From: a bacterium
GTDB taxonomy: Bacteria; UBA8248
Direction of reading: 5' to 3'
Assembly: GCA_965204535.1 (NCBI GenBank)
Contig: CBDBEV010000001.1
Location: 1,568,001-1,632,000 of the forward strand
DNA: 64,000 nt
Part shown: in pieces, positions 1 to 64,000 of the stretch
Layout of the letters: every line of letters starts with the position of its first letter
How positions within the stretch are numbered: the first letter of the stretch is position 1
Notes under the pieces: model-generated
The model's input: the letters and a program-made list of their open reading frames with translations, nothing else
Told to the model about the DNA's origin: nothing
The model's database searches: none
Translations under genes and position numbers: made by a program

Positions 1-1
1 C

Positions 2-1306
2 GCTGAACGTCTCTTCCACAGCATGTCGGTCGAAGAACACGCTCGCGCAGTGCCATCGCTTATCGACTTTCCGGTACCGTATCACCTGGACGAAATCGAA
101 AAGCGGGAATTCGTGAACCCCGTGCTGCTGATTGATCGATCCGCGTTGGTGCGAGGAGAAGCGATCCTCGTATCGGTGGAAAAGATCGACGATCTGCTCG
201 CTCGGACCACGCATGCCTCGCCGGACCGTGATTGGGTGATCACGACGCTTGTTTGGCTACATGAACGGGGGAGGCTGAACGAGCCGCAGTCCGAGCGCTT
301 TGGGCGCGTACTATGGGACGGCGTTGAACCACCAAGAGTGCCGGTCGTGGATGGCTACCACAGCTTTGTATGCATCACGTTACCGTATCCCGAAGAAGTC
401 GACCCGGAACCTCGGGTAAAGGAGCAGTTGAGGTCGTTGATCCGAGAACGAATGGGAGACAATCGCTTAGACGGTGTCTTGGACGAGCTGCGCGACTCTG
501 CGGAGGTGGTCAAGTGGTCTAGGATGGAGGCCTTGGAGTTGATCGTGGAATTCTTGGAGTGGTGGAACGAACACAAGTATCAGTTGCACCATCGCATGCC
601 GCTCCCGTTCGGGTCGCCCGCGGACAACACGAAACGCACGACCGGCAAAGTCATTGATGCCCTGTCAGCAGTATTTTCGCACCTGCCGGAGGACAATTAC
701 GGAGACGAGGGGTTTAAGCCGTTACGAGAATTCCTCGCAGATCTAGCGGCTCACGACATCCCCACGAAGAGGCTGGAAGCAGCGACATTGAGGATAGTTG
801 CCGAGGTTCGGGAACAGGTGCTTGAGGAAGTGGCCGCCGCGATGATCGACAATGATCATGAAGTTGTTGTCGATGCACTCTTGGCGGCCAGGGTCTTGGC
901 GTACACATCGGACGAGGAAGAGAAGCGCGGCAAGTTCACCCCCGTGGCCACCGTACTTGTCCAAGGCGTCCAATGGCGGCACCGTACAGCACTCGCTGAC
1001 AGGCTCCGCGTCGTAGCAGATCTGGTCAAGAACCAGCCCTGGTTTCTTTCGGTGGAGACATTGGTTAGCCTGCTGGCAGGGCTTGGAGAAATCGCAGAGG
1101 AAACATCGAGTGGCGTCAAGGGCAACGATCAGGATGGCGTGATCGTTATCCGGGCCTCGGCGGCGTCCTTGGCGTTTGCGTTGTTCGAGTACTTCCAGGA
1201 GGCTGGATCGGACGAACCAGAAGCGGTCCGACGTTGGCGAGAACTGTGCAACGATCCGGACGAGTTCTCGGAAGTCAAGAACTCATGGATGGTCGCTGGA
1301 GGCTGA
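2..1306 (+). CDS. C-terminal part of a large protein, possibly DSR1-like (SIR2-associated) defence protein; 5' end outside window
   Basis: Frame is open from the window start (AERLFHS before the ATG at 23). Helical-looking sequence ending WRELCNDPDEFSEVKNSW, resembling C-termini I recall for DSR1-type sirtuins. No SIR2 domain visible here. Confidence 0.45.
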   Translation, partial: AERLFHSMSVEEHARAVPSLIDFPVPYHLDEIEKREFVNPVLLIDRSALVRGEAILVSVEKIDDLLARTTHASPDRDWVITTLVWLHERGRLNEPQSERFGRVLWDGVEPPRVPVVDGYHSFVCITLPYPEEVDPEPRVKEQLRSLIRERMGDNRLDGVLDELRDSAEVVKWSRMEALELIVEFLEWWNEHKYQLHHRMPLPFGSPADNTKRTTGKVIDALSAVFSHLPEDNYGDEGFKPLREFLADLAAHDIPTKRLEAATLRIVAEVREQVLEEVAAAMIDNDHEVVVDALLAARVLAYTSDEEEKRGKFTPVATVLVQGVQWRHRTALADRLRVVADLVKNQPWFLSVETLVSLLAGLGEIAEETSSGVKGNDQDGVIVIRASAASLAFALFEYFQEAGSDEPEAVRRWRELCNDPDEFSEVKNSWMVAGG

Positions 1307-1744
1307 CCTGCCCTCTCCAGAATCTCCAAGGTCATCATTTCGACATCGTCTGCAGCCGTGAACTTTTGCTCCCCGTCAAGCTGTCCGAAAAGATGGAGCC
1401 ACCTCAGTCCTTGTGCAACACTATTTTCGCTGGGTCCTCCCTTCAGGGCCATCATGGCTTGACGGGAACGGTTTCCGACAGGTACTCGCAGGGATATGCT
1501 AGAGTTGTAATTCATCCGCTTCCGATTTGATTACTTCTTACAGAAAGCGAATTCCGGTCAAGATCAAGAACCACACATATTTCTCAATAATATCAACGGA
1601 ATAGCGGAATTCCCTGCCTGTCGAGACCCCCCACTTTATCTAACCACGCGGGAGAGCGGGATGCGCGCCCCCTCCCGCCGTGTGTTCGGGCGGCATGCAG
1701 GCGGCGGCAGCCATGCAATGCGGGAAGCCGCGCCGCCGCGCGGG

Positions 1745-2590
1745 CTACCTGCGCTTCGCGCCGAACGCGCCGACGTACGCCCCGGTGTCGAAGGCGCCCC
1801 AGGCCTCCTCGTGGCCGGGGCCGTGGAACCGCCCCTCGATGCGGTCGGCGCCGGCCGCGCCCTTGGCGAAGCGCCCGCCGGCCGGCTGCATGCCGGTCCA
1901 TTCGAGCGGCCCGCTGACGCCCTCGAGGTCGATCCCGACCTCGACGAGGGGCCTCGAGAGGTCGGCGACCCGCACCTCGGCGGTCCCGGGGAGGCGCTCG
2001 AAATCGGCGGTCCTGACCGCCTCGGCGATGCCCCGCCAGGCCGCGCTTCCGGTACCTGCGGGATTCGTCCCCGACGCCTCGCCGGCCGCCCAGGCGTGCG
2101 CCGTCATGAACCGGCCCCTCCAGAGTTCTCCGTCGGCCGCGACCGACAGCGCGCCCGCGCCGACTTCCACCGCCGCGTAGCCGTGCACGGCCCAGAAGCC
2201 GTAGCGGGTGAACGACGCATCAAAGACGGTCGCCGAGACCCCGGCGAAGACCTCCGTGAGCGGCGGCCCGCCGGTCGTGCCGCTCACCGTCGCGAACCCC
2301 TCCCGCATTCCTGCGCCCGAGAGCGTCCTCAGGTCGCTCGCCGCGCAGCCCGCCTCCGGGCAGGACAGCGGCACGGAGTCCTTCTCCTCGATCGGCCCCT
2401 CGCCCTCGCGGGTGAGCTCGTAGTCGAAGTACAGTTCCGAGACGAGCGGCGGGACAGAGCGCTGCGCTGCGCCGGGCGGTGGCGTCGTTACGGGCGGCGT
2501 CACAGTGCCGCCTCCGCCGTCCCCGCCGCCGCAGGCGGCAAGGGCCAGCGCGGCCGCGAGCGCCGCGGCGCGCAGAATCCAGGTCTTCAT
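1745..2590 (-). CDS. Surface lipoprotein with TbpB-like C-terminal beta-barrel
   Basis: MKTWILRAAALAAALALAA-CGGG lipobox; GSAAWRG...IEGRFHGPGHEEAWGAF...GAFGAKRR barrel motifs. Confidence 0.75.
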   Translation of the reverse strand: MKTWILRAAALAAALALAACGGGDGGGGTVTPPVTTPPPGAAQRSVPPLVSELYFDYELTREGEGPIEEKDSVPLSCPEAGCAASDLRTLSGAGMREGFATVSGTTGGPPLTEVFAGVSATVFDASFTRYGFWAVHGYAAVEVGAGALSVAADGELWRGRFMTAHAWAAGEASGTNPAGTGSAAWRGIAEAVRTADFERLPGTAEVRVADLSRPLVEVGIDLEGVSGPLEWTGMQPAGGRFAKGAAGADRIEGRFHGPGHEEAWGAFDTGAYVGAFGAKRR

Positions 2591-2645
2591 GAGAGTCGGT
2601 CTCCTTCCGTTCCGGCGGTCCGTTTGCCTGATCATGTCCGCCTCC

Positions 2646-5600
2646 TCAGAACCGCAGCCGCAGGTCGAGGCCGAGTTCGTACCCGGTTTCCGCCGCCGCG
2701 CTCTCGCGCCGCTCGCCCGCCAGTTCCACGCGCAGGTCCCCGCCCGGCACCTCGAAGCGGGTCCCGAGCCTGAGGCGCCGGCTTTCCCCGCCGGCCAGGT
2801 CGGCTTCCGCGAACGGCGTCAGCACCCCGCCCGCCTCGGGCAGCCAGAACCCGTAACCGACCCGCGCGTCGAGGGCCTCCTGTCCGGCGGCGGAGGGGGT
2901 CGGCATCTCCTCGGCCCACAGCGCATCCGCGCCGCCCGTCGCGGCGCCCCAGCGGGGCGCGAGCGCGAACCACAGGCCGCGCCCGTCCCCGGCGCCCGGA
3001 CCGACCCGCGCCGTCAGGCTCACCCCCTTCTCTTCCGCGCCATCCTCGCTGTGCGCCGCGAGCCAGCGCCCCCGCATCTCCACCGCAACACCCGTCGCGG
3101 CGTAGCGCACCCCGCCGGCCAGCTCGAACCCGCTGCCCTCGAGCCCGTCGCCGCCGTCGCGCCGCACCGCCGCCTCGAGGAACGGCTCGACCGACCACCC
3201 GCCCGCAAGCGCGAAGCGCCTCCTGGCCTCGATACCCGCCCGAAGACGCCAGCCCTCCGCGCTCAGGGCGTGGATCGCGTCCGGACCGGCATCGGTCTCC
3301 AGCCGCGTGACGCTCGCGTCCGCACGCACCGCCAGCGCCATGCCCGCCAGATCGGGAAGCGCACGCCTGACCCCCACCGACGCCATCCGCATCGTGAGGT
3401 CGCCCGTCTCCGCCTCCTCCCCTTCGGGCTCGTGGCGCGCCTCGCCCCAGCCCGCGCCCACCACGGCGCGCAACTCCAGGCCGTTCGCAAGCGTCCAGCG
3501 CCCGTAGGGATAGGCCGCCGTCAGCGTCGTCTCCAGGCGGCCCCGGCCGCCTGAGAGCCCGTAGTCCGCCTCGCCCTCGCCGTGCGACACCGCGAGCCCC
3601 GCCACCCAGGGACCGGCCCGCGCGTCCAGCCCCAGCCAGCCCGTGCGCAGTTTCCCGTCGTAGCGCAGCCCGGGCTCGCCCCGGCCCGCGAAACTCCCCC
3701 AGTCGCCACGGCCCCACACCGACCACAGCGGCCCCTCCGCCGCCCCCAGGAGCAGCGAGAAGGCGCTCGCGCGCAATAACTCCTCCGCTCCGATCTCACG
3801 GCCCGCCGCAACCGCCGCGCAGCCGGCCCCGAACCGTTCCGCCGCGCAGGGCCGCAGTTCCTGCGCAGCGGCAAAATCCGCCGCCGGCGCCGTCCCCGCG
3901 TCCAGCGTCACCGCCTGGCCGGCCAGCGTCAGCCCGCTCGCGCCGACATCCCCGAAACGCGCCCCGATGTTCTCCAGCGCGCTCGACATCGCCCGGCGCG
4001 CCGCCGCCGCGAGCGCGCGCCGCACCGCCTCCTTCACCCACGCACGGCGCGGGTCCGCCACCTCGATGGAGAAGGCGAGCGTGGCGGTGTCCCCGTCCGC
4101 GTCCGTAGCCGTCCAGGTGTATTCCGTCGCATCCCGCGCCCGCGACGGCGTGCCGGCCACCAGGCGCACGGCCGCGTCCAGCGTCAGCCCCGCCGGCGGG
4201 GCCGGCGTCAGGCGGTAGCGCAGCGTCCCGTCGCCGCCCGTCGCCCGAGGCAGCACGAGCGCCACCGCCGCGCCCGGCGTCCAGACCTGGTCCGCGACCG
4301 TGGCATCGCCGAAGCTCGGAGCGAGGACCGGTGCAACGCCTCCTCCTCCCCCGCCTGGGGACGTGCCGCCGGTGGGCGGGGTATCGCCGGTGGGCGGAGA
4401 ACCCTCGGTGGCCGGAGTGTCCGCGGTGGGCGGAGTGTCGCCCTCGTAGATCGTCACCTCCACCGAGGCCGGGCTGCCCGCGACCAGTCCCGCCGGCAGC
4501 GGCGTCCCCAGCGCCACCGTGAACCGCTCGTCGTCCCCGTCGTCGTCCGCCGTTGTCGATATGAACCCCGTTCGGCAGCACCTGCCGGCCGGGATCGTGA
4601 TCGACGCCAGCGTGCCGTGGTCGCCGGCTTCCGACGTGATTGCCCGTACCGTCAGCGGAATCGTCACGTCGGCAGCCAGCCCCGACGACAGCATCGCATT
4701 CACCGCCACGTCCGAACCCTCCGGCACGCGCCGGCTCACCTCGAGCCGCACCGTCTCGACGTGCGGCTCGTCGAGGTCCGTGATCCTGACCTCCACCGAG
4801 GACGGCGTGCCCGCCGCGTACCCCGCCGGCAGGCGCGCCGTGTCCAGCGCCACCGTGAACGTCTCGTCGTCCGTGTCGCTGTCCCGGTGCGTGGGGATGT
4901 TGACGAGGCCGGAGGAAACATTCTGTATGTCGGCCGCGACGTTGATGACGTACCGCCGCGTCCCGTCGGCGGGCGGCAGCGGGTCGTCCCGCTCCCCCCA
5001 GTCGGACGTCTCCGACGTGCCGTTGCGCACGATCACCGGGATCTTCACACCGCCCACCGTCCTGGTCGACACGTGCGCCCTCACCGCCACCGATTCGCCC
5101 TCCGCCACCGGGTTCGGCCTGACCCGCAGCCTGACCGTGGGGGTGTCCTGCGTGGGGGTGTCCTGCGCCTGCCGCGTTACGGTGACGGTGTAGTCCTTCG
5201 TGGTCCCGTCCTCCGCCGTCACCCGCACCGTGAAGACGTTGCCGGAGCCCACGGCCAGGGCGACGGCCCCGCTGGCCGTGCCGTCGGTCACCGCCGCCAG
5301 CGTCGTCCCCCGAAGGCCCACCTGCACCGTGGCCTTGCCCGTGTCATCCACCGTCGGCGTCAGCTTCACGTGGGTGATGCTGTTGGCCACCGTGGCCGTG
5401 TAGGATGTGGTGGCCTTGTCGAAGGCCGGCGACAGGGTGAACGGCGTGAACGTGCCCGAGGCGCTGTCGCTGCCGCCGGCCGTCAGGCCGCTCAGGTCGG
5501 CGTTGGAGGACTGGAGCGTCTGCGAGCAGGAGGTCCCGATGCTGAGCTGGACCGTGTCGCCGACGGACCAGCCCGCGTCGACGGACCAGAAGGTCTCATG

Positions 5601-6071
5601 GAAACTCGTGTCCGGGAGAGCGTAAGCGGTGGTGCCGACGCAGAACTTCAGATCCTGCGGGGGGGACGCTAGAGCTGGCTGGAGTCTTATTTCCAGTGAA
5701 TTCAGGCTCTGTTGAGAGTCGCGAACGTCCCAAACCCGTGTGAACGTATGGGTCGTGCCCCCGACCGTGAAGCTGGAGTTCGTCAACAGCGTATTGCACG
5801 AAACCGTGCTGCCCCCCGAAAGACTGTCACATCCCACGTCCTCGTCACCAAGGTCGCCGACCGTCAGCGTCGCCGACCACCACGTGGTAGCCTGCGCCGA
5901 GACGGGCGCGGCGGCGATCAGATGCAGACCGCACAGCAGCAGCGCAAGAACGGGTACGAGGAAGCAGAGGCAGGCGCGGCGGCGCCGGGGGGGCAGGTCA
6001 GGACGGCAGGCGCCTGCCGGAGTCGGAGAAGCCGATCGTTGCGCGCCGGCCCTTTGCCGGGCGCATTTCAT
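2646..6071 (-). CDS. Autotransporter-domain adhesin-like protein (cadherin-like beta-sandwich, Calx-beta-like and Ig-like passenger)
   Basis: Signal peptide ending VSA-Q; NADLSGL...VTAEDGTTKDYTVTVTR cadherin-like repeat; YTWTATDADGD Ig-like motif; WSVWGRG barrel start; terminal LDLRLRF. Start placed at ATG 6071 after GAAGAGGG. Confidence 0.85.
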   Translation of the reverse strand: MKCARQRAGAQRSASPTPAGACRPDLPPRRRRACLCFLVPVLALLLCGLHLIAAAPVSAQATTWWSATLTVGDLGDEDVGCDSLSGGSTVSCNTLLTNSSFTVGGTTHTFTRVWDVRDSQQSLNSLEIRLQPALASPPQDLKFCVGTTAYALPDTSFHETFWSVDAGWSVGDTVQLSIGTSCSQTLQSSNADLSGLTAGGSDSASGTFTPFTLSPAFDKATTSYTATVANSITHVKLTPTVDDTGKATVQVGLRGTTLAAVTDGTASGAVALAVGSGNVFTVRVTAEDGTTKDYTVTVTRQAQDTPTQDTPTVRLRVRPNPVAEGESVAVRAHVSTRTVGGVKIPVIVRNGTSETSDWGERDDPLPPADGTRRYVINVAADIQNVSSGLVNIPTHRDSDTDDETFTVALDTARLPAGYAAGTPSSVEVRITDLDEPHVETVRLEVSRRVPEGSDVAVNAMLSSGLAADVTIPLTVRAITSEAGDHGTLASITIPAGRCCRTGFISTTADDDGDDERFTVALGTPLPAGLVAGSPASVEVTIYEGDTPPTADTPATEGSPPTGDTPPTGGTSPGGGGGGVAPVLAPSFGDATVADQVWTPGAAVALVLPRATGGDGTLRYRLTPAPPAGLTLDAAVRLVAGTPSRARDATEYTWTATDADGDTATLAFSIEVADPRRAWVKEAVRRALAAAARRAMSSALENIGARFGDVGASGLTLAGQAVTLDAGTAPAADFAAAQELRPCAAERFGAGCAAVAAGREIGAEELLRASAFSLLLGAAEGPLWSVWGRGDWGSFAGRGEPGLRYDGKLRTGWLGLDARAGPWVAGLAVSHGEGEADYGLSGGRGRLETTLTAAYPYGRWTLANGLELRAVVGAGWGEARHEPEGEEAETGDLTMRMASVGVRRALPDLAGMALAVRADASVTRLETDAGPDAIHALSAEGWRLRAGIEARRRFALAGGWSVEPFLEAAVRRDGGDGLEGSGFELAGGVRYAATGVAVEMRGRWLAAHSEDGAEEKGVSLTARVGPGAGDGRGLWFALAPRWGAATGGADALWAEEMPTPSAAGQEALDARVGYGFWLPEAGGVLTPFAEADLAGGESRRLRLGTRFEVPGGDLRVELAGERRESAAAETGYELGLDLRLRF

Positions 6072-6288
6072 GCCGCCCTCTTCTTCTTCGGATGACGGAT
6101 GACGGATGACGGATGACGGATGACGGATGACGGATGACGGATGACGGATGACGGATGACGGATGACGGATGACGGATGACGGATGACGGATGACGGATGA
6201 CGGATGACGGATGACGGATGACGGATGACGGATGACGGACTGTAGCCGATGCCGCCGTCTCACGCAAGCTCTCTATACAGTTTTCCAT
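5998..6288 (-). CDS. Putative leader ORF spanning the heptamer tract
   Basis: ATG at 6288 preceded by GGGAGGG; reads through VIRHPSS repeats and overruns the autotransporter start out of frame. Confidence 0.4.
   Translation of the reverse strand: MENCIESLRETAASATVRHPSSVIRHPSSVIRHPSSVIRHPSSVIRHPSSVIRHPSSVIRHPSSVIRRRRGRHEMRPAKGRRATIGFSDSGRRLPS
6090..6236. repeat. Simple sequence repeat (GGATGAC)x21
   Basis: 21 perfect tandem heptamers counted directly. Confidence 0.97.
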
Positions 6289-6657
6289 CTTTCGAGTACC
6301 CTCCCTATCTCACTGACCCGGCAGGAACTCTATGCATGAAAACCATATTTTGTCTTGAACAATGAAAACAATTATAGCATATCCGCGACGGAATCAACAT
6401 TCTGAAATCGCGTCCGGAACGGGCGTTCAGGAATTCCCGCCTCTCACGCCCGTGTCAGCCGCCCCTCGACTGCCGCCGGACTTCCACCTGCTGCACGGAC
6501 ACCGGTTCGCCCGGCGCACACCCCATCGATTACCGGCCGGGTTGGGCGTCAAGTGCGGTGGGACCGATCGCGACGAGGGCTTTGTCTCCGTTGTCCGGGA
6601 CAGGCGCGGTCCGGTCGTCGAATCCAGGAGAATCAATCAGGCCGGCGCCGAAGCGGT

Positions 6658-7798
6658 TCACCGCTTCCCTCCGAACCCGGCGGCCAGGTCACGGCGTTCC
6701 AGCACGCCGGCCATCCCCTCGTGCCCGGGTCCGAAAAAAGCGCCCTTCACCTCACCGGCATCGCCGCCGGTCCGCATGAAGCCGTTTTCGCTCACGCGGA
6801 TCGAGTATTCGAGAGCGCCGTCGCCCCAGGTCGCGCCGGACCCGCTCACTCCCGGCGCCTCGCGAACGCCCCAGCGCTCCAGGCCGGTGAAGTCGAGACC
6901 TCCCTCGAGAGTCGCCAGATCGACCGCAAGGCGGGCGTCCCCGGCGACCGTTTCTCCCGATGGCCGCGAGATGCCCAGGAGCGCGCCGGTCCAGGTCGCG
7001 GCGCCCGTCAACGTCCGGTTGGCCGCCAGTTCGGTCGCCGGCGCCGGTCCCGAAGCCCAGGGCTGCGCCAGACCGTTTCTCAGGGAGACGCCGAAGGAAA
7101 CACCGGCGTCCGCGCCGGTGATCCCCAGATCCCCCCGGACGTGAAAGGACGCGTCCTCCCAGGGTCCGAGCCGCTCCGCGGTCATGTCTTCCGGCAAGGC
7201 GCCGGGCTCGAACCTGCCATAGGCCGCGAGCAGTGCGTCTCGATCCGCGAGGCCGAGGACGTGCGCGGGCGGGTTGGAGGGAGCGATGGGATTCAGCGTC
7301 GAGCGGGGGAAACGCTCCGGATCGGTATGGACATCGAACCCGAGGGAGTGCAGCAGTTCATGAACGACGACGTGGAGGACCGTCGCATCCGGCCAGGCCG
7401 CGTCGATAACCGATGTGTTGATCATTATGTGGCTCGATTGCGCACGGACATTTTCGTACCTCGTGTCACCTGCCCGGTAGAGTCGTCTCGGGAGCGCGAA
7501 ACCGAGAGGGTATGTGCCCGGGGCGAAGCGATAGGGCCATGACCGCCGCCTCCGCCTCGTCGGCCGCCATGACCGCCGCCTCCGCCGCATTCATCGCGGC
7601 CTCCCTCGCCGCTTCCAGCGCGCCCGGCGGCGCCCCGTTCATCGAGGCCTCCCTTGCCGGTTCCGGCGCGTCCGGCGGCGCCGCGGGAGCCCGGGGACCG
7701 CTGCCCCCGCCGCCGCAACCGGAAAGCAGAACCGCGATGGCCACCATTGTCATCGCGCACTTCATCGCAGCCCGCTTCGGACCTTTCCCGTCACGCAT
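6658..7798 (-). pseudogene. Frameshifted or internally deleted lipoprotein with zinc-metalloprotease-like motif and TbpB-like barrel
   Basis: Lipobox VLLSG-CGGG lies in one frame (ORF 7466..8158). HELLHSLGFDVH and the barrel ending GFGGKR lie in another frame (6658..7590). Break near 7530-7540. Confidence 0.65.
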
Positions 7799-7889
7799 GG
7801 TGACCCCCTCCATGTAAAGTCGTCGCAGGATTCCCCGGGCAATCGTACGCGGCACGGACACGGGCCAGGCGGAGAAGTCCCTCGCCGGA

Positions 7890-8140
7890 AGTTTTCCATG
7901 GGCGGCGCGAAACTTCACCGCTTGCCCGCGCATGCGATGCAGCGCAGGACCGCTTGTTGCTCCTCGCTCCTGAGCGCAACCGCCTTCACGCCGGGCTGCC
8001 GCACCGCCGTCCGGACCGCGCGCGCGTCGTGCGCATCGTTCCCGTTGCCACCCGTGAAGGGTCTGATCATCTTCGCCGCAGGAAGCCCGGCCTCGTTCCC
8101 CGGTTCCCGCAGCCGCCGCACGCCTCCATCGAGACCACGC
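7890..8140 (-). mobile_element. IS110-family transposase remnant
   Basis: RPFTGGNGNDAHDARAV...ALRSEEQQAVL, then ALHRMRGQAVKFR after a frameshift; matches the IS110 KPF..NKND..DA..I / KSEEQQA.L.LHR.R pattern. Confidence 0.7.
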
Positions 8141-8392
8141 GTGGCGTGCGATTGACAAAATACTCCAGGAACTCTAGTCCCTTCCCGGACTGGAATCAAG
8201 GGTTTTTCAACAGCCTCGCATGCGGCGGCCGACACTGCGAACGTTGCGGATCCAGGCCGGCCGGGTCGGGTCGCCGCCCAGCTTTCGGCGGTGGCGGAAT
8301 TGTGTTATTTTTTTCTTTTTTCGCCGAAATCGCTTGCCGTCCGAACGGCGGAAAGAAGAGAACACGAGCACCTGAAAAAGGAGGGCCCGAAC

Positions 8393-8479
8393 ATGCGACC
8401 CACTCCTGGAAAGAGCACGCCGGGGCTTGATCATCGGCTACAGTCCGTCATCCGTCATCCGAAGAAGAGGGCGGCATGA
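8393..8479 (+). CDS. Putative leader peptide MRPTPGKSTPGLDHRLQSVIRHPKKRAA
   Basis: AAGGAGGG RBS before ATG 8393; contains 2 GTCATCC units; TGA overlaps the next ATG (ATGA at 8476-8479). Confidence 0.5.
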   Translation: MRPTPGKSTPGLDHRLQSVIRHPKKRAA

Positions 8480-10461
8480 AGTGCGCCCGGCAAAGGGCCG
8501 GCGCGCAACGACCGGCTTCACCGACTCCGGCAGGCGCCTGCCGTCCTGGCCTGCGCCCCCGGTGCTTCCGCGCCCGCTTCTCCCTTCTTCCCGCCCTCGC
8601 GCTGCTGCTCGGCGTGCTCGTTTCACCTCACGCGGCAATGGCGGACGAGAAGGCAGAGAAGCCACGGGACACGCGGCACGAACAAACGGGCACGAACGGC
8701 GCTGACGACCTGATGGGCGGCGCCGGCGACGATTTGCTCGTCGGCAGGAGAGGCAACGACTACTTGCGCGGGAAGGGGGGCGACGACGAGTTGCGCGGCG
8801 GCCGGGGCAACGACCTGCTTCGGGGCGGTGCCGGCGACGACCTGCTGCGCGGCGGCCGCGGCAACGACGTGTTGCGCGGCGGCGTCGGCAACGACGTGCT
8901 GCACGGCGGGGACGGCGAGGACCGCTTCGCGTTCGCGACCGGGGCTTCGGGCCACAAGATCATCGCCGACTTCGAGGCCGGCGACGTGATCGCGCTGGGC
9001 GCGGACCCGGAGGGCGGCTCCTGGCCCGCGGTTGCCGACATCGTGGCCGGCGTGGCGGCGCGGGACGGCCGCTACACGTACACCCTGCGCCCCGGCCTGA
9101 CGGTGGAGACGGACACGCCGCTCGGGGCCGGGGATTTTATGTTCCTTGCCCACGCCGTGGCGCTGCCCGACCGCCATACCCTGGCCGGCTGGCTGACCGA
9201 CAATCCGGACGGGAGCATGACGGTGCCCGCGGGCGAACACCGCGACGGGGGCGGCGTGCGCTTTGCCTGCCCCGCGGACGGCGCCGACTGCAGGTTGACC
9301 GTGACGGCGGCGGGCGGGGCCGTGACCGTCTCCTCGACCGGCGGCGCGGCCACGGCGGGACCCGAGCCGGCGGCGAGCGCCAGGCTGGCCGGCAAGCCGC
9401 CGCCCCCGCCGCCTGCGCAAACGGCGCCCTCGACGCCGACGGGCGCCACGGCGCACGGGGTCGCCGGCGCCATCGTCAGCCTCGGGGACGATGCGCTCAC
9501 GGACCCCTTCGTCAGCTGGCCCGTCGCGGACCGTCCGCTCACGCTCGGGGTCCCGTACCACGTGCTGCCGCTCTCCCTGCACAAGCTGAGCAAGGGCATC
9601 CTCGGCGGAGAGCTCGACAACGACGACGACCCGTCCACCCCCACCGGCTTCGCCGCGGCGGACGCCCCTCCGGCGATCTCCGGATGGTCCGGCAGCGCCC
9701 GGGAGTGGCGCCGCACCGACGGGGCCGGCGTCACGACCGTCGACACCGTGACCCTCTACGCGAAGGCGGGCTCCGGGGAGACGTATCTCACCTTCGGGTG
9801 GTGGGCGCGGGTTCCCGATTCAGGCACAGCCGGCGCCGGGACGTTCGGGAACGACCCGACCCACCACAGCATCCACAAGACCAGGAGGAATCCCCTGTCG
9901 CTCAACGCCGCTTGGCCGCGCGGCGCCAACGCCTTCGCCGCGGGCCGGCACCATTACTGGCCCGGCTGGGCGCAGCTCGACGCCCTCGCCGGCACCGCGA
10001 CCTACGCCGGAGCCGCCGCCGGCCTGTACTCGGAGCGCGCGGCGGGCGCGCGCGACGGCGCCTCCGGCGCGTTCACGGCGGACGCCGCCCTGACGGCGGA
10101 TTTCGACGCGAAGTATGTCCGGCTCTCGGGCCGCATCACAGGCTTCCGGGACGCTTCGGGCGCCTCGCTCGGCGACTGGACGGCGAGGCTCGCCAACGAC
10201 ACCGGCGGCCTGACCGGGGGCGGTTTCAACGGTGGCGGTTTCGCGGTCAGCGGCAACACCGCCGGCGCCGCCGACGGGCGCGGCTGGAGCGGCGGATGGG
10301 TCGCCCAGTTCTTCCGCCGCTCGGCCGCGGATCCCCAGGCGGCGCATCCCGCCGCGGTGGGCGGGGCGTTCCAGGCGCACCACGGCACGCCTGCGATGGC
10401 GGCGTCGGACGATGCGGGCTTCGTCGGCGTGATCGGCGCCTTCGGGGCTGAGAAGCGGTAG
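8476..10461 (+). CDS. Secreted protein with RTX Ca-binding repeats and TbpB-like C-terminal barrel
   Basis: Signal peptide ending PHAAMA; tandem GGxGxDxLx nonapeptides; YLTFGWW, GTATYAGAAAGLY, GAFTADAALTADF; terminal GAFGAEKR. Confidence 0.8.
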   Translation: MKCARQRAGAQRPASPTPAGACRPGLRPRCFRARFSLLPALALLLGVLVSPHAAMADEKAEKPRDTRHEQTGTNGADDLMGGAGDDLLVGRRGNDYLRGKGGDDELRGGRGNDLLRGGAGDDLLRGGRGNDVLRGGVGNDVLHGGDGEDRFAFATGASGHKIIADFEAGDVIALGADPEGGSWPAVADIVAGVAARDGRYTYTLRPGLTVETDTPLGAGDFMFLAHAVALPDRHTLAGWLTDNPDGSMTVPAGEHRDGGGVRFACPADGADCRLTVTAAGGAVTVSSTGGAATAGPEPAASARLAGKPPPPPPAQTAPSTPTGATAHGVAGAIVSLGDDALTDPFVSWPVADRPLTLGVPYHVLPLSLHKLSKGILGGELDNDDDPSTPTGFAAADAPPAISGWSGSAREWRRTDGAGVTTVDTVTLYAKAGSGETYLTFGWWARVPDSGTAGAGTFGNDPTHHSIHKTRRNPLSLNAAWPRGANAFAAGRHHYWPGWAQLDALAGTATYAGAAAGLYSERAAGARDGASGAFTADAALTADFDAKYVRLSGRITGFRDASGASLGDWTARLANDTGGLTGGGFNGGGFAVSGNTAGAADGRGWSGGWVAQFFRRSAADPQAAHPAAVGGAFQAHHGTPAMAASDDAGFVGVIGAFGAEKR

Positions 10462-10711
10462 TGGCGCAAGCGTCCCGGCGATGAGGGCCGGAGTGGGCCC
10501 CGTTGCCGTTCGCCTTGCCGGGCGGGAACAGCGCATTGCCGTGCATCCCCCCCAGGAATATTGCGTTTCAGGTTGTGGAGGGGGAGGATGCGGTGCGCAA
10601 TCGTCAGCACCGATGCCCACGCCGAACCTGCCGAAGAGTGGGCCGCGATCGAATACTGCATTGAAAGCGGGCGGACAAGACTCTTGCAGCGACCGGGCAG
10701 GAGGGGTCGTT

Positions 10712-11330
10712 TCAGCGGTTGAGGACCTGCTTCCAGTTATTTCGCAGCGGCCTTGGCCAGACGTCCTTTCCGGGCTTGTCGTATTGTCTGTCCCTGTCGT
10801 AGCGCCTTCGTCCCCGTGTGGTTCCAACGTGAATCCATCCCGATGCCCTGTAGAAGGCGCCGGTGCAGCGCGGCGTCTCGACGAAGGTCTCGACGAGGAC
10901 GGGGATCGTGCCATAGCGCTCGGTCCAGTCTCCGGGCAGGCGCCTGCGGATGATGGCGAGGAGGTGGGAGCCGGGATTGGGGATCCTGATCCATGGCAGG
11001 ATGAGGAACCTCGGGTTGTCGACCACGAGGGGGAGGTCCTTCTCGCGCAACTGCGGCGTCCAGCCGATGAAGCCGTCGCGCGGGGCGAGTTTCCATGCGG
11101 CGCTGCTGCAGCCGGGCATGGCGAGGGGCCTGCCGCCGGGGTAGTGGTAGCGGGCGACGAACTCGTTCCACAGCCTGCCCTCGCGGGTTCCGCGCACGAC
11201 GACGCGCATATCGGGGGGCGGACCTCATCGAGGGTCCCGGGCGCCGGGATGAGGGGAGCTTCGGTGTCGGGTCCGGATACGAATCCGCCCGATATTCGCC
11301 ATACTTCTCCCGCCAGGGACCGCCCGGCGG
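10712..11330 (-). pseudogene. DUF4338/DruA-like IS-associated gene, degraded
   Basis: LWNEFVARYHY, AAWKLAPRDGFIGW, RFLILPW, PVLVETFVE...YRASGWIHVGTT motifs; internal segment and N-terminus appear missing. Confidence 0.7.
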
Positions 11331-11360
11331 ACGTGCCGGGCGAGCTCCTGGAGGAAACCG

Positions 11361-13016
11361 CTACTCCTCCTGCCGGTTCGCGCCGAACGCGCCGACCATG
11401 AGGCCATCATTCCCGTACGTCGAATGGAACACTCCGCCCACGACCTTCGGAACGCCGTCGTCGCCGTTGTCCATAAGATGACCGTTCCACCCGCCGTCGC
11501 CGGCGGCGGCCGTCCCGTCGATGGTCCACACCGTCTGCGCATACTCTGAACGGATGAAACTGATCGCTATGTCGCCTGTATTCGTGATGGAGGACTCCTT
11601 CAGCTCGACGGACCAGTTCCGCGCCCGGCCGTCCGCGCCCGTGAAGTCGTTTATGGCGCCCGAGATCATGTCGGTGTGGAAATCGGCCTCTAACGTCGCC
11701 GTCGCGGTGAAGCGGCCGGCGTCGTTCGTCCCCCCGGTGGGGCTCGAGAGAGCGTACAGGCCGGCGGCGCCGCCCCTGTACGTCGCCGTGCCGCGCAGGG
11801 CCGCGATGGTGGCCCCGGTGTCCGGGAGATCACGCTTCAGAAATAATGAGTACGCGGTATAGGTGTCGTCCGCGGACTTGTGGAGCCACCAGCCGTAGGA
11901 GGCATACTCCGTATCCGGCGAACTCATGACCCGGGCGTCCGGGTCCGCGGGCTTGAACGTCCAAACCGCATTGGCGGCGTCGAACGCGCCGGCGGCGGTG
12001 ACTCCGCCGAGATTGAAGCCCGGCCCGGCATGGCTGGCCGCGCACGTGCTTCCGTCAGCGGGATCGCAGCTGTACGTGCCCGGCACCCCGTGATAGCTGC
12101 CGGGGATCATCACGGCGACGTTGTTCTCGGGCAGCTTGAACCTCTTCAACCCCGCCGTATGGTCGAAGCTCGGGCTGGCAACCCGGCCGGCGGTGCCCTC
12201 GGTGGTCGTTTCGTCCAGCGTTCCGCCGGCGAAGCTGGCGCTGTACTGCGTCGAAAACTTCTCGCCCTCCTTCGGCTCCTCGACGTTCGAGTAGAAGACC
12301 GCCTCGTGTGTGCCACCACCTTCGGGCGCGGCCGTGTACCTCTTGCCTTCCCAGCCGTGGTTGGCGGCAACCATCGTCTGCTTGTCTTCCGACAGATAGT
12401 ATCTCGCAATTCCGAAATTCAGCGTTAAGCCGTCCGTTTCGAGGTCGGGATAGGTGCATCTTGGGTCAGATTCAAAGCAGGTTGATGGTGGAAGCAAAGG
12501 ATCATCGCCGAAGCCGTCGTACAGCTTCCTGGCGGTTTCGATCATGTCCGCCCTTGCCGCGTCGGCCGCCGCCTGCATCGCCGTCATGCGGGCCGTCCTG
12601 GCATTGTGGAAACGGGTCTCGAGCGCGGTGACGGTTCCGGTGTTCGCGGCCTTCTCCTCCGCCGGAACGCCGGCCGCCGCCGCTATCGCCGCCTTCGCCG
12701 CCGCGACCGCCGCCTCCGCGGCGCTCACCTCGGCGTCGGTGGAGTCGTCGTCCACCTCGCCTACCGCCGCCTGGGCGGCATCGAGCTTCATTTTGATGTC
12801 CGCGCGCTCCATGGCCAGGAGCTCCGCCGCCGTGACGCAAGCTCCGTCCATGTACCTGCCGCCACCGGCTTCACATGCCGCTTGCGGGTCCGGCATCTCG
12901 GCCGGCGTTTGCGCAGTGCCGCCGCCCCCGCCGCAGCCCGCCAGCGCAATCGTGAACGCCCCCGCCAGCGCGAAGGCGTAAAGCCTGTTTATCGGTTTCT
13001 CATATTTGAACGTCAT
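11361..13016 (-). CDS. Surface lipoprotein with Ala-rich stalk and TbpB-like barrel (paralog B)
   Basis: LAG-CGGG lipobox; YASYGWW, GTATYRGGAAGLY, MVGAFGANRQ. Confidence 0.8.
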   Translation of the reverse strand: MTFKYEKPINRLYAFALAGAFTIALAGCGGGGGTAQTPAEMPDPQAACEAGGGRYMDGACVTAAELLAMERADIKMKLDAAQAAVGEVDDDSTDAEVSAAEAAVAAAKAAIAAAAGVPAEEKAANTGTVTALETRFHNARTARMTAMQAAADAARADMIETARKLYDGFGDDPLLPPSTCFESDPRCTYPDLETDGLTLNFGIARYYLSEDKQTMVAANHGWEGKRYTAAPEGGGTHEAVFYSNVEEPKEGEKFSTQYSASFAGGTLDETTTEGTAGRVASPSFDHTAGLKRFKLPENNVAVMIPGSYHGVPGTYSCDPADGSTCAASHAGPGFNLGGVTAAGAFDAANAVWTFKPADPDARVMSSPDTEYASYGWWLHKSADDTYTAYSLFLKRDLPDTGATIAALRGTATYRGGAAGLYALSSPTGGTNDAGRFTATATLEADFHTDMISGAINDFTGADGRARNWSVELKESSITNTGDIAISFIRSEYAQTVWTIDGTAAAGDGGWNGHLMDNGDDGVPKVVGGVFHSTYGNDGLMVGAFGANRQEE

Positions 13017-13138
13017 TAAGCGAGTCTCCTGAATACATGGAAAGGAACTTGACCTGGCCAATTCGATTGGAGAAGGGCCGACACCCCTCAAAGGGCTGCT
13101 TTAAGGGGGTTGAAAAACCCCTGAAGATGGGAATTGCT

Positions 13139-13303
13139 GCGACACGATCCCCGAGGTGCAGGCCGAGTCGGGGTGTCGGCTACGTTCATGAAACGCGAAG
13201 TGGGGGCCGCCCGTTGTTCCCCCTCCCGGCTCGAGGACTCAAACTCACAACCGGGAGCGGTACAGTTTGCTCTCACGAGGGAAGCAACCAACGGGCAACC
13301 CCC
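13139..13303 (-). promoter_or_regulatory. Candidate structured RNA leader between the paralogous lipoprotein genes
   Basis: Nested stems GGGGGUUGCCCGUUG/CAACGGGCGGCCCCC and CUCCCGGUU/AGCCGGGAG, whose G-U pairs work only on the minus strand; second hairpin at 13139-13178. Confidence 0.4.
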
Positions 13304-13384
13304 TTTTTCGCTCTCCTCATATCGCCTTGGGCCCCGCCGGGGCGGTGAAGCCCCGGAAGCCTGAAGGCGTCGTGCTCTTCGCTG

Positions 13385-15007
13385 CTACTGCTTGTTCACG
13401 CCGAAGGCGCCGACCATCCGGCCGGACGTGCTGTACGTCGAATGGAACGTGCCGGTCCCGACCTTCGCAACGCCGTCGTCGCCGTTGTCATAGAGAGCTC
13501 CGGACCACGCGCCGGCGGCGGCCGCGGCCGTCCCGTCGATCGTCCAGACCGTCTCGTTTCCGGCAGCGGCGGCAGTACCGTCACTACTGATTGCCCCGTC
13601 ATCGCCGACGGTGGACTTCTTCAACTCGACGGACCAGTTCCGCGACTGACCATCCGCGCCCATGAACTGGTCGATCGTGCCCGTGATCATGTCGGCATTG
13701 AAATCGGCTTCGAGCGTCGCCCGCGCGGTGAAGTGGCCGGCGTCGTTCGTTCCCCCGGTGGAACTGTAGAGAGCGTACTTGCCGGCGGCGCCGCCCATGT
13801 AGGTCGCCGTTCCACGCAGGGCCGTGATGCCGCTGGCGGGCGGGACGGTACCCCTGGCCGTCGCGAAAGCGCTCGCGGTGAAGGTCTCGCCGTCCTCGGA
13901 CTTGTGGATCCACCAGCCGTAGGAGACATACACCGTGTCCGCCACATCCGAGACCATGGCCGTCGGGCTGGTGGGCTTGAACGTCCAGGTCCCGCCGGCG
14001 AGGGTGAAGCCGCTTGTGGCTACGGTAGCGGAGCACGTGTTTCGATCAGCAGCAGCATCTGTAGGGGTGCAACTGTAAGTGCCGGACACCCCGTGATAGC
14101 TGCCAGGGATCATCACGGCGACGTTGTTCGCCGGCAAATCGAAGGTCTTGGTTCCTGCGGACTGGTCGAAGCTCGGGCTGGCAACGCGGCCCGTAACATA
14201 GCCAGTGAGGGCAGTGATATCCCCTGTTTCGCCGTCGGTGAGTGTGTACGCTTCATTGAACGGGTCGCCCTCCGTCGCGTCGCCGACGTTCGAGTAGACA
14301 TACGCCTCGTACGTGCCGGCATCGCCCGTGGGCTCGGCCGTGTGCCTCTTGCCCTCCCAGCCGTGGTTGGCGGCGACCGTCGTATCCTTGTCTACCGCCA
14401 GTGGGACGGTTGCGGCCGTGCCGATCGTCACGCTGATGACGCCGGCGGCGTCACTTGCGCCGGTTCGGACGTTGTCGGTATCGCCAAGGCCGTGCTCGAG
14501 GCCCTTGTATAGCTTACTGGCCGTCGCCATCATGGCCGCATCCGCGGCCTTCTGCTCATCGTCCATGGCGGCCATGCGGGCCATCTTGGCGGCGGCAAGC
14601 TGGGTTTCCAGCGCGGTGACCGTTCCGGTGTTCGCGGTTTTCTCTTCGTCCGGAATATTGGCCGCGGCCGCTATCGCCGCCTTCGCCGCCGCTATCGCCG
14701 CATCGGCCGCGCTCACCTCGGCGTCGGTGGAGTCGTCGTCAACCTCGTTGACCGCGGTGGTTGCCGCCATGATGGCCGTGCTGATGGCCGAGCGCTGCTC
14801 TGCCGCGAGATCCGCGGCCGAGGTGCAAGTGCCGTCCGCATTGTACCGACCCCCCTCATCCTCGCACGCCATTTGCGGGTCAGGCATATCGGTCGGCGTT
14901 TGCGTAGTGCTGCCGCCCCCGCCGCCGCAGCCGGCCAGCGCGACGGCGAACACGGCCGCCAGCGCGAAAGCGTAAAGCTTGTTTATCGGTTTCTCTTTGA
15001 ACATCAT
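13385..15007 (-). CDS. Surface lipoprotein with Ala-rich stalk and TbpB-like barrel (paralog A)
   Basis: LAG-CGGG lipobox; many blocks near-identical to 11361..13016; ends MVGAFGVNKQ. Confidence 0.8.
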   Translation of the reverse strand: MMFKEKPINKLYAFALAAVFAVALAGCGGGGGSTTQTPTDMPDPQMACEDEGGRYNADGTCTSAADLAAEQRSAISTAIMAATTAVNEVDDDSTDAEVSAADAAIAAAKAAIAAAANIPDEEKTANTGTVTALETQLAAAKMARMAAMDDEQKAADAAMMATASKLYKGLEHGLGDTDNVRTGASDAAGVISVTIGTAATVPLAVDKDTTVAANHGWEGKRHTAEPTGDAGTYEAYVYSNVGDATEGDPFNEAYTLTDGETGDITALTGYVTGRVASPSFDQSAGTKTFDLPANNVAVMIPGSYHGVSGTYSCTPTDAAADRNTCSATVATSGFTLAGGTWTFKPTSPTAMVSDVADTVYVSYGWWIHKSEDGETFTASAFATARGTVPPASGITALRGTATYMGGAAGKYALYSSTGGTNDAGHFTARATLEADFNADMITGTIDQFMGADGQSRNWSVELKKSTVGDDGAISSDGTAAAAGNETVWTIDGTAAAAAGAWSGALYDNGDDGVAKVGTGTFHSTYSTSGRMVGAFGVNKQ

Positions 15008-15263
15008 TTAGTGAGTCCTCCTGAATACACAGTAGAAAAAGGGATTTTCCGTGAATTTCCGGCTTTCTCCGATTAACCTCCTTTCGTCAGCTTTTTTTCG
15101 GGCCTTCACAAACTGGTGATTCGTACTTTCGGCCGCCTGAAATACGGCGGACTTGAACCCTTTCATGATCCGGGCCGGTGGTTCGGCGAGACACATGTTC
15201 CTGCGGCATGCGCCCACCGTTCCCGGCCTCCAGAGGCGAGCCGCCTGCCACCCGGCCTGCCCG

Positions 15264-15451
15264 CCGATAATCGTTATTATCAGATGTGAGAAGCCCCGTT
15301 TTCCGCCGGGAGAGGCGTTTCGGGGCGCATCCGGGCCGTAAATGAGCGGGAAAAGACGCAAAACGGCGCCCGAAACCACTCCGGGGACCCCGGAATTGCG
15401 CTTGACATGGCCTTGAGAGGTGTTATATTTTCTGATAATAACGATTATCGG
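15264..15451. promoter_or_regulatory. Putative invertible promoter 1 (21-bp perfect inverted repeats around a 146-bp segment)
   Basis: CCGATAATCGTTATTATCAGA at 15264-15284 and its exact reverse complement at 15431-15451; TTGACA(15402)-N16-TATATT(15424) with TG extension, pointing +. Confidence 0.85.
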
Positions 15452-15529
15452 ATGTTAATTGTTGTAAAGATGTGGTAAAAAAACCGTTTCCGGCGGGCGA
15501 TTCTTCGTCGTCCGCCTTATATATGTTGC

Positions 15530-16564
15530 ATGGAATCGGGACGGCAACTCCACGAACGTGAATCGCCGCCGGAACTTCAGGGCGCCGGCCGAACGACAGA
15601 TCACGGAGAACCATGGGCGAAACCCGCGGCGCCGGGGAGACGCTCCCCCCTGGAAAAACCCGACGAGAGTCACTCACCGCACCTCGGTTCGTTCCGGGCG
15701 TCGGCTGATCTGGTGCGCGCCTCGATCGCCGGGAACACGCGCCGCGCCTACGAGGCGGCGCTGCGCGGTTTCGAGGAATCGGGGTGCCCCGAGACCGACG
15801 CCGGGGTGGCGGCCTACCTCACGGGGCTCTACGGGAAGGGCCGCTCGGCGGCCTGCGCCTCGATGGCGGTCGCGGCGCTTCGGTTCCGGGCGAGGCTGGG
15901 CGGCCGCTCCTCCCCGGTGGGTCCTTCGGCGCTGCGCGCCCTGGCGGGCTTCAGGCGTCTGGGTTCGGAGCGGGGCCGCGGCCCGGTGGACGGGGTGCGC
16001 TGGGAGGAGGCGGACCTCGCGGCGGCGCTGGCCGAGGGGACGGGGACCCTGGGGGGCCTGCGCGACGCGGCGGTCGTGGCAGTGGCGAGCGACGCCCTGC
16101 TCCGGGTGTCGGAGGTCGCGGCTCTGGACGTCGCCGACGTGAACCTCGGGGAGCAGACGGTGCGGATCCGCCGCTCGAAGACGGACCAGGAGGGTGTGGG
16201 CGTCGTACAGTACCTCGGAGAACCGACCGTGGCGCGCGTCGGGGCCTGGCTGGCGCGCGCGGGTATCGGGGAGGGAGCGCTCTTCCGGGGCCTGTACAAG
16301 GGGGGACGGCTTCGGCCCGGGCGCCTGACGGACAGGAGCATCCGGAGCATCATCGCGCGGTGGGGGAAGGCCGCGGGCGCCGAGGGGCGCGTGAGCGGCC
16401 ACAGCCTCCGGGTGGGGGGCGCGCAGAGCCTGGCCACGGCGGGGGCGTCGCTGGTCGAGATGCAACTCGCCGGGCGCTGGCAGTCGCCGGCCATGCCGGG
16501 ACGCTACGCGCAGGGACAGATCGCGAAACAGGGCGCCGTGGCGAGGCTGCGATACGGCCTGTGA
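15530..16564 (+). CDS. Cre-like tyrosine recombinase 1
   Basis: NTRRAY N-domain; catalytic LLRVSE (R), SKTDQ (K), HSLR, GRW, RYA (Y); start codon uncertain. Confidence 0.92.
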   Translation: MESGRQLHERESPPELQGAGRTTDHGEPWAKPAAPGRRSPLEKPDESHSPHLGSFRASADLVRASIAGNTRRAYEAALRGFEESGCPETDAGVAAYLTGLYGKGRSAACASMAVAALRFRARLGGRSSPVGPSALRALAGFRRLGSERGRGPVDGVRWEEADLAAALAEGTGTLGGLRDAAVVAVASDALLRVSEVAALDVADVNLGEQTVRIRRSKTDQEGVGVVQYLGEPTVARVGAWLARAGIGEGALFRGLYKGGRLRPGRLTDRSIRSIIARWGKAAGAEGRVSGHSLRVGGAQSLATAGASLVEMQLAGRWQSPAMPGRYAQGQIAKQGAVARLRYGL

Positions 16565-16593
16565 GGTCCGTCCGTTTTCTCCCGAATATCTCT

Positions 16594-17277
16594 CTACCGC
16601 CTCTTCCTCCTCCGGGCGGAGGCCCACTTCTCGAGGTCTTCGAGCAGGTAGCGCACCCGGTATCCGATGCGAAGAAAATCCGGCCCCTCTCCGCTCACGC
16701 GGTAGCGCTCCAGCGTCTTGGGCGAGAGGCCGAGCCAGGCGGCCGCCTCCCGCGTGTTCAGGTGGTTCTCCTTCGCGCGCTCATCGGCGTCTCCCGCGGC
16801 CCCGGGTTCCCCGGCGGCGTCCCACGTCCCGTCGAACGGGTCGGGCAAGTCCGCGAGCCTCTCGCGTATGGCGCGGATCTCCTCTCCCGTCGCGTTGGCC
16901 GCCATCCAGGCGCGCACCCGGTCGAAGGTCTTGAGATACGGCGAGGCGCCCCGGCGCAGCCTCCCCACGAAGGAGGGATTCCCCACGGTCTCCTCGCCCA
17001 GGATCGAGACCTTGGTCCCGCTCACCACGAGAAACGCCTCCACCTCGGCCCGCAGGAGCGGTCCCAGCGGCGGATACCCCATGAACGCGAGCACCCGGTC
17101 CGCCGTGTCGACCCGCAGGGGCCGCCCCCGGGCCTGCAGGCCCACGAAGCCGGGAACCCCCAGCGCGCCCACCCCGAAGCGCCTCGCGCTCATCCCTCGG
17201 CGCGCGCGCCAGAGCGCAATGCTCCGGCGCAGCCGCTCGTCCAGCGGGGCGCCGGTATCGTCTTTAAACGCGGTCAT
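16594..17277 (-). CDS. Multi-HTH DNA-binding protein with C-terminal excisionase/AlpA-like HTH
   Basis: Two similar small Cro-like units (...FVG.L..G.....TxDRV.A.M) plus HLNTREAAAWLGLSPKTLERYR..GEGPDF.RIGYRVRY. Confidence 0.75.
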   Translation of the reverse strand: MTAFKDDTGAPLDERLRRSIALWRARRGMSARRFGVGALGVPGFVGLQARGRPLRVDTADRVLAFMGYPPLGPLLRAEVEAFLVVSGTKVSILGEETVGNPSFVGRLRRGASPYLKTFDRVRAWMAANATGEEIRAIRERLADLPDPFDGTWDAAGEPGAAGDADERAKENHLNTREAAAWLGLSPKTLERYRVSGEGPDFLRIGYRVRYLLEDLEKWASARRRKRR

Positions 17278-17477
17278 GGCGCGCGAACATAAGGAAAGGA
17301 CGAGCGCCCGTTCAATCGTTGTTTCTAGCGCGGAAGGTACACCCGGGAAGAGTCCGCGCCTGCGTTCGTGCGCGGACCGCTCATCGGTTCAGCCTGAAAT
17401 CACGGGCGTTTTCCAGAAAACGAAGGTCGCCGGAGAACGTGCAGCGGGGCGCTACGGAAAAAAAGGAACAATGTCGC

Positions 17478-17650
17478 TCACACCGCGGCGCCCTGTTTCA
17501 CGAGTCGCCCCTGCGCATGACCGGCGATTGGCGGCGCCCGGCGAGTTGCATCCCGACCGGAGAAGCCCCTGCCGCGGCAAGGCGCTGCGCGCTGCCCGTC
17601 CGCAGGTCGAAACGGCGCCGATTCCCTTGTTTCATTCGTTTTTATCGGAT
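17478..17650 (-). pseudogene. Remnant of a third recombinase module (C-terminus plus possible degenerate site)
   Basis: Minus strand reads LRTGSAQRLAAAGASPVGMQLAGRRQSP...AQGRLVKQGAAV, homologous to the recombinase C-termini; TCCGATAAAAACGAAT resembles the right IR. Confidence 0.65.
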
Positions 17651-17812
17651 CGTATGCTGATGTTCCGGGTCGTCCGCCAAATACAATACGGCCAAGCCGA
17701 AACTGGCGGACATTCCTTCGTGGATTGTATGCCAACGGCCCGGATTTTCCCGGTCCTGTCTGATTGACCGTTTTGCCTTACACGTCTTTCGATGATTGGT
17801 CGGGCATGGTGG

Positions 17813-18865
17813 TCACGCCGGTATTGCCGTCAGATCGGACAATTCGCCTTTCTCGAAGGTTTTGGGAGCCCACCCCGGCAAGAAGGGCGTATCCATGCGG
17901 TCGAGTTGCAAGGCGTCGCGCATCCCCTGGGGGATGCTGTCAAGCCATTCGGGTATACCCGGCAGGGGCGATGAATCGGGGTCGTAGTAGAGACCGCCCA
18001 TTTCGGGCATTCCGGTGTCAGGCCAATGGCCCTCGTCGCGCTTGAGCAGTTGCACCGGCCAGGGTTCCCTGCGGGTTTCCACCAGGAATATCTCGTCCGG
18101 CGCATTTGTGCACGCTGAGAGCAGCGAAGGGAGAAGATCTTCGCGGAATTCGAAGCTCGTAAGGCCCGGATCACCGCTTTCCAAAACCAGAACGGTACGT
18201 GCGCCATCCGCCTTGCAGGCCTGAAGCTTGGGGCATTTCCTGGAAAAGGCATCCCGGAGACTGTCCAAGCGCGGGCCTTCCATATCGTCCGGAGGAATGA
18301 ATCTGAACGAGAGTGAGCCTGGCTTTTTTTGCACGAACCGTGCAATCGGCCATTGCAGCAGTTCGAATTCACAGTCAAATCCCGGCGGGGTTCCATGAAT
18401 ACGATCATCGGACCAATAAGGATTGCGGATTGATAAGATTTGGCCGGAGCTCCGCTCGCGCAGGGATTTCTCGCTCGCGCGGATCCATTCGACGAGATCA
18501 CCAAGTGCCCGTTCTCTTTTTTTGACTCGGCCTTTGGGCAGGGAAACGTCAATCGGAAATTGCAGTTCGTAGTAGGCCGGGCTTGAGAATGGATCCGGGA
18601 TAGCTTTTCTGATGTGCTCGATGATTTGGTTCGCGACGACCACGATCGATGTCTGATTTTCGATCGACTCGATCCAAGTGTGCTCAATCACATATTCCCG
18701 GGAGCCGAGCTTCAGACGCAGATCGACAGGAGGACCGCCTCTCTCCTTGCCCGGATGGCGGACATCCGAGCGCGTCTCGCGTGTCCATTTTTCGAGGATC
18801 CTGACGACCGCGTCACACACCCTGCCCTCGTTGTTCGGCACGATCATGGCCGACGAATCCCTCAT
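17813..18865 (-). CDS. Hypothetical protein, possible PD-(D/E)xK-like fold
   Basis: 350-aa ORF with natural composition; PVDLRL...YVIEHT near the N-terminus. Confidence 0.55.
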   Translation of the reverse strand: MRDSSAMIVPNNEGRVCDAVVRILEKWTRETRSDVRHPGKERGGPPVDLRLKLGSREYVIEHTWIESIENQTSIVVVANQIIEHIRKAIPDPFSSPAYYELQFPIDVSLPKGRVKKRERALGDLVEWIRASEKSLRERSSGQILSIRNPYWSDDRIHGTPPGFDCEFELLQWPIARFVQKKPGSLSFRFIPPDDMEGPRLDSLRDAFSRKCPKLQACKADGARTVLVLESGDPGLTSFEFREDLLPSLLSACTNAPDEIFLVETRREPWPVQLLKRDEGHWPDTGMPEMGGLYYDPDSSPLPGIPEWLDSIPQGMRDALQLDRMDTPFLPGWAPKTFEKGELSDLTAIPA

Positions 18866-19574
18866 TTTCCCTGATTTACCCGTTCCCGCTCACGGGCCAT
18901 ATATTCTATCATGCCGCGTTTGTCTGCATCGACTCGCCAAGTGCGGTTATATGCCGGTCACCGCATCTCTATGTCCAATGCGGGTGTCCATGTACGTCCA
19001 CATACGGTCATCGATACGGGATCGGGAAAACGGTACTCGAACGGAAAACTTTCAAGCTCGCGTAATCGATTCGGACCGGTCCTTGCATCTCCATACGGGC
19101 CTGCGGCCAGGAAAATGTTTGCCGACACGGATTCGCCGGAGTGCGCGGCAGTTTTAATCAATCCGCTTTCATTTTGATTACGGGCCAACCAGGGAAGATT
19201 CATGGCAACCTGTTAACTAATTTTATTACAGCACCTTACAGGATAATCGAAAATGCCCGAAACTGCTCTTGTCTCTAAGACGATCGTAATACCGATGGAA
19301 GACGGACAGGCTCTTGTTGCCTTTTCCTTCCGTCGAGAGCCTTCACGTGGTGCTGTCGCCATCTCTCCTGCCCGTGCTTGATGCACAGCACCATGCCCTG
19401 TTCGATCGTGAAGTTTCCAAATCCTATGCCACTCGCGGGTATCGCGCACGATCCCGTGCCCTTTTCTTTCGGGCGTCGCGCCCCTCGCACGCGGCGGCGC
19501 GGGCAGGTAAGACATGACATAGGCGCAAAGCGCGAGAATCAGGTGAATAATGCGAACGAAACGAGCCCGCATCA

Positions 19575-21863
19575 TCATTTCCTGCGGTCGAGAGCCATCA
19601 GCAGAGGCGGAAGAAGGAGAAAGTCGGTGAGGAGTCCGAAGATGATCGTGATCGAGACCATGAGGCCGAGCGTCCAACTGCCCTCGTAACCCGATAAGGT
19701 GAACACCAGGAAGCCCGCCGACAGAACCACGGTCGTTGTCCAGAGCGCATTTCCAACGGTCTGGAAAGTGGCGCGCACGGCCTCGGGCGCGGAAAGCCCC
19801 TCGCGGCGGCTTTTCAGGTATTTGCTCAAAAAGTGAATCGTGTCGTCCACGATGATTCCGAAAGCGATGACGGTCATCACGGAGCCGGCAAGACTCACGT
19901 GGCTTACCAGATAACCCCACAGGCCGAAGGTCATGGCGGCGGGGATGAAGTTGGGCACGAGGCTGATGAGGCCCAGGCGCACGTTTTTGAAAACCAGGAT
20001 CAGAATCAATGAAATCAGGGTCATGCCGATGAACGTTCCGCGCAGCATGCTTTCCATGTTTCGTTGCGTGAGATGAGCGAAAATCATGCTTAAACCCGAT
20101 GCTTCGGCCGCGAATTCGGGTATGTTGGCGCGCAGCCAGGCCTGCGCACGCATATCGAGATTACGCAAGCCTCGAGCCGAGACCCCCTGGACCGTTACGG
20201 TCATTCGTGTTGCGGATTTCGCGACGTCGATGCGGTCGTTGAGGTCGGCGCCGAACGGAAGGGAAAACTCGTAAAGCAGCAGATATTGCGCGGCGAGCCT
20301 GGGGTTCTCAGGCAAACGATGGAAAGCCGGATCGTCACCGTGCATGTTCTTGTTCAGGCGCTTCATGATATTCGTGAAGGCCCGGACGTGGGTGACTTCG
20401 GGCTGTTTTCGGTACCAATCGGCGAAGGCCTCGACTTTTTTCAAGTATTCAGGGTCGGTAATGCCGCCCTCGCGCCCCGCTTTCAGCGAGTATTCCAGCG
20501 AATTGAGACCGGTCAGGTTCTTGATGACGAAATCCGTGTCGCGCCGGAACCGGTATCGCTCATCGAACTGTTTCGTCCAATCCTCGCTCAGTTCGTTTCG
20601 GGGGATGCCGGTGAGCAAAGCAATCGTCAAAATGGAGACGAACGAGAGCAGAAACGCGCGGCGTTCGACGACGAATGCGCCGAAGCGATCGAAAAAGCCG
20701 GACCCCTCATTGCGGCGGCGAGGCGCGCGCAGAGGCAGGATCGAGAGCAACGCAGGCAGAAGCGTCATGGAGTAGAAGAAGACGCACAAAACCCCGAACG
20801 CCACCAGATTGCCCAGTTCCTGAAAGGGCGGTGAATCCGAGGTGTTCAGGCTCAAGAACCCGATTGCGGTCGTTAGCGAGGTGAGAAAAACCGGCCAGAT
20901 GTTGCTGCGAAGCGATTCCATAATCGCCGCGTTCCTGTCCAGACCTTTTCGCATGGCCAGAAGAGTGGCCGAGACGATGTGGATCGAATGGGCAACGGCG
21001 ATCACCATGACGATGATCGGGAGGCCGGCGGTGATGGGGCTGAACACCAGGCCTGCCCACCCGGTGAATCCCATGGTGGTGTTGATGGAGAATATGATCA
21101 CGAAAACGATGGCCAGGGTGCCGAGTACGGAGCGAAGCAGAAGGGCCGTACCGATTATGACGACGAAAAATGCGATGGGCCCGATGTTCTCCATGGTACC
21201 CGCGGTAGCATCGGCGACGGTGCGGTTCAAGACGATGTTGCCGGTCAGGTAGTATTCAAAGTCGGGACGACTCGTGCGGGCCTTGCCCAGAAGGGCGTTC
21301 AGATAATCGGTTATCTCAACTGCCACATGTTCTTTTTTTTCGGGCAAGACGAATGTGATCGCCAACCCACTCACGCGCCCGTCCCGGGAGATCAGACGCC
21401 CGACGAGGTCTGCGGAGTTCAGCGCAGTCTTCCTGATTCTCGCGAGGTCGGCGTCACCGAGCGCGCTCGCGTCATCGACGAGCGGCTCGACGATCAAGTC
21501 ATCTCCCTCCGCCCAACTGTGGTTATAGTTCGTGAGAGAGTCGACCCGGCTCGAATGAGGCGTCTTCCAGGCGGCTTCGGTCAACTCCTCCATGGCGCCG
21601 AGCGCCCTGCGGGTGAACACCGAGCCCTCCCGGGGCGCAATGGCGATGAGCGCGGTATCGGACTTGGAATAGGTATTCTGCAAGGTATCGAAAGCGGCGA
21701 GTTGGGGATTGTCTTCGCCCAACAAAATACGATAATCATCCGAGACGGTGATGTAGCGCGCTCCCGCCGTCATAAGCGCCATGAGCAGAGAAACCAACCC
21801 GACGACCAGCCAACGGCGGCGCAGAACAAGGTCTGAATAGTGATCCACCTGCAAGAGATTCAT
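19575..21863 (-). CDS. MMPL/RND family transporter
   Basis: Two repeats of periplasmic loop plus TM bundle; SLTTAIGFLSL, GIIVDDTIHF motifs. Confidence 0.9.
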   Translation of the reverse strand: MNLLQVDHYSDLVLRRRWLVVGLVSLLMALMTAGARYITVSDDYRILLGEDNPQLAAFDTLQNTYSKSDTALIAIAPREGSVFTRRALGAMEELTEAAWKTPHSSRVDSLTNYNHSWAEGDDLIVEPLVDDASALGDADLARIRKTALNSADLVGRLISRDGRVSGLAITFVLPEKKEHVAVEITDYLNALLGKARTSRPDFEYYLTGNIVLNRTVADATAGTMENIGPIAFFVVIIGTALLLRSVLGTLAIVFVIIFSINTTMGFTGWAGLVFSPITAGLPIIVMVIAVAHSIHIVSATLLAMRKGLDRNAAIMESLRSNIWPVFLTSLTTAIGFLSLNTSDSPPFQELGNLVAFGVLCVFFYSMTLLPALLSILPLRAPRRRNEGSGFFDRFGAFVVERRAFLLSFVSILTIALLTGIPRNELSEDWTKQFDERYRFRRDTDFVIKNLTGLNSLEYSLKAGREGGITDPEYLKKVEAFADWYRKQPEVTHVRAFTNIMKRLNKNMHGDDPAFHRLPENPRLAAQYLLLYEFSLPFGADLNDRIDVAKSATRMTVTVQGVSARGLRNLDMRAQAWLRANIPEFAAEASGLSMIFAHLTQRNMESMLRGTFIGMTLISLILILVFKNVRLGLISLVPNFIPAAMTFGLWGYLVSHVSLAGSVMTVIAFGIIVDDTIHFLSKYLKSRREGLSAPEAVRATFQTVGNALWTTTVVLSAGFLVFTLSGYEGSWTLGLMVSITIIFGLLTDFLLLPPLLMALDRRK

Positions 21864-21967
21864 CGCCTCAGTGAGAAAGGCCGGGGATCGCTCCGCGTTG
21901 TACAACTCAAGCGCAAAGCAGTTGATTCACCTGGTGTATGCAATTCAAATCACGTCACAGGGATCGT

Positions 21968-23149
21968 TCACCATGGACTGGATTGCGAAGCGCGAACGTG
22001 ATCGGGCATCCTGTAGCTGATGCCTCCCCTGTCGTATTGCGCGGCGTCGAAAATCTGGGAGAACGCGTTTTGCCGGAAGAGCGCATTGCCACTCAGCATC
22101 TCGAAAAGGCGTTCCCTGAACCGGTAATAGCCCAGCACCAGGGTTCTGCTCCTCAGGGTTTTCGGATACTGGTAGGTGTCGGCGAGTTCGTTGCCTATGA
22201 GCGCTCGCGAGAGGCGGTAGGCGTACTTTTCCAGAGATTTGATTTGGGCTTCATCCGTCAGGCCCGACATTATCAGAATGGCCTTGAATACCGTATTCGC
22301 CACGGCCAGACAATCGGAGTCAGGCGGCGGTTCGCACATGGAAGCGACCTCGCGAAGGTCTCTGGCCTCTTGCTCGCTGGTGAACAGTATGGTTTCGGGA
22401 ACTCCAAGTAGATAGCCGGCGTAGCGCCAGATACTGACGATGCTCTCCTTTTCCTCCTGCGTGAGCCTGCCGCCCAGCGAAATCGCGTGTTCGAACTGGC
22501 GAATCGAGAAGGTGTACAGGGAAACCCCGCCTATGTGGGCCGCGCTCAGCGGCAACCCCCAGGCTTCGTGATCCCACTCGTCGGAATTCTTCAGCAGATG
22601 CCTGATCCGGGCATGGACGAAGCGGATGCGCATGGATATCTTCCATCCGTCGCCCTCTCTGCCCAGGCCGCCGGGAAAATATATCTCGACCATGTGGCGG
22701 TTGTTTTGCCGGAGGCGTCTGATGGCGCCGTCATCCAGTCCGGTCACGCGTCCGGTGATGAAGAAGGATTTGGCGACGAGCGTCCCGAAGCCTTCCACCG
22801 CGCTGCCGACGGCGTATGCGATGAGCATGTTGGTCATGTTTCTGTAGAAGGCGCGCATGCCCGGCCCGAAGGCCTCGAAGTCGACCCAGGGGGGCACGTC
22901 GGGATCGACTTTCTCGAAGAAATCGCGCAGGACTTTCGGCGCATCGCGCAGAACACCTTCATGCTGTTCTATGCCGGCCTCGATGAACGCGTGCAGATCA
23001 TAGGAAGGTAAAGAGGCAAGCTCCTCCATGACCGGGTCCAGGTCGGCATCGCCTATGGTGGTGTGCCGGATGTAGTTGTCCGCCGCCGCCTCATCGTGGA
23101 GGCGGGCTTCGGCGTAACCTTCGGTATACGCTGATGGACACTTCTCCAT
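21968..23149 (-). CDS. MpaB/DUF2236 (rubber-oxygenase-like) family oxygenase
   Basis: PPWVDF, TGR, RIRFVHARIR..L, WDHEAWGLPLS, WRYAGYLLGVPE. Confidence 0.8.
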   Translation of the reverse strand: MEKCPSAYTEGYAEARLHDEAAADNYIRHTTIGDADLDPVMEELASLPSYDLHAFIEAGIEQHEGVLRDAPKVLRDFFEKVDPDVPPWVDFEAFGPGMRAFYRNMTNMLIAYAVGSAVEGFGTLVAKSFFITGRVTGLDDGAIRRLRQNNRHMVEIYFPGGLGREGDGWKISMRIRFVHARIRHLLKNSDEWDHEAWGLPLSAAHIGGVSLYTFSIRQFEHAISLGGRLTQEEKESIVSIWRYAGYLLGVPETILFTSEQEARDLREVASMCEPPPDSDCLAVANTVFKAILIMSGLTDEAQIKSLEKYAYRLSRALIGNELADTYQYPKTLRSRTLVLGYYRFRERLFEMLSGNALFRQNAFSQIFDAAQYDRGGISYRMPDHVRASQSSPW

Positions 23150-23178
23150 ATCAGTATCCTCGCAATAGTTTCCGGCGG

Positions 23179-23484
23179 CTAAACCTCCGGTTGACCCACA
23201 GGAGCGTCCGCGGAACTCTCTTCAACCTTCATGCCGGCTGAAGACACTCCATGGTCAGGACCTGGCCGCCTGTCATCGTTTCTAGGGCCGCCGGAACATG
23301 CCGTTCTCTCGATGGCGGGAAACCGAATCCGCTTGTTTGCCAATTCGGGGTTACCCGCAAACCCTCTGGCCTCCTCTTTCATGTGCCTGATCGCCTTATC
23401 CAGCAAGTTCAAATGTTGAACCCGCCGCCGGCACCTCCATGCCACGATGACGGCCACAACCAGGAGTACGGCGATGTAAGTCAT
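23179..23484 (-). CDS. Small hypothetical membrane-anchored protein
   Basis: N-terminal hydrophobic helix; AAGGA RBS; first gene next to invertible promoter 2. Confidence 0.5.
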   Translation of the reverse strand: MTYIAVLLVVAVIVAWRCRRRVQHLNLLDKAIRHMKEEARGFAGNPELANKRIRFPAIERTACSGGPRNDDRRPGPDHGVSSAGMKVEESSADAPVGQPEV

Positions 23485-23540
23485 GACTTGTTTCCTTGGT
23501 CCGTCTCCAAAGGCGAGCCGCCTCGCATCCGGCCTGCCCG

Positions 23541-23739
23541 CCGCTAATTGTTATTATCGGATGTGAGAAGCCCCGTTCTCCGCCGGGAGAAGCGTTTCGG
23601 GGCGCATATGGGCCGTAAATGAGCGAAACATGAGCGAAAAAAGACGCAAAACGGCGCCCGAAACCCCTCCGGGGACCCCGGAATCGCGCTTGACATGGCC
23701 TTGAGAGGTGTTATGTTTTCCGATAATAACAATTAGCGG
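23541..23739. promoter_or_regulatory. Putative invertible promoter 2 (21-bp perfect inverted repeats around a 157-bp segment)
   Basis: CCGCTAATTGTTATTATCGGA at 23541-23561 and its exact reverse complement at 23719-23739; TTGACA(23690)-N16-TATGTT(23712). Confidence 0.85.
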
Positions 23740-23855
23740 ATTCCAAAAACCCGCCGTTTCGCCGGTATTCCCCTGCGAAACGGCTTTTTTTATTGGAAAT
23801 TCCCCGCCGTCGTCTATACTCGGCAATCGACGAGGCCCTGGAGCGGCCTCAGGGA

Positions 23856-24836
23856 ATGGAAACGGCCGCCGACCCGGAAGGTTGGCTTCTCGCCATGACG
23901 ACTGGGGCAACACCGCCCGACCCGGAACAGGACATCGCTTTGACGAGAAGGCCGGCCCGACCGGCCCGTGCGGCCGCCGACCTGGCGAAGGCGTCGATGT
24001 CTAAGAACACGCGGCGAGTGTACGAGACGGCCCTGCGGAGGTTCGAGCGCTCGGGAAACCCCGAGACCGACGCCGGGATAGCGGCGTACCTGGGGGATCT
24101 CTACGAACAGGGGCACTCGGCGGCCGTGGCCGCGATGGCGGTCGCGGCGCTTCGCTTCCGGGCGAAGCTGAACGGCCGGCCCTCCCCGGCGGGGGCGGCC
24201 TCGGAGCGGGTGCTGGCCGGCTTCAGGCGCCTGGCCGCAGAGCGCGGCCGCGGCCAGGTGGTGGGGGTGCGCTGGGAGCAGGCGGACCGCGCGGCGGCGC
24301 TGGCCGAGGGGACGGGGACCCTGGGGGGCCTGCGCGACGCGGCGATCGTGGCGGTGGCGAGCGACGCCCTGCTCCGGGTGTCGGAGGTCGAGGCGCTCGA
24401 CATCGAGGACGTGGACCTGAAGGAGCAGACGGTGCTGATCCGCCGCTCGAAGACGGACCAGGAGGGTGTGGGCGTCGTGCAGTACCTCGGAGAACCGACC
24501 GTGGCGCGCGTCGGGGCCTGGCTGGCGCGCGCGAGTATCGAGGAGGGAGCGCTCTTCCGGGGCCTGTACAAGGGGGGACGGCTTCGGCCCGGGCGCCTGA
24601 CGGACAGGAGCATCCGGAGCATCATCGCGCGGTGGGGGAAGGCCGCGGGCGCCGAGGGGCGCGTGAGCGGCCACAGCCTCCGGGTGGGGGGCGCGCAGAG
24701 CCTGGCCTCGGCGGGGGCGTCGCTGGTCGAGATGCAACTCGCCGGGCGCTGGCAGTCGCCGGCCATGCCGGGACGCTACGCGCAGGGACAGATCGCGAAA
24801 CAGGGCGCCGTGGCGAGGCTGCGATACGGCCTGTGA
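23856..24836 (+). CDS. Cre-like tyrosine recombinase 2
   Basis: Same catalytic motifs as recombinase 1; C-terminal half nearly identical to it. Confidence 0.92.
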   Translation: METAADPEGWLLAMTTGATPPDPEQDIALTRRPARPARAAADLAKASMSKNTRRVYETALRRFERSGNPETDAGIAAYLGDLYEQGHSAAVAAMAVAALRFRAKLNGRPSPAGAASERVLAGFRRLAAERGRGQVVGVRWEQADRAAALAEGTGTLGGLRDAAIVAVASDALLRVSEVEALDIEDVDLKEQTVLIRRSKTDQEGVGVVQYLGEPTVARVGAWLARASIEEGALFRGLYKGGRLRPGRLTDRSIRSIIARWGKAAGAEGRVSGHSLRVGGAQSLASAGASLVEMQLAGRWQSPAMPGRYAQGQIAKQGAVARLRYGL

Positions 24837-24849
24837 GATCCGTCCGGGA

Positions 24850-25025
24850 TGAGCCCGGCCTCATCGAGACTTTCGTCGAGACCCCGCGCTGCACCGGCCC
24901 CGTCTGGAGGGCATCGGGATGGGCCCGCGTCGGCGCCACACAGGAACAGACGCTACGACAAGCCTGGAAAGGACGTCTGGCTGAGGCCGCTCCGCAGCAA
25001 CCGGAAGCAGGTCCTCAACCGCTGA
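24850..25025 (+). pseudogene. Second DUF4338/DruA-like 3' remnant
   Basis: LIETFVETPRCTGPVWRASGWARVGAT...KPGKDVWLRPLRSNRKQVLNR*, homologous to 10712-10900. Confidence 0.7.
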
Positions 25026-25058
25026 AACAACTCCCATCACCCTGCCGCCGAATCGTTA

Positions 25059-25873
25059 TTGCGCCAGGCTAAGCCCTGGAGAGGAGGATGCCATGACCTG
25101 GAACCTCTTATAGCGACTCAGCGGGTTCGACCCCCGTCCGGCAAAGGCGAAGCCGTCCAGCCAAAAGCGAGTCTTGCATGGCGTGCGGCAACGCGCGTCG
25201 TGAAGCGTCGACAGCAGGTGACGAAGCGGCGGGATAAGCCTCGAAATCGGCCAATCGATGACGCCTTCATTGTTAAGCAGGTGGGGGCAGCACCGGAAGC
25301 GCCGCTATCGGCGAGGCGCAACGGGTCGTCCGGGGTCGTGGGCCGGCGCAAAGTCACGGGATGGGTCGCCAGGGAACCTGGGAGATCCTGCTCCTGCCCG
25401 TGGGCAAGGATGCTGGAAAGGGGATGCCGGCATGCAAATCCAGGCCCCGGCCCGTCGCCGGGCCTGTACGGCGGCGGGAGCGCTATATGGCGGACACGAA
25501 CCCGGCAGGCGTCCGCGGAGCCGACCGGCGAAAACAATAAGCCGAAGGACATGCAAGGGCAGGAAGTCGTAGCGCCCTGATAGTACCGCTGAAGGCGGGG
25601 AACCGTGGCCATCGGGACCCGCCGGAGGGAAGCGGGGCGTCATCTGTACAGAGCCACTGATGGGAAACGTTGGAGGAAACCCTGAGTTCCACGAACACGT
25701 ACACGAAACAGCAGTGGATAGCCGAACAGGCGAGGGAGCGGTCATTCCTCGACCTGCGGATTAAGGGCGCAAAGCTCCTTGAGCGAACCTGTCAGGTGAG
25801 GAACCGAGTGCGTCAATCGCGCACGCTCGGGTCTGTGGGGGGCGGGGCGCAGCAATGCCCCCGCCTACCCGGC
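25059..25873 (+). mobile_element. Group II intron with internally deleted IEP (non-autonomous)
   Basis: 5' TTGCG; GGGAACCTGGGAGATCC end of domain I; ATAGTACCGCTGAAGGCGGGGAAC domain III; domain V GAACCGAGTGCG...GCACGCTCGGGTCTG; domain VI GGGGGCGGGGC...GCCCCGCCTACCCGGC; residual 71-aa ORF at 25670-25885. Confidence 0.85.
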
Positions 25874-26159
25874 CCCGGTCTGTAAACGTTTATCCAAGCC
25901 GTGACGGATTAGGTCTCAGAGCCAAACAGAGACGAATTGACGGTGACCTCTACGAGAAGAAAGTCGATGTCGGAATGCCATCCATGCACCGAAATTGCCC
26001 GAACATCCTGCGGCCTTGGGTGGTACCGAAGAATTAGGCCGGGCCAGCTACGTTTAGACAGCCACCGAATTACCGCTATTTAGGTGCTGTCATCACGGCC
26101 CGGATGAACGGATACCGGTCTTCGACGACTCGCGCCCCCTGGGATGCTCCGGGGTTGTA

Positions 26160-26710
26160 ATGAGTCCGCTTGCGTTTTGATTACATTTATTTCAATGAAT
26201 TTATAACCAGATTAAAAACAATAATTTAATTTTTATATTCTGGATAATTCGAGAAAATCCCATAAAATTCGATAAATTTACGGGGTATTTCTAAAAATTG
26301 TTTTCCCGAATACTCTCCCCGCGCGGGCGCACTTACTCCCGCGATCGGGATGATTCGGAGTATAAGGGGTTTCCGGCGAAAGCCGCGACGGCAAATGCGG
26401 GGAACTGCAGGGGTGAAGTCGCGCCCGGGCGTTCGCGTATTCCACAATATCCAGTCGCTCAAATAGATATTCCACACAATATATGGGCCGTTCTTGCCGC
26501 GAAGACGCCAGAACCCGCTCTGAAAGTCAATTCCATAAAAACAACTCATTAAATATCAATGGTTTATAAAAATTATTACAAGAAGCGCTTTAAGGACATT
26601 TGCGGGGCTTTAATTTTTTAATTCTCATAAAACAAATAAATACAATATGATGCAGTTGTTAATGAAAAAATTACTTGAAATAAATTCGCGGCCCTTGCTA
26701 TATTCCCCAA
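26160..26710. promoter_or_regulatory. AT-rich intergenic region with IHF-consensus site and sigma70-like promoter
   Basis: TATCAATGGTTTA (26554-26566) fits WATCAANNNNTTR; TTGAAA(26675)...TGCTATATT upstream of 26732. Confidence 0.5.
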
Positions 26711-26731
26711 TGTTCCAATCCGTCCCGTTGG

Positions 26732-28195
26732 ATGCCGGCAATGACGAACCTGGAAAGAGATCTTTTCTCCCTCATCACGCTCGTCAGCAACGTCACGGAG
26801 GCTTACTCCGCCTGCTTATTCCTTGAAAACAAAAGGCGCAAGACTTTTCAGCTCACCACATACCACAGCCTGAGCCCCTACATTCTCGCGGATGCCTCGG
26901 TCGATGTGGGCCAGGGCTTCATGGGCTGGGTCCTGGAGAATAACGAGCCGTTAAGCGTCAATCAATTCGACAAAGACACCCTGGTTCTCGGCTATTACAG
27001 CAGGAACGAGGACATCAAGTCCTTCATGGCAACTCCCCTGCCTTCTTCCATCAATAAAGGGGCGCTCGCCATCGACAGCAAAAAAAGCTGGTGTTTCACG
27101 TCCAGAGACCAAAAAATACTCGCGGGGTTCGCCCAGCAATTCGCCTATCTTGCAGACGGTGCCCTGACGACCGTTCAAACGGAGCGCCGCTCCATGAACG
27201 TTCCCGCCTTCAGCAGATACCTGACTTCGCTTCGCTCAAGCGAGAACGAAGGTCAATTGTTGAATGCGATATGCCAGGTGCCGCGCGAGTTGCTTCCCTT
27301 CGATGCCTGCTTCCTCGTCCTCATCGACGAGGAAGCAGGCCTTCCCCGCCTCGTTCGAACCTCTGGTTTTGGGGAACTCTTCCTGGGCGAAGTCACAATC
27401 AGCGAACATGCAAGTCTGGCAGGCTACGTATTAAGCAAAAAAGAAAGCTTAAGACTCCCGGACCTGAGGGGGAAAAAAGGAACCAGGCCTCTCTTCCATC
27501 ATGATGAGCCCCGCCTTGAAGCGCGTTCCGCCGCATGTCTTCCTCTTGTCTCAAGAGGCGAAATTCTTGGTTGCCTGGGGTTCGCAAGCAAACGTCGAGC
27601 TCAATTTGACGCTTCTTCCGTCCAGCGCGGAGAAATCATTGCGGCGCTTGTGGCGGATGCCATCGCAAATCGGAAAAACGAGTCACGCTGGCAAGCACGA
27701 TTAGAAATCGATCCCCTTACCGGCGAGCAGAATATCGAATATCTACATTCTCGTCTTCATAAAATGATCTGCGAAGCAGAAGCAAAGGGGCGTCAACTCG
27801 CGTTGCTCAGCATCGCTCCTGACGCTTCATCAGAGTTTGATGATATGATCGAGGAAGAAGTCATTCTTCATCTCTCAAATTCGCTTAAACCATTCGCTGC
27901 CGGAAACGATATTCTGGTGCGGCATGAGGGGCCACGTTTTCTCTTGTTACTGCAAGACTCCTCTCAAGAATATGCCGAGGCTGTAGCAGAGCGAATCCTT
28001 CATGTCGTCAATCACACTCCCTTCTCCCTCGGCGGAAGAGGGTCCGAAATCACAATTTCAATAGGCGCCGCATGCTTCCCTGAAACCGCTCAAAATTCAA
28101 AAAGCCTGATCAAGTCATCTCTTGCAGCATTAGGTTTCGCTCAAAAAGAGGGCGTGGGGAATCAACTTTGTTTTATGGGGGGAGATGGATCATGA
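26732..28195 (+). CDS. GAF-GAF-degenerate GGDEF protein
   Basis: Two GAF-like segments; DPLTG, VRHEGPRF in place of RxGG(D/E)EF, ITISIGAA. Confidence 0.75.
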   Translation: MPAMTNLERDLFSLITLVSNVTEAYSACLFLENKRRKTFQLTTYHSLSPYILADASVDVGQGFMGWVLENNEPLSVNQFDKDTLVLGYYSRNEDIKSFMATPLPSSINKGALAIDSKKSWCFTSRDQKILAGFAQQFAYLADGALTTVQTERRSMNVPAFSRYLTSLRSSENEGQLLNAICQVPRELLPFDACFLVLIDEEAGLPRLVRTSGFGELFLGEVTISEHASLAGYVLSKKESLRLPDLRGKKGTRPLFHHDEPRLEARSAACLPLVSRGEILGCLGFASKRRAQFDASSVQRGEIIAALVADAIANRKNESRWQARLEIDPLTGEQNIEYLHSRLHKMICEAEAKGRQLALLSIAPDASSEFDDMIEEEVILHLSNSLKPFAAGNDILVRHEGPRFLLLLQDSSQEYAEAVAERILHVVNHTPFSLGGRGSEITISIGAACFPETAQNSKSLIKSSLAALGFAQKEGVGNQLCFMGGDGS

Positions 28196-29232
28196 AATTG
28201 CATTTTTTGAAGCGCCTTAGATCCTGGATGGGGCCCAATATCGCAATGGATTTAGGGACAGCGAACACCTTGGTTTACACAAAAAATGCCGGAATTGTTC
28301 TTGATGAACCCTCTGTTGTCGCCTTGAACTCGAAAAATGGAGGAGCCGTTCTCGCAGTAGGCAAAAAAGCCAAGGAAATGTACGGCCGTACTCCTCCAGA
28401 TTCCATTCGGACAATTCGCCCCATGAAAGATGGGGTAATCGCCGATTTTGACGTAACCAAAGCCATGATACGCCATTTTGTCAGAGCAATTGTACCCAAA
28501 CGGTCTTTCAGCCGACCTACAATGATGGTCTGCGTTCCCTCAGGGATCACCAGTGTGGAAATGAAAGCCGTGATTGATTCCGCCACTCAATGTGGGGCCG
28601 GCAAAGTCCATCTAATAGAAGAACCCATGGCGGCGGCCATTGGAAGCAAACTGCCAATTCATGAAATCGCCGGCTCTATGATTGTTGATATTGGGGGAGG
28701 AACAACCGAAATGGCCGTCATCTCCCAATACGCCGTTGCATATTCAGAATCTCTACGCATGGCGGGAGATGCGATGGACGAATGCATACAACGTCACATC
28801 AAAAGACGCCACGGCTTATCGATCGGCTCATTCGAGGCTGAACGTGTCAAGATGGAGATTGGAGCAGCAGCCCCGCTCCCAGAGCCGCTTGAAATGGAAA
28901 TTTCAGGCTCAGATGTCTCTACCGGCATACCCCGCACCATCAAGCTATCCGATGAGTCGGTGCGCGAGGCTCTCGACGGTCCAGTGAAAGCCATCGTTGA
29001 ATCCATTCGAAAAGCGCTGGCCAAAACAAGCCCTGAGCTTGCTACAGACATTTACCGCCGAGGAATCGTTTTAGCAGGTGGCGGTTCACTCCTGAAAGGA
29101 CTCGGCACCAGGCTTCATGATGAGACAGGTCTCCCCATATACAGAGTAAAAGACCCACTCACCACCGTCGTCCGTGGAACTGGACACGTTCTGGACCATT
29201 TCAAAGACTTCAAGCAAGTCTGTCTGAATTGA
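28192..29232 (+). CDS. mreB: Rod shape-determining protein MreB
   Basis: DLGTANT, RPMKDGVIADF, EEPMAAAIG, DIGGGTT, GIVLAGGG. Confidence 0.95.
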   Translation: MKLHFLKRLRSWMGPNIAMDLGTANTLVYTKNAGIVLDEPSVVALNSKNGGAVLAVGKKAKEMYGRTPPDSIRTIRPMKDGVIADFDVTKAMIRHFVRAIVPKRSFSRPTMMVCVPSGITSVEMKAVIDSATQCGAGKVHLIEEPMAAAIGSKLPIHEIAGSMIVDIGGGTTEMAVISQYAVAYSESLRMAGDAMDECIQRHIKRRHGLSIGSFEAERVKMEIGAAAPLPEPLEMEISGSDVSTGIPRTIKLSDESVREALDGPVKAIVESIRKALAKTSPELATDIYRRGIVLAGGGSLLKGLGTRLHDETGLPIYRVKDPLTTVVRGTGHVLDHFKDFKQVCLN

Positions 29233-29406
29233 CCTTCACGAGCACCACCCCCCTACCGGGAGCCCGGCCCCATGCGCAACACCGGGCTCCCGGCCCCTTC
29301 TTGATAGAATGACCGCACAGAGATTTCACTGTCAAAAATAATCCGGTAGAATCAGAAGGCATTTGTCCATGGTTTTTCCAAATCCTTTTTTCAATTGGAA
29401 AGTGAA

Positions 29407-29679
29407 ATGACTTTCTCACAACAAGGCGATTCATTTTCATTCAAGACATCCATAGATGACATGAAACTTGTTTACAGGATACTGCATCGCCACATCGGAG
29501 AGCATCTTGAGCTCATGGATAGTGAGTTTATGGACGAGTTACAAATCGCGCTACAAAAAAAAGCCCAAAAAGAAGGAGTGGACATCGGTCATCACGGCGC
29601 GTGGGATTTATGGCTGGGCAATGATGCGACAACCCCATGCGAGGAGCGTGTAAAAAAACGAAAAACATTCGATAGTTAA
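29407..29679 (+). CDS. Hypothetical protein
   Basis: ~90-aa ORF with natural composition in a lower-GC region. Confidence 0.6.
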   Translation: MTFSQQGDSFSFKTSIDDMKLVYRILHRHIGEHLELMDSEFMDELQIALQKKAQKEGVDIGHHGAWDLWLGNDATTPCEERVKKRKTFDS

Positions 29680-30554
29680 CCCTCGACACCGAGGCGCAAT
29701 TCTAATGCTTCGTGTAAAACTTCCATCACTGTATCCGTAGGCATATCCACTCCCGTCCACATTTTCCATGCAGCCGCTGCTTGATATACCAACCAACCCG
29801 TTCCGCGAACAATTTGAGCGCCAGCCCGTCTGGCTGCTTTCAGAAATTCCGTATCAGGAGGAATATAGACCGCATCCGAACAGATACAGCCGTTAGGTAT
29901 CGCATCCTCGGGAATCGGAGGGGTCGCCATACGTTCAGCGTTTCCCCACATCCCGAGGCTTGTCGTATTCACGATGATCTCACAACCATCAGCCGCCGAA
30001 TACAGATCGTCCAAGCCACCACCTTTCACTTTCGAAGAAGGAACGCTCTTCTCCACAAAGTGCGCCAACTCCATCGCTTTTTCATATGTCCGGTTTCTAA
30101 TTTCAAGGTGAGCCGCTCCGCACTGGGCTATTTTGACGGCAATAGCTCTCGCGGCTCCTCCCGCACCCAAAACAAGACATTTCTTTTCTCTGGGATGTTC
30201 TCCCGTTGTTTCCTCCAAAAACCGGAGCCAACCGATACCATCCGTATTATGGCCGATAAGGCGTCCGTCTTCTTCAAAAATTATCGTGTTGACAGCGCCC
30301 ATCAACCGGGCATCCTCACTCAGTTCATCCATGAATTTAACAACAGCCACCTTGTGCGGTATCGTGATTGTGAGTCCACGAAATCCCATCGCCCGGGCTC
30401 CCCGCACAGCTTCTTCCAAATAATCCGGGTGCACTTCATAGGCAAGATAGTGATAGTCCAAACCCAACTCTTCAGCCGCTTTATTATGCAGAACAGGTGA
30501 TAAAATATGGCCTGCCGGGAATCCAAATACACCCAGCGGTATCGGATTTGGCAT
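29676..30554 (-). CDS. aroE: Shikimate dehydrogenase
   Basis: LSPVLHN, TIPHK, GAVNT, GHNTDGIG, GAGGAARA, NRT, NTTSLGM. Confidence 0.9.
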   Translation of the reverse strand: MPNPIPLGVFGFPAGHILSPVLHNKAAEELGLDYHYLAYEVHPDYLEEAVRGARAMGFRGLTITIPHKVAVVKFMDELSEDARLMGAVNTIIFEEDGRLIGHNTDGIGWLRFLEETTGEHPREKKCLVLGAGGAARAIAVKIAQCGAAHLEIRNRTYEKAMELAHFVEKSVPSSKVKGGGLDDLYSAADGCEIIVNTTSLGMWGNAERMATPPIPEDAIPNGCICSDAVYIPPDTEFLKAARRAGAQIVRGTGWLVYQAAAAWKMWTGVDMPTDTVMEVLHEALELRLGVEG

Positions 30555-30758
30555 GAATGTTCTCCTTAACATCACTCCATCGTTTAATGCCGTATTTGTG
30601 AAGAACTTGTTGCTATTACAAATATACATAGACTAGAGTTTTCAGAGCCCATTCGCAATCGAGAGAAAATCACATCTCTTCAGGGGATCGAAAACTTATA
30701 AAGTTCAACATCGCACCAAGGGCCATGCATTCAGATACACCACATATTTGAGGGCCTT

Positions 30759-33011
30759 ATGAATGAATTCAAGGTAGCTGGGAAAAATATCCCCAGATAC
30801 GATCTGCCGGATAAAGCAGTTGGCACGGCTAAATTCGCAGCAGACGTTCCTGCTGCGCAGCCCCTTGTTGGCTTAATCCTCAGAAGTCCACTCCCATATG
30901 CTCGTATCGTATCTATAAGCACGGAAGAAGCAACAAAAATACCGGGTGTACGAAGCGTATTGACGGGCAATGATTGTCCCCCACACCGTTTCGGTCTTGA
31001 GATCAAAGACATGTGCTGGCTGGCTCGCGATGGTTATGTCCGATACATCGGAGACCCTGTTGCGGCAGTTGCCGCGGAATCAATGGATGCGGCTCAGGCA
31101 GCGCTGGACTCCATCGAGGTGAACTACGAAGCCCTTGAGCCTGTGGTGGATCTTTTAGAAGCGCGCGACGGCAAGGGTCCACTCGTCCATGTAGATTGGG
31201 AAAAAGCAGGCCTCGGGCCCAATGGAGAAGGGAACGTAATCGGTCGATATGAAATGGCCATAGGCGATGTAGGCGCCGCTATGGAAAAGGCAGATCACAT
31301 ATTCGAGCACACATTCCAAACCCCATACGCGCACTCTGGATATATCGAGCCTCATGCTTGCATGGCGGAGTCGGGAGCCGACGGAAAAATCACCATCTGG
31401 ACAGCGACGCAAGCACCCTTCGTCATCCGCGACCAAGTCGCTGCGGCTTTGGGGATTCCGCTGACGAAAGTGAAAATCATTCCCACAGAAATCGGCGGTG
31501 GATTCGGAGGTAAGATCCATTCGTTTGTCGAACACATCATCGCCTTGCTGGCTCTCAAAAGCGGGCGCGTCGTGCGCCATGAAATGACTCGGGAAGACGA
31601 TCATAACGGCGTCAGTCCCAGGCAAGGGTTACGAATACATTTAAAAACCGGAGTAACCTCTGACGGCAAAATTCTAGCCCGCGAATCAGATGTCATCGTC
31701 GACCATGGCGCATATGGCCCCGGCGCGCCGACACAGGCGAGTTCCCGCATGCCGATGTTCACCAGTTGCTACAACATCCCTGATTGTTCGGTGACAATGG
31801 CGAGCGTCTACACCAACGGGCCCATCTGTGGATCGGTTAGGGGGCCATGTGGACCCCAGTGCTTCTTCGCAACAGAGGTGCATCTTGACATCATCGCGTA
31901 CGAACTGGGCATCGACCCCCTTGAAATCAGGCGAAAAAATGCCATTCGAAAAGGCGACACCGGATTATTCGGCACGCAAAAAGACGACGGCATGCTCAAA
32001 GTTTTGGAAAGCACCGCCAAAGAAGGAAACTGGGGTGAGACCATCGAAACGGATGTGGACTTGGAAGGTCCTGGCTGGAAGTTCGGTCGAGGCCTTGCTG
32101 TCAGTTTTTGGCGCGGAAGTGGCGGAGCTTCCGCGTGCACGGCGCGCCTAAACGCGGACGGCAGCGTTCAACTCCTCAGCGGCGCCGTAAACCTTACGGG
32201 CGCAACAACCTCGATGTGCCAGATTGCCGCGGAAATGATGGATATCGGCTTTGAGCAAGTATCTTTTGACAGCGGCGATACCGACACCGCCCCCGAGTCT
32301 ATCCACGCGGCGGGCAGCATGCTCACCCGCTCGATGGGCGCCGCCGTTATCATAGCCGTAGACGATCTGAAGGAAAAAATTCGAGTTGTTGCCGCCGAAA
32401 AACTCGAAGCCGCCCCGGACGATCTGAAAATCGAAGGAGGGCGTGTTTTTTCGCAATCCACCCCGGAGCGTTCCATGTCATTAAGTGAAGTAGCAAAAGC
32501 GGCGCCAGGGATTGCAGGCTATATTATGGGCCAAGGGGAAACACAGGCACCGGCTTTTTGCCCCATCTACGCGGCGCAAATCGCGGAGGTGGCCGTAAAT
32601 CCGTATTCGGGTGAGGTGAAAGTTTTGAGGCTGGTTTGTTCCCAAGACGTGGGCTTCGCCATGAACCCGACTTCCGTCGTCGGCCAAATGGAAGGCGGGA
32701 TGCTTCAGGGAATCGGTTTGGCGCTTATGGAAGAACAGCCTCGAGACGACGCCGGTCATATCTACGGAGGAACCCTCCACGAATATCTTTTGCCCACCAG
32801 TCTGGACGTCCCCGAGCTGAAAACCGTAATGGTTGAGAACAAGCCGGATGACACGCCTTTTGGCATGAGAGGCGTCGGCGAACCACCCATACTCGCCGCC
32901 CCCGCGGCTATCATGAACGCCATCGCCGATGCGGTGGGCGCCCGATTTTTCGAGATGCCGGTTGGGCCGCATCACATACGCGGAGCGATCGGAAAACAAA
33001 GCGGAACATAG
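30759..33011 (+). CDS. Xanthine dehydrogenase/CoxL family molybdopterin-binding subunit
   Basis: RSPLPYA, IEPHA, GGGFGGK, GQMEGGMLQGIG, GMRGVGE. Confidence 0.92.
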   Translation: MNEFKVAGKNIPRYDLPDKAVGTAKFAADVPAAQPLVGLILRSPLPYARIVSISTEEATKIPGVRSVLTGNDCPPHRFGLEIKDMCWLARDGYVRYIGDPVAAVAAESMDAAQAALDSIEVNYEALEPVVDLLEARDGKGPLVHVDWEKAGLGPNGEGNVIGRYEMAIGDVGAAMEKADHIFEHTFQTPYAHSGYIEPHACMAESGADGKITIWTATQAPFVIRDQVAAALGIPLTKVKIIPTEIGGGFGGKIHSFVEHIIALLALKSGRVVRHEMTREDDHNGVSPRQGLRIHLKTGVTSDGKILARESDVIVDHGAYGPGAPTQASSRMPMFTSCYNIPDCSVTMASVYTNGPICGSVRGPCGPQCFFATEVHLDIIAYELGIDPLEIRRKNAIRKGDTGLFGTQKDDGMLKVLESTAKEGNWGETIETDVDLEGPGWKFGRGLAVSFWRGSGGASACTARLNADGSVQLLSGAVNLTGATTSMCQIAAEMMDIGFEQVSFDSGDTDTAPESIHAAGSMLTRSMGAAVIIAVDDLKEKIRVVAAEKLEAAPDDLKIEGGRVFSQSTPERSMSLSEVAKAAPGIAGYIMGQGETQAPAFCPIYAAQIAEVAVNPYSGEVKVLRLVCSQDVGFAMNPTSVVGQMEGGMLQGIGLALMEEQPRDDAGHIYGGTLHEYLLPTSLDVPELKTVMVENKPDDTPFGMRGVGEPPILAAPAAIMNAIADAVGARFFEMPVGPHHIRGAIGKQSGT

Positions 33012-33111
33012 AACACAGGGTATTTCTTGAATACTTAACAGGGATGGGGGTCTTTGGTTACTCAGACATTTTTCCTGTCTGTGAATTTGAAATCTTCGAT
33101 TGTTCCGACGT

Positions 33112-34035
33112 TCAATTTGAAGAAGTCTGAGGAACTTCGGTCTGAATGGCACGTAGAAGATGACCATCCAGATACCACTTCATTGCTTTTATATTGAATT
33201 CATCATTTAGAACCGTTATGGCACCACACCGCAGCCATTCGTTTCTCATGGTGCGCCAAGTCCAGATAAGCACACCTCGGCAACCGTTGAGCCAAACAGG
33301 GCTGAATGTCAGTTTTTCTCCCATCTGGCCGAGAAGCTCCACACAGGCCATTGCAACAAAATCGTCACCCGTTCTTCTCTCGTCTCGGACGACAAGCTCT
33401 ACACCCGGTGACATGAGTCCTTGCAACAATACCTTGTCGCGAAAGCCAAGCGCTTCTACGAATCGCTCGAATACTCTCGCTAGTTTTGCATGATCATCGA
33501 TGGTTGCGCAGAAAAGATTCTTTCCCCAGTGCTTTTGAATTTGCGCACGTTTGTTATCTGCATTGTCGGCAATTTTGAAAACTTCCTGAATCTTTACTCC
33601 CATTGCGGACGCCGCAATCCGGTCACCATCCTCGACCCCGTCCCTGAGCACGGCAACAGCGCGCTGCTCGGGCGTCATGTATTGGAGGGGGAACAAAAAC
33701 TCGAGCGCAACGCTTGGCCATACAGCACCCGCCTCAATCGATTTGGTTGCGCCGTTCGCGCTTGAACCCGCCGTTTGTATCAAATCAGGGAAGTCAAACT
33801 CATTTAACTCCAGTGGTTTCTTCTCTCGCAACCGAGAAAGTGCCGCTTCCGTACACGCCGTATACAACCACTCGGGATGATCTTCGATATTATTGAGGGC
33901 CGGACCCATCTCAATCGCTCGCAACATGGCATCTTGGACGATATCATCCGCATCCAAAATGCTACCTGTGAGTCGATAGGCATGTTGGCGCATCAACCCC
34001 CAGTATTCTTGAGTGTATTTTTCAAGATCAATCAT
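33112..34035 (-). CDS. ECF sigma factor with C-terminal SnoaL-like extension (ECF41-like)
   Basis: AYRLTGSILDADDIVQDA region 2; PEQRAVAVLRD region 4; WLNGCRG in the extension. Confidence 0.75.
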   Translation of the reverse strand: MIDLEKYTQEYWGLMRQHAYRLTGSILDADDIVQDAMLRAIEMGPALNNIEDHPEWLYTACTEAALSRLREKKPLELNEFDFPDLIQTAGSSANGATKSIEAGAVWPSVALEFLFPLQYMTPEQRAVAVLRDGVEDGDRIAASAMGVKIQEVFKIADNADNKRAQIQKHWGKNLFCATIDDHAKLARVFERFVEALGFRDKVLLQGLMSPGVELVVRDERRTGDDFVAMACVELLGQMGEKLTFSPVWLNGCRGVLIWTWRTMRNEWLRCGAITVLNDEFNIKAMKWYLDGHLLRAIQTEVPQTSSN

Positions 34036-34044
34036 TATCGCAAC

Positions 34045-34722
34045 TCAGGCATTCGCATACATCTCGCGCAAATCCGAAGCCACCCTCAAAGGCGCCTCGG
34101 TTTTATCCCGTACTTCACTTTCGTTCACGCCAGGAGCGAGTTCACGCAACAAGAGCCCGTCTGTCTCCACTGTGATGAACGCGAGATCAGTAATGATGAC
34201 ATCTACCACGCCTTTGCCGGTTAAAGGGAGAGAACATGCCTTTACAATCTTCGGCGCACCTCGTTTTGAAACATGCTCCATAGTGAGGATAACTTTTCGG
34301 GCGCCCACGACGAGATCCATCGCACCTCCCATGCCGGATATCATTTTGCCAGGGATTGCCCAATTCGCCAGGTCACCATTCCCGGCGACTTCCATTGCAC
34401 CCAGTATGGTGACGTCTATATGCCCGCCTCTGACCATAGAAAATGAAGTGGCGCTATCAAAATACGAACCTCCCGGCATAATCGTCACGGTTTCTTTGCT
34501 GGCATTCAGCAGGTCGGGGTCTTCATCTCCTTCGTATGGAAATGGTCCTACCCCCAACACACCGTTCTCCGAATGTATGGTGACGCCATATTCCTCGGGT
34601 ATGTAATTGCTCACCAGGGTAGGTATACCTAGCCCGAGATTGACATACCCCCCCCGAGGCACTTCCATGGCTGCCCGCTTCGCAATTTCGTGTCTGCTCA
34701 AAGGCAAATCATCTCCCCCCAA
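34045..34722 (-). CDS. 3-oxoacid CoA-transferase subunit B
   Basis: [27 protein letters not shown]. Confidence 0.93.
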
Positions 34723-35428
34723 GGCCTTCCCGGGGCCGATTCGTCATGATCTCGATAGGTTTCTCTATATCTTCACCTAAAACTACGCGCTTCACAAAAA
34801 TCCCGGGCGTATGCACATTTTCTGGGGCAATTTCACCGACGGGAGCAATCTCTTCTACTTCGGCGATAGTCACCTCGGCGGCAGTGGCCATGACGGGATT
34901 AAAATTCTGCGCGCTCATCCTGTATATCAGATTCCCACGCTCGTCTCCCTTCCAGGCCTTGATGAAAGCATAATCCGCTCGAATGGGCTCTTCAAAAATG
35001 TGTTCTTCCCCCTCGATGATTCTCGTCTCTTTTCCTTCAGCTACTACGGTGCCTGCTCCCGTGGGCGTAAAGAACCCACCGATGCCGGCCCCGCCCGCTC
35101 GAATGCGCTCCGTGAATGTTCCTTGAGGCGAGAGCTCGACTTCGATTTCCCCTCTCAAGGCTTGTTCTTCATAAGCCTTACAAGCCGGACCCACACGGCT
35201 TGCGATAATGGAGCGGATCTGTCGATTTTGAAACATCAAGCCCACACCCCAACCGTCTATTCCGCCTGCATTCGACACCAGATGGAAATCACCGACATCT
35301 TTTCGGTTGCTAAGCGCTTTACATAAATTATGCGCCATTCCGCATATGCCAAACCCACCGATAAGTATCGATGCGCCATCGGGAATATCCGAAACAGCCT
35401 CCATGGAACTCGGTATGATTTTAGACAA
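34709..35428 (-). CDS. 3-oxoacid CoA-transferase subunit A
   Basis: [35 protein letters not shown]. Confidence 0.93.
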
Positions 35429-35510
35429 ATGGACTCCCTCAATGGCAAAATTTTCTTATTCCTGCTCACAACACTCCCGTGTTTGCATTCTGATCACCAA
35501 GGTGATCGGG

Positions 35511-37721
35511 TTAGTTTTCCATCACCCGGCCCACCAATGCTTTCACTGGCGAATATTGTTTGTACACAATAACTGTTTTGTCCGTGTGTTTCGCAACGTT
35601 TTCAGGGATAGAACCAAATAGAATCTGTTTATAGAAACTCTCGCCGGCGGCACCCATTGCAATGGCGTCATATTCTTCTGCTGCCTGGATAATGCCTACG
35701 GAAACGGATTTATGCGTGATGATTCGGCTCTCCACATGAACACTACTCTCATCGTTGATCCTGCCTACCGCCTCGCTCAAAGCTTGTTCGACAGAGTGTT
35801 TGTGAGCTCCTTCTGACTCTGGAGAAATAATAGTCGATACAACGAGCCTGGCATTGTAAGCGCTGGCAATAGGAGCCGTATATCGTTCTGCCAGGCGCGC
35901 ATGTATTCCTCCGGTTGTTGGTAAAAAGATATTCTTGAATTTCATCTCACTTACAAGTTTCACCAGCATAATGTCCGCCCGTGCAAGTTTTACGACATCA
36001 TCCACAATTTCACCTAAAATTCGATTGGCGGTAGAAGTATAGCCTTTCCAGCCAAGCACGATCAGATCGCAATGACGTTCTCTTGCCGTCTCCAGAATAG
36101 CGCGCGCCGGGTTGCGTCCGATCCTCACCAGGGAACTGATTTTGACACCCTTTGAATTGGCGTGAATATGAGCCCGCTCCAAAATTCGTCTTTCTCGCTC
36201 AACGTACGAAGTCTCGCGACTCGTCGGCGCCTGCTCCGGCAAAGATACAACCCGCATGACAATGATTTCACCGTCATTTTCTTTGGCAATCGCCGAGGCC
36301 AGATCAATCAGAGGAATCACATTTGTCGGGTTTGCGATGGGAACCAACACGCGAAAATCACTCTCTTGACCTTCCGCGCTAACTTGCGCTACGCGGGATG
36401 GTTCACCTGGCAAGAATTCCTCTTCCACCTGAGAACCTTTCCAGGCCAGAAAACCGAGCATCCCCACAATCAGCCAAAGGACCGCCATGATAACTGGCTC
36501 AGGATGCCGCAGTATCAATGAAAGCAAATATATATTTGCGGCAATCCCTATCAGTGGCAACAGCGGCACGAAGGGAACACGGAAAGTCCTGCTGAGGTTT
36601 GGAAATTTCTTTCGATGATAGATGAGCGCTGCATTCACTAATATCAGCGCCAGCAAAAGAATGGTGTCCGCAAAATGCGCCAGCTTCTCCAGGTGAAAAC
36701 TTTGCGCAAAGACAACAATTGTTCCTCCCACCAGAATAAGCGCAATAATGGGAGTGCGTGTCTGTGAGTTGATCGCGGAAATTCCGGAGGGCAAGTGTCC
36801 CAGTTGCGCCATGGACAAAACGACTCGCGACCCCGCCAAAATCGATGCGTTGGATGCAGAAATCATCGAGAAAAGCGCACCTACGACAATCACCATACCG
36901 CCGATGGGTCCCAGGAAAAGACGCGCCGCATTACCCATCGCCGCTTCCGTATATTCCGTAAGGTTGGCGGCAATGATCACAAAGACCACCATTGTATATA
37001 GAATCGTCACGATCATCATGGAAAGAAATATCGCACGAGGAATTGTCTTGGTGGGATTCGAGATTTCTCCAGCTGACGCGGCAATTGCCGAAAAACCAAA
37101 AAAAGTAATAAAAACCAAACCGGCAGTCGCGCCAATCCTTGGTATGTCCATGCTCATTCTTTCGACAAGGGCTTTTGTGTCCACATTTCCCAGCCCGCCA
37201 AATACAAACCAAACCAGAAGGATGACCTTTCCGGCCGTAATGAGGATTTGAAACCGCGCCGATTCCTTTGTTCCCTTGATGTTAAGCAATACGAGACAGA
37301 TTAGTCCTATGATTCCCGATATTTGCTCATAAGGAGAATGCCAGACGAATTCATTAAAATAGGAAGACAGGCTGCTGATGTAGAAAGCGCATGAAGAAGT
37401 GTAGCCAAGCACCAATGTCCACCCGACAAGATAAGCGAGTGGCGGTGGGAATGTTCTTCTCGCATAGAGATACCCTTCTCCGGATTCCGGATAAAGGGAT
37501 GAAAATTCGCAATAGGTGAGCGCAGTGAACCCGGCGACAAGCGCGGCCAAAAGAAAGGCGATGACGGCTGATGAGCCGACATCCCTTACAGCCAGGCCGG
37601 ATAAAGTAAAAATACCTGCCGCTATCATTGTACCGACGCCAATCGAAAGTGCGGACGCGAGCCCCAAATCTCGACTGAGTTCGGTCTCAATATGAAGATT
37701 GCTGCCGTTTCGTTTGTTCAT
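35511..37721 (-). CDS. APC-family amino acid permease with two C-terminal USP domains
   Basis: GTMIAAGIF TM1 and multiple TMs; VLVPIANP and LFGSIPENVA USP motifs. Confidence 0.88.
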   Translation of the reverse strand: MNKRNGSNLHIETELSRDLGLASALSIGVGTMIAAGIFTLSGLAVRDVGSSAVIAFLLAALVAGFTALTYCEFSSLYPESGEGYLYARRTFPPPLAYLVGWTLVLGYTSSCAFYISSLSSYFNEFVWHSPYEQISGIIGLICLVLLNIKGTKESARFQILITAGKVILLVWFVFGGLGNVDTKALVERMSMDIPRIGATAGLVFITFFGFSAIAASAGEISNPTKTIPRAIFLSMMIVTILYTMVVFVIIAANLTEYTEAAMGNAARLFLGPIGGMVIVVGALFSMISASNASILAGSRVVLSMAQLGHLPSGISAINSQTRTPIIALILVGGTIVVFAQSFHLEKLAHFADTILLLALILVNAALIYHRKKFPNLSRTFRVPFVPLLPLIGIAANIYLLSLILRHPEPVIMAVLWLIVGMLGFLAWKGSQVEEEFLPGEPSRVAQVSAEGQESDFRVLVPIANPTNVIPLIDLASAIAKENDGEIIVMRVVSLPEQAPTSRETSYVERERRILERAHIHANSKGVKISSLVRIGRNPARAILETARERHCDLIVLGWKGYTSTANRILGEIVDDVVKLARADIMLVKLVSEMKFKNIFLPTTGGIHARLAERYTAPIASAYNARLVVSTIISPESEGAHKHSVEQALSEAVGRINDESSVHVESRIITHKSVSVGIIQAAEEYDAIAMGAAGESFYKQILFGSIPENVAKHTDKTVIVYKQYSPVKALVGRVMEN

Positions 37722-38581
37722 TTCAAATCTGCCAAAAACGCCTTGAGTTCTCGCTGCACGATGGTCGGCTCGGAAACGCTCGGAAAATGACCGGCTCTCG
37801 CACATACGACCACTCTTGATTTCGTGGGTAGTACATTCATCAATAATTTCTCTGATTTCTCGCTAAATCGCTTGCTTTCCCCTCCACGAAATACCAGAGA
37901 AGGGCATTTTGTTCTCTTCGCCCAGAAAACGGGGTCGTAATCGCTCGCGGAAGAGGCTTGAAATTCCCGCAATCTCAAGATTCTGCTTTTCTCAAAAGGA
38001 ACCCTCCAGGCGCCGTTTGCGCCATCGCGCACCAATACATCGCTCAAGAATCGCCTCGTCCTGGCGGGTGGCCAGTTTCCCTCCTCGCTCTGTGTTATGA
38101 ATTTCTGGGCCTGCGCGATGTCCTCGAACTCCATCGGGCGACTTCGTGAGGCCTCCAGGTTCGCATTGGCGCCCGAAACATCACGCACTGTCGGGTCCAT
38201 CAACACGGTCGCGGCGACGCGATCCGGGCGTTCCGCAGCGACGGCCAGAGCGATTGAAGCGGCGAAGGAATGCCCCATCACCACAAAGCGGTCCAGCAAA
38301 AGCGCGTCGGCCAAGCCGATTACGTCTCTTGCGAAATCCGTTGCGGCATCACCCGCACCCGGGTCATCCGTTCGCCCGAATCCTCTTTGATCAGGACTAA
38401 TAATACGTATCGAGCCCGCGCCTTCCGCCATGGCATTCCACATACCGCTCTGAATCAGCGAACCATGCAATGCGATAACAGGCAAAAGCAAATTTTTCTT
38501 CGCCGGTCTCCAGTCCCGGAAAAACATTTGGAAATTCGAGACCGCCTCAAAACCGGCATACCAACCACCCTTGCTGCGCAT
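37718..38581 (-). CDS. Alpha/beta hydrolase
   Basis: LHG, DQRGFGRT, GHSFAA nucleophile elbow, AGH. Confidence 0.88.
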   Translation of the reverse strand: MRSKGGWYAGFEAVSNFQMFFRDWRPAKKNLLLPVIALHGSLIQSGMWNAMAEGAGSIRIISPDQRGFGRTDDPGAGDAATDFARDVIGLADALLLDRFVVMGHSFAASIALAVAAERPDRVAATVLMDPTVRDVSGANANLEASRSRPMEFEDIAQAQKFITQSEEGNWPPARTRRFLSDVLVRDGANGAWRVPFEKSRILRLREFQASSASDYDPVFWAKRTKCPSLVFRGGESKRFSEKSEKLLMNVLPTKSRVVVCARAGHFPSVSEPTIVQRELKAFLADLK

Positions 38582-38799
38582 ATGAACCTCTTGGGATGAG
38601 AACGTGAAATGATGCAGGGAATTTTCTCAAACCGGGAAATCGATAACTCACTCTCCTGTTGAAGGATTGGCCGATAAACGACAATCCGCCCATTCTGCAA
38701 ACCACCGGACTTCAGGCCTCATCAAGGATGAGCGAAAAAGCCTCGCTCCCCGATATTCCATCTTATTCTATGGCTTTTTGGTCGTAGAGCGGAAATCGC

Positions 38800-39384
38800 T
38801 CAGGAAGAATCACCCGTGTAGGAAATCGAGACGCGGCGCGCGCAGAAGCGATTTTTCTCACCGCCGATGGGCTCGAAGAAATGGCACGCTTCCAAGTCGC
38901 GCGGATACACATGAATGGAAACCGCCACATCGTCACGCCGATTGCGTACCGTATGGATGTCCGCGCAGCCGCAAACCGAGTCCTGCGCTCCGGCTGAAGG
39001 ATTGTGGGGCGCATCGTTTCGCAACTCGACCTCACCTTCGGCGATTTCCCCATCCGCAAAATAATTAACGACTTCCAGGCCGCCCTCCACCATGCCGAGC
39101 ATTCCCCAGGCGCCGTCATGATCGTGAATCGGGGTGCCCTGCCCGGGCTTCCACACCATGGCCGCCACGACGAAGCGCTCCTCGGGGTCGCTATACAGCA
39201 GGTGCCGCGCATATCCTTCATCGGAGGGCTCGAGCGCCTCGGGCGGAAGGAAAGAATCCTCGCCCAGCAGGCGTTTGAGAGCGGGTTCGGCGGCGCGGAT
39301 GAATCCCCGGCCGCGTGCGCCTTTATCGTAGATGCCGGCCAGCTCTTCTGCGAGGCGGGTGATGGGGGTTGCGACTGCGTCCAT
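38800..39384 (-). CDS. Cysteine dioxygenase / thiol dioxygenase family
   Basis: YARHLL, WKPGQGTPIHDH, DIHTV.N, SIHVY. Confidence 0.85.
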   Translation of the reverse strand: MDAVATPITRLAEELAGIYDKGARGRGFIRAAEPALKRLLGEDSFLPPEALEPSDEGYARHLLYSDPEERFVVAAMVWKPGQGTPIHDHDGAWGMLGMVEGGLEVVNYFADGEIAEGEVELRNDAPHNPSAGAQDSVCGCADIHTVRNRRDDVAVSIHVYPRDLEACHFFEPIGGEKNRFCARRVSISYTGDSS

Positions 39385-39563
39385 GGCGGCCTCCTGATCG
39401 ATAGAATCGGGATAACGCCTTCATTATCAATACGATAAATTGCCAGTTTTTTACCGAAAAACCCCGTGAATTTACCGGAATTTATCGATATTTTCAGAAA
39501 TTACAATTTTCATTATATCAATAATTTCCACTATTCGCGCCGCTCGTCCGACGCCCCAGAAAC

Positions 39564-40364
39564 TCACCAGGGATGGTCCCGCTCAACCAGCGTTCCCGGC
39601 TCCTCGGCGCTCTCCAGCAACCCGATCATATCATACAGCACGGTGCGCTGCTGTTCAAGATTTCCCGCCCGTCCGAAGGGATGGCCCAGCGGCCAGGGCA
39701 CGAACACCGCCCGCGGCGGGCAAAGCCCGGCCGTTATCTCCTTCACGATGCTCACCGAGACGGTGGCGAGCCCCTCCCGTTCCACAGCGTTCTGAATCAG
39801 CCCGACCGAGCGGTTGCAAAGCCCTCAGGCGGGCGCCAGCAGCGCGACCTCCGCCCCCGCCTCGCGCAGCCGCCGCGCCGCGGCCGGCGCCGTCTCCTCC
39901 ACGAGCCGCTCGACGAGTTCCGCGTCGATGTGGCCCATGAAGCTCAAGTGAACCGGCGAGACCCCGCCTATCACACCCTCCTCGGCCAATTCCTTAAGCC
40001 GCTCGTGCGGGAAGACGACGTTCAAATCCACATCCGCCCCCCGGTGGTCGTAATAATCGTGCGTTATCGTCATCTCATCGCGCGCGGCGCCGCCCGGAAT
40101 CTCGCGGAACGTCGGGTCGCCGTCGGGGTTTTCCATGTCGAAGGGGACTTGCGTCTTGAGATGCACCCCGCCCGTCGTCACCAGCGCGAAGCTGCACTCG
40201 CGGGCGGGCTTCACGAGCGGCGTCCAGGGCGTGAACCCAGGCCCCGCGCGCCAGCCGGCCATCTCGGCGGAGAAATCCTTGGCCCCCGCCCATTTTTTCA
40301 CCAGGCCCGGATAGCGCGTAAGCAGACGCGCCACCATCCTGTCCTTCCACCTGCGCAAGCTCAT
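39564..40364 (-). CDS. PrdB/GrdB-like selenoprotein (in-frame UGA read as Sec at 39825-39827)
   Basis: ALVTTGG, HDYYDH, DLNVVFP..RL.EL, SFMG; after ...LLAPA-UGA the frame continues GLCNRSVGLIQNAVEREGLATV...PPRA...PLGHPFG. Confidence 0.88.
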
Positions 40365-40947
40365 CGGGGTGTCCTGTTCGTTGGGGGAGATTGTATCGGC
40401 AGCGGTTATCCCATGAACCAGCGCAGAACTCTATCGCAACGAAGCATCGCATGCACCCGGGGAGGCCGACTATCTCGCCGTGGTGGCGGGGAGGGCGGAG
40501 ATGTCGCGGCGTCTCATTCCTTTTCCGATGCGACGGGCGTCGCGATCTTTCACAATGGTGACTGTAGGGGCGGACCCGTGTGTCCGCCCGCGCGTTTCGT
40601 TTTTGCCCATCATGCCAAGGCAGGCACAGGTCGCGACCTGTCCGAGCGAAGGCCGATGCGGCGGGGTATCGGCGAGAGATGAGGAGGGTTTGCGAAATTC
40701 TCCTTTCGTTTTCCGCCGTTACTCCCGCTAGAATAAAAAAGAGATGAAAGACCGGAACGGTTCCATTCGCATCGGTTCTGGATTCCGGCATGCGCCGGAA
40801 TGACGGTCAAAGGCAAAAGCACTCCCCCTTGAGGGTAGAACCCGACTGAGGAAGGAGAGTTTGCCGACCGATGATGGAACGGTTACGCTTCCCCGAGGAA
40901 GTGCCGCCACAACCACAATTCCTCGCTCCTCGCTCGAAATTGACCCC

Positions 40948-41412
40948 TCACTCCCCCATACGCATTCTGCTTCTCACTCTGGCGTCGATGGAGAGGGGGC
41001 CGCCTCCCATCAAGAGGATGGCGGTCGTAGCGAGGAGGAGGAAGAGCGAGTATTCATAACCGCCGGCGACGGCGGCGCCGGTCTGGGGGTTCGTGACGAT
41101 GCCGTGCATGAAAAAGCCCTGGTCAAAATGCACGAACGCGGCGGCGCCCGCCATGATGGGAACGTTCATCAAGGCGCCCAGGCGGGCGTAGAGCCCGATG
41201 ATCAGGAGCACCCCGCCGACCAGATGGCCCAGCACGACGGCCCACGCACTGATAGTGGGCAGAGGGATGCCCATCGAGACGTTCAGCGCGGCGAGGCGCT
41301 CCACGCCGATTATCAGCCAGCCGTAATAGCCGTGCAGAACGTAATAAGCGCCCAATGAGACGCGAAGCAGGGCGATTCCGTATGTCTGATACGGCCTCAA
41401 CCTCGGATTCAT
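40948..41412 (-). CDS. DoxX family membrane protein
   Basis: LLRVSLG...HG, GGVLLIIGL.AR, GYEY, GGGPLSID. Confidence 0.88.
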   Translation of the reverse strand: MNPRLRPYQTYGIALLRVSLGAYYVLHGYYGWLIIGVERLAALNVSMGIPLPTISAWAVVLGHLVGGVLLIIGLYARLGALMNVPIMAGAAAFVHFDQGFFMHGIVTNPQTGAAVAGGYEYSLFLLLATTAILLMGGGPLSIDARVRSRMRMGE

Positions 41413-41483
41413 CGATTCTTCCCCAATGAAAGCAAGGACTTATTTTCTCGCAATTGCGCAAATCGCGCCACCCCTCCCGAAAG

Positions 41484-41693
41484 GGGGTGTTGAAAATGCC
41501 TGCGTGGAGCGATTTTGGTTGAGCGCACGCTCTTGAAGTTCACTCCCCCCTTGAGGGGGAGTCGAGGAAGCCGAGCGGTTTGTGCGAAGGCTGACTCGGT
41601 GGGGGGTAAAATGCGTTTTATCGCCATTCCGAATTATACCCCCCACCGAATCGCTTTCGGGCTTACGCCCTCAGCTCTTCGACTCCCCCTCAA
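41484..41693. repeat. Palindromic REP-like element; right arm interrupted by IS1182 and resuming at 43205-43220
   Basis: CACTCCCCCCTTGAGGGGGAGTCGA...TCGACTCCCCCTCAA; near-identical inverted copy at ~45088-45300. Confidence 0.85.
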
Positions 41694-43204
41694 GGGGCTG
41701 TTGAAAAACCCTGTTTTGAAGCAGGGGGTATGGCGGCTCACGCGGCTTGGGATAGGAAGCCCAATCGGCGCGTGAGGCCGCGATATGCGCGCAGACGGCG
41801 TCTCCGGGCGGCCCAGGCCCTCCACAGAGCGAATATATCCGCCGCAAAAGCGGCGGCCAGCCGCTTGAGGTTCACCGCAGTCGCCGTCAGGTAGGCCTGG
41901 ATCCTCATGTTCGCAAGGCCCCGGCGCACCGCCCGCCCCAGTCCGTGCCGACTCTTCGCTTCGCCGTGGTAGCCCTCCGAACGCGACATGTGGCGGCGCC
42001 ACAGCCGGCCCTCCTCCTCCCCCCGGCGCGCGTGCCGCCGGCGCGCGCGCAACAGCGCCGGATATTCATGCGGAATCAGCACCGTCCTGCTCGTGTGCGA
42101 CTTGGGCAGACAATCCGACCTCAGCGCGCAGCCCGCGCAATCGCGCGTCCTCGAACCATAGTAGCGCCCCCGCTCCGTCTCCTTCCGGGGACGCAGCGTC
42201 TTGCCGCCCGGACACTTCACCACCTTGTGCCGCTCGTCGTAGCGGAACAACTGCAGCGGAACACGGCTCTGGGAAGGCTCCTTCTTCGCCGGTATCAGCG
42301 CATCAACACCCCGCCGCTCCAATCCCGCATACACCTTCGAGTACGCATAACCACTATCCGCCGTCACCACCGCGGGCGCGCGACCCGTGAGCTCGCAAAC
42401 CGCATCCAACTGCGGCTCCATCATCTCCCGCTCGTTCAACGTCCCCGCCGTCACCTCTACGTCGAGGACAACGCCCCGCTCGTCGTCCACCACCGCGTGG
42501 TGCTTGTAGCTCGGCTCGAACCCCGCCCGAGCGCTCTTGCGCGCCAGGCGCGCGTCGGGGTCCGTACGGCTCACCGGACCCGAACCCCCGCCCTTCTTCC
42601 CCGCCTCATCCGCCGAGTCGTTCTCCCGCACCACCTTCTCCGCGTGGCGCGCCGCCAGACTCTCCCAACTCACGTCCGCGCGTATCAAAGACGCGTCCAT
42701 GTGAACCACTTCCCCCTTCGCCACCTGCGCCTCCAGGCACGCCTGAACCGTGCGGCGCAATATCTCCTTGAACCGCGCCTCCCCCCACCGCTGGCGAATC
42801 CGCGTCAGGCTCGAATGATCCGGCAACTCCTCGTGCAGCTCGTAACCGATGAACCACCGGATCGCCAGGTTCACCTGCGCCTCGCGAAGCAGATGCCGGT
42901 CGTGAACGTGGCCCAGCAGAAGACCCGCCAGCATCAACCGCACCACCACTTCCGGGTCGATCCCCGGTCGACCGTTGTCCGCGCAATAGCACTCCGCCAC
43001 CTCCTCGCGAAGCCAACTCAAATCCAGTACGCGGTTCACCCGGAACAATATGTAATCTTCGGGAATCAACTGCTCCAGCGAACCGGCCACGAACAATTCC
43101 ATCTGCCCGCGCCTCTTGCGGTCCAACATCGGGGAATCTCCCATCTCGGGCGAGGGGGGATAACTCCATACGATCATAAAACCAGGGGTTTTTCAACAGG
43201 CCCC
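41694..43204 (-). mobile_element. IS1182-family insertion sequence
   Basis: Terminal IRs GGGGCTGTTGAAAAACCC / GGGGTTTTTCAACAGGCCCC; TCAA on both flanks (exact boundary ambiguous in the G/C runs). Confidence 0.9.
41738..43129 (-). CDS. IS1182-family DDE transposase
   Basis: GRPGIDPEV, LPDHSSLTRIR.R, MDAS, SRTDPDA, ADSGY, C..C.LRS.C, EG.HGE.K..HGL. Confidence 0.92.
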   Translation of the reverse strand: MLDRKRRGQMELFVAGSLEQLIPEDYILFRVNRVLDLSWLREEVAECYCADNGRPGIDPEVVVRLMLAGLLLGHVHDRHLLREAQVNLAIRWFIGYELHEELPDHSSLTRIRQRWGEARFKEILRRTVQACLEAQVAKGEVVHMDASLIRADVSWESLAARHAEKVVRENDSADEAGKKGGGSGPVSRTDPDARLARKSARAGFEPSYKHHAVVDDERGVVLDVEVTAGTLNEREMMEPQLDAVCELTGRAPAVVTADSGYAYSKVYAGLERRGVDALIPAKKEPSQSRVPLQLFRYDERHKVVKCPGGKTLRPRKETERGRYYGSRTRDCAGCALRSDCLPKSHTSRTVLIPHEYPALLRARRRHARRGEEEGRLWRRHMSRSEGYHGEAKSRHGLGRAVRRGLANMRIQAYLTATAVNLKRLAAAFAADIFALWRAWAARRRRLRAYRGLTRRLGFLSQAA

Positions 43205-43443
43205 TCAAGGGGGGAGTGAATTTCCTCTCTCCTTGGGTTGTAATAACCCTTAAGGGGGGAGTGATTTGGCCCGACCCGCAAGGACTTCTCCAACAACCCG
43301 CAAAACGGCGGGACGATTTCACCCGCGCGTGAAATGTGATAGAAGCTGATCGCGGTTTCGGCGCAGCGCGCCGGGCCGCTCTCATGCGGGGCAACCATCT
43401 CCTCCGGCGTCGCCACCCAAAACATGAAGGCAGCCATCCGAAA

Positions 43444-44160
43444 ATGAGCAAACCCGGAAAAAAACTCTCCTACAAGAACTTCATCATCCCGCTCGCCCTC
43501 GTCCTCGTCCTGGTCGCTTTCTTCTATTCGGGGCTGGGCCGCTACCTCACTTTCGAGACCTTGCGGGAAAACCAGAGCCTGCTCAAGGGGTGGGTGCACG
43601 ATAACGGCGCGCTCGCCGTCTTCGCCTACATGCTCGCCTACGCAGCGGTCACGATTTTCTCCCTCCCCGGCGGCCTGGTGATGAGCATCACAGGAGGCTT
43701 CCTGTTCGGGACCGTCTGGGGGGCGCTCTATATCGTCGTGGGCGCGACGGCGGGGGCGACGGTTCTCTTCATCGCGGCCAAGACCTCGCTCGGCGACCCC
43801 CTGCGTGCGAAGGCCGGCCCCTGGCTCCAGAAGATGGAAGAGGGCTTTCAGGAGAACGCGCTGAACTACCTGCTGGTTCTAAGGCTCGTTCCTATCTTTC
43901 CCTTTTTCGTGGTGAACCTCGTGCCCGCCTTTCTGGGGGTGTCCCTGAGCGTCTACGTCATCGGCACGTTCTTGGGCATCATTCCCGGCTCGTTCGTCTT
44001 CGCTTCTGTGGGCGCGGGGCTCGGCAGCATATTCGAGGCGGGGGGCGAGTTCTCCGCCAAGGGGATTTTGACGCCCCAGGTCATGATCGCGCTCGTGGGA
44101 CTGGCGGCGCTCTCCCTCATTCCCGTGGTCTACAAGAAGATGAAATCGAAAGAGGGTTAG
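43444..44160 (+). CDS. TVP38/TMEM64 (DedA/VTT) family membrane protein
   Basis: SLPGG..MSITGGFLFG, LRLVPIFPFFVVN, GIIPG. Confidence 0.9.
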   Translation: MSKPGKKLSYKNFIIPLALVLVLVAFFYSGLGRYLTFETLRENQSLLKGWVHDNGALAVFAYMLAYAAVTIFSLPGGLVMSITGGFLFGTVWGALYIVVGATAGATVLFIAAKTSLGDPLRAKAGPWLQKMEEGFQENALNYLLVLRLVPIFPFFVVNLVPAFLGVSLSVYVIGTFLGIIPGSFVFASVGAGLGSIFEAGGEFSAKGILTPQVMIALVGLAALSLIPVVYKKMKSKEG

Positions 44161-44163
44161 TCC

Positions 44164-44952
44164 TCAAAGCGGTTTTTTTGCGGCGAACAGATACCTGTTG
44201 TGCGCGAAGAAATAAGCGCCCGCCTCGCCTTGTTCCCGCAAGTCGTCCGCCCAGGCATCCACCTCTTCCTGCGTGAGACCGGTGCGCTCCGGCAAGACGC
44301 CCTGAAACATGCGGATGAAGTGAAAACTGAAGCGCTCGGGCCCGTAGGTGGTGTCGAGTACGGGAATCGCGTGGGCGGACGCATCGACGAAGCCCGCCGC
44401 CTCGATCCTGCGTTTGAGCGTAAGCGGAAGCCTCAGATGGGCGAAGCCCTCCAGCCAACCGGCCATCACCCGCTCACAGAGCGCCGCATCCTTACAGTGC
44501 CACGTCGTGGAGCCCCAGTCGGCGTCGCTCACCGCGAGCCGTCCGCCGGGCTTCAGGGCGCGGTGAATCTCGCGCAAGGCCGCATCCACGTCAGCCACGA
44601 ACTCAAGCGTCTGCACGCTCACGCAGGCGTCGAAACCGCCATCTTCGAACGGTAGTGATACGGCGTCGGCGTTTAGAAAGTCGACCCAGGGCTTATCGGC
44701 GCAGCGCGCCCGGGCGAGCTCGATCATCGGCTCGCTGATGTCCACGCCGCGCACGCAGCCCGTCGGGCCGACCATCTGCGCCATCTCGTCGGCGAACAGG
44801 CCGGGGCCGGAACCCACGTCCAGAACGCGCGCGCCGGAGGTGAGACGCAAAGCCTCTATCGTCCGCCGTCTGGCGTCCACCATGTCCCGTGTCTGGTATA
44901 TGGCTTCGGCGCGGCGCGAGGCGCGCTCATCGAAATCCATCGTGTCGCTCAC
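44164..44952 (-). CDS. Class I SAM-dependent methyltransferase
   Basis: VLDVGSGPG, GVDISEPM, DAVSLPFED..FD, LKPGG. Confidence 0.9.
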   Translation of the reverse strand: MSDTMDFDERASRRAEAIYQTRDMVDARRRTIEALRLTSGARVLDVGSGPGLFADEMAQMVGPTGCVRGVDISEPMIELARARCADKPWVDFLNADAVSLPFEDGGFDACVSVQTLEFVADVDAALREIHRALKPGGRLAVSDADWGSTTWHCKDAALCERVMAGWLEGFAHLRLPLTLKRRIEAAGFVDASAHAIPVLDTTYGPERFSFHFIRMFQGVLPERTGLTQEEVDAWADDLREQGEAGAYFFAHNRYLFAAKKPL

Positions 44953-44990
44953 GGGCGCGCTCCGGTTAGGAGGTCAAACGCGAGGGAGGA

Positions 44991-45307
44991 GGGGCTGTTG
45001 AAAAAGTCCTCATTTCGTGTCTCGGCAATTGGAAACGACCGAAGGATGAGGAGACTTCACTTCCAACCTTACAGAACGTCTACCAACCACTCCCCCCTTG
45101 AGGGGGAGTCGAAGAGCTGAGGGCGTAAGCCCGAAAGCGATTCGGTGGGGGGTATAATTCGGAATGGCGATAAAACGCATTTTACCCCCCACCGAGTCAG
45201 CCTTCGCACAAAACGCTCGGCTTCCTCGACTCCCCCTCAAGGGGGGAGTGAACTTCAAAAACTTGCGCTCAACTAAAATCGCTCCACGGGACTTTTTCAA
45301 CAGCCCC
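44991..45307. mobile_element. MITE with IS1182-type ends carrying a REP-like palindrome
   Basis: GGGGCTGTTGAAAAAGTCC ... GGACTTTTTCAACAGCCCC; internal palindrome at 45088-45251. Confidence 0.8.
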
Positions 45308-45469
45308 CTCAAGGGGGAAGTGGTTCTTCCTCTTTAATCAGTTGCCAATGCCCCTCAAGGGGGAGCCCGCAGGGGCGGTTCGCGAACGGTGGGGCGGACA
45401 AATAGGTCCGCCCCTACCTCATTTTGAAACCGGAATCAGGCGCCATGGAAACCCGAAGGAGAGACCCTC

Positions 45470-45865
45470 CTACGCGCCCTTGAAATACTCCTCGTCCTCG
45501 GGCCGGGGCTTCCAGTTCGGGTTGGTGGGCCATTCCTTGTGGCGCGAGAGCTTATCGCCCCCGTAGCGCACCCGGTAGAGCAGCGTACGCTCCGAACCGT
45601 TCGTGTATTCATGAAGCTCGCCCGGGGGATGTACGATGAACGAACCGGGGATCACGTCGACCTCGCCGGTGGGGGTCTTCATCCTGCCGCCGCCCTTGTA
45701 GCAGAAATAAATCTCGGTCGCGTAGGGGTGGCAGTGGTAGGGGCTCACCTGGCCGGGCTCCCAGCAGGCCACCGTAACGTCGCCCTCCTCGTAGCGGCCC
45801 AGAATTTTCTCCACGTGCTTTTCGGTGCTGAATTCCTTTTCCTTTTCCAGATCGAAAACGTGCAT
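45470..45865 (-). CDS. Cupin domain protein
   Basis: PGQVSPYHCHP..TEIY, HPPGELHEY.N. Confidence 0.88.
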   Translation of the reverse strand: MHVFDLEKEKEFSTEKHVEKILGRYEEGDVTVACWEPGQVSPYHCHPYATEIYFCYKGGGRMKTPTGEVDVIPGSFIVHPPGELHEYTNGSERTLLYRVRYGGDKLSRHKEWPTNPNWKPRPEDEEYFKGA

Positions 45866-45914
45866 CTTCTTCTCCTGTGTGTATGACTTCCGCACGAACA
45901 AAGGGAGCGCACGC

Positions 45915-46274
45915 GCGGCTGTTGAAAAACCGGTATGCGGCCCCTACCAAGATCGTTCCCCATCAAGGAGAATTGCAAATCCACTCCCCCCTTGAGGGGG
46001 TTATTGAAAAAGTCCTTCCCGCCCGGAATTCACCACCGCCGGAATGACGGCCAAAACCCGAAACAGGGCGGCGGCGCAGGCTCTCGCCTTGAAAACCAAC
46101 CCCCCCTACCCCCCCTTGTCAGGGGGGTAAAAAAAGAAAGACCCCATCGTCGGGGGCAAGAAAAAACAAAAGCCCCTCTACCGGCGGCGGGCGTCGCCTT
46201 TTCATACCCCCCTGACAAGGGGGGGTAGGGGGGTTGCCTTTATCCCCTGAGGAGGGGGACTTTTCAACAGCCCC
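45915..46274. mobile_element. Nested MITE(s) with IS1182-type ends and an internal palindrome
   Basis: GGCTGTTGAAAAAC (~45917), GGGGTTATTGAAAAAGTCC (~45997), GGACTTTTCAACAGCCCC (46274); CCCCCCTTGTCAGGGGGG / CCCCCCTGACAAGGGGGG inside. Confidence 0.7.
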
Positions 46275-46296
46275 GCGCGCGGCCCCCATGAACTCT

Positions 46297-47664
46297 TTAC
46301 AACCCGCTGAACTCCTCGCAGATGGCGGCCATCCACTTGGCCCCGTCGATCAGATCCGCGATTTTCAGGTTTTCGTTCGCGCTGTGCGTGCGCGAGGTGA
46401 TGCGGCCCACCCCGGTCGAGGACAGCGGCACCCCCAGGTGCTTCAAGACGATATACGTCGGCGTGCTTCCGTTTCCGAACGGATTGATGATGGCGTCTTC
46501 CCCGTAGAGCCTGTGCGACGCCGCGTTGCAGGCCTTCACGATGTCGGCCTCGGGGTCACTCTTCGCCGGGTAGGAGGTAAACAGAAGCTCCACGCCGATG
46601 TCCTCGAAGCCGTGCCTGTCCAGGTGCGCGCGCACGCAGTCCCTTATCTTGTAGGGGTCCTGGTTCGGCACGAGGCGGCAGTCTATCTTGGCCCGCGCGC
46701 GGGCGGAGACGATGGTCTTCACCCCCTCGCCGGTGTAGCCGCCGTCGAAACCGGCGATGTTGAATGTCGGGTTCGCTAGGTGGCGGCGGGGGAGGTCCTC
46801 GTCCTTCATGTCGAGCAGGAACTTCCTGAGCTCGAACTTCTCGATGCGCTCGGCTCCGTTATAAGGCAGCACGCGGCGGATGAGTTCGTCCTCGATCTCG
46901 GTGATCGGCAGCACGTCGTCGTAAAAGCCCTCGACGAGCACGTTCTCGTCCTGGTCCTTCATGGTCGAGAGCGCCCAGGTCATCCGCCAGGCCGCGTTCT
47001 CGTATATCTGTGCGTTCGAGCTGTGGAAATCCACGTTCGCCGTCCGGCAGGTGAGTTCCATGTAGCAGAGCCCCTTGTTGCCGAGCGAGAGCACGGGTGT
47101 GTCCACCCGCGTGGTGTTGTCCTCCCAGACGCAGCCGTCCGCCGCGAGCAGATCCCCGTTTTCTTTCACGAAAGGCTCGAGCGAGGGGCTTCCCACCTCC
47201 TCTTCGCCCTCGATGATGTACTTGACCGAACACGGCAGTTCGCCGCGCACAGCGAGGAAGGCCTCGAACGCCGCGAGGCGGCTCATGATGTTGCCCTTGT
47301 TGTCCGTCGCCCCTCTCGCGATGACGGCTCCGTCGACAATCTCGGCGTCGAAAGGCGGCGTGTCCCATTCCGAGAGCGGCTCGGCGGGCTGCACGTCGTA
47401 GTGGTTGTAGAAGAGAAGCGTCTTGTCCCCGCCGCCTCCAAGGCTTGCGGTGAGAATCGGGTTCCCTTCCGTCTCATGGAGCGTCGTCTTAAGGCCTGAG
47501 CGCGCCACGCGCGCCTCCAGAAGGGCCGCCATCTCCCTGATCCCCACGTTGGTCGTCGAGATGCTCGGCTGGCGGCAGAGTTCCTGCAGATCCGCCACGA
47601 AGCGATCCGCGTTCTCGTCGATATAGTCCAGCACTTTACGGAAGTCTTTCTCTTCGCTCATCAC
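46297..47664 (-). CDS. M20/M25/M40 family metallopeptidase/deacylase
   Basis: YNHYDVQP, ARGATDNKG, EGEEEVGS, HSANE. Confidence 0.92.
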   Translation of the reverse strand: MMSEEKDFRKVLDYIDENADRFVADLQELCRQPSISTTNVGIREMAALLEARVARSGLKTTLHETEGNPILTASLGGGGDKTLLFYNHYDVQPAEPLSEWDTPPFDAEIVDGAVIARGATDNKGNIMSRLAAFEAFLAVRGELPCSVKYIIEGEEEVGSPSLEPFVKENGDLLAADGCVWEDNTTRVDTPVLSLGNKGLCYMELTCRTANVDFHSSNAQIYENAAWRMTWALSTMKDQDENVLVEGFYDDVLPITEIEDELIRRVLPYNGAERIEKFELRKFLLDMKDEDLPRRHLANPTFNIAGFDGGYTGEGVKTIVSARARAKIDCRLVPNQDPYKIRDCVRAHLDRHGFEDIGVELLFTSYPAKSDPEADIVKACNAASHRLYGEDAIINPFGNGSTPTYIVLKHLGVPLSSTGVGRITSRTHSANENLKIADLIDGAKWMAAICEEFSGL

Positions 47665-47843
47665 ACACCCCTCTTTCGCAAATCACCGGTGGTCGGCTCA
47701 TCGGTTTGATTATCAGCGTGGAACAAAGATATGATCGCGCGCGTTTACATTCAACCCGAAAACCCGCATTCGCGCGACTCAGACCCGGGCGTCTCGCCTC
47801 GTGGATTCCGCCGCGTCATGAATGCGACGCAAGGAGGCCATTC

Positions 47844-49019
47844 ATGCCCGAAGCACCCGCGAACACGAACTGGTACACGTACTTTCCCGAGGACTACCGC
47901 TGGTCGGCCGCCATCTGCGGCATGGTGTCGAGCGCGCAGTGGGGCGGGACCGAGATCGGCGAGGTCGACAAGGTCTGCCGCCGCCTCTACAAGAAACTCG
48001 GCGACGACAACCTGTGGTTCCGCGAGTGGGACCGCATGGGCGACGTCGTGCGGGATCTGGGCCGCGCCGCCGAGCGCAAGAAGCGAAACCTCTCCGCCGC
48101 CTCCCACTACAAGCGCGCCACCTGCTACTACCAGATGGGCGAGCGCTTCCGGACGCCCAAGGACAAGCGCGCGGTCGCCACGTTCAAGAAATCGCTCGAC
48201 ACCTTCCGCCGCTTCGTGCGCCTGACGGACAGGCCCCGAATCGAGGCCGTGCAGGTTCCCTTCGAGGGCAGAAAAAAACTCCCCGGCTATCTCGTGCATG
48301 CGGAGAACACGCGGAAGAGAAAACCTCCCGTGGTGGTCTTCTTCGACGGGCTCGACGTGACCAAGGAGCTTCAGTTCACCCGCGGCGTGGAAGACCTCAT
48401 CCGGCGGGGCATGAGCTGTCTGGTGATGGACGGCCCCGGCACGGGCGAGGCCATCCGTCTGCGCAACATCTACCTGCGCCCCGATTACGAGGTCGCAGGC
48501 TCGGCCGCGCTCGATTATCTCGAAACGAGAAACGACGTGGATGCCAAGAACGCCGGCGTCATGGCGGTCAGCCTGGGCGGCTACTATGCGCCGCGCATCG
48601 CCAGCATGGAGCACCGCTACAAGGCATGCCTGGCCTGGGGGGCGATATGGGACTACTACGCTACCTGGAAAAAGCGCATCGAGGCGTCCTTCAAGGCGGA
48701 GCTCTCCGTTCCGGGCCATCACATCCAGTGGATCCTGAACGCCGACTCGCTCGACGACGCCCTGGTCAAGCTCGAGGGCTTCCGGCTCGACGGCGTCGTG
48801 CAGAACATGCGCTGTCCCTTCCTCGTCACGCACGGAGCGGACGACAAGCAGATTCCGCTCCGGGACGCCAAGGCGCTCTATAACGCCGTGGGCTCCAAGG
48901 ACAAGACGCTCAAGGTCTTCACCGTGAAGGAAGGCGGCTCCCAGCACTGCCAGCGCGACAACTACGCCATCGGCACGGCCTACATGTTCGACTGGCTCCA
49001 GGAGAAGCTCTGCGGGTAG
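47844..49019 (+). CDS. Alpha/beta hydrolase, 2,6-dihydropseudooxynicotine hydrolase/FrsA-like (paralog 1)
   Basis: DGLDVTKE, DGPGTGE, SLGGYYAPR, HCQ.DN. Confidence 0.82.
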   Translation: MPEAPANTNWYTYFPEDYRWSAAICGMVSSAQWGGTEIGEVDKVCRRLYKKLGDDNLWFREWDRMGDVVRDLGRAAERKKRNLSAASHYKRATCYYQMGERFRTPKDKRAVATFKKSLDTFRRFVRLTDRPRIEAVQVPFEGRKKLPGYLVHAENTRKRKPPVVVFFDGLDVTKELQFTRGVEDLIRRGMSCLVMDGPGTGEAIRLRNIYLRPDYEVAGSAALDYLETRNDVDAKNAGVMAVSLGGYYAPRIASMEHRYKACLAWGAIWDYYATWKKRIEASFKAELSVPGHHIQWILNADSLDDALVKLEGFRLDGVVQNMRCPFLVTHGADDKQIPLRDAKALYNAVGSKDKTLKVFTVKEGGSQHCQRDNYAIGTAYMFDWLQEKLCG

Positions 49020-49050
49020 GAGGGGATGTTCGCGTGATGCGGTGGTGGCT

Positions 49051-49123
49051 GTAGGGACAGGCCCCCGTGCCTGTCCTGCCTTCGTGTTTGCCTGTGTAGG
49101 GACAGGTCGCGACCTGTCCCTAC
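49051..49123. repeat. GTAG-type REP palindromes
   Basis: Perfect 28-bp palindrome GTAGGGACAGGTCGCGACCTGTCCCTAC at 49096-49123; variants at 49051, 50501, 40564, 40622, ~45391. Confidence 0.8.
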
Positions 49124-49145
49124 TGGGATGGCGAACAAATCGGAA

Positions 49146-49299
49146 CCACTCCCCCCTTGAGGGGGAGTCGGTGAGGTGAGGGGGTATTTACCCGAAACCG
49201 AACCGGTGGGGGGAGATTTTTTCTGTGGCATGTCCCCCCACCACATCGGCCTTCGTCCAAAGGACTCGGCCTCTGTGACTCCCCCTCAAGGGGGGAGTT
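49146..49299. repeat. Palindromic REP-like element (CCCCCTTGAGGGGG family)
   Basis: CACTCCCCCCTTGAGGGGGAGTC...GACTCCCCCTCAAGGGGGGAGT; supplies the stop codon of the 49286 gene. Confidence 0.8.
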
Positions 49300-50116
49300 T
49301 ATTAGCAAATGACAACAACTTCCCTTCTTCATCACGTGCTGCTGTCAATTGTGCTGTCTCGCAAATCGCCTTCCACGCCCAATTAGCAAATGCCCACTGT
49401 GGCGGCAAAATAATCCAGCCGTCTTTGTCGTCGCCAACCGCCGTAAAGTTTCCTGCCACAATGCAGAGCGCAGTTAACGCGCAAACGAAAGCCGCTCGGT
49501 CATCGTGGTTTTTAATTTCATCTATATTTTGTGCCCACCTCCGGCCGCCCAAGAACTTCTCGACAAACTGGTCAAGCTGTTGGTGTTTCGACAAGTGAGC
49601 AAAAAAGATATCTGACTTTTGTTTGTTCTTTGGTCGATTTAACGAAGCCGGGTGCTTGAGCATTACTCCAAGAAAAGTCGTCGGAAAGGCTTCGACAATC
49701 GCACATTCGTCTATCCGTACCTTGTGATTCGCCTTCCTGACACGACAGTGTTTTTTTAGGGCTATCGCTGACTTGTTTGCCTGATCATTGAGTTTCTTTC
49801 CATTCGGCGTACTGGATTGCCCTGGTTTGCCAACTTTTTTCGTAAGTTCTCCCCGACTGAGAAGCCGCTCGGCGCCACGATAACGATCAACCTCATCAAA
49901 TTTGGGACGAAGGGGACCATCTATAGCGACTGCAAGTAGCATACGATTGTCCACGACATCCATGATCGCTTCCTCACGATCGGAATCGAGCGCACGGAAC
50001 CTCTGGATTTCCCATTTAACTTCTTCACGGCTCCAGGAAAGACGACAAACAGCGCTCGACTTCCTTTTCTTTGACCAGCCTACATCTATTCCGAGCACGC
50101 TACCTCTAGCGTTCAT
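49286..50116 (-). CDS. DUF429-like protein (predicted RNase H-fold nuclease)
   Basis: LGIDVGW, VAIDGPL, R.AER.L, VEAFP, DDRAA...A, GWIILP. Confidence 0.75.
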   Translation of the reverse strand: MNARGSVLGIDVGWSKKRKSSAVCRLSWSREEVKWEIQRFRALDSDREEAIMDVVDNRMLLAVAIDGPLRPKFDEVDRYRGAERLLSRGELTKKVGKPGQSSTPNGKKLNDQANKSAIALKKHCRVRKANHKVRIDECAIVEAFPTTFLGVMLKHPASLNRPKNKQKSDIFFAHLSKHQQLDQFVEKFLGGRRWAQNIDEIKNHDDRAAFVCALTALCIVAGNFTAVGDDKDGWIILPPQWAFANWAWKAICETAQLTAARDEEGKLLSFANKLPP

Positions 50117-50159
50117 CAGACACCTCTTACGTGTTTATGGTTTATTTCTATATTGCGTT

Positions 50160-50390
50160 TCACTCACGCATCGGCTCGCGCGGCGGCAACTCCAACTCGA
50201 CACCGCCGAAGGGCTTGAACCGTTCGTGGATCGCCGTCCCCAAGCCCTTCACGGGCACTTCTTCCCGACCGACGGCCTCGCGCAGGATCACCCGCGCTTC
50301 TTCTTCCATCGAGCGGCCGTTCTCCGCCGCACGCACGCGAAGGCGCGTTTTCACGTCGTCGTCGAGATTGCGGATCGTGATGCTCGCCAT
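50160..50390 (-). CDS. FitA/StbC-like ribbon-helix-helix antitoxin (orphan)
   Basis: MASITIRNLDDDVKTRLRVRAAENGRSMEEEARVIL. Confidence 0.88.
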   Translation of the reverse strand: MASITIRNLDDDVKTRLRVRAAENGRSMEEEARVILREAVGREEVPVKGLGTAIHERFKPFGGVELELPPREPMRE

Positions 50391-50704
50391 GGCTATGCTC
50401 TCCTTTTCCACCTGTTTCTAACCTGTTCAACAATTGAAATGCAATCAAACGTAAGGAGAAACCAATTCCGGTAATACTGACCTCAAAAGGCTGCTTTATA
50501 AGGACAGGTCGCGACCTGTCCCTGCACCCATGACGCAAAGAACAGCGCTGTGATATATTTCCCGCCACTGGAACAACGATACGAGGAAGCCCGAATTTCG
50601 AAGAACGCACGGATAGAAGAATCCGTTTTTCTCGATTTTCCCGCGCCATCCCTCAAAATGATACGTGCACGATAATCTTCTACTTCTCGCAAGGAGAACG
50701 CCTC

Positions 50705-51889
50705 ATGGCAAAAGCAGCAAAAGCCGTCCGCAAGGAACCGTGGTTCGCGTATTTTCCCGATGACTACCGCTGGTCCGCCGGCGTGGGCATCGCCTATTCC
50801 ACATCCTATTGGGGTTCGTCCACGATGGGCGAGGTCGACAGGGTCTGCCGCAAGCTGAAGGGCAAGATAGGCGACGACGACGCCTGGTTCGCCGAATGGG
50901 TGAGCGAGGCCGACAGGATGCGCGCCTTGGGGCTCGCCGCCGCGCGGAAAAAGAACGACCTCTCCGCCGCCGCCTTCTTCAAGCGCGCGTGTTTCTACTA
51001 TCAGCTCGGCGAGCGTTTCCGCACACCCAAGGACAAGGCGGCGAACGCCGCGTACCGCAAATCGCTGGACAGCTTCAAGCGCTTCGCCGCGCTCACGGAC
51101 GCTCCGCGCATCGAGCACGTGGAGATCCCCTTCGAGGGCAAAAAGACGCTGCCGGGCGTCCTCATTCACGCGCAGAACACGAGAAAGAGAAAACCGCCCG
51201 TGGTGGTTTCTTTCGACGGTTTCGACGTTTCGAAGGAGATTCAATACATCCTGGGCGCGGAAGACCTCGTGCGCCGGGGGATGAGCGTGCTCGCCGTGGA
51301 CGCGCCCGGAAACGGGGAAGCCATCCGCTTCAGGAAGCTCTACCTGCGCCACGATCATGAAACCGCGGGCGCCGCGGCCCTCGATTATCTCGAATCCAGA
51401 AACGACGTGGACGCCAAGCGCGCCGGCGTCATGGCGATCAGCCTGGGCGGCTACTACGCGCCCCGAAACGCGAGCATGGAGCACCGCTTCAAGGCGTGCG
51501 TGGCCTGGGGGGCGATCTGGGACTACCAGCGGGTGTGGCGCGACAGAATCGCCGCCGCCTACAAGACGGCCCTCTCGGTTCCCGGACATCACCTGGAGTG
51601 GATTTTCAACCTCGACTCCACCGAGGAGTGCTTAGATGTCCTCGCGGACTTCAAGCTCGAGGGCGTGGTGCAGAACATGCGCTGCCCGTTCCTGCTGATT
51701 CACGGGGAAGGCGACCAGCAGATCCCCCTCGCAGACGCGAAAAGGCTCTTCAACGCCTCGGGCTCCAAAGACAAGACGCTCCGAATCGTCAAGGGGACCG
51801 AAACGGGCGCCCAGCACTGCCAGATGGACAACGTGCCCCCCTACGCGCACGAGATTTTCGACTGGCTGAAGCTGAAGCTGGGCGCCTAG
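50705..51889 (+). CDS. Alpha/beta hydrolase, 2,6-dihydropseudooxynicotine hydrolase/FrsA-like (paralog 2)
   Basis: Colinear paralog of 47844..49019; SLGGYYAPR, HCQMDN. Confidence 0.82.
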   Translation: MAKAAKAVRKEPWFAYFPDDYRWSAGVGIAYSTSYWGSSTMGEVDRVCRKLKGKIGDDDAWFAEWVSEADRMRALGLAAARKKNDLSAAAFFKRACFYYQLGERFRTPKDKAANAAYRKSLDSFKRFAALTDAPRIEHVEIPFEGKKTLPGVLIHAQNTRKRKPPVVVSFDGFDVSKEIQYILGAEDLVRRGMSVLAVDAPGNGEAIRFRKLYLRHDHETAGAAALDYLESRNDVDAKRAGVMAISLGGYYAPRNASMEHRFKACVAWGAIWDYQRVWRDRIAAAYKTALSVPGHHLEWIFNLDSTEECLDVLADFKLEGVVQNMRCPFLLIHGEGDQQIPLADAKRLFNASGSKDKTLRIVKGTETGAQHCQMDNVPPYAHEIFDWLKLKLGA

Positions 51890-52142
51890 CGGGACCGGAC
51901 GCATACTTTCCTTCACAGCCCGCTGCGGCGTCCCGACTCTCTCGCGGGAGGATCGGGACGCCGCAGTGAACGCTTTTCCGCCGGGCGCTCTTCATGGACG
52001 AGCCGTGCGTTCGCGGAACCGGCGAAACGCCGGTTGACCTGAGCGGCGCTTATCGTCATTACAATGAATGCACGGGCGTGCGCCCAGCCGGAAGCGGCCT
52101 GAGCCGACAGAAAAACATATCGAACAAGGGGGCGGAGCCGAC

Positions 52143-52928
52143 ATGAGCTATGAAAACGTACGCACCGAGATGGACGGTGAGTTGCTGATCGTCACGCTGC
52201 ACCGGCCCGAGAAGCGAAACGCCATGACCCACCAGATGCGGGTCGACCTGCTCGACTGCGCCCGCCGCGCCGAGACCGACGACGCCGTGAAGGCCATCGT
52301 CTTCACCGGACATGGAGAGAAGTCGTTTTCCGCCGGCGCCAACATCCCCGAACTCGAACAGCGCACGCTGGTGTCCGAGATGGGCCCCTCGGCGACGCTG
52401 CGCAAGGAGTTGCCGACCGCCATCGAGCGCCTCGGCAAGCCGACCGTGGCCGCGATCAACGGCTATTGCTTCGGCGCAGGTCTTGAATTCTCGATGGGCT
52501 GCACGATCCGCATCGCGAGCGAAAACGCCCTGCTCGGGCTGCCGGAGATCAACTTCGGCCAGATCCCCGGCAGCGGCGGCACGCAGCGCCTCTACCGGTT
52601 CGTGGGGCTGGGCTGGGCCATGCAGATGATCCTGACGGGGCAGCGCGTCAACGCCGAGACCGCGCGCGAAATCGGCCTCGTCACCGAAGTCCTGCCGCTG
52701 GCCGACCTCATGCCCCGCGCGAAGGAGCTGGCGCGCCTGCTCGGGGCGCAGGCCCCCATGGCGTTCGTCGCCGGGCGCGACGCCGTCCTGCGCTCCACGG
52801 AAACCGAGCTTCTGGCGGGCATCGACTTTGAGCGAAAACTCTACGCCATCTGCATGGCGACCGAGGACAGCCGCGAGGCGCTGAAGGCCTACGCCGAAAA
52901 GCGCGCGCCCGAGTACAAGGGCCGCTGA
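52143..52928 (+). CDS. Enoyl-CoA hydratase/isomerase
   Basis: RPEKRNA, FSAGANI, AINGYCFGAGLE, LPEI...PGSGGTQRL. Confidence 0.92.
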   Translation: MSYENVRTEMDGELLIVTLHRPEKRNAMTHQMRVDLLDCARRAETDDAVKAIVFTGHGEKSFSAGANIPELEQRTLVSEMGPSATLRKELPTAIERLGKPTVAAINGYCFGAGLEFSMGCTIRIASENALLGLPEINFGQIPGSGGTQRLYRFVGLGWAMQMILTGQRVNAETAREIGLVTEVLPLADLMPRAKELARLLGAQAPMAFVAGRDAVLRSTETELLAGIDFERKLYAICMATEDSREALKAYAEKRAPEYKGR

Positions 52929-52942
52929 TTCCGGGATCGCGC

Positions 52943-54556
52943 ATGAAACCTTCTCTTCTGGACCAGGATAAAATCGAGTCCTATCTCGCCGCAGGCTACT
53001 GGACGCGCGAGACGATAGTGGAGCGATACGCCGCCTATGCGCGTGATTACCCCGGGAAAATCGCCTGCCGCGATTCGCAAGAGGAGATCACCTGGCGGGG
53101 GCTGGATGAACTCACCGACCGCATCGCCGCGAACCTGATCGCGCGGGGAATCGAGCGCGACGCCCGCGCCCTGGTGCAGATGGCGTCCTCGAACCGCGAG
53201 ATTGTCTTGCGCATCGCGTTCAAGAAAGCGGGAATCATCGGCTGTTTCGCCCCCATGCAGTGGCGAATCAAGGAACTGGGCTACGCCTTTCGGGAACTCA
53301 AGCCTTCCGTCATCTTCGCCTCGCCTAAACCTGGGGATGATGGAGTAGAAACTTGGCTGGACGAGACGGCAGGCGGAGCCGCACAGGCGCTTCTCGTCGA
53401 TCTCTCAGGAGTTTCTCCCGAGGGTTGGCTGCCCTGGGCCGGGCTGACCAGGCCGCCTGAGAACGCGGGAGCGATGGAGGAAATCGCCGCCCGGGCTTTC
53501 CGCTTCGATGAGATTTCCATGATCACGGTCTCGAGCGGCTCCAGCGGCTTTTCGAAGCTTTGCGAATGGCCCGAAGGGGCGCAGATGTGTCTCGCCCGCG
53601 CAAACGGCGCGCGATTGTCTATCGGCGAGGAGGACAACATCGGCGTTTTCGCGCCGATGGCGGGGGGCGCGGGGCTGCTGGTCTGGGTGACGTCGGGGAT
53701 GACGCCGTGCGCCTTCACGTTCCCCGAATCCTATAACGCGCGCGCGTTGCTCTCGCTCATCGAGAGCGCCGGGATCACCGTGGCGACGACCGTGCCCGTC
53801 ATCCTGAACCGCCTGGCACAGGAAGATTTAGGCGCCTTCGATCTGCGTTCGCTGCGCGCCATACGGGTCGGCACGGCGGCGGCGGATTTGGACGCGGCGC
53901 GCCATGTGGAAAGCCTCACCGATTGCCGCGTCGTGGTCGCGGCGGGCAGCATGGAAACCCCCGGCTTCGCGCACGCGGATTTCAACGATCCCGCCGCGCT
54001 CAGGCTGAACGGCAGCGTCGGTTTGCCGCACCGGGGATGCCGCTGGCGAATCGAGGATGAGGACGGAAACGCGCTGCCCCGGGGGAGCGTCGGCCACTTC
54101 AAGCTCTCGGCCCCTTACGCGTCTTCGGGCTACTGGAAGGACCCGGAAGGCACGAGAGCGGTCTGGTCGGATGGCTGGAACGCGACCGGCGACATCGCGG
54201 CCATCGACGAGGACGGCCGCTTGCGGCTTCTGGGCCGCAGCAAGGAGGTCATCAACCGCAGCGGCCAGAAGATACTGCCGGTCGAGGTCGAGCGTGAGAT
54301 CGCCAAACACCCCGACGTCTTCGAGTGCGCCGTCGTCGCAGCGCCCGACCCCGAATACGGCGAGGCGCCCTGGGCGTTCGTACAGCCCCACGAGGGCAGG
54401 AGCCTCGACCCGGAAGTTCTGGCCGAGGCGCTCAGAACGAGCGGACTCGCCACCTACAAGATACCGACGCGGTTCATCGAACTCGGCGAATTCCCCCGCG
54501 TCGCGAGCGACAAGATCGACAAGAAGGCGCTGCTGCAAATGGCGCCCGCGGAATAG
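52943..54556 (+). CDS. AMP-dependent acyl/aryl-CoA ligase
   Basis: SSGSSGFSK loop, GSME, TGD, GRSKEVINR.GQKI.P.EVE, KIDK. Confidence 0.88.
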   Translation: MKPSLLDQDKIESYLAAGYWTRETIVERYAAYARDYPGKIACRDSQEEITWRGLDELTDRIAANLIARGIERDARALVQMASSNREIVLRIAFKKAGIIGCFAPMQWRIKELGYAFRELKPSVIFASPKPGDDGVETWLDETAGGAAQALLVDLSGVSPEGWLPWAGLTRPPENAGAMEEIAARAFRFDEISMITVSSGSSGFSKLCEWPEGAQMCLARANGARLSIGEEDNIGVFAPMAGGAGLLVWVTSGMTPCAFTFPESYNARALLSLIESAGITVATTVPVILNRLAQEDLGAFDLRSLRAIRVGTAAADLDAARHVESLTDCRVVVAAGSMETPGFAHADFNDPAALRLNGSVGLPHRGCRWRIEDEDGNALPRGSVGHFKLSAPYASSGYWKDPEGTRAVWSDGWNATGDIAAIDEDGRLRLLGRSKEVINRSGQKILPVEVEREIAKHPDVFECAVVAAPDPEYGEAPWAFVQPHEGRSLDPEVLAEALRTSGLATYKIPTRFIELGEFPRVASDKIDKKALLQMAPAE

Positions 54557-54586
54557 AAGCAACGCTACCGAAACGATAGGAGAACT

Positions 54587-55390
54587 TTGGCGATGACACA
54601 CGGCGAAGACTTACACGGCGCCAGTTTCGACGGCTTCACGGTCGAGATAGACGCCGAACAACAGCGCGGCGACATCATTCTCGACCGCGGTGAGATGAAC
54701 ACGATCAGCATGGGCCAGCGCGAGGAGCTGCGCGCCGTATTCGAGAACCTGGACCTCGACGAGCGCGTGCGCGTCATCGTGCTGCGCGCCACCGGGCCCA
54801 ACTTCTCCTCGGGCGGGTTCATCCGCGGCTTCATGGAGGCCTCGCCCGAGCACGTCTCGAAACTGGCGGACAACATCGCCGCGCCGACGCGGTGCGAGAA
54901 GCCGACCATCGCCGCCAACCGCGGCTATTGCTTCGGCGTGGGCTTCGAGATCTCTTTAGCCTGTGATTTCCGTATCGCCTCAGAGACGGCGCTCTATGCT
55001 CTCCCCGAGCAGCGCCTGGGGCAGATTCCGGGTTCGGGCGGCTCGGCGCGCCTGCAGAAGATGATCGGCATCACGCGGACGAAGCACATCGTCATGCGCT
55101 CAAAACGCATCGGCGGCAGCCTGGCTTATGATTGGGGGGTCGTCACCGAGGTCGTGCCGGACGATGAGCTCGAAGCGGCCACAGACGCCCTGGTGGCCGA
55201 GCTTTGCGGGTTCGCCCCGCTCGCGCAGCGAACGGCCAAGCGCCTGCTCAACGAAACCGAAGACACCTTCCTGTCCCTGGGCATCCAGCTCGAGGGTCAT
55301 TGCTACTCGCGGCTTCGCCAGTCGGATGATTTCAAAGAAGGCGTGGAGGCTTTCCACGAGAAGCGCAAACCGAACTTCAGGGGGAGTTGA
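54587..55390 (+). CDS. hmfE: Crotonase-family protein, 2-oxoglutaroyl-CoA hydrolase (HmfE-like)
   Basis: DGFTVEID, EASPEHVS, AANRGYCFGVGFE, YALPEQ.LGQIPGSGGSARLQKM, LEGHCYSRLR closely match HmfE as I recall it. Confidence 0.7.
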   Translation: MAMTHGEDLHGASFDGFTVEIDAEQQRGDIILDRGEMNTISMGQREELRAVFENLDLDERVRVIVLRATGPNFSSGGFIRGFMEASPEHVSKLADNIAAPTRCEKPTIAANRGYCFGVGFEISLACDFRIASETALYALPEQRLGQIPGSGGSARLQKMIGITRTKHIVMRSKRIGGSLAYDWGVVTEVVPDDELEAATDALVAELCGFAPLAQRTAKRLLNETEDTFLSLGIQLEGHCYSRLRQSDDFKEGVEAFHEKRKPNFRGS

Positions 55391-55455
55391 GGGGGTTTCG
55401 GACAACTCTTTTTCGTGAATCTCCCCGGCTTCCAAGTGCGCCGTCTCCCCCCATT

Positions 55456-55664
55456 GGGGCTGTTGAAAAAGCCTTTGTCAAAGGAACAACCCCCCCTACC
55501 CCCCCTTGTCAGGGGGGTATAAAAAGGCGATACGCCCCCGCCGGATTGAGGGGGCTTTGCTTTTTCTTGCCCCCCTGACAAGGGGGGGTAGGGGGGGGTG
55601 CCTTTATGGGGTTTCCCTTTCAGAGGATTGCCATTCCCCTCTCAGGGGGTTTTCCAACAGCTCC
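55456..55664. mobile_element. MITE with IS1182-type ends and 4-bp target duplication
   Basis: GGGGCTGTTGAAAAA...TTTTCCAACAGCTCC flanked by CATT at 55452-55455 and 55665-55668; internal CTTGTCAG/CTGACAAG palindrome. Confidence 0.8.
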
Positions 55665-55765
55665 CATTCAACCGGGCGTTTCGTGCCACGCTAATCGTTT
55701 TGTGGTATATTGCCCGCACATCTCGTACATGAAGTTTCCGGTACGGGCGCCATCCCGAAAGACGG

Positions 55766-56278
55766 TTGGCCCGCAAGGTTTTCTCAGACCAATGGGGGGA
55801 GATCGTCATGATAGGTCCCATGCACCATTCCAGCAGAACGGTTTCGGACATCGAAAGGTCCATCGCGTTTTACCGCGACACCCTGGGCTTCGAGGTGGTG
55901 GAGGACATCTCCTCCGACGAGGAGGGTATCCAGTACGCCTCGACCACGCCCGAGAGCAAGCTCCGCATCGTCATGCTCCAGGCGGGCGGCGCGGTCGTGG
56001 AGCTCATCCAGTTCCTGAAAGCGGAGGGGAAACCCTACGACAACCCGCCGGCGCTGAACGACGTGGGCAGCAGCCACATCGCCTTCGAGCCCGAAGACAT
56101 GGACGCCGCCTATGAGGAGCTCGTGGCCAAGGGCGTGCGGTTCGCCACCCCGCCCCAGGTGACGTGGCGCGGCCCGGGCCGCTACTGGCGGGCCGCCATT
56201 TTCTACGATCCGGACGGCTTCGATCTGGCGCTGTTCAAAATGTATGAGGGAGAACCCGCCGAGGCCGTCTCCGGCTGA
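55766..56278 (+). CDS. VOC/glyoxalase family protein (alternative start 55808)
   Basis: HHSSRTVSDIERSIAFYRDTLGF, VELIQF, HIAF, YDPDG. Confidence 0.88.
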   Translation: MARKVFSDQWGEIVMIGPMHHSSRTVSDIERSIAFYRDTLGFEVVEDISSDEEGIQYASTTPESKLRIVMLQAGGAVVELIQFLKAEGKPYDNPPALNDVGSSHIAFEPEDMDAAYEELVAKGVRFATPPQVTWRGPGRYWRAAIFYDPDGFDLALFKMYEGEPAEAVSG

Positions 56279-56307
56279 GTCCGAAACCTTATGGAGGGAA
56301 CGACGCC

Positions 56308-57081
56308 ATGATGCTGAGCGACCTGACCTGGATGGAAATCCGCGACCTGATTCCCCAAAACCCCGTCATCATCCAGCCCGTGGGCTCGACCGAGCAGCAC
56401 GGCCCGCACCTGCCGGTTCAGGTGGACATATCGAGCGCGTTCGAGGTCGCGAAAGCCGTCGGCGACCGCACTGGCTGCCTCGTCGCACCGCCGCTTCCCT
56501 ACGGTTACTCCGAAGTCTGGGAGAATTTCCCCGGCACCATCAGCTTCACGGTCGATACATTTATGGCCTGCGTCGCCGAGATCACCGAAAGCCTCGTGCG
56601 CAACGGCTTCAAGCGGATTTTCTTCCTGAACGGCCACAACCCCAACCTGCCCCTGCTCCAGACCATGATGTTCAAGCTCATGGACCGCTACGGCAGGGAC
56701 GGAGACAAGCTCATCGTCGCGGGTAGCTACTTCATGGTGGACAAGGAAACCTGCGACGCCATCGGCGACAACTTCCGCGAGGGCACCCATGCGAACGAGT
56801 TCGAGACGGCCTTCATGATGCACATCCGACCGGACATGGTGCACGTCGACCGCCTGGGCGACTGGGAGTACAAGCCCGAACTCGTGCTCTCCTATATGCA
56901 CGGGGTGACCTCGGTGGTGCGCCTGCCCGACAGCCGGGTGCACAACGGCGTCTACGGCGACCCGCGCAGGGCCACGCCGGAGAAGGGCCGCCAGTACTTC
57001 GAGGCCTGCGTGAACAAGGTGGTCGAGATCGTCGAGAACTTCAACCCGGATTACTTCGGAATCCAGGAAGTCTACACCTAG
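56308..57081 (+). CDS. Creatininase family amidohydrolase
   Basis: PVGSTEQHGPHLP..VD, FPGTIS, NGH..N, HANEFET, ATPEKG. Confidence 0.92.
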   Translation: MMLSDLTWMEIRDLIPQNPVIIQPVGSTEQHGPHLPVQVDISSAFEVAKAVGDRTGCLVAPPLPYGYSEVWENFPGTISFTVDTFMACVAEITESLVRNGFKRIFFLNGHNPNLPLLQTMMFKLMDRYGRDGDKLIVAGSYFMVDKETCDAIGDNFREGTHANEFETAFMMHIRPDMVHVDRLGDWEYKPELVLSYMHGVTSVVRLPDSRVHNGVYGDPRRATPEKGRQYFEACVNKVVEIVENFNPDYFGIQEVYT

Positions 57082-57120
57082 GGCCGGGGGCACAAGGCGG
57101 GGGCGGCGATTCGGCTCACC

Positions 57121-57414
57121 TCACGCCGGTTGCGGCTCGTAGCGCTCCACCTCGATTTCATCCTCGCGCTCAAGCGCCCGGGCGATGTCGTACGCCGTCT
57201 GAAGGCGTATCCAGGTCTCCGTCGTGGAGCCGAATGCCTTGGCGAGGCGTATCGCCATCTCCGACGACACCCGCGCCCGCCCGTTCACCAGGTTCGAAAG
57301 CGCCTGGCGGCTGACGCCCAGCACCTTGGCGCCTTCGGTCACGCTCAAGCCAAGCGGCTCCAGACAGGAGACGCGCACGACCTTGCCGGGATGCGGCGGA
57401 TTCTTCATGGGCAT
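57121..57414 (-). CDS. higA: HigA family antitoxin (orphan)
   Basis: MKNPPHPG...[23 protein letters not shown]...[11 protein letters not shown]...WIRLQ..YD. Confidence 0.9.
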
Positions 57415-57618
57415 GGTGGGTCCTCCTTCATTCAATGATAGTCGATCTGTCAAGCGATACTTGTCAATCGCTCTTTGGAGTCGGAGTATTCTTCACGTAG
57501 GTCTAGGAGAGGCGGGCTTGCTTTACCAAGCCGGAGGGATTCATGTATGTCGTTCTTTGGACCGTTACCTGCAGGCGCGGATTTTCGGGAGACCGCGTGT
57601 TGGTCACGGTAGTGGTCG

Positions 57619-58443
57619 TCAGCCCCGTCCGTGTCTCCTTTTCCAGTCTCGGAAATCTCTGCGGATGTTTTCTGGCAACGAATGGCCGTCTTGCATATCG
57701 TGGCAATCGACGCACAGGGCGCGAAGATTGATAGCGCGGTTGTTGGATTTGTCCCTGTCGATGTGATGAGCGTGGAGAAACTTTCTGGCTTCCTCATCTC
57801 CCAGATAAGTTCCGCATTCCTCGCATTTCCACTGCGCTCTTTCGCGGCAGATTCGTGAAAATTTTTGTTGACGAGGCGAGTATTCATTGATGGGTGCAGT
57901 GACGTCCGTATGTCGGGGTCTTGAGACCTTCGTTTCGTCGTATCTTTCGAAAAATTCTTCTGGAGAAAATTCACTGCATATCCTGTCCCGTTCCTGATAA
58001 TTCTTGTAATTATAACTTTTGTAGTGCAAGTGGCTCAGACACAGTTTACATACGAGCATCTTTACAAGTCTGCCTTCAGGCATTGTTTCATTCCGAATCC
58101 AAAATTGCCCGTCCGTTCGGGTCGATGCAACATAGCGTTTTTCAAATCGCTCCTTGTTTTTCATCTCCTTTATTTTGCCACAATTCACCACATGGAATTT
58201 GTAGTTGCTGAAATACTTAGAATACTGGTCTCGAATATAGACGAGAATCTGTCGGCCTTCGTAGGAGAGAAGGCCATTCGGATCGACGTTGATTTCCACT
58301 GGCGCGATGTCTATTCCTTCCGTTTCCAAGTCGATATCTCGGTTGATTCTCCATGTCGTGCCGGGTTCGTATGCAACCAATTCGTCGATACCCATTTTCT
58401 TCCGGACAGCGCGGAGTTCAGTGAATGAAACCTCGATTTTCAT
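57619..58443 (-). CDS. zorE: HNH endonuclease, ZorE-like
   Basis: CEECG...LHAHHIDRDKSNN...NLRALCVDCH; ATGA-coupled to the zorB-like gene. Confidence 0.75.
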   Translation of the reverse strand: MKIEVSFTELRAVRKKMGIDELVAYEPGTTWRINRDIDLETEGIDIAPVEINVDPNGLLSYEGRQILVYIRDQYSKYFSNYKFHVVNCGKIKEMKNKERFEKRYVASTRTDGQFWIRNETMPEGRLVKMLVCKLCLSHLHYKSYNYKNYQERDRICSEFSPEEFFERYDETKVSRPRHTDVTAPINEYSPRQQKFSRICRERAQWKCEECGTYLGDEEARKFLHAHHIDRDKSNNRAINLRALCVDCHDMQDGHSLPENIRRDFRDWKRRHGRG

Positions 58444-59156
58444 CGTTCGCCTTTCCTTTTAAGTATCTGGACGATTCTTTTCTCCGCGTTCGTCCTCACG
58501 CGAAACTCCACCCTTCTCGATCTCTTTTCGTTTTCGCTGCCGTCTTTCCGCAGCACCGGCTTGCTGGAAGAAAGGCCGTTCGCGGTGAGTCTCTTTTTCA
58601 GCCACTCGAAATCCCGAGACACTTTATCCAAATTCAGTACGTACTCAAGAACGGCCCGTGTTCTTTTTTGGGAGAGTTCCATGTTTTTGAAATATGCGAT
58701 CTTGGAGTTTTCGGGAAAAGGCTTCCATTTTTTGGAAGTATGGCCTTCGATTCGCACTTCCTCAATGTCGGTTTTGTATTTCGGGCCGGTGAGAATTTTT
58801 ACGTATCGGGGAAAGAAGTCGATGAGGATGCTCTTGAAGCTCTCTTTCAAAACGGCCTTGCCCTCATCAAAGAGCACCCTGGGTTCCGTGAATGTGATAG
58901 AGAGTGTTTCGCGGTTGGGCACTGCGGACCATCTCTCCCAGTCGTCTTTGAATTCACGTTCCAGGTCATCATACAGACTGTTCTGCAGGCGATTGTAGGT
59001 GACGGCGATTTCCTCGATACTTTCCTTGTCCACCTGCACCGTCGCCATAAATATGACGGTGAGGAACATGAAGATCATCATGGTCACGGACATGACGTCC
59101 GCGATGGAAATCCACTGACCTTCGTTTTCCTCTTGGAGCGTATCAGTGTTCTCCAT
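58440..59156 (-). CDS. zorB: Zorya ZorB (MotB/OmpA-like)
   Basis: WISIADVMS TM with Asp; IEGHTS, NMELSQKR, SRRVEF. Confidence 0.85.
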   Translation of the reverse strand: MENTDTLQEENEGQWISIADVMSVTMMIFMFLTVIFMATVQVDKESIEEIAVTYNRLQNSLYDDLEREFKDDWERWSAVPNRETLSITFTEPRVLFDEGKAVLKESFKSILIDFFPRYVKILTGPKYKTDIEEVRIEGHTSKKWKPFPENSKIAYFKNMELSQKRTRAVLEYVLNLDKVSRDFEWLKKRLTANGLSSSKPVLRKDGSENEKRSRRVEFRVRTNAEKRIVQILKRKGER

Positions 59157-60618
59157 GGTCGCCCTGTCTTTCGATAATTTCCAGCACTTTCTTTAACCTG
59201 TCTGCCAATCGTCCATAATCGTCGGCGAATCGATTCGATATGCTCGCCAGCTCGCGGCCGAACTCACCGAAGACTTTCGTGAGTTCCTCTTCGAGTCCTT
59301 TGTCTATTGCTTCCATCCGCGCTGCAGTTTTGCTGGCGCTTTCCTGTGCCAATCGGGCGAGTTCCTGTTCCGCCCTCCTGAATGACTCCGTTATTTGATC
59401 ATGCAACCGGCCAGCTAGGTTCGAGGCAAGGTCTTCCTGTCGCTTTGCGGCATCTGCCACATGAGCACCCATCAGGTCGATATTCTGCCTGGACGATTCT
59501 CCAACTCGTTCAATGGCGCCGGTAGCCGTTTGTTCCAGTTTAGTAAAATTCGCCGTGAGTTCGCTCATCTTATCATCGAACGTGGGAACAAGCTGTTCCG
59601 CTTTTTCGGACATGCCGACGAATACTTCCATGATCTCGGCAAATTTCGTTAGATGTTCTCCCATCTTCTCATTTTGGTCCCGAATAGTGGCCAGAATCGG
59701 GTCGAGTTTTTCGGCGGCCTCGGTGATGACGCCGCTTCGCTCCGATATCTCTGCTACAGAATCCCGCGTTTGCTTGATGGCGGTGACCGTCATCTGGAAC
59801 TGCTCGATCATCGTTTCCATTTGTTCCTTATACTCGCTCAGCCAGTCGACGAGTTTTTCGACCGCCTCGCTGAATCGGTTGAAACTTTCCCCGAGTTGCT
59901 CGTTTATCTTCGCGTTCAAATCCTCAATCAATTTTTCGATAGCCTTGATGAGAGCTTCGCTGTTCGCCTCCGCCATGGTTTCCGCGAAATTCCGGAATTC
60001 CTGGATGAGTTCGTCCTGCTTGTCGACGAAGGTGGTTCGGAATCTCTGTATCTGGGTGAGCACGGAGGTATCGCCCTCGCCCGACACCGAGGCGCGGATG
60101 CTTTCGAGGCTTTCCAGCGTTTGCCTGTGGTTTTCCTTTTCGGCTTCCCCCTGCTCTCGGAGAAGGCTCTCAATATTCCTGGAGGAGGTTGCTGTTTCTT
60201 TGAGGATTTGAAGGATGGGCGGGTCAACCCCTCCCGGGAAGAACACGGAAAGAGTTCTCGTGGCGAGAGTCGCTCCGATACCGACTATGGAAGTCAGAAA
60301 AGCCGTTTTCAGGCCGGCGAGAAGCGGCGGGACGCTTTGTTCTATGTCGTTGGTATCAAAATCCTTCAGGCCGAGAGCGATGCCGATGAACGTTCCCAGG
60401 ATTCCGAGAACGGTGGTCGCTGATTGTGAGAATCTTCGGGTGTTTCTTGTCCAGATAAGGATTACAAAACAAGCGAGTATCACCCCGCAAAAAACTTGCG
60501 TGAGTCGTTCGGGATCGCTCGTGGGAAAAACAACGGGTTGAAAAAGGGCGTACAAAGACGCAAAACAGGGCGCAGATAATCCACAGGTGTTGGGTCCTAT
60601 AGCCTCGTGATATTGCAA
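59143..60618 (-). CDS. zorA: Zorya ZorA (MotA/ExbB-like with long helical tail)
   Basis: LGILGTFIGIALGL..FD...I..SVP.LL.GLKTAF.TSI.G, followed by a long coiled-coil-like tail; start uncertain. Confidence 0.85.
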   Translation of the reverse strand: MQYHEAIGPNTCGLSAPCFASLYALFQPVVFPTSDPERLTQVFCGVILACFVILIWTRNTRRFSQSATTVLGILGTFIGIALGLKDFDTNDIEQSVPPLLAGLKTAFLTSIVGIGATLATRTLSVFFPGGVDPPILQILKETATSSRNIESLLREQGEAEKENHRQTLESLESIRASVSGEGDTSVLTQIQRFRTTFVDKQDELIQEFRNFAETMAEANSEALIKAIEKLIEDLNAKINEQLGESFNRFSEAVEKLVDWLSEYKEQMETMIEQFQMTVTAIKQTRDSVAEISERSGVITEAAEKLDPILATIRDQNEKMGEHLTKFAEIMEVFVGMSEKAEQLVPTFDDKMSELTANFTKLEQTATGAIERVGESSRQNIDLMGAHVADAAKRQEDLASNLAGRLHDQITESFRRAEQELARLAQESASKTAARMEAIDKGLEEELTKVFGEFGRELASISNRFADDYGRLADRLKKVLEIIERQGDHGEH

Positions 60619-61020
60619 ACTGTCGCGCTACGTTAGCACCCGTGCGAGGTTTTGTCGATTTCGTTCAGCTCTCGCGTTTACCTTCCCAGAGAAACGGGCG
60701 CTTCGCGAAGCGCCCCTACGACACCCTTCCGGGGAGATCACAACACACGTCATTCCGGCATCAGTCCCGATTGATAAAGGAGGGGTTGACCGGAATCCAT
60801 TTTGACTTTTCACGGGGCGGGGCGGCCACGACCTTGTTGTTGCGCGGTGCCCGGATGCGGAATCCAGAGGATTCGCCTTTCGTTGTTGTGTTCGATTCAG
60901 TTCCTCACCGCCCGGGAGTAAAAACGTCGGAACGAGGAGGCGAAAAGGCAAAGGCGAAAATGGATTCCGGCTCAAGGCCGAAATGACGGCCAAAACCCGA
61001 AACCGGACGGCGGCGCGGCC

Positions 61021-62109
61021 TCAGATGGCCAGTTGGGTCTCTGCGTCGAAGAAGAAGAGGTTGTCCTCGCGCATGCCCACCCGGGCCTCATCGCCCATGT
61101 CGACCCGAAGAGTGGAGGGCGTGCGCGCCATGATGGAGAGGTCCTCGAAGGCGAGTTCGAGCACCTGATCCGCCCCGTAAGGCTCCAGCAGCAGCACCTT
61201 GCTCAGGTGGCCGTTCTCCTCACCCCCGGCGGCCTCGACGACGACGTCCTCGGGGCGAATCCCCAGGATCACCTTATCCCTCTGCTTCTCCTCCAGGCGC
61301 TTGCGCTGCTCGGGAGACGGCTCCACGGCGAAATTCCCGTAGCGGAAGCACAGCCTCCCGTTTTCCTGTTCCAGCGAACCGGGGATGAGGTTCATGGGCG
61401 GCGTGCCCACGAATTGCGCCACGAAGGTGTTCGCCGGCTCATGATAAACGGCGTAGGGGGAGGCGTACTGCTGGAGCACGCCGTCTTTCATAAGCGCTAT
61501 CTCGTCGGCCATGTTAAGCGCTTCCACCTGATCGTGGGTCACGTAGATCATGGTGGTCTCGAGACGCCGGTGGAGCTTTTTGAGTTCTGCGCGCATCTCG
61601 ACCCTGAGCGCGGCGTCGAGATTCGAGAGCGGCTCGTCCATCAGGAACGCCCAGGGTTCTCGGACGATCGCCCGGCCCAGCGCCACGCGCTGGCGCTGTC
61701 CGCCCGAGAGTTCGCGGGGCCTTCGGGCCAGAAGCTCCTCGATGTTCAGCGCCTCGGCCGCCCAGCGGACCTTCTCGTCGATTTCCGCCCTGGTCATCTT
61801 CATCATCCGAAGCGGGAAGGCCAGGTTGTCCCGCACCCGGAGGTGAGGGTAGAGGGCGTAGCTCTGGAACACCATGGCCATGTTGCGCTTGTGGGCCGGA
61901 ATGTGGCGCACGTCCACCCCGTCGATGAGAATCGCGCCCTCGGTGGGTTCCAGCAGGCCTGCGACCACGTTCAGGATGGTGGTCTTCCCGCAGCCGGACG
62001 GGCCCAGGAGGACGACGAATCTGCCGTCGGCGATTTCCAGGTCCACGTTGTCGACCGCGACCACATCGCCGTAGTTCTTGGTCAAGTTCTCCAGCACGAC
62101 CTTCGCCAT
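61021..62109 (-). CDS. Carbohydrate ABC transporter ATP-binding protein (MalK/UgpC family)
   Basis: GPSGCGKT, LSGGQRQR, DEPLSNLD, YVTHDQ. Confidence 0.95.
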   Translation of the reverse strand: MAKVVLENLTKNYGDVVAVDNVDLEIADGRFVVLLGPSGCGKTTILNVVAGLLEPTEGAILIDGVDVRHIPAHKRNMAMVFQSYALYPHLRVRDNLAFPLRMMKMTRAEIDEKVRWAAEALNIEELLARRPRELSGGQRQRVALGRAIVREPWAFLMDEPLSNLDAALRVEMRAELKKLHRRLETTMIYVTHDQVEALNMADEIALMKDGVLQQYASPYAVYHEPANTFVAQFVGTPPMNLIPGSLEQENGRLCFRYGNFAVEPSPEQRKRLEEKQRDKVILGIRPEDVVVEAAGGEENGHLSKVLLLEPYGADQVLELAFEDLSIMARTPSTLRVDMGDEARVGMREDNLFFFDAETQLAI

Positions 62110-62135
62110 TCTCACTCGCTCCTATGGAAAACCGG

Positions 62136-63074
62136 CTAGCCCTTCACTGCGCCCGCCGTCAGCCCGCGCACAAAGTAGCGCTGGAACATGAGGGCCAGGG
62201 CGACGGGAATGATGACGCAGGCGACGCCCGCGGCGTTCATCCGCGCGTAGCTCACCGAAAACTCGGAGACGAAATCGAGCAGCGTCACCGTGATGGGCCG
62301 GGTATTCATCGTCTGGGTCAGCACGAGCGGGAAGAGGAACTCGTTCCAGCTCGTGAGAAACACGAACACCGCCGCCGTGACGATCGCGGGCGCCGAGAGC
62401 GGCAGGATCACCCGCCAGAGCGTCTGGAAGCGGTTGCAGCCGTCCACGCGGGCGGCGCTCTCGATCTCCTGCGGGACGGTCTCGAAATATGCGACCAGCA
62501 CGAATATCGCCAGCGGCAGGGATATCGGAATGTAGGCCACGATGAGCCCCAGATAGGTATCCAGCAGCCCGAGCCCGCGGATCATCAGGTAGAAGGGGAC
62601 GATCAGCGACACCTCGGGCACGATGCGCGACGCCAGCACGACGTAGAAAAGGGACTGCTTTCCCTTGAAGTAAAGACGCGCGAAACCATACGCCGCCAGG
62701 CATCCCAGTATGACGTTGATGATGGTGACGCCCAGCGCCACGACGAAGCTGTTCCACATCGAGGGCAGCACGTCGGCCGTGGGGAACGTGGAGTATCCGG
62801 CCATGCTCTTGTCGAACGCGACGCTCGTGTCGGCGGGTTTCCTGAGGATGATCTCCTCGTAGTTGCCGATGTTGAACTTGGGCGGAACCCAGTTGGGCGG
62901 CACCGACACCACGTCCTTCTCGAACTGAAGGCTTGAATTCAGCATCCAGTAGAAGGGCGAGATGGCGTAGAAGAGCATGGCGGCGACGATCAGGTAGAGT
63001 ACGACCCGCCCCAGGATGGCGGCCTGGCGGTATCTCTGAATTTCCTTGACGTCGGGAACGCTCGGGGCGGCCAT
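62136..63074 (-). CDS. Carbohydrate ABC transporter permease
   Basis: ESAARVDG EAA loop, SWNEFL. Confidence 0.93.
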   Translation of the reverse strand: MAAPSVPDVKEIQRYRQAAILGRVVLYLIVAAMLFYAISPFYWMLNSSLQFEKDVVSVPPNWVPPKFNIGNYEEIILRKPADTSVAFDKSMAGYSTFPTADVLPSMWNSFVVALGVTIINVILGCLAAYGFARLYFKGKQSLFYVVLASRIVPEVSLIVPFYLMIRGLGLLDTYLGLIVAYIPISLPLAIFVLVAYFETVPQEIESAARVDGCNRFQTLWRVILPLSAPAIVTAAVFVFLTSWNEFLFPLVLTQTMNTRPITVTLLDFVSEFSVSYARMNAAGVACVIIPVALALMFQRYFVRGLTAGAVKG

Positions 63075-63076
63075 GA

Positions 63077-63979
63077 TCAGCTCTCCTGCGGTCTGTAGAG
63101 GATCTTGATGTAGCCGATCGCCAGGATGAAGGTGGCGATGGCGATCACGTAGGAAATCGATGCGCCGGAGCCGAACTGCAGGTTACGGAACGTCTCGACG
63201 TAGGTGTACCAGGAGACGAGCGCGGTCGCGTCGCCGGGGCCTCCCTCGGTCAGGATGTAGACCAGGTCGAAGGTCTTGATGGAGATGATCGAGGAGTAGA
63301 CCAGAACGAGCAGGAAGGCCAGCTTGAGCGCAGGCAGGGTGATATGCCAGAAACGCCTCGGGGCGCCCGCCTGGTCGACCTTGGCCGCGCTGTAGAGATC
63401 CTCGGGGATCGCCTGGAGCGCCGTCAGGAACAAGACGGTGGCGAGGGGCACCTCTTTCCAGACGAAGGCGTTCACAAGGGTGTAGAGCGCTCGGTCGGGG
63501 TTGCTGAGCCAGGTCTGGTACTTGTCGATGATTCCCAACGCAACCAGGAGCCCGTTCAGCACCCCGTAGTCGGAATGGTAGATCCACTCCCAGATCAAGC
63601 CGTTCGCCACGTAGGGCACCGCCCAGGGCACGAGGATGAGCGGCACCGCCCACTTGCGAACCCCGGAACCCAGTTCGTTGAGCGCGAGGGAGAAGATGAG
63701 GCCGAGAATGGCCACGGCGATCACCGACACCACGACGAAGATGATCGTGTTGATGAACGCGTTGTAGAAATCCTCGCTCTCCAGGAACATGACGTAGTTC
63801 TCGAAACCCACGAAGGGGTTTCTGTGGGGCCGCTTCAGGTTATAGACGTGGACGCTGACGTAGAACGAATGGAGGATGGGATAGATGTTGAGCAGCACCA
63901 TCAGGAGCAGTGCGGGCCCCACGAAGAACGCCGCGATGCCGCCTTCTGTCTGTGTGCGCCGGGCGAGCCAGCCCTTCAC
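63077..63979 (-). CDS. Carbohydrate ABC transporter permease
   Basis: FVGFENY, LQAIPEDLYSAAKVD, LTEGGP. Confidence 0.93.
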   Translation of the reverse strand: MKGWLARRTQTEGGIAAFFVGPALLLMVLLNIYPILHSFYVSVHVYNLKRPHRNPFVGFENYVMFLESEDFYNAFINTIIFVVVSVIAVAILGLIFSLALNELGSGVRKWAVPLILVPWAVPYVANGLIWEWIYHSDYGVLNGLLVALGIIDKYQTWLSNPDRALYTLVNAFVWKEVPLATVLFLTALQAIPEDLYSAAKVDQAGAPRRFWHITLPALKLAFLLVLVYSSIISIKTFDLVYILTEGGPGDATALVSWYTYVETFRNLQFGSGASISYVIAIATFILAIGYIKILYRPQES

Positions 63980-64000
63980 GCCCGTCTGCGCGGCCGGCTC

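Follow-up and report, generated by a model that had tools for sequence, protein, structure and literature searches.

A (GTCATCC)21 tract near the 5′ end of an autotransporter gene as a candidate site of slipped-strand phase variation in an uncultured bacterium

The window analysed here is a 64,000-nucleotide stretch of DNA (G000:C2:1568001-1632000, G000 being its 4.56-Mb genome). Its minus strand carries a long autotransporter open reading frame, preceded by a heptamer repeat tract that lies between two candidate start codons, ATG 6288 upstream and ATG 6071 downstream (Table 1). The encoded protein combines a signal peptide, a C-terminal beta-domain (residues 785-976) and a passenger between them that includes a cadherin-like region (residues 212-301). 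Searches against Pfam gave 45.4 bits for Autotransporter (PF03797, cut-off 26) and a Cadherin-like match also above its cut-off, while NCBIfam TIGR01414 reached 15 bits, just under its cut-off of 16. The PF03797 score agrees with the original prediction, which had taken the gene for an autotransporter. In an Atlas search the 1141-aa protein matched autotransporter clusters at 0.96, and the passenger region used as query returned no usable match. Most paralogues fall short of PF03797 but align to the focal beta-domain with E-values under 1e-24. The hydrophobic core of the signal peptide sits downstream of both ATGs; its cleavage site was placed by eye.

The lipoprotein-like gene that follows is probably co-transcribed with the autotransporter gene, and its product matched no Pfam or NCBIfam family above cut-off. 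A further lipoprotein-like gene, upstream of the autotransporter (6658-7798, minus strand), is interrupted by a frameshift near 7470: the frame with the signal peptide stops at 7466 and a 310-aa C-terminal frame runs on, the latter with a weak, below-cut-off match to Slam-dependent lipoproteins. More broadly, positions 1745-16564 form an island of secreted and lipoprotein genes, with MxxxLAxCGGGG signals at 2635, 13091 and 15007, which adjoins a tyrosine recombinase (15530-16564) and a DruA-like fragment (10712-11209).

Table 1 Features of the autotransporter locus and of a sister cassette in the window.
Feature	Position	Strand	Basis or value
Extended -10-like site TGCTATAAT, candidate promoter ~75 nt upstream of ATG 6288	6371..6379	-	seen in sequence
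Shine-Dalgarno-like GGGAGGG	6299..6305	-	duplex with the genome's own 16S 3′ tail, -11.4 kcal/mol
Upstream ATG and first 52 nt of coding sequence, putative true 5′ end of the gene	6237..6288	-	peptide ends ...ASATVRHP
Perfect (GTCATCC)21 heptamer tract	6090..6236	-	sequence inspection, TRF, frame arithmetic
Purine run GAAGAAGAAGAGGG and internal ATG(A) at 6071, possible restart site	6068..6089	-	sequence
TGA at the end of the 96-aa ORF read out of frame at n = 21	5998..6000	-	
Hydrophobic core of signal peptide, then ...PVSA-Q	5931..5975	-	Kyte-Doolittle mean 2.9 over 15 aa
Autotransporter ORF from internal ATG, 1141 aa, C-terminal Phe	2646..6071	-	
Lipoprotein-like gene, starting 10 nt past the autotransporter stop	1745..2635	-	ORF list
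Sister cassette: Shine-Dalgarno, ATG 8393, (GTCATCC)2 at 8447-8460, 28-aa ORF stopping on ATGA 8476-8479	8377..8479	+	
Intact 661-aa gene in ATGA state, near-identical signal peptide, calcium-binding nonapeptide repeats	8476..10461	+	86.6% over 172 bp

The tract was found by direct inspection and by TRF (6089-6239, period 7, 21.6 copies, 100% matches): a long perfect repeat, 7 nt taken 21 times, with a unit length that is not divisible by three. The word GTCATCCGTCATCC matched the window 21 times against 0.06 expected, 20 times within the tract and once at 8447. That the tract is free of stops is unremarkable, because 69% of all heptamers can be repeated on one strand without a stop, a share of 78% after weighting for 60% GC. 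With 217 nt from ATG 6288 to ATG 6071, the assembled 21 units yield an upstream ORF of 96 aa that overruns 6071 out of frame and ends at 5998. With 19 or 22 units this ORF would end on an ATGA at the internal start, and with 20 or 23 it would fuse in frame with the autotransporter ORF. The outcome thus depends on n mod 3: fusion in frame at 2, a stop on ATGA at 1 and overrun at 0. The original prediction had described the tract, ATG 6288 after GGGAGGG, the internal ATG 6071, their spacing and this dependence on n, all of which proved accurate.

Of 2083 background internal ATGs, 1.9% have a Shine-Dalgarno energy at least as strong as that of the upstream start, and 22% one at least as strong as that of the internal start (-6.6 kcal/mol). 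The upstream Shine-Dalgarno lies about 10 nt from ATG 6288, a spacing that counts against the upstream start, and in a fold of the whole transcript accessibility was 0.32 at both ATGs, a result that does not separate them. A scan for promoters and terminators found none, with 0 consensus promoter sites in 5900-6750, and thus did not confirm the candidate promoter.

Genome comparison places the tract in a recurring cassette, composed of a strong Shine-Dalgarno, an ATG, the repeat and GAAGA..GGCATGA, of which there are 12 copies in G000 (n = 1, 1, 1, 1, 1, 2, 2, 2, 11, 12, 20 and 21) and five in the congener G002. A genome-wide search of G000 identified seven GTCATCC tracts with two or more units. 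Among the long simple repeats of this genome that passed thresholds, 12 in total, six are heptamers (four GTCATCC, two AGCCGAG) and six are G or C runs; each of the six long perfect heptamer tracts is found at the 5′ end of an autotransporter-family gene. Six of the 11 beta-domain genes of G000 carry such tracts, and their C-termini match the focal beta-domain. At least three GTCATCC units were found in G000 only among 51 genomes of the phylum, the congener having short cassettes. The cassette scan of genome_contigs returned two loci, both in G002. The one cassette match in metagenome_contigs (L028) was dropped as intergenic with unrelated flanks; L029 and L033 were dropped as short-pattern matches inside another gene.

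Two near-twin genes in a duplicated island are 93% identical in protein and 99.3% identical over 3.6 kb of upstream flank and carry 12 and 20 units, respectively, and tract length therefore changes far faster than its surroundings. The variation in repeat number with conserved flanks is one among paralogues (12 versus 20; n = 1-21) and not among alleles of the focal gene, of which no second was seen. Together with the placement of all six long heptamer tracts at the 5′ ends of this family, this variation among paralogues supports the original view of the tract as a contingency locus. If these tracts do act as switches, the genome would represent an uncultured lineage with a combinatorial switchboard in the style of pathogens, made of long 5′ heptamer tracts in six of 11 autotransporter-family genes.

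The reading frame of the upstream start was then compared across the 17 tabulated cassettes, 12 of which head a long ORF for a secreted protein (those of G002 run to the edge of the fetched DNA). Four of the 12 have long tracts, in frame at n = 11 and 20 and overrunning at n = 12 and 21. The other eight carry one or two units; seven of them have an in-frame upstream start and the eighth is in the ATGA state. The non-repeat spacer of these eight comes in about six lengths between 53 and 76 nt (including 53, 62, 67, 73 and 76), and its remainder shifts with n such that the sum stays a multiple of three, i.e. by compensating indels. The nominal probability of seven in eight is 0.003, which overstates the case since paralogues share history. 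The other five cassettes have no long ORF in the frame of the internal site and stand outside this count: C2:314140 and G002 L031 are in frame over 74 and 69 aa, C2:1453693 is in the ATGA state with a degenerate downstream frame, and C2:481721 and C2:478486 are remnants ahead of small genes with their own Shine-Dalgarno. The focal leader peptide, moreover, runs into the tract as ...ASATVRHP, sharing the frame used by the in-frame paralogues.

The internal ATG, on the other hand, is dispensable in several relatives. It is replaced by ACG in two G002 copies, and in seven further G002 genes and one G000 gene the homologous site is an out-of-frame GTG, with an upstream ATG heading the ORF. A protein from another assembly (P0003) reads five VIRHPSS units in frame with no Met between the tract, put at about 17 units from the peptide, and the signal core. 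In the cassette table, Shine-Dalgarno energies range from -8.1 to -17.4 kcal/mol upstream and from -2.9 to -7.2 kcal/mol internally, the upstream values being inflated by the choice of the strongest-SD start in a 35-nt window. Gene callers nevertheless favour the internal site in a number of cases: the focal protein (P0001) is started at 6071, and the same Met is the called N-terminus in 13 of 52 homologues. In nine more homologues it is an in-frame internal Met. A tract of this kind behind the main start would explain why gene callers choose the wrong Met in such genes. The internal ATG is probably an old, real and ancestral start, judging by its distribution. A DNA pattern for the MxCAR start matched eight times in 51 genomes, never in the autotransporter family, with similar counts for controls. 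The focal out-of-frame peptide HEMRPAKG (window 6071-5998) resembles the in-frame REVRPAG of the G002 loci L011, L016, L059, L066 and L070, a likeness that suggests that the signal n-region is read in different frames in different paralogues.

Other repeat units occupy the same position. An AGCCGAG tract with n = 16 is in frame with an upstream ATG and leads, from the tract end, into a 2938-aa ORF of the same gene family. This tract and a second one of eight units (G000:C2:26224-26335 and C2:559142-559197, both minus strand) precede near-identical signal peptides. In the gene with eight units the signal frame holds two stops after the tract, so that no repeat number alone would join it to an upstream start. 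GCCGA tracts lie at the same place in P0039 and at four G013 loci, all four of the latter (two of them near-duplicates) being in frame with an upstream ATG; relatives would thus have reached the same design with a pentamer. These G013 tracts, (GCCGA)11-21 at related beta-domain genes with the ATG 144 nt upstream (L102-L105; G013:C4 12809, 46714, 197818 and 3507067), each stand directly behind TTGACA...CATAAT, and could be translational switches or promoter-proximal tracts.

The in-frame bias and the dispensable internal start make ATG 6288 as start, with n = 21 as an out-of-frame allele, the simplest reading of the locus. We consider it probable that this is ordinary in-gene slipped-strand phase variation, with ATG 6288 as the main start and the assembled n = 21 allele predicted to be off. 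Comparative evidence, seven of eight short and two of four long tracts in frame and an internal start that can be lost, would place the tract inside the coding sequence after the start. What had been described as a leader ORF is likely the 5′ end of the autotransporter gene itself, headed by ATG 6288. The original prediction had proposed that repeat number acts through translational coupling and not through a frameshift in the structural gene. As the main mechanism this was not supported: the upstream start is in frame in seven of eight short-tract copies and has the stronger Shine-Dalgarno, the upstream peptide shares its frame with the N-termini of in-frame paralogues, and several homologues lack the internal start or have it out of frame. 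The switch most likely works by shifting the frame of translation within the structural gene, with no separate leader gene as controller.

In this mechanism, slipped-strand mispairing would add or drop heptamer units and change n. At n = 2 mod 3, ATG 6288 would be in frame and the autotransporter on. With 20 units a long signal peptide of about 17 + 47 + 6 + 59 residues would lead the autotransporter to Sec; a signal peptide of some 130 aa with VIRHPSS repeats is presumed to pass Sec, and its cleavage would yield the same mature adhesin-like protein, the repeat peptide leaving with it. At any other n a short junk peptide would be made and the autotransporter would be off or nearly off, a state that may perhaps also lower expression of the lipoprotein gene 10 nt downstream. 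Translation would begin at 6288, and switching in a population should be reversible.

The locus most likely belongs to the known type of translational phase variation by simple sequence repeats that includes autA/autB, lav and neuO; the likenesses that follow refer to the available portions of the papers cited. In autB, AAGC repeats lie in the signal-sequence DNA just past the start codon (PMC5118866), and lav is on at 21 GCAA units and off at 22 and 23 (PMC9022572). As in Neisseria autA/autB and Haemophilus lav, the tract here would stand just after the start, in the signal-sequence coding region of an autotransporter, with one length in three in frame and off alleles common. Unlike in those genes, the unit is 7 and not 4 nt, the n-region is very long and would gain up to about 50 residues from the tract, every paralogue in the family has a tract of its own, and a second ATG with an ATGA overlap follows the repeat. 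The organism is moreover uncultured, and the likeness is one of layout. Closer in unit is neuO of E. coli K1, where an AAGACTC heptamer in the 5′ coding region sets the frame by n mod 3 over lengths of 3-53 with a mode of 20 (PMC13001214). The focal tract shares with it the heptanucleotide unit, the putative position in 5′ coding sequence, the dependence on n mod 3 and similar lengths; neuO, however, encodes a capsule O-acetyltransferase, whereas here the product is an autotransporter predicted to shed the repeat peptide when its signal peptide is cleaved. Ahead of the tract of H. influenzae lic2A there are alternative starts in two frames (PMC3116884). The present locus resembles lic2A in having more than one start codon around the tract, so that more than one permissive state is possible, but its second start is on the downstream side of the tract and could be used only by re-initiation. 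A literature search for symbionts or uncultured genomes with such switches gave none relevant by title.

It is unlikely, though the locus is laid out for it, that the switch has three states, in which n = 2 mod 3 is on by fusion, n = 1 mod 3 is substantially on by restart at 6071 from the ATGA, and n = 0 mod 3 is off. The geometry is exact, and the restart product would keep the hydrophobic core and a complete, shorter signal peptide. The ATGA is retained at all four long-tract loci and in 10 of 12 long-ORF cassettes, and the homologous Met is followed by T, S, K, R, M or N in 22 of 22 homologues, all compatible with ATG-A, compared with 25% A after ordinary internal ATGs. On the other side, the ATG-A could be inherited from an ancestral start, and A-rich second codons are common at real starts. 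A local fold predicts a hairpin on the scale of 17 bp after the internal ATG (-24.9 kcal/mol for a 60-nt window), which would hinder fresh initiation. The sister cassette at 8393-8479 is furthermore a natural ATGA allele before an intact 661-aa gene; if that gene is expressed, the internal ATG works there. Its paralogue at C2:462767, 70% identical in the C-terminal half, is in frame.

Against restart as a state equal to fusion stands its rarity: with equal function, indels would be expected to reach the ATGA state just as frequently, yet it occurs in none of four long and one of eight short tracts. The internal site is lost or out of frame in the two and eight genes named above and in P0003, and three of the four G013 genes with a pentamer tract lack an in-frame ATG ahead of the signal core. 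In lav, as far as the available text of PMC9022572 goes, both out-of-frame lengths gave no protein. With the ATGA state in one of 12 long-ORF cassettes and two of 17 overall, the conserved state is fusion, and the pair does not qualify as a conserved coupled pair by the co-location of upstream stop and downstream start set out in the accessible part of PMC3711429. The literature covered, with subscription papers mostly outside that coverage, held no case of phase variation through translational coupling or re-initiation. A graded version, a slipped-strand cassette set before an older start, with the fused form on, the ATGA-coupled form at another level and the overrun form off, in parallel in four autotransporter genes, is similarly doubtful. 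Should the ATGA state give output, two of three repeat lengths would express protein and the usual one-in-three rule for scoring phase state would change, a small but real new variant.

We regard it as very unlikely that ATG 6071 is the main start and that the tract acts in effect as a 5′-UTR, tuning transcript structure or stability gradually while the upstream frame is incidental. The called start at 6071 and the 13 of 52 homologues called at the same Met fit such an arrangement, as does the close spacing of the AGCCGAG and GCCGA tracts behind a CATAAT hexamer. It also has a precedent in H. influenzae hmw1A/hmw2A, where, in the available portions of PMC12721329 and PMC2651432, a heptamer in the 5′-UTR is a rheostat that works via a hairpin and RNase III. 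The focal tract is like hmw1A/hmw2A in its 7-nt unit, its similar copy number and its place before an adhesin gene. However, the evidence here puts the tract in a reading frame, with a strong Shine-Dalgarno and ATG upstream of it, and the predicted fold contains no long complementary arm for the tract. A reading of the tract as one arm of a hairpin was discarded, there being no adjacent reverse-complement tract. A gradual 5′-UTR effect can explain neither the in-frame genes that have no internal start nor the in-frame bias in seven of eight cassettes across indels, and at three of the four long-tract loci the internal Shine-Dalgarno amounts to only -2.9 to -3.2 kcal/mol.

It is barely credible that the length of the tract reflects an assembly error or neutral growth of the repeat, with the gene on in life or decaying: a single metagenome assembly with 5.3% contamination, long GTCATCC tracts in one of 51 phylum genomes searched and the frameshifted neighbouring lipoprotein gene speak for it, but the 1141-aa ORF is intact, all six long heptamer tracts of a 4.56-Mb genome fall at the 5′ ends of one family and in six of 11 beta-domain genes, and in other genomes tracts of other units have expanded independently at this position. 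The contigs of the four sequencing runs on record, none listed as RNA, were compared with the upstream flank and part of the tract, and no piece spans the tract. The depth of tract words was 800-850 against 805 expected in X1 (possibly the source sample, and so not independent) and 3886 against 2691 expected in X2, a depth that is no copy number and at most a weak hint of other lengths, given no weight here.

Two observations concern the wider history of the cassette. About 38 kb occur twice in G000 at 99.3-99.9% identity except in the autotransporter genes (C1:183067-221523 versus C2:2956119-2970891 plus C2:1-34752), either as a duplicated island or as two strain versions in the assembly. Cassette remnants (G000:C2:478486, 481721 and 314140; L031) precede unrelated small secreted-protein genes or no long ORF, and one such remnant is conserved in G002; the cassette seems to have been shuffled between genes.

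Follow-up and report, generated by a model that had tools for sequence, protein, structure and literature searches.

A heptamer-containing 5' coding module common to secreted-protein genes of an uncultured bacterium, a candidate frameshift switch

Unrelated secreted-protein genes of this genome (G000, with its sequences C1 and C2) share a 5' coding module composed of a strong start, a tract of GTCATCC heptamers, a second start within ATGA and a long signal peptide. We consider that this module is probably (about 0.6) a repeat-driven frameshift switch, which would be ON when the leader is fused in frame to the gene. As in contingency loci, the 5' coding region contains the non-triplet unit (fusion through the tract in 9 of 12 intact genes; leader ATG in 18 of 19 copies), and the targets are secreted or surface proteins with signal peptides (autotransporters, RTX-repeat proteins, a lipoprotein). 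The module is likely a mosaic, and the likelihood of switching is judged from the comparison of copies, not from variation within a population. Coordinates are positions in the window, i.e. the whole stretch of 64,000 nt analysed, unless they carry a prefix. The window holds two copies of the module, in divergent orientation, with the following features.

8378..8384 (+): leader Shine-Dalgarno AAGGAGG (GGAGG 8380-8384), 8 nt 5' of ATG 8393
8393..8479 (+): 28-aa leader ORF, -1 register, homologous to the 5' coding end of fused copies
8447..8460 (+): two GTCATCC heptamers
8461..8479 (+): purine tail, moderate second Shine-Dalgarno (GAGG 8467-8470; duplex -6.3 kcal/mol) and ATGA junction
8476..8643 (+): long basic n-region of the MKCAR type, a hydrophobic core that starts at aa 37, and an A-M-A cleavage site predicted by eye
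8476..10461 (+): 661-aa secreted protein with N-terminal RTX calcium-binding repeats (Pfam PF00353)
5998..6288 (-): autotransporter leader ORF, 96 aa, +1 register, running over the second ATG
6090..6236 (-): 21 GTCATCC heptamers of the autotransporter copy, with flanks as in the RTX copy
2646..6071 (-): autotransporter with cadherin-like domain and beta-barrel, from the second ATG

Leader and junction of the RTX-repeat gene

The leader Shine-Dalgarno of the RTX copy forms a duplex of -10.5 kcal/mol with the anti-SD core; a value of -9.6 is reached by 2.6% of 3000 random 17-mers. The stop codon of the leader ORF (TGA, 8477-8479) overlaps the ATG at 8476 of the 661-aa ORF, giving ATGA. A 28-aa leader with a strong ribosome-binding site and ending in this way on the RTX gene start had been proposed in the original prediction, and it is confirmed in the sequence. 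Positions 7900-8472 are reproduced letter for letter in the contigs of two samples, one sample covering on to 8720 and one being perhaps the source of the assembly itself. Since the register is the same in the contigs of two samples, that of the RTX copy is not an assembly error. No 7-nt indel was found at this copy in the contigs of four runs, contigs being an assay that drops rare variants. The contig depth, a weak measure, was 162 over the RTX gene body and 28 over the leader in run X2, and 12 and 12.8 respectively in run X1; other strains may have the RTX gene behind a different upstream region.

The RTX repeats of the 661-aa protein lie at aa 69-172, downstream of the signal peptide. RTX toxins are type I secretion substrates with repeats near the C-terminus and no N-terminal signal peptide. 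The label "RTX gene" given at first therefore holds for the repeats and not for a toxin, the NCBIfam RTX_toxin profile scoring 71 bits against a cut-off of 1000 and in the repeat region only. Likewise, "extended signal peptide" is right as a description of the long n-region and wrong as an assignment to the type V ESPR, whose profile (PF13018; accession from PMC6232127) has no match at E 0.001 in either window protein read from the second ATG. The signal-peptide core DNA of the RTX copy also occurs at nine other places in the genome. The RTX protein has no match at E 1e-20 in 41 related genomes, so that orthologous leader DNA could not be read there.

The distance from leader start to junction is 83 nt at the RTX copy. 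Aligned with the 64-nt leader type, this copy carries differences of +1 and -11 nt, both outside the repeat, and it is because of these indels that it stands in the -1 register, i.e. in the ATGA state. It would fuse at repeat numbers divisible by three, six of the seven other scanned copies doing so at n mod 3 = 2. With two units, the tract is shorter than is expected of an unstable one.

One may ask whether the RTX copy is an OFF or near-silent allele, its leader being out of frame and its second start too weak. One added repeat would bring the leader into frame, no promoter-like site was found upstream (0 sites in a scan of 5900-8700), and a duplex with the anti-SD of -5.8, close to that of the second site, is reached by about 20% of random 17-mers. 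We nevertheless hold this to be quite improbable, because the 661-aa frame is unbroken and two samples agree on the register, and because a weak Shine-Dalgarno can suffice for reinitiation at ATGA (PMC6728339). In the mechanism that we propose, the RTX copy, too short for frequent switching, would be translated from ATG 8476 through its own moderate Shine-Dalgarno, with termination-reinitiation probably assisting. It is plausible, as a prediction from the sequence, that the leader may feed ribosomes to 8476 at the RTX gene itself; the ATGA overlap of this copy is likely a local fallback and not the main switch of the family.

Registers of the module copies and use of the second ATG

The genome was searched by pattern, BLAST and nhmmer, which gave 13 heptamer-keeping copies. 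Searching up to 51 related genomes added five copies in G002 and one in G011, i.e. 19 in total; the module occurs in 3 of 51 genomes, all of one genus. A portable leader and signal-peptide segment, first proposed for two unrelated secreted proteins, is thus more widespread than claimed, with 13 copies here and six in two relatives. The register of each copy was taken from the distance between the leader start and the junction codon, the leader ATG being chosen by its sequence context and not by its frame. The exception is C2:462756, which has no ATG and for which an in-frame TTG was used.

Over the 19 copies, 12 are in frame, four at +1 and three at -1. Seven were left out of the main count: C2:462756 (no leader ATG); C2:478497, C2:481732, C2:314129 and L078 (in none of which a long gene begins in the module); C2:1453682 (decayed gene); and L079 (frameshift before the hydrophobic core). 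The 12 that combine a leader ATG with an intact long gene comprise nine fused in frame, two at +1 (12 and 21 units) and one at -1, the RTX copy. The binomial P for nine of 12 at an expectation of 1/3 is 0.004, which is overstated since the copies are kin. Among main-count copies with one or two repeats, seven of eight are fused.

Leader ATGs are accompanied by a Shine-Dalgarno duplex of -6.3 kcal/mol or better in 17 of the 18 copies that have one, and this leader Shine-Dalgarno surpasses the second one in 17 of 18. This upstream ATG, together with its Shine-Dalgarno, is the conserved start of the module. According to the original prediction, random leader frames and missing upstream starts in other copies would speak against its leader; the census found frames that are not random and an upstream ATG in 18 of 19 copies. 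The fused copies show seven combinations of lead, repeat and tail (64/11/15, 64/20/12, 58/2/15, 52/1/13, 52/2/15, 63/2/13 and 89/1/15), each summing to a multiple of three, and the heptamer is read in all three frames among them. Spacer lengths compensate one another, and most intact genes are fused.

This conservation of frame bears on a different reading, in which the repeat would belong to an untranslated leader and modulate expression through RNA structure or stability, as at hmw1A, the second ATG being the true start and the frame irrelevant. Heptamer tracts act in this manner at Haemophilus hmw1A (PMC12721329); a conserved Tyr-Asn just 5' of the repeats of the sister modules (see below) could be a -10 box read as codons; and both +1 copies have intact genes. 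However, the compensating indels preserve the frame, and the second ATG is dispensable in three intact genes. In addition, -10-like boxes are present about 90-135 nt 5' of the leader ATG in five of eight scanned copies, so that the leader start would be transcribed. Nor is the tract an untranslated one within a long hairpin as in the hmw1A type: the frame is conserved through it, the fold of the last repeats with the start region (not of a whole long-array leader) gives a z of -1.06, and Rfam returned 0 matches. We therefore regard a role in an untranslated leader as unlikely.

The second ATG is kept in 12 of 19 copies, and the letter that follows it is A in all 12. As GTCATCC brings a stop codon into none of the three frames, a leader that runs in the -1 register of such a copy must end in ATGA; the exact ATGA ending is not beyond chance, i.e. 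one in three. In the seven other copies the second ATG has become ATC, AAG, AGA or ACG. It is gone in three intact fused genes (510, 1695 and 1694 aa), which have no Met between the repeat and the hydrophobic core. Part of the family can do without the second ATG. For P0066 (about 17 repeats, called as a 1960-aa protein) and P0057 it is out of frame with the called protein, and in repeat-less siblings (G002; C2:2390928) the upstream ATG is fused and the homologous junction GTG out of frame. Conversely, 10 of 18 related long proteins (autotransporters) are called from a MxCAR-type Met like that of 8476, the starts of database proteins being gene-caller choices; the 8476-type ATG thus probably serves as a true start in this sub-type, of which both window genes are members.

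These counts weigh on the coupling model of the original prediction, taken here to mean that the module is ON in the ATGA-coupled register, with a leader peptide dedicated to regulation. At the RTX copy the exact overlap, the strong leader Shine-Dalgarno and the intact downstream gene agree with it. But this register is found in one of 12 intact genes, nine of 12 being fused, and the only other true ATGA copy (C2:1453682, one unit) lies 5' of a broken reading frame. Moreover, there are fused genes without a second ATG, and of 17 homologues of the RTX protein, 16 of which were read, P0022 (75% identical over the searched region) has its leader fused in frame. Indels outside the repeat account for the register of the RTX copy, and homologues do not keep the overlap, whose conservation is the mark of coupling used in PMC3711429. 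Across the family, coupling is not the rule for the ON state, and we give this model very little credence.

A switch with three levels would keep a role for the second start, an ATGA that has a Shine-Dalgarno of its own. In such a switch the fused state would give a long signal peptide and the coupled state a short one by reinitiation, while in the +1 state the ribosomes of the leader would overrun the second start and suppress it; the RTX copy would be fixed in the coupled state. The 12 ATGA junctions that are kept are consistent with it, as are the position of both window copies in the best class of second Shine-Dalgarno (-6.3), the intact RTX gene with its register unchanged in two samples, and the calling of 10 of 18 relatives from the MxCAR Met. 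Translation is commonly coupled at ATGA overlaps (PMC6728339), and upstream ORFs work by coupling or by occlusion (PMC13285730). Against this, the -1 register is absent from the four long arrays, and the second ATG has changed to four different codons in seven copies. Four folds looking for a hairpin that hides the second start gave none better than shuffles (z 0.20, 0.65, -1.06 and -0.70), and the opening energy of the second start of the RTX copy (8.6 kcal/mol, against 10.0 for its leader start) is not special. A three-level switch is accordingly a minor possibility in our estimate, well below the two-state frameshift switch.

Tract length and comparison with known systems

In the 4.56-Mb genome, perfect arrays of 4-11 nt units with at least 4 copies number six, and all are heptamers: four of GTCATCC (11, 12, 20 and 21 units) and two of AGCCGAG (16 and 8 units). 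In all six cases the array sits at the 5' end of a gene of autotransporter type. Of the four long GTCATCC arrays, two stand at +1 on intact genes and none at -1; the two at +1 fit OFF alleles, and also fit a role independent of the frame.

The 12- and 20-unit GTCATCC copies are 100% identical over 1000 nt upstream and 300 nt downstream, for which haplotypes or an assembly duplication are possible. They may be haplotypes, since they sit in a region of C1 (C1:183067-221523) where the two ends of C2 (C2:1-34752 and the far end) recur at over 99%. In this one pair, copies whose flanks are identical differ in tract length. We propose that polymerase slippage would shift the tract by 7 nt at a time, turning one length class in three ON.

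The C1 repeat region has one autotransporter where C2 has three in tandem, which points either to an alternative haplotype or to a collapse by recombination. At the C2:2305485 copy, a 7-nt deletion seen in contigs was considered as a switching event and rejected, a one-repeat paralogue explaining it best, as well as a 146-nt joint. The (AGCCGAG)16 and (AGCCGAG)8 arrays, at G000 C2:26224 and C2:559142 (-), lie at the 5' ends of two genes for autotransporters of roughly 2800-2900 aa. The frame of the 16-unit copy is open from an ATG further upstream; the 8-unit copy has an extra frame break before the signal core.

Translational phase variation driven by simple sequence repeats generally has one ON class for two OFF classes, with exceptions where there are several starts (PMC4235727). 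The proposed frameshift switch resembles Neisseria NalP and MspA (polyC; PMC4235727) in that a non-triplet tract lies within the coding region of genes for secreted or surface proteins, autotransporters among them. It differs from them by its heptamer unit, by a start and signal-peptide module common to unrelated genes, by the second ATGA just after the tract, and by its host, an uncultured genome without sign of being a pathogen. With H. influenzae lic2A (Dixon 2007, as cited in PMC4235727) it has in common more than one possible start near a 5' tract, which may give more than two levels; in lic2A the alternative starts lie 5' of the tract in different frames, whereas here the alternative start lies 3' of the tract and overlaps the -1 stop.

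With H. influenzae hmw1A/hmw2A (PMC2651432; PMC12721329) the module shares a heptamer unit, repeated 8-21 times or more and placed upstream in a large gene for a secreted, adhesin-like protein. The hmw tract, however, is in the 5' UTR, as is the case for the known heptamer switches, and acts with a long hairpin and RNase III, while the present one follows a strong start codon and its frame is conserved. An in-ORF frameshifting heptamer has been reported once, in hmw1a, 3.5 kb inside the gene. In Streptococcus gallolyticus Pil1 (PMC3894217) a repeat also alters the frame and length of a translated leader 5' of surface-protein genes. Pil1 acts through a transcription terminator, whereas here the leader is usually part of the protein and terminator-like sites in 5900-8700 number two (2.3 by chance), neither at a leader. 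Finally, the RTX copy shares with termination-reinitiation at ATGA and with coupling upstream ORFs (PMC6728339; PMC13285730) the exact overlap and a Shine-Dalgarno inside the upstream ORF, but the overlap is not conserved among homologous copies (one of 12 intact genes).

No publication on this module was found among open-licence PMC and bioRxiv papers searched by titles and the starts of abstracts, subscription papers being outside this scope. If the frameshift switch is real, phase variation, mostly known from pathogens and from units of 1-5 nt, would be used by an uncultured lineage with heptamers, and would be packaged as a reusable gene start common to unrelated secreted proteins. Heptamer repeats are over-represented in bacteria and little studied, with an excess in large GC-rich genomes (PMC4692102); the switch would offer one candidate role for this excess.

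Spread of the module over unrelated genes

The module is found at the head of autotransporter genes, of two genes with RTX repeats, of a gene for a lipoprotein (C1:730973), of one for a HEXXH protein of G002 and of small secreted genes. The same leader and long signal-peptide segment are common to unrelated secreted proteins. In the window, the block that the original prediction saw in both the RTX copy and the autotransporter is indeed present, over 172 nt at 86.6%. Its 15-nt 5' flank occurs twice (8432 +; 6251 -) against 0.12 expected, and two occurrences were reached in 0 of 100 shuffles. Between the two proteins only the first 33 aa align (84.8%), the two other blastp pieces having E values of 4.4 and 6.0. 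Over the n-region the two window genes are nearer to each other than to any other copy, which suggests a local exchange. Both join a GTCATCC-type 5' half to a MxCAR-type 3' half at GGCATGA, and we propose that the module would have spread by recombination at this common junction and in the signal-peptide DNA.

Such mobility can also be combined with three levels of output. GTCATCC, AGCCGAG, CCAGCGG and TCAGCGG tracts would then be interchangeable between a strong start and an internal ATGA, and a secretome family would cycle between fused, coupled and occluded states, the module being swapped by recombination among autotransporters, lipoproteins and RTX-repeat proteins and the RTX copy being frozen in the coupled state. 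We consider this portable form doubtful, to the same degree as the three-level switch itself.

The CCAGCGG and TCAGCGG units belong to sister modules, deduced from peptide repeats of database proteins (P0025, P0036, P0038, P0039, P0057, P0061 and P0069) that can be encoded as perfect heptamer arrays only by one or the other. These arrays occupy the same position, just before the MxCAR start, with about 8, 8, 8, 11, 11, 12 and 27 units as implied from the peptides. Fused calls among them are in frame by construction; P0036, with 12 units, is an out-of-frame 98-aa product. A conserved Leu-Thr-x7-Tyr-Asn lies 5' of the sister repeats and may correspond to promoter boxes that are translated as codons.

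A search of 51 genomes for the sister-heptamer pattern brought no match. In public collections, pattern scans gave 12 metagenome and 11 genome matches, among which only L067, the G002 copy, has the flanks of the module, the 22 others being chance matches. Matches to the junction pattern that were read in G015, G049, G025 and G041 (six loci) are unrelated, and three further ones outside G000 and G002 were left out. Searches with the +1 leader peptide brought one true member of the module (P0083) among 250 proteins, the rest being unrelated heptamer translations.

Some minor observations concern individual copies and their neighbours. In the autotransporter copy, a GTG at 6261-6263 (-), 27 nt 5' of the array, is in frame at 21 units with a weak Shine-Dalgarno (-2.9), and is a possible leak in the +1 state. 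C2:478497 and C2:481732 (-) are module remnants 5' of small cysteine-rich secreted genes with their own Shine-Dalgarno and start; one of their leaders reads through in frame and the other stops after three codons.

Positions 6658-7590 and 7466-8158 (-) look like one lipoprotein gene split over two frames, with the signal and Cys in the first frame, and HEXXH and a barrel-like end in the second; a similar protein of G002, L071 (likeness judged by eye), is a single ORF of 584 aa. Four window proteins (1745-2635, 6658-7590, 8476-10461 and 11361-13091) end in a similar Gly-Phe-Gly-Gly/Ala followed by a basic or polar tail. They may be surface cargo of the Slam type, and two of the four have weak TbpB barrel matches, below the cut-off.

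Follow-up and report, generated by a model that had tools for sequence, protein, structure and literature searches.

Does a Cre-type recombinase in this bacterium turn a promoter back and forth between surface-protein genes and itself, and, if so, does the switch lock itself once turned? The question is raised by a short segment in the 64,000-nucleotide stretch analysed here (the window, C2:1568001-1632000 of the present genome, G000), which a first-pass annotation had described as a lox-like invertible promoter placed between divergent lipoprotein genes and a recombinase gene. The host is likely a sponge-associated, Nitrospinota-related bacterium. The labels of the 23 closest recombinase loci (L031-L053) comprise six Nitrospinota, one Thermodesulfobacteriota and 16 marked only 'bacterium', and X4, the single run with a readable label, is a sponge metagenome.

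The elements proposed for the switch are present as described. Two inverted repeats of 21 nt (15264-15284 and 15431-15451) are 100% complementary across a spacing of 146 nt and are bounded by a minus-strand lipoprotein gene on one side and an intact Cre homologue on the other. The segment between them carries TTGACA-16-TATATT, a plus-strand promoter match of 11/12 with an extended -10 TG, and no other sigma-70-like site was called on the two strands of 11000-18000; promoter calls are consensus matches of at least 9/12, and terminator calls are likewise consensus-based. Perfect 21-nt pairs spaced 60-400 nt apart did not arise in any of 30 order-1 resamples of the window, and the same scan of the real window returned six, made up of two switches and four pairs of GC-rich dispersed repeats that have 32-149 near-full copies in the genome. 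A search of 12900-17900 with Rfam gave a single match, at E 0.3 and under the gathering threshold.

Each repeat had been read as a quasi-palindrome around a 4-bp core. The arm-core-arm arrangement stands, but the core length does not: covariation across 57 loci gives a family-wide layout in which two 7-bp arms flank a 6-bp core. The turning segment measures 174 bp from core to core, because the 6-bp cores lie at 15271-15276 and 15439-15444. These sites depart from the canonical lox form. Under a rule of palindromic arms of 11-15 bp around 8 bp with at most two asymmetries, the assembled sites have five and four asymmetries in 11 bp, and at this locus only the recombinase-side site of the in-silico ON form falls within the rule (two asymmetries); family-wide, the two sites fall within it in 4 and 5 of 57 loci in the OFF form and in 1 and 14 of 57 in the ON form. 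Coordinates of the switch and its surroundings are collected in Table 1.

Table 1. Features of the switch loci in the window (positions within the window; +, forward strand; -, reverse strand).
Feature	Position	Strand	Description
Cargo lipoprotein 2	11361..13016	-	551 aa from ATG 13016; paralogue of cargo lipoprotein 1
Conserved non-coding stretch behind cargo gene	13073..13385		15 genome places, 13 within 6 kb of a switch
Cargo lipoprotein 1	13385..15007	-	540 aa; lipobox LAGC at residues 24-27 (read from translation), helical stalk
Cargo leader	15008..15263	-	256 nt; 17 genome matches, 16 of them no more than 60 nt from a switch
Cargo-side recombination site	15264..15284		7-bp arm, core TCGTTA (15271-15276), 7-bp arm; both arms are family consensus
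Invertible segment	15271..15444		174 bp core to core; OFF in assembly, flipped in sister loci
Promoter match	15402..15429	+	Predicted +1 near 15436, within the inner arm of the right site
Recombinase-side recombination site	15431..15451		Core 15439-15444, reverse complement of the left core
Terminator-like hairpin	15492..15516	+	10 pairs, -17 kcal/mol, TTATATAT tail; before the recombinase start
TATATA hexamer	15518..15529	+	Would place +1 at the A of ATG 15530; no -35, no Shine-Dalgarno
Cre-type tyrosine recombinase	15530..16564	+	344 aa; Pfam Phage_integrase
HTH_17 / excisionase-like gene	16594..17277	-	Convergent on recombinase; at 7 of 17 switch loci
Second switch	23541..23739		21-bp repeats, core TTGTTA, promoter 23690-23717; OFF
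Hairpin and promoter motif before second recombinase	23753..23820	+	Hairpin 23753-23784 with T-run, -19.7 kcal/mol; then TTGGAA-16-TATACT at 23793-23820
Second Cre-type recombinase	23856..24836	+	326 aa from ATG; 85% identity to the first over residues 65-344

The enzyme encoded beside the switch is a full-length relative of Cre, which is its best match among solved structures (E 1.8e-13, residues 89-340 aligned). All six catalytic residues align with those of Cre (R192, K217, H291, R294, W317 and Y326), the set being that listed for Cre-type recombinases in the available text of PMC10250229, and both its length and its homology over both domains agree with the definition of the class given there (300-400 aa, homology over both domains). 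Family models of the FimB/FimE/MrpI type gave 19.7 bits against a cut-off of 222 and 13.5 against 221, and the score against the Xer family lies far below its cut-off. There is no transposase among the 12 neighbour genes scanned.

A single switch had been noted in the window. That switch is real, but its copies had been missed: it is one of 17 in G000, another of which lies in the same window, and both orientations of the inner segment are represented among them. The inner segment was also found in 11 of 22 same-genus genomes, in neither of two other genomes of the family and in one of 16 more distant genomes. Full-length open recombinases with their motifs kept accompany eight of the 17 switches, the other seven being 75-96% identical to the product of 15530-16564 over the aligned part; two more switches have a truncated enzyme and seven have none, which leaves 9 of 17 without an intact local one. 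Comparison with the relative G002 gives two views of how the cassettes change. G002 lacks one enzyme-less cassette at the orthologous place; the two ends of that cassette lie in dispersed GC-rich repeats, which ruled out the recombination sites as cassette ends at the one empty site examined. At another orthologous place the switch and the enzyme are 90% identical between the two genomes, and the cargo and both cores differ.

More distant relatives of the recombinase mostly have one site instead of two. Among 56 distant Cre-like loci, 31 matches to the arm-core-arm consensus were found where shuffling predicts 7.9; most are single, and a perfect one lies upstream of locus L073. Exact paired repeats upstream of distant recombinases were found in four close relatives (L033, L044, L047 and L048) and as three unrelated-looking pairs; the other 42 of 49 distant recombinase loci had no exact repeat of at least 11 nt within 900 nt, a scan that imperfect pairs (L049, for example) escape. 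From the site sequences we infer that the switch may have originated from a single-site resolvase module duplicated in inverted form around a promoter.

That the paired sites work together is indicated by their cores. The comparison used 57 loci that were complete and distinct in sequence, G000 contributing 16 and its relatives 41; it excluded the G000 locus cut in two by the end of C1, duplicates, records that had no segment match and six loci in which the pattern failed (L011, L072, L022, L013, L129 and L047, the first three with matched cores). The two cores are reverse complements of each other in 56 of the 57, with 23 different cores in the set and L112 as the one mismatched locus. Random pairing of cores gave a mean of 3.2 and a maximum of 13 matches in 100,000 shuffles, a comparison that overstates independence because the loci are related copies. 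At the variable arm positions, within-locus matching was at chance level. Matched cores flanked by varying arms are the pattern expected if strand exchange needs identical cores; gene conversion could contribute to the matching. A core unique to each switch was ruled out, as the 16 complete G000 loci have 13 cores, three of them common to pairs.

Two further regularities concern the promoter and the arms. The promoter columns are conserved over the 57 loci, with TTGACA demanded by the script that found them. Consensus-perfect arms are distributed unevenly over the 51 loci in the OFF orientation: in the cargo-side site the outer arm is perfect in 3 and the distal inner arm in 16, and in the recombinase-side site the proximal inner arm is perfect in 50 and the outer arm in 41. 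The locus at 15264-15451, in which all four arms are consensus, is an exception in the family.

As assembled, the cargo of this locus is OFF, with the promoter directed to the recombinase and away from the lipoproteins, in agreement with the first-pass annotation. Relative to homologous flanks, 51 of the 57 loci are OFF and six are ON, two of the latter in G000. The sister locus C2:567k has flanks 89-92% identical to those of the 15264-15451 locus around a reversed central stretch of 188 nt, and L035 and L037, both from one named record, have flanks 89-95% identical around a reversed stretch of 208 nt. To account for the six ON rows, a tree of the inner segment requires six changes, of which starred branches force three or more; its bootstrap values are rough.

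Contigs from sequencing runs, which drop rare variants, were placed on the 15264-15451 locus at 90% likeness and on C2:567k at 96%; the small-share runs X8-X23 were left out. The former was seen only OFF, in the assembly and in pieces from runs X1, X2 and X3, of which the X2 piece alone has 31 letters on both sides. C2:567k exists in both states across runs, since it is ON in X1 (a 142-nt contig with 0 mismatches that covers 37 letters on one side of the site and 85 on the other) and OFF in X5, a run from another study with another host label (an opposite-strand joint at 7371/7523 between promoter end and recombinase flank, whose shorter side spans 51 letters). The X5 contig is identical to C2:567k in 328 of 329 letters, and its single change lies outside the 10 positions (two in the core) by which C2:567k differs from the 15264-15451 locus. 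X5 may represent another strain, in which case the flip of C2:567k could be old, and the assembly may itself derive from X1. Two joints were assigned elsewhere. The opposite-strand joint in X1 was rejected as proof of inversion at 15264-15451 and assigned to C2:567k because it comes from the same run and has the same depth (19.6) as the ON contig of that locus, and a joint in X2 was not counted as C2:567k OFF, its contig being nearer the window's allele (5 versus 11 differences). Within the run contigs no single run showed both orientations of one locus; each gave one orientation per locus. We are confident that inversion occurs in the cassette family.

The dominance of OFF could come from selection, and the recombinase-side flank was therefore examined. 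A hairpin with a folding energy of -8 kcal/mol or lower, followed by at least five T and located no more than 80 nt beyond the recombinase-side site, was found at 27 of 37 recombinase-bearing loci, at 7 of 20 other loci and on the cargo side of none of the 57. Outside the switch, 16 of 26 full-length recombinase loci have a separate xTGGAA-16-TATA(C/T)T motif, and CATACT, its decayed form, is seen at 7 of the 11 loci with a partial recombinase and at none of the 26 full-length ones, these loci being related copies. The locus at 15264-15451 is not among the 27, the tail of its hairpin being weaker. It belongs to a TATATA subtype (5 of 26 full-length loci) in which the hairpin has such a weaker tail, and its TATATA hexamer is so placed that it could serve the recombinase as a weak, leaderless promoter. 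No separate recombinase promoter of at least 9/12 was called for it in 11000-18000, and together with the weak tail this makes read-through into 15530-16564 possible.

These features bear on the first-pass proposal of a self-latching switch, in which the invertible promoter is the only one the recombinase has and a flip to ON silences the enzyme and locks the state. At 15264-15451 the assembled promoter does point at the recombinase about 100 nt away, the region has no second promoter call, the hairpin is weak-tailed here and uncalled in the close relatives L002-L004, and one orientation per locus per run fits slow switching. A latch should, however, drive loci ON, and 51 of 57 are OFF, although selection against ON could mask it. 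The terminator-like hairpins and separate promoter motifs found across the family also argue against it, and the eight intact enzymes, as close paralogues, could act in trans and reverse a switch whose own enzyme had fallen silent. The nine switches with no intact local enzyme keep matched cores, and the sister with the same flank type, C2:567k, was found both ON and OFF. The ON state of loci with no enzyme or a truncated one (L114, L120 and C2:2391k) itself suggests action in trans, of the kind shown for ipuS, Tsr19 and RecV. We consider a self-latch distinctly unlikely and did not retain this part of the earlier interpretation.

The genes that would be switched had been called a surface-lipoprotein array. 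Lipoprotein genes do lie beside the switch, but there are only two of them. They are probably co-transcribed, as no promoter or terminator was called in the 368-nt gap between them, and in the cargo leader no promoter was called at any of the 57 loci. Among the matches listed, cargo genes at other switches are mostly paralogous lipoproteins, with a few other secreted proteins. For the conserved stretch behind the cargo gene, an alignment of 11 copies gave no support for RNA structure, with 0 of 70 and 1 of 62 pairs changed on both sides.

Cargo lipoprotein 1 has no Pfam hit, and a search of solved structures with its sequence alignment returned 0 matches; an NCBIfam 'invert_tail' hit on its signal peptide was ignored (15.8 bits versus 37). 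A model of its C-terminal 375 residues, built from 10 paralogue sequences with a mean pLDDT of 55, was compared with known structures, and ranks 1-13 were all surface lipoproteins or haemophores of the same fold (Z 11.2-14.5): hemophilin/HphA, TbpB, fHbp, NHBA and HpuA. The closest was hemophilin/HphA, with a Z of 14.5 and an rmsd of 3.9 over 206 aligned residues. Folding from the single sequence reached a pLDDT of 45 and left the barrel unresolved. Atlas neighbours of the cargo, in which TbpB_B_D occurs in 11-94% of members, agree with the fold. The cargo is thus modelled as a predicted surface lipoprotein of the HphA/TbpB/fHbp handle-plus-barrel type, and this shared fold gives no ligand. 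The genome also encodes a Slam protein (PF04575, 104 bits, above the Pfam cut-off; C2:795287-796156).

The full model, which we hold to be probable, is an OFF-biased, reversible, Cre-type promoter switch whose recombinase is insulated from it. In this model the recombinase flips the promoter segment; in the ON orientation transcription would run into the lipoprotein genes, and in the OFF orientation it would likely end at the terminator-like hairpin before the recombinase gene. A recombinase tetramer would bind the four 7-bp arms and exchange strands across the 6-bp cores, which would have to match. A fixed promoter beyond the switch, for which 15530-16564 offers a candidate only, would express the enzyme itself at a low level, and the eight paralogues would form a common pool that also serves the nine switches lacking an intact local enzyme. 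Bound enzyme would damp the promoter, because the predicted start near 15436 lies in an arm. Across the family, the OFF orientation is predicted to join two weak arms in the cargo-side site and the ON orientation to give each site one strong arm, and this pairing of weak arms in the OFF site would favour return from ON to OFF. With four consensus arms, the locus at 15264-15451 would rank among the more active switches. The predicted outcome is a phase variation of surface proteins that is slow, reversible and biased to OFF, and not a one-way latch.

A bolder extension of this model, which we regard as unlikely, is that a Cre-family resolvase was recruited to form a switchboard of 17 cassettes and eight cross-reactive enzymes, in which, at loci of the TATATA subtype, leakage of the OFF promoter through the hairpin into the recombinase gene would make enzyme dose a count of the OFF switches. 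If this were true, enzyme would fall as switches turn ON, and the feedback would limit and stabilise which adhesin-like lipoproteins the sponge symbiont displays.

The switches could alternatively be frozen relics, flipped only in the past, such that orientation differs between strains and no phase-variation rates exist now. The runs, each with a single orientation per locus, are compatible with this, as are the lost or broken recombinases of several loci and the short, asymmetric arms of the assembled sites. The persistence of matched cores while they diverge between loci, which extends to the orthologous G000/G002 position, speaks against disuse; eight enzymes are intact, and the flip of C2:567k separates alleles that are nearly identical. 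We judge this reading very unlikely.

Weakest is the proposal that the repeats are operators or resolution or attachment sites of a mobile element (of the TnpS/rst or lox type) and that inversion is incidental, which we consider highly improbable. In its favour, the enzyme is Cre-like, TnpS is Cre-related and has its site between divergent genes (PMC4337579, available text), distant relatives mostly have single sites of the same arm consensus, an excisionase-like gene adjoins the recombinase and one cassette is absent from its orthologous place in G002. Against it, nothing in the function of an operator would require that variable cores stay matched within each pair. The sites are also internal and in inverted orientation around a conserved promoter, the cassette with an empty-site comparison ends in GC-rich repeats and not at the sites, no promoter was called in the cargo leader, and the divergent gene, which in the TnpS/TnpT rst layout described there would be a TnpT-like helper, is a lipoprotein with a barrel-domain model.

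The reversible Cre-type switch can be set beside several known systems. In Proteus mirabilis, mrpI is divergent from the mrp operon. A 252-bp invertible promoter there lies between the recombinase gene and the adhesin operon and is flipped both ways by MrpI (PMC9820224), with mrpI on an independent transcript (PMC7444556). The two systems share a promoter segment between surface-protein genes and the gene of one tyrosine recombinase, but MrpI is FimB/FimE-like and serves one locus, whereas the present enzyme is a full-length Cre homologue in a 17-copy cassette. The E. coli switches fimS and ipuS are acted on by paralogous recombinases that cross-act on several switches, and half-site sequence sets their directional bias (PMC6083910); these belong to another enzyme subfamily and have 7-9-bp repeats and three switches, compared with 17 here.

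The sites also resemble those of RecV of Clostridioides difficile, whose switches have degenerate arms and 6-bp cores identical within each switch, from which a 'spacer code' has been proposed in silico; the need for identical cores in strand exchange is laid out in the same paper for both RecV and Cre (PMC12282940). One RecV enzyme serves several distant sites (PMC5903667). Matched 6-bp cores and degenerate arms are common to both systems. RecV, however, lacks an N-terminal binding domain and is encoded by a single distant gene, whereas here eight local Cre-type paralogues are present, the cores are not unique to each switch and the segment is a recently amplified cassette. In Bacteroides, the local tyrosine recombinase Tsr19/BF2766 flips local and distant surface-gene promoters with an OFF bias (PMC4747536), and in the IP-ARG invertons invertase and promoter travel together on mobile DNA, 92 of 96 being mainly OFF (PMC8748976). 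Those switches lie downstream of the invertase gene and have Bacteroidales promoter motifs, in contrast to the present switch, which lies upstream of its divergent Cre-type gene and carries a sigma-70 consensus promoter. The mpl lipoprotein family of Mycoplasma penetrans is phase-varied by promoter inversions through one tyrosine recombinase (PMC3599477), whereas in the present genome the cassettes are dispersed, many include a Cre-type gene of their own, and the cargo is of the Slam type. Cre/loxP and TnpS/rst resemble the present system in protein homology, catalytic set and palindromic sites within 1 kb of the gene, but they are described as resolving dimers or cointegrates between direct sites, while here two inverted sites with symmetric arms of about 7 bp, outside the 11-15/8/11-15 rule, flip a promoter. 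The logic of the invertible promoter is therefore known from mrp, fim/ipu, Tsr19, mpl and RecV; the present system differs from these in having a Cre-family enzyme in a dispersed multi-copy cassette.

In a literature search that covered mainly openly accessible papers, with most subscription papers outside its reach, no report of sponge-symbiont or Cre-type promoter switches was found, nor of a naturally occurring switch driving the gene of its own recombinase; where Cre-family enzymes are described in the available text of the papers retrieved, they act as resolvases. The main text of PMC11602134 contains neither 'sponge' nor 'Nitrospin', and its GTDB-wide tables could hold these loci; the available portions of PMC8138268, PMC8987985 and PMC11868660 contain nothing on such a layout.

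Invertible promoters have been well studied in gut and pathogenic bacteria. To these the present analysis adds one locus found in both states across runs, together with terminator and promoter evidence against a latch. The 57 loci, with their 23 natural cores and graded arms, are a ready test of the 'spacer code' proposed for C. difficile, and the cassette family offers a new Cre-type enzyme together with a set of natural sites. If our interpretation is correct, a Cre-type invertase allows an uncultured symbiont to phase-vary as many as 17 surface-protein loci in combination, which would point to heterogeneity in host attachment or in immune or phage evasion.

Both termini of contig C1 of the source genome (L131 and L132) lie within the core of the cargo-side site of a switch. 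The termini overlap by 4 nt, joining them gives matching cores, and in a second genome (G002) the counterparts of the two ends adjoin each other. The contig breaks exactly at a crossover, and a mix of orientations among the reads may be the cause.

The lone site on contig C2 of the source genome (L126) is preceded by a cargo-leader remnant and lies directly behind two tandem genes for 901-aa lipoproteins whose N-termini are identical; it may be what is left of an older switch that a newer cassette has overwritten. The single cassette that was compared with an empty site is bounded by the same kind of GC-rich dispersed repeats as occur in the window, near-full copies of which number 32–149 in the genome.

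Coordinates of the sites, genes, repeats and conserved stretches described here
Feature	Location	Remarks
Near-perfect single site	L073:3290-3309	Panacagrimonas record; upstream of distant Cre-like gene
Near-perfect single site	L075:3571-3590	Bradyrhizobium record; upstream of distant Cre-like gene
Lone site	L126:1248-1267 (G000:C2:561247)	Core identical to main locus core
Conserved non-coding stretch, 310 nt	window 13073-13385	Behind cargo genes; 15 places in genome
Short out-of-frame ORF	window 15613-15709	Within recombinase 5' region; read from sequence
Inverted degenerate copy of recombinase 3' end	window 17483-17606	Upstream of HTH gene
Genes faced by second switch	window 19575-23540	101-aa ORF, MpaB/Lcp-type oxygenase, MMPL transporter
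Palindromic GC-rich dispersed repeats (MITE- or REP-like)	window 45088-45254, 46101-46233, 49148-49298, 55490-55597	

The conserved stretch behind the cargo genes gave no Rfam match at the gathering cut-off (window 12900-17900 searched), and comparison of 11 copies found no covariation. The inverted copy of the recombinase 3' end is 82% complementary to 16405-16496 and is also present at other cassettes. The true start of the main recombinase (15530-16564) is uncertain from sequence: the short ORF carries a GGAG motif ahead of its ATG, and its stop falls just ahead of an in-frame GTG. Near the main switch (2646-10461) are more surface-protein genes. One encodes a cadherin-like autotransporter and another a protein with RTX repeats; both have relatives that serve as cargo at other switches.

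The Panacagrimonas and Bradyrhizobium sites share the arm consensus of the switch family and are candidate native target sites. A more distant genome (G032; L013/L129) has a related recombinase together with the promoter portion of the segment, but the site-pattern script detected no sites there; this copy may have been transferred and locked. At L033, L048 and L049, which the count of 57 loci leaves out, switches that have diverged further lie upstream of related recombinases; their cores are matched and their inner sequence differs.

The second switch in the window has a cargo leader reduced to 36 nt, and because it faces oxygenase and transporter genes across this shortened leader, it may have captured metabolic genes.

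Follow-up and report, generated by a model that had tools for sequence, protein, structure and literature searches.

The window, a stretch of 64,000 nucleotides, carries two copies of a module in which a short stretch between genes, flanked by inverted repeats and containing a promoter (a consensus match), separates a Cre-like tyrosine recombinase gene from divergent cargo genes (Table 1). A switch is called OFF here when its promoter would be aimed at the recombinase and ON when it would be aimed at the cargo. The two modules lie 8,277 bp apart, in agreement with the initial annotation, which had reported that the module recurs 8.3 kb away. Each copy had also been credited with a perfect inverted repeat, and this was borne out by 21-bp pairs at 15264–15284/15431–15451 (copy 1) and 23541–23561/23719–23739 (copy 2). 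The pairs differ at site positions 4, 9 and 19, each altered in both arms of its pair, and position 9 alone falls within the 6-bp core (TCGTTA in copy 1, TTGTTA in copy 2), so that the three matched differences, one of them central, are as first described. No minus-strand promoter consensus was found before the cargo of either copy.

Table 1. Features of the two modules and adjoining genes, by position in the window
Feature	Positions	Strand	Basis
Second lipoprotein paralogue, in tandem behind the first	11361..13016	-	sequence
Copy 1 cargo: 540-aa lipoprotein (LAGC lipobox), predicted NHBA/fHbp/TbpB-like barrel	13385..15007	-	sequence and predicted fold
Copy 1 cargo-side site: CCGATAA, core TCGTTA (15271–15276), TTATCAG	15264..15283	+	sequence
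Copy 1 sigma-70-like promoter TTGACA-16-(TG)TATATT	15402..15429	+	consensus match alone
Copy 1 recombinase-side site, core again TCGTTA (15439–15444)	15432..15451	-	sequence
Copy 1 Cre-like recombinase, 344 aa; leader and core-binding domain differ from copy 2	15530..16564	+	PF00589
HTH_17 gene, convergent with the copy 1 recombinase; multi-copy, often follows a recombinase	16594..17277	-	domain match
MMPL/RND transporter, downstream of the oxygenase	19575..21905	-	domain match
MpaB/Lcp-family oxygenase, atypical cargo of copy 2	21968..23149	-	Pfam (PF09995)
101-aa ORF, hydrophobic N-terminus; first gene read if copy 2 flips; may not be a gene	23179..23484	-	
Copy 2 short remnant of the family's cargo-side flank; homology with copy 1 begins here	23505..23540	.	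comparison with copy 1
Copy 2 cargo-side site: CCGCTAA, core TTGTTA (23548–23553), TTATCGG	23541..23560	+	sequence
Copy 2 predicted invertible segment, core to core; OFF here (promoter towards recombinase)	23548..23732	.	break points of flipped paralogues and orthologues
Copy 2 sigma-70-like promoter TTGACA-16-(TG)TATGTT, directly before the recombinase-side site; kept across the family	23690..23717	+	consensus match alone
Copy 2 recombinase-side site, core again TTGTTA (23727–23732)	23720..23739	-	sequence
Copy 2 Cre-like tyrosine recombinase, 347 aa from TTG (326 aa from ATG 23856)	23793..24836	+	PF00589, alignment

Several further elements were noted around the modules. A remnant of a recombinase C-terminus lies in opposite orientation behind the HTH_17 gene (17515–17606, minus strand), and similar remnants occur at other modules. 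A match to group II intron domains D1–D4 (RF02005) at 25128–25345 continues to about 25870, where its end resembles domains V/VI, and contains no ORF of any length; it is preceded by a PF14236-like fragment that is repeated at 10703–10903. A long tandem repeat of 7 bp (CGGATGA) is located at 6089–6246 near the 5′ end of an autotransporter-type gene, with a short version at 8432–8461 before an RTX-repeat gene, and these repeats are a possible slipped-strand switch.

Assembly of the two copies and extent of the switch family

The initial annotation had named an assembly artefact as grounds for discarding its reading, and short-read contigs were inspected for this. The genome was binned from a metagenome, with contamination of 5.26% and some stretches duplicated, and no contig among those listed bridges both copies, their adjacency resting on the assembly. 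Each copy was nevertheless recovered with its own flank: the left site of copy 2 with 0 differences (X1 record 6; X2 record 14, 20339–23668) and the right site of copy 1 with 0 differences in X1 record 2 and 5 differences in X2 record 9, X1 being possibly the source sample. The copies also differ at many places, and a sister genome has 16 modules. An artefact is thus unlikely for the two modules, and the chance that it explains both copies is close to nil. An apparent joint 15452–23753 (a skip of 8,300), considered as a deletion between the copies, was rejected because the intervening letters match the flank of paralogue E14.

The described second copy is a real module but proved to be one of 17 in the genome (E01–E17), each a segment of 190–200 bp. 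There are 8 full recombinases; at two further switches the adjoining recombinase is a fragment, and seven have none. Each end of a switch is a 7-6-7 palindrome, CCGnTAA-6 bp-TTAnCrG. The 6-bp core was the same at both ends in all 16 complete elements of the genome (E01 is incomplete, a contig end cutting inside its core), compared with at most 9 matches in 200,000 shuffles. The variable arm positions matched no more than by chance (position 4 in 3/16, positions 17–19 in 6/16). Perfect 21-bp inverted pairs at a spacing of 100–300 bp are common in this genome (106, nearly all from other short repeat families), so the signal lies in site anatomy and core matching, not in repeat length. Abundant REP-like short repeat families form more than 100 inverted pairs genome-wide and are present in the window at 41469–55605.

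Across this and related genomes, 59 complete pairs were collected from this genome, 16 sister-genome loci, 20 other loci of the genus and further loci, with two unpaired loci left out. Cores were matched in 58 of the 59, comprising 24 core types; all six core positions vary and the flanking TAA/TTA are fixed. The single mismatched pair, at core position 6, is at L046 of the sister genome (G002) beside a truncated recombinase, which makes it a candidate locked switch. The window copies are the only two of the 59 pairs in which the full 20 bp match, the core alone matching elsewhere, and in copy 2 the outer arm on the recombinase side has the variant of the cargo side, suggesting that conversion reached past the core. 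Of 22 other genomes of the genus, 11 had a DNA match of switch length, and the exact promoter pattern had 0 matches in JGI metagenomes. The closest labelled homologues are in Nitrospinota bins and the labelled runs containing the stretch are mostly sponge metagenomes, so the host is likely a sponge-symbiont Nitrospinota.

Evidence for inversion

Seven of the 59 elements were flipped, with the break inside the sites: outer arms keep with their flanks and inner arms move. Orientation was called by flank composition, which agrees with gene positions. Two loci were in opposite orientation in this genome and its sister. The syntenic switches E12 (OFF, core TTGCTA) and L054 (ON, TTGCTG) have flanks collinear at 89–97% and an inverted middle of 206 bp, and E13 (ON) and L044 (OFF) both have TTGCCA, with flanks and cargo in common. 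A short-read contig (X3 record 23) matched the flipped junction of E07 with no difference. These comparisons bear out the original claim of an invertible switch and show that inversion has happened between genomes.

Both orientations at one locus within one sample were not seen in the contigs, which drop minority forms, and contigs run unbroken through the left site of copy 2 in the OFF state. Two opposite-strand joints were rejected as flips: a joint 571–723, where a copy 1 contig had been matched to paralogue E07, and a joint 23599–23723, which is most simply a flipped paralogue and is not assignable to copy 2. Contig C1 of the genome starts and ends inside the cargo-side core of E01 with a 4-base overlap, and the coincidence of the assembly break with a switch may mean that the reads contained both orientations. 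Stretches of about 15 kb at both ends of contig C2 are 99.6–99.9% identical to C1 (G000:C1 183–221 kb), so C1 and C2 may belong to a single chromosome, connected by way of a repeat.

The switches might instead flip rarely, or have flipped in the past, as slowly spreading mobile or duplicating units whose orientation is fixed between lineages. Such a history would fit the lack of within-sample heterogeneity in the contigs, the truncation of several recombinases and the location of the modules among IS and intron remnants. The loss of minority variants from contigs weakens the first of these points, however, and 8 recombinases are intact. Moreover, cores are matched in 58/59 pairs yet change between orthologous loci, for which repeated recombination would be needed. 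Rare flipping is consequently regarded as unlikely.

It was also considered that the repeats are operators or a resolution site (rst of TnpS/TnpT, or att of an integrative element) and not the ends of an invertible promoter. One of the sites covers the likely start of transcription, distant homologues have single sites upstream, an excisionase-like HTH gene often follows, and rst likewise has inverted repeats between divergent genes (PMC7157771). The sites described here, however, are inverted complete palindromes of which flipped copies exist, and the 3′ ends of the lipoprotein genes are generally without a site. A TnpT helper was not found across the site, the divergent genes being lipoproteins or other cargo, and no match was obtained with PF11740, which stood in for TnpT. 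The nearest tRNA to any element is 3.9 kb away, by which tRNA-targeted integration was rejected, and integron-like cassettes were rejected given that lipoprotein 3′ trailers lack a site except at one place. Overall, an operator or resolution role in place of inversion is highly improbable.

Two observations were made at locus L159. Two tandem 901-aa lipoprotein genes (G000:C2:561574–564279 and 564388–567093) lie behind the flipped switch E07. A lone site with the copy 1 core TCGTTA (G000:C2:561247–561266) has a piece of cargo-side flank before it and is directly joined to a lipoprotein 3′ trailer, and looks like an aberrant join.

Recombinases and their relation to the sites

The two recombinases of the window had been described as nearly identical in the catalytic half and divergent at the N-terminus, and alignment agreed, identity rising from 24% (leader) through 67% (core-binding domain) and 86% (linker) to 94% (catalytic domain). 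Residues R174, K199, H273, R276, W299 and Y308 (326-aa numbering) were invariant in 10 aligned proteins, and the six catalytic residues were found in all 8 paralogues of the genome. The 17 best PDB sequence matches were all Cre or its derivative Tre, with XerC/XerA-like proteins far behind. Consistent with the description of Cre-type systems (PMC10250229), the residues equal Cre R173, K201, H289, R292, W315 and Y324, the length is within 300–400 aa, and a palindromic target with an 8-bp spacer, of which 6 bp are exchanged, is less than 1 kb from the gene. The 13-bp half-sites of those systems were lacking, conservation stopping after 7 bp; longer arms were limited to some distant homologues, such as L069 and L070. 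Against the FimB/FimE-type model the enzymes scored 20–24 bits, with cut-offs of 221–222, and at 326–347 aa compared with about 200 aa they fall outside that group.

The initial annotation had proposed that homologous recombinases be searched for upstream inverted pairs. In a motif-based scan, matched inverted pairs were present at 16 of 78 loci (11 Nitrospinota-type and 5 Acidobacteriota) and at 0 of 145 controls, whereas a generic best-inverted-repeat scan upstream of homologues gave no separation from controls. For the Acidobacteriota pairs, 8/10 cores match and 2/10 differ by one letter. Of 68 distant homologues, 14 (one lying at the edge of its locus) had the motif GATAA-N6-TTATC in the 450 bp upstream, compared with 12 of 915 control windows, an enrichment that ties the site to the Cre-like enzyme family. 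Among 138 more distant metagenome and viral homologues none had a matched pair and 21 had a single site. The likely origin of the switch is the addition of a second inverted site to a promoter–site–recombinase unit.

Single lox-like GATAA-N6-TTATC sites with arms of up to about 13 bp lie just upstream of the distant homologues L069, L070, L071 and L108, which are candidate recombinase/site pairs. Four Latescibacterota records (L096, L102, L103 and L104) have a different inverted pair upstream of the recombinase, of 19–20 bp, spaced 250–420 bp apart and with TTGAC adjoining one end. This is a probable further switch type.

The initial annotation had interpreted the two copies as orthogonal invertase/site pairs. 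Under such a model each recombinase would have co-evolved with its own site through the N-terminal domain, and cores would have been selected as orthogonal to give independent, dedicated switches. Besides the core, two arm positions distinguish the window copies, whose core-binding domains are only 67% identical, and across all 27 modules domain distance correlates with arm (rho 0.43) and core (rho 0.27) distance (P≤0.004). This correlation is confounded by shared ancestry, which predicts it, and the covariation between site and N-domain that was to be checked was not detected by Mantel tests within the genome (8 modules) or with the sister genome added (14). The core-binding domains of copy 2 and E16 are 100% identical and their cores are 2 letters apart, copy 1 and E06 have one core in common and domains 66% identical, and identical domains adjoin different arms too, and the reverse. 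The segment aligned to one Cre helix, presumably helix J, is identical in both window enzymes. Seven switches are without any recombinase with which a site could be paired.

Core usage bears on the same question. In three other genomes all fetched cores were distinct (7/7, 4/4 and 4/4), as dedicated pairs would predict. In this genome, however, the 17 switches have 13 core types, four of which are each used by two loci, and the 16 loci of the sister genome have 8. This diversity is at chance level (13 against 12.1 expected, P=0.35; 8 against 7.4 in the sister genome). Dedicated pairs are not supported by these data and we consider them very unlikely.

Paired changes in the two arms had been taken to imply selection or active recombination. 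The matched cores (16/16) and flipped copies favour recombination, whereas selection for distinct cores was not detected (P=0.35). The core mismatch had further been expected to block cross-recombination between the copies, and so deletion. It need not do so: mismatches do not strictly block Cre (PMC1479339), and a difference of one letter may be tolerated. In addition, copies 1 and 2 have in common an identical stretch of 166 bp in direct repeat, which is open to homologous deletion, and the core mismatch would by itself leave the intervening DNA unprotected. The six-letter core probably limits cross-talk among switches. Of the proposed two independent switches with four states, the difference in core between the copies stands, but the number was understated for a genome with 17 switches.

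Cargo, proposed mechanism and related systems

The flipped promoter would face a lipoprotein paralogue at 13/17 loci. Other cargo comprised a secreted Calx-beta/cadherin-like protein, two other proteins with a similar C-terminal motif and the genes of copy 2. The lipoprotein had 745 database relatives among 7,996 candidates scored. Its single-sequence model reached pLDDT 47, and an alignment-based model of the C-terminal 367 aa (68 of 120 listed sequences aligned) reached pLDDT 90. The top structural matches were NHBA, TbpB, fHbp and HpuA, with a weak whole-chain TM of 0.26–0.31 by query. NHBA, fHbp, TbpB and HpuA are Slam-dependent surface lipoproteins. Like them, the cargo has a lipobox, a flexible linker and a predicted handle and C-terminal TbpB/fHbp-like beta-barrel, and a PF04575 Slam-family gene is present in the genome, adjoining one lipoprotein paralogue. 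Unlike them, it has a helical N-terminal stalk and no Pfam or NCBIfam match, at 9–20% identity. A leader of about 230–250 bases (about 15010–15260 in the window), common to about 13 loci, separates the start of the lipoprotein gene from the cargo-side site. Rfam gave no family in the switch or this leader, which is a possible structured 5′ UTR.

The cargo of copy 2 is of a different kind. Its 101-aa ORF had no Pfam match and no homologue in the genome or the fetched loci. Oxygenase homologues are present in 20 of the 22 other genomes of the genus, and this genome has several MMPL paralogues. Of 12 oxygenase loci of relatives, five were compared with the window and none of the five matched the switch, from which we infer that the oxygenase–transporter cargo is a late capture.

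The 7-6-7 sites, the matched cores, both orientations with the break in the sites and the intact catalytic residues can be read directly from the sequences. Taken together, it is probable that the 17 promoter-like segments, bounded by inverted lox-like sites with a matched 6-bp core, are inverted by a shared pool of Cre-like recombinases and switch their neighbours, mostly predicted surface lipoproteins. Any of the 8 recombinases would act on any switch, since the arms are shared and seven switches have no adjoining recombinase. Strand exchange across a mismatched core would leave one core per strand, and replication would then give daughters each matched at both ends, so that cores would stay matched with no need for selection. 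Recombination of mismatched lox spacers is described as giving two sequence pools (PMC1479339), and heteroduplex spacers are described for Clostridioides difficile switches (PMC12282940). Core differences would lower, not abolish, recombination between loci. Copy 2 would be a module that came to lie before an oxygenase–transporter operon.

The arms are asymmetric among the 59 pairs, departing from consensus in 54 cargo-side outer, 40 cargo-side inner, 4 promoter-side inner and 11 recombinase-side outer arms. In the OFF state the two weak arms are on one site in 53/59, and 52/59 switches are OFF. Both weak arms together in the OFF state would cause most switches to rest OFF, whereas no bias is predicted for the two copies in the window, which are symmetric whichever way they face. 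The LE/RE lox sites are lox66 and lox71. By analogy with the double-mutant product of LE/RE sites (PMC1479339), weak arms on the cargo side predict an OFF bias. The frequency of ON was no lower with two weak arms (4/38, compared with 3/21 for others, related genomes not being independent), which lends the bias model no direct support, and the strong site may be kept as an operator instead. More tentatively, the family could form a natural multiplexed Cre/lox switchboard, with 17 switches served by one recombinase pool, heterospecific cores insulating them and LE/RE-type asymmetry keeping most OFF, each cell showing few of more than 12 surface lipoproteins; this we consider possible but doubtful.

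The closest parallel in organization is with the RecV switches of C. difficile (PMC12282940, PMC5903667), where several chromosomal switches likewise draw on one shared supply of tyrosine recombinase. As here, their ends are palindromes of a binding motif round a 6-bp spacer, the same at both ends of one switch and varying from switch to switch, for which a ‘spacer code’ has already been proposed (PMC12282940). RecV is described as one distant enzyme without an N-terminal domain, acting on six switches with unique spacers, whereas in the family here 17 paralogous switches are nearly identical and 8 Cre-type enzymes are encoded locally; the arms are of 7 bp, the cores are not unique, the promoter within is sigma-70-like and the cargo is a single paralogous family. 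The 59 site pairs test the code proposed from six switches: within-switch matching holds (58/59) and uniqueness fails (17 switches use 13 types in this genome, and 16 use 8 in its sister).

The mrp element of Proteus mirabilis with MrpI (PMC7444556), fimS of E. coli and mad of Photorhabdus (PMC5903667) similarly combine an adjoining recombinase, an invertible sigma-70 promoter and surface genes; the family here differs in its Cre-like enzyme, multiple copies and lipoprotein instead of fimbrial cargo. Cre/loxP and mined Cre-type systems (PMC10250229, PMC1479339) provide the closest solved structures, the same R-K-H-R-W-Y set and a palindromic site beside the gene, and the 6 bases exchanged here correspond to loxP spacer positions 2–7 (PMC1479339). 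Unlike Cre/loxP, conserved half-sites are about 6–7 bp, not 13, an inverted site pair about 150–160 bp apart surrounds a promoter, and the role is likely regulation as opposed to phage or plasmid resolution. In the Mpi regulon of Bacteroides fragilis at least 13 invertible regions similarly control symbiont surface molecules (via PMC5903667), through a single serine recombinase, where the present family has tyrosine enzymes with lox-like sites. The literature searched, which covered few subscription papers, yielded no account of Cre-type invertible promoters as a family in sponge symbionts, and the main texts of PMC11602134 (DeepInverton) and PMC10839748 made no mention of such switches in sponges or Nitrospinota.

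Judged by sequence, the modules are a real multi-copy family of Cre-type invertible promoters, for which we infer live switching and insulation. The family suggests that uncultured sponge symbionts vary their surface by means of recombinases, and copy 2 suggests that a module can put a metabolic operon under a switch. It also makes available a Cre-type enzyme whose site is 20 bp long, for which 24 cores occur naturally and a directional bias is predicted. If the switchboard reading is true, these cores would be a ready set on a very short site, and the uncultured sponge symbiont would have combinatorial surface variation, with the same design in Acidobacteriota symbionts.
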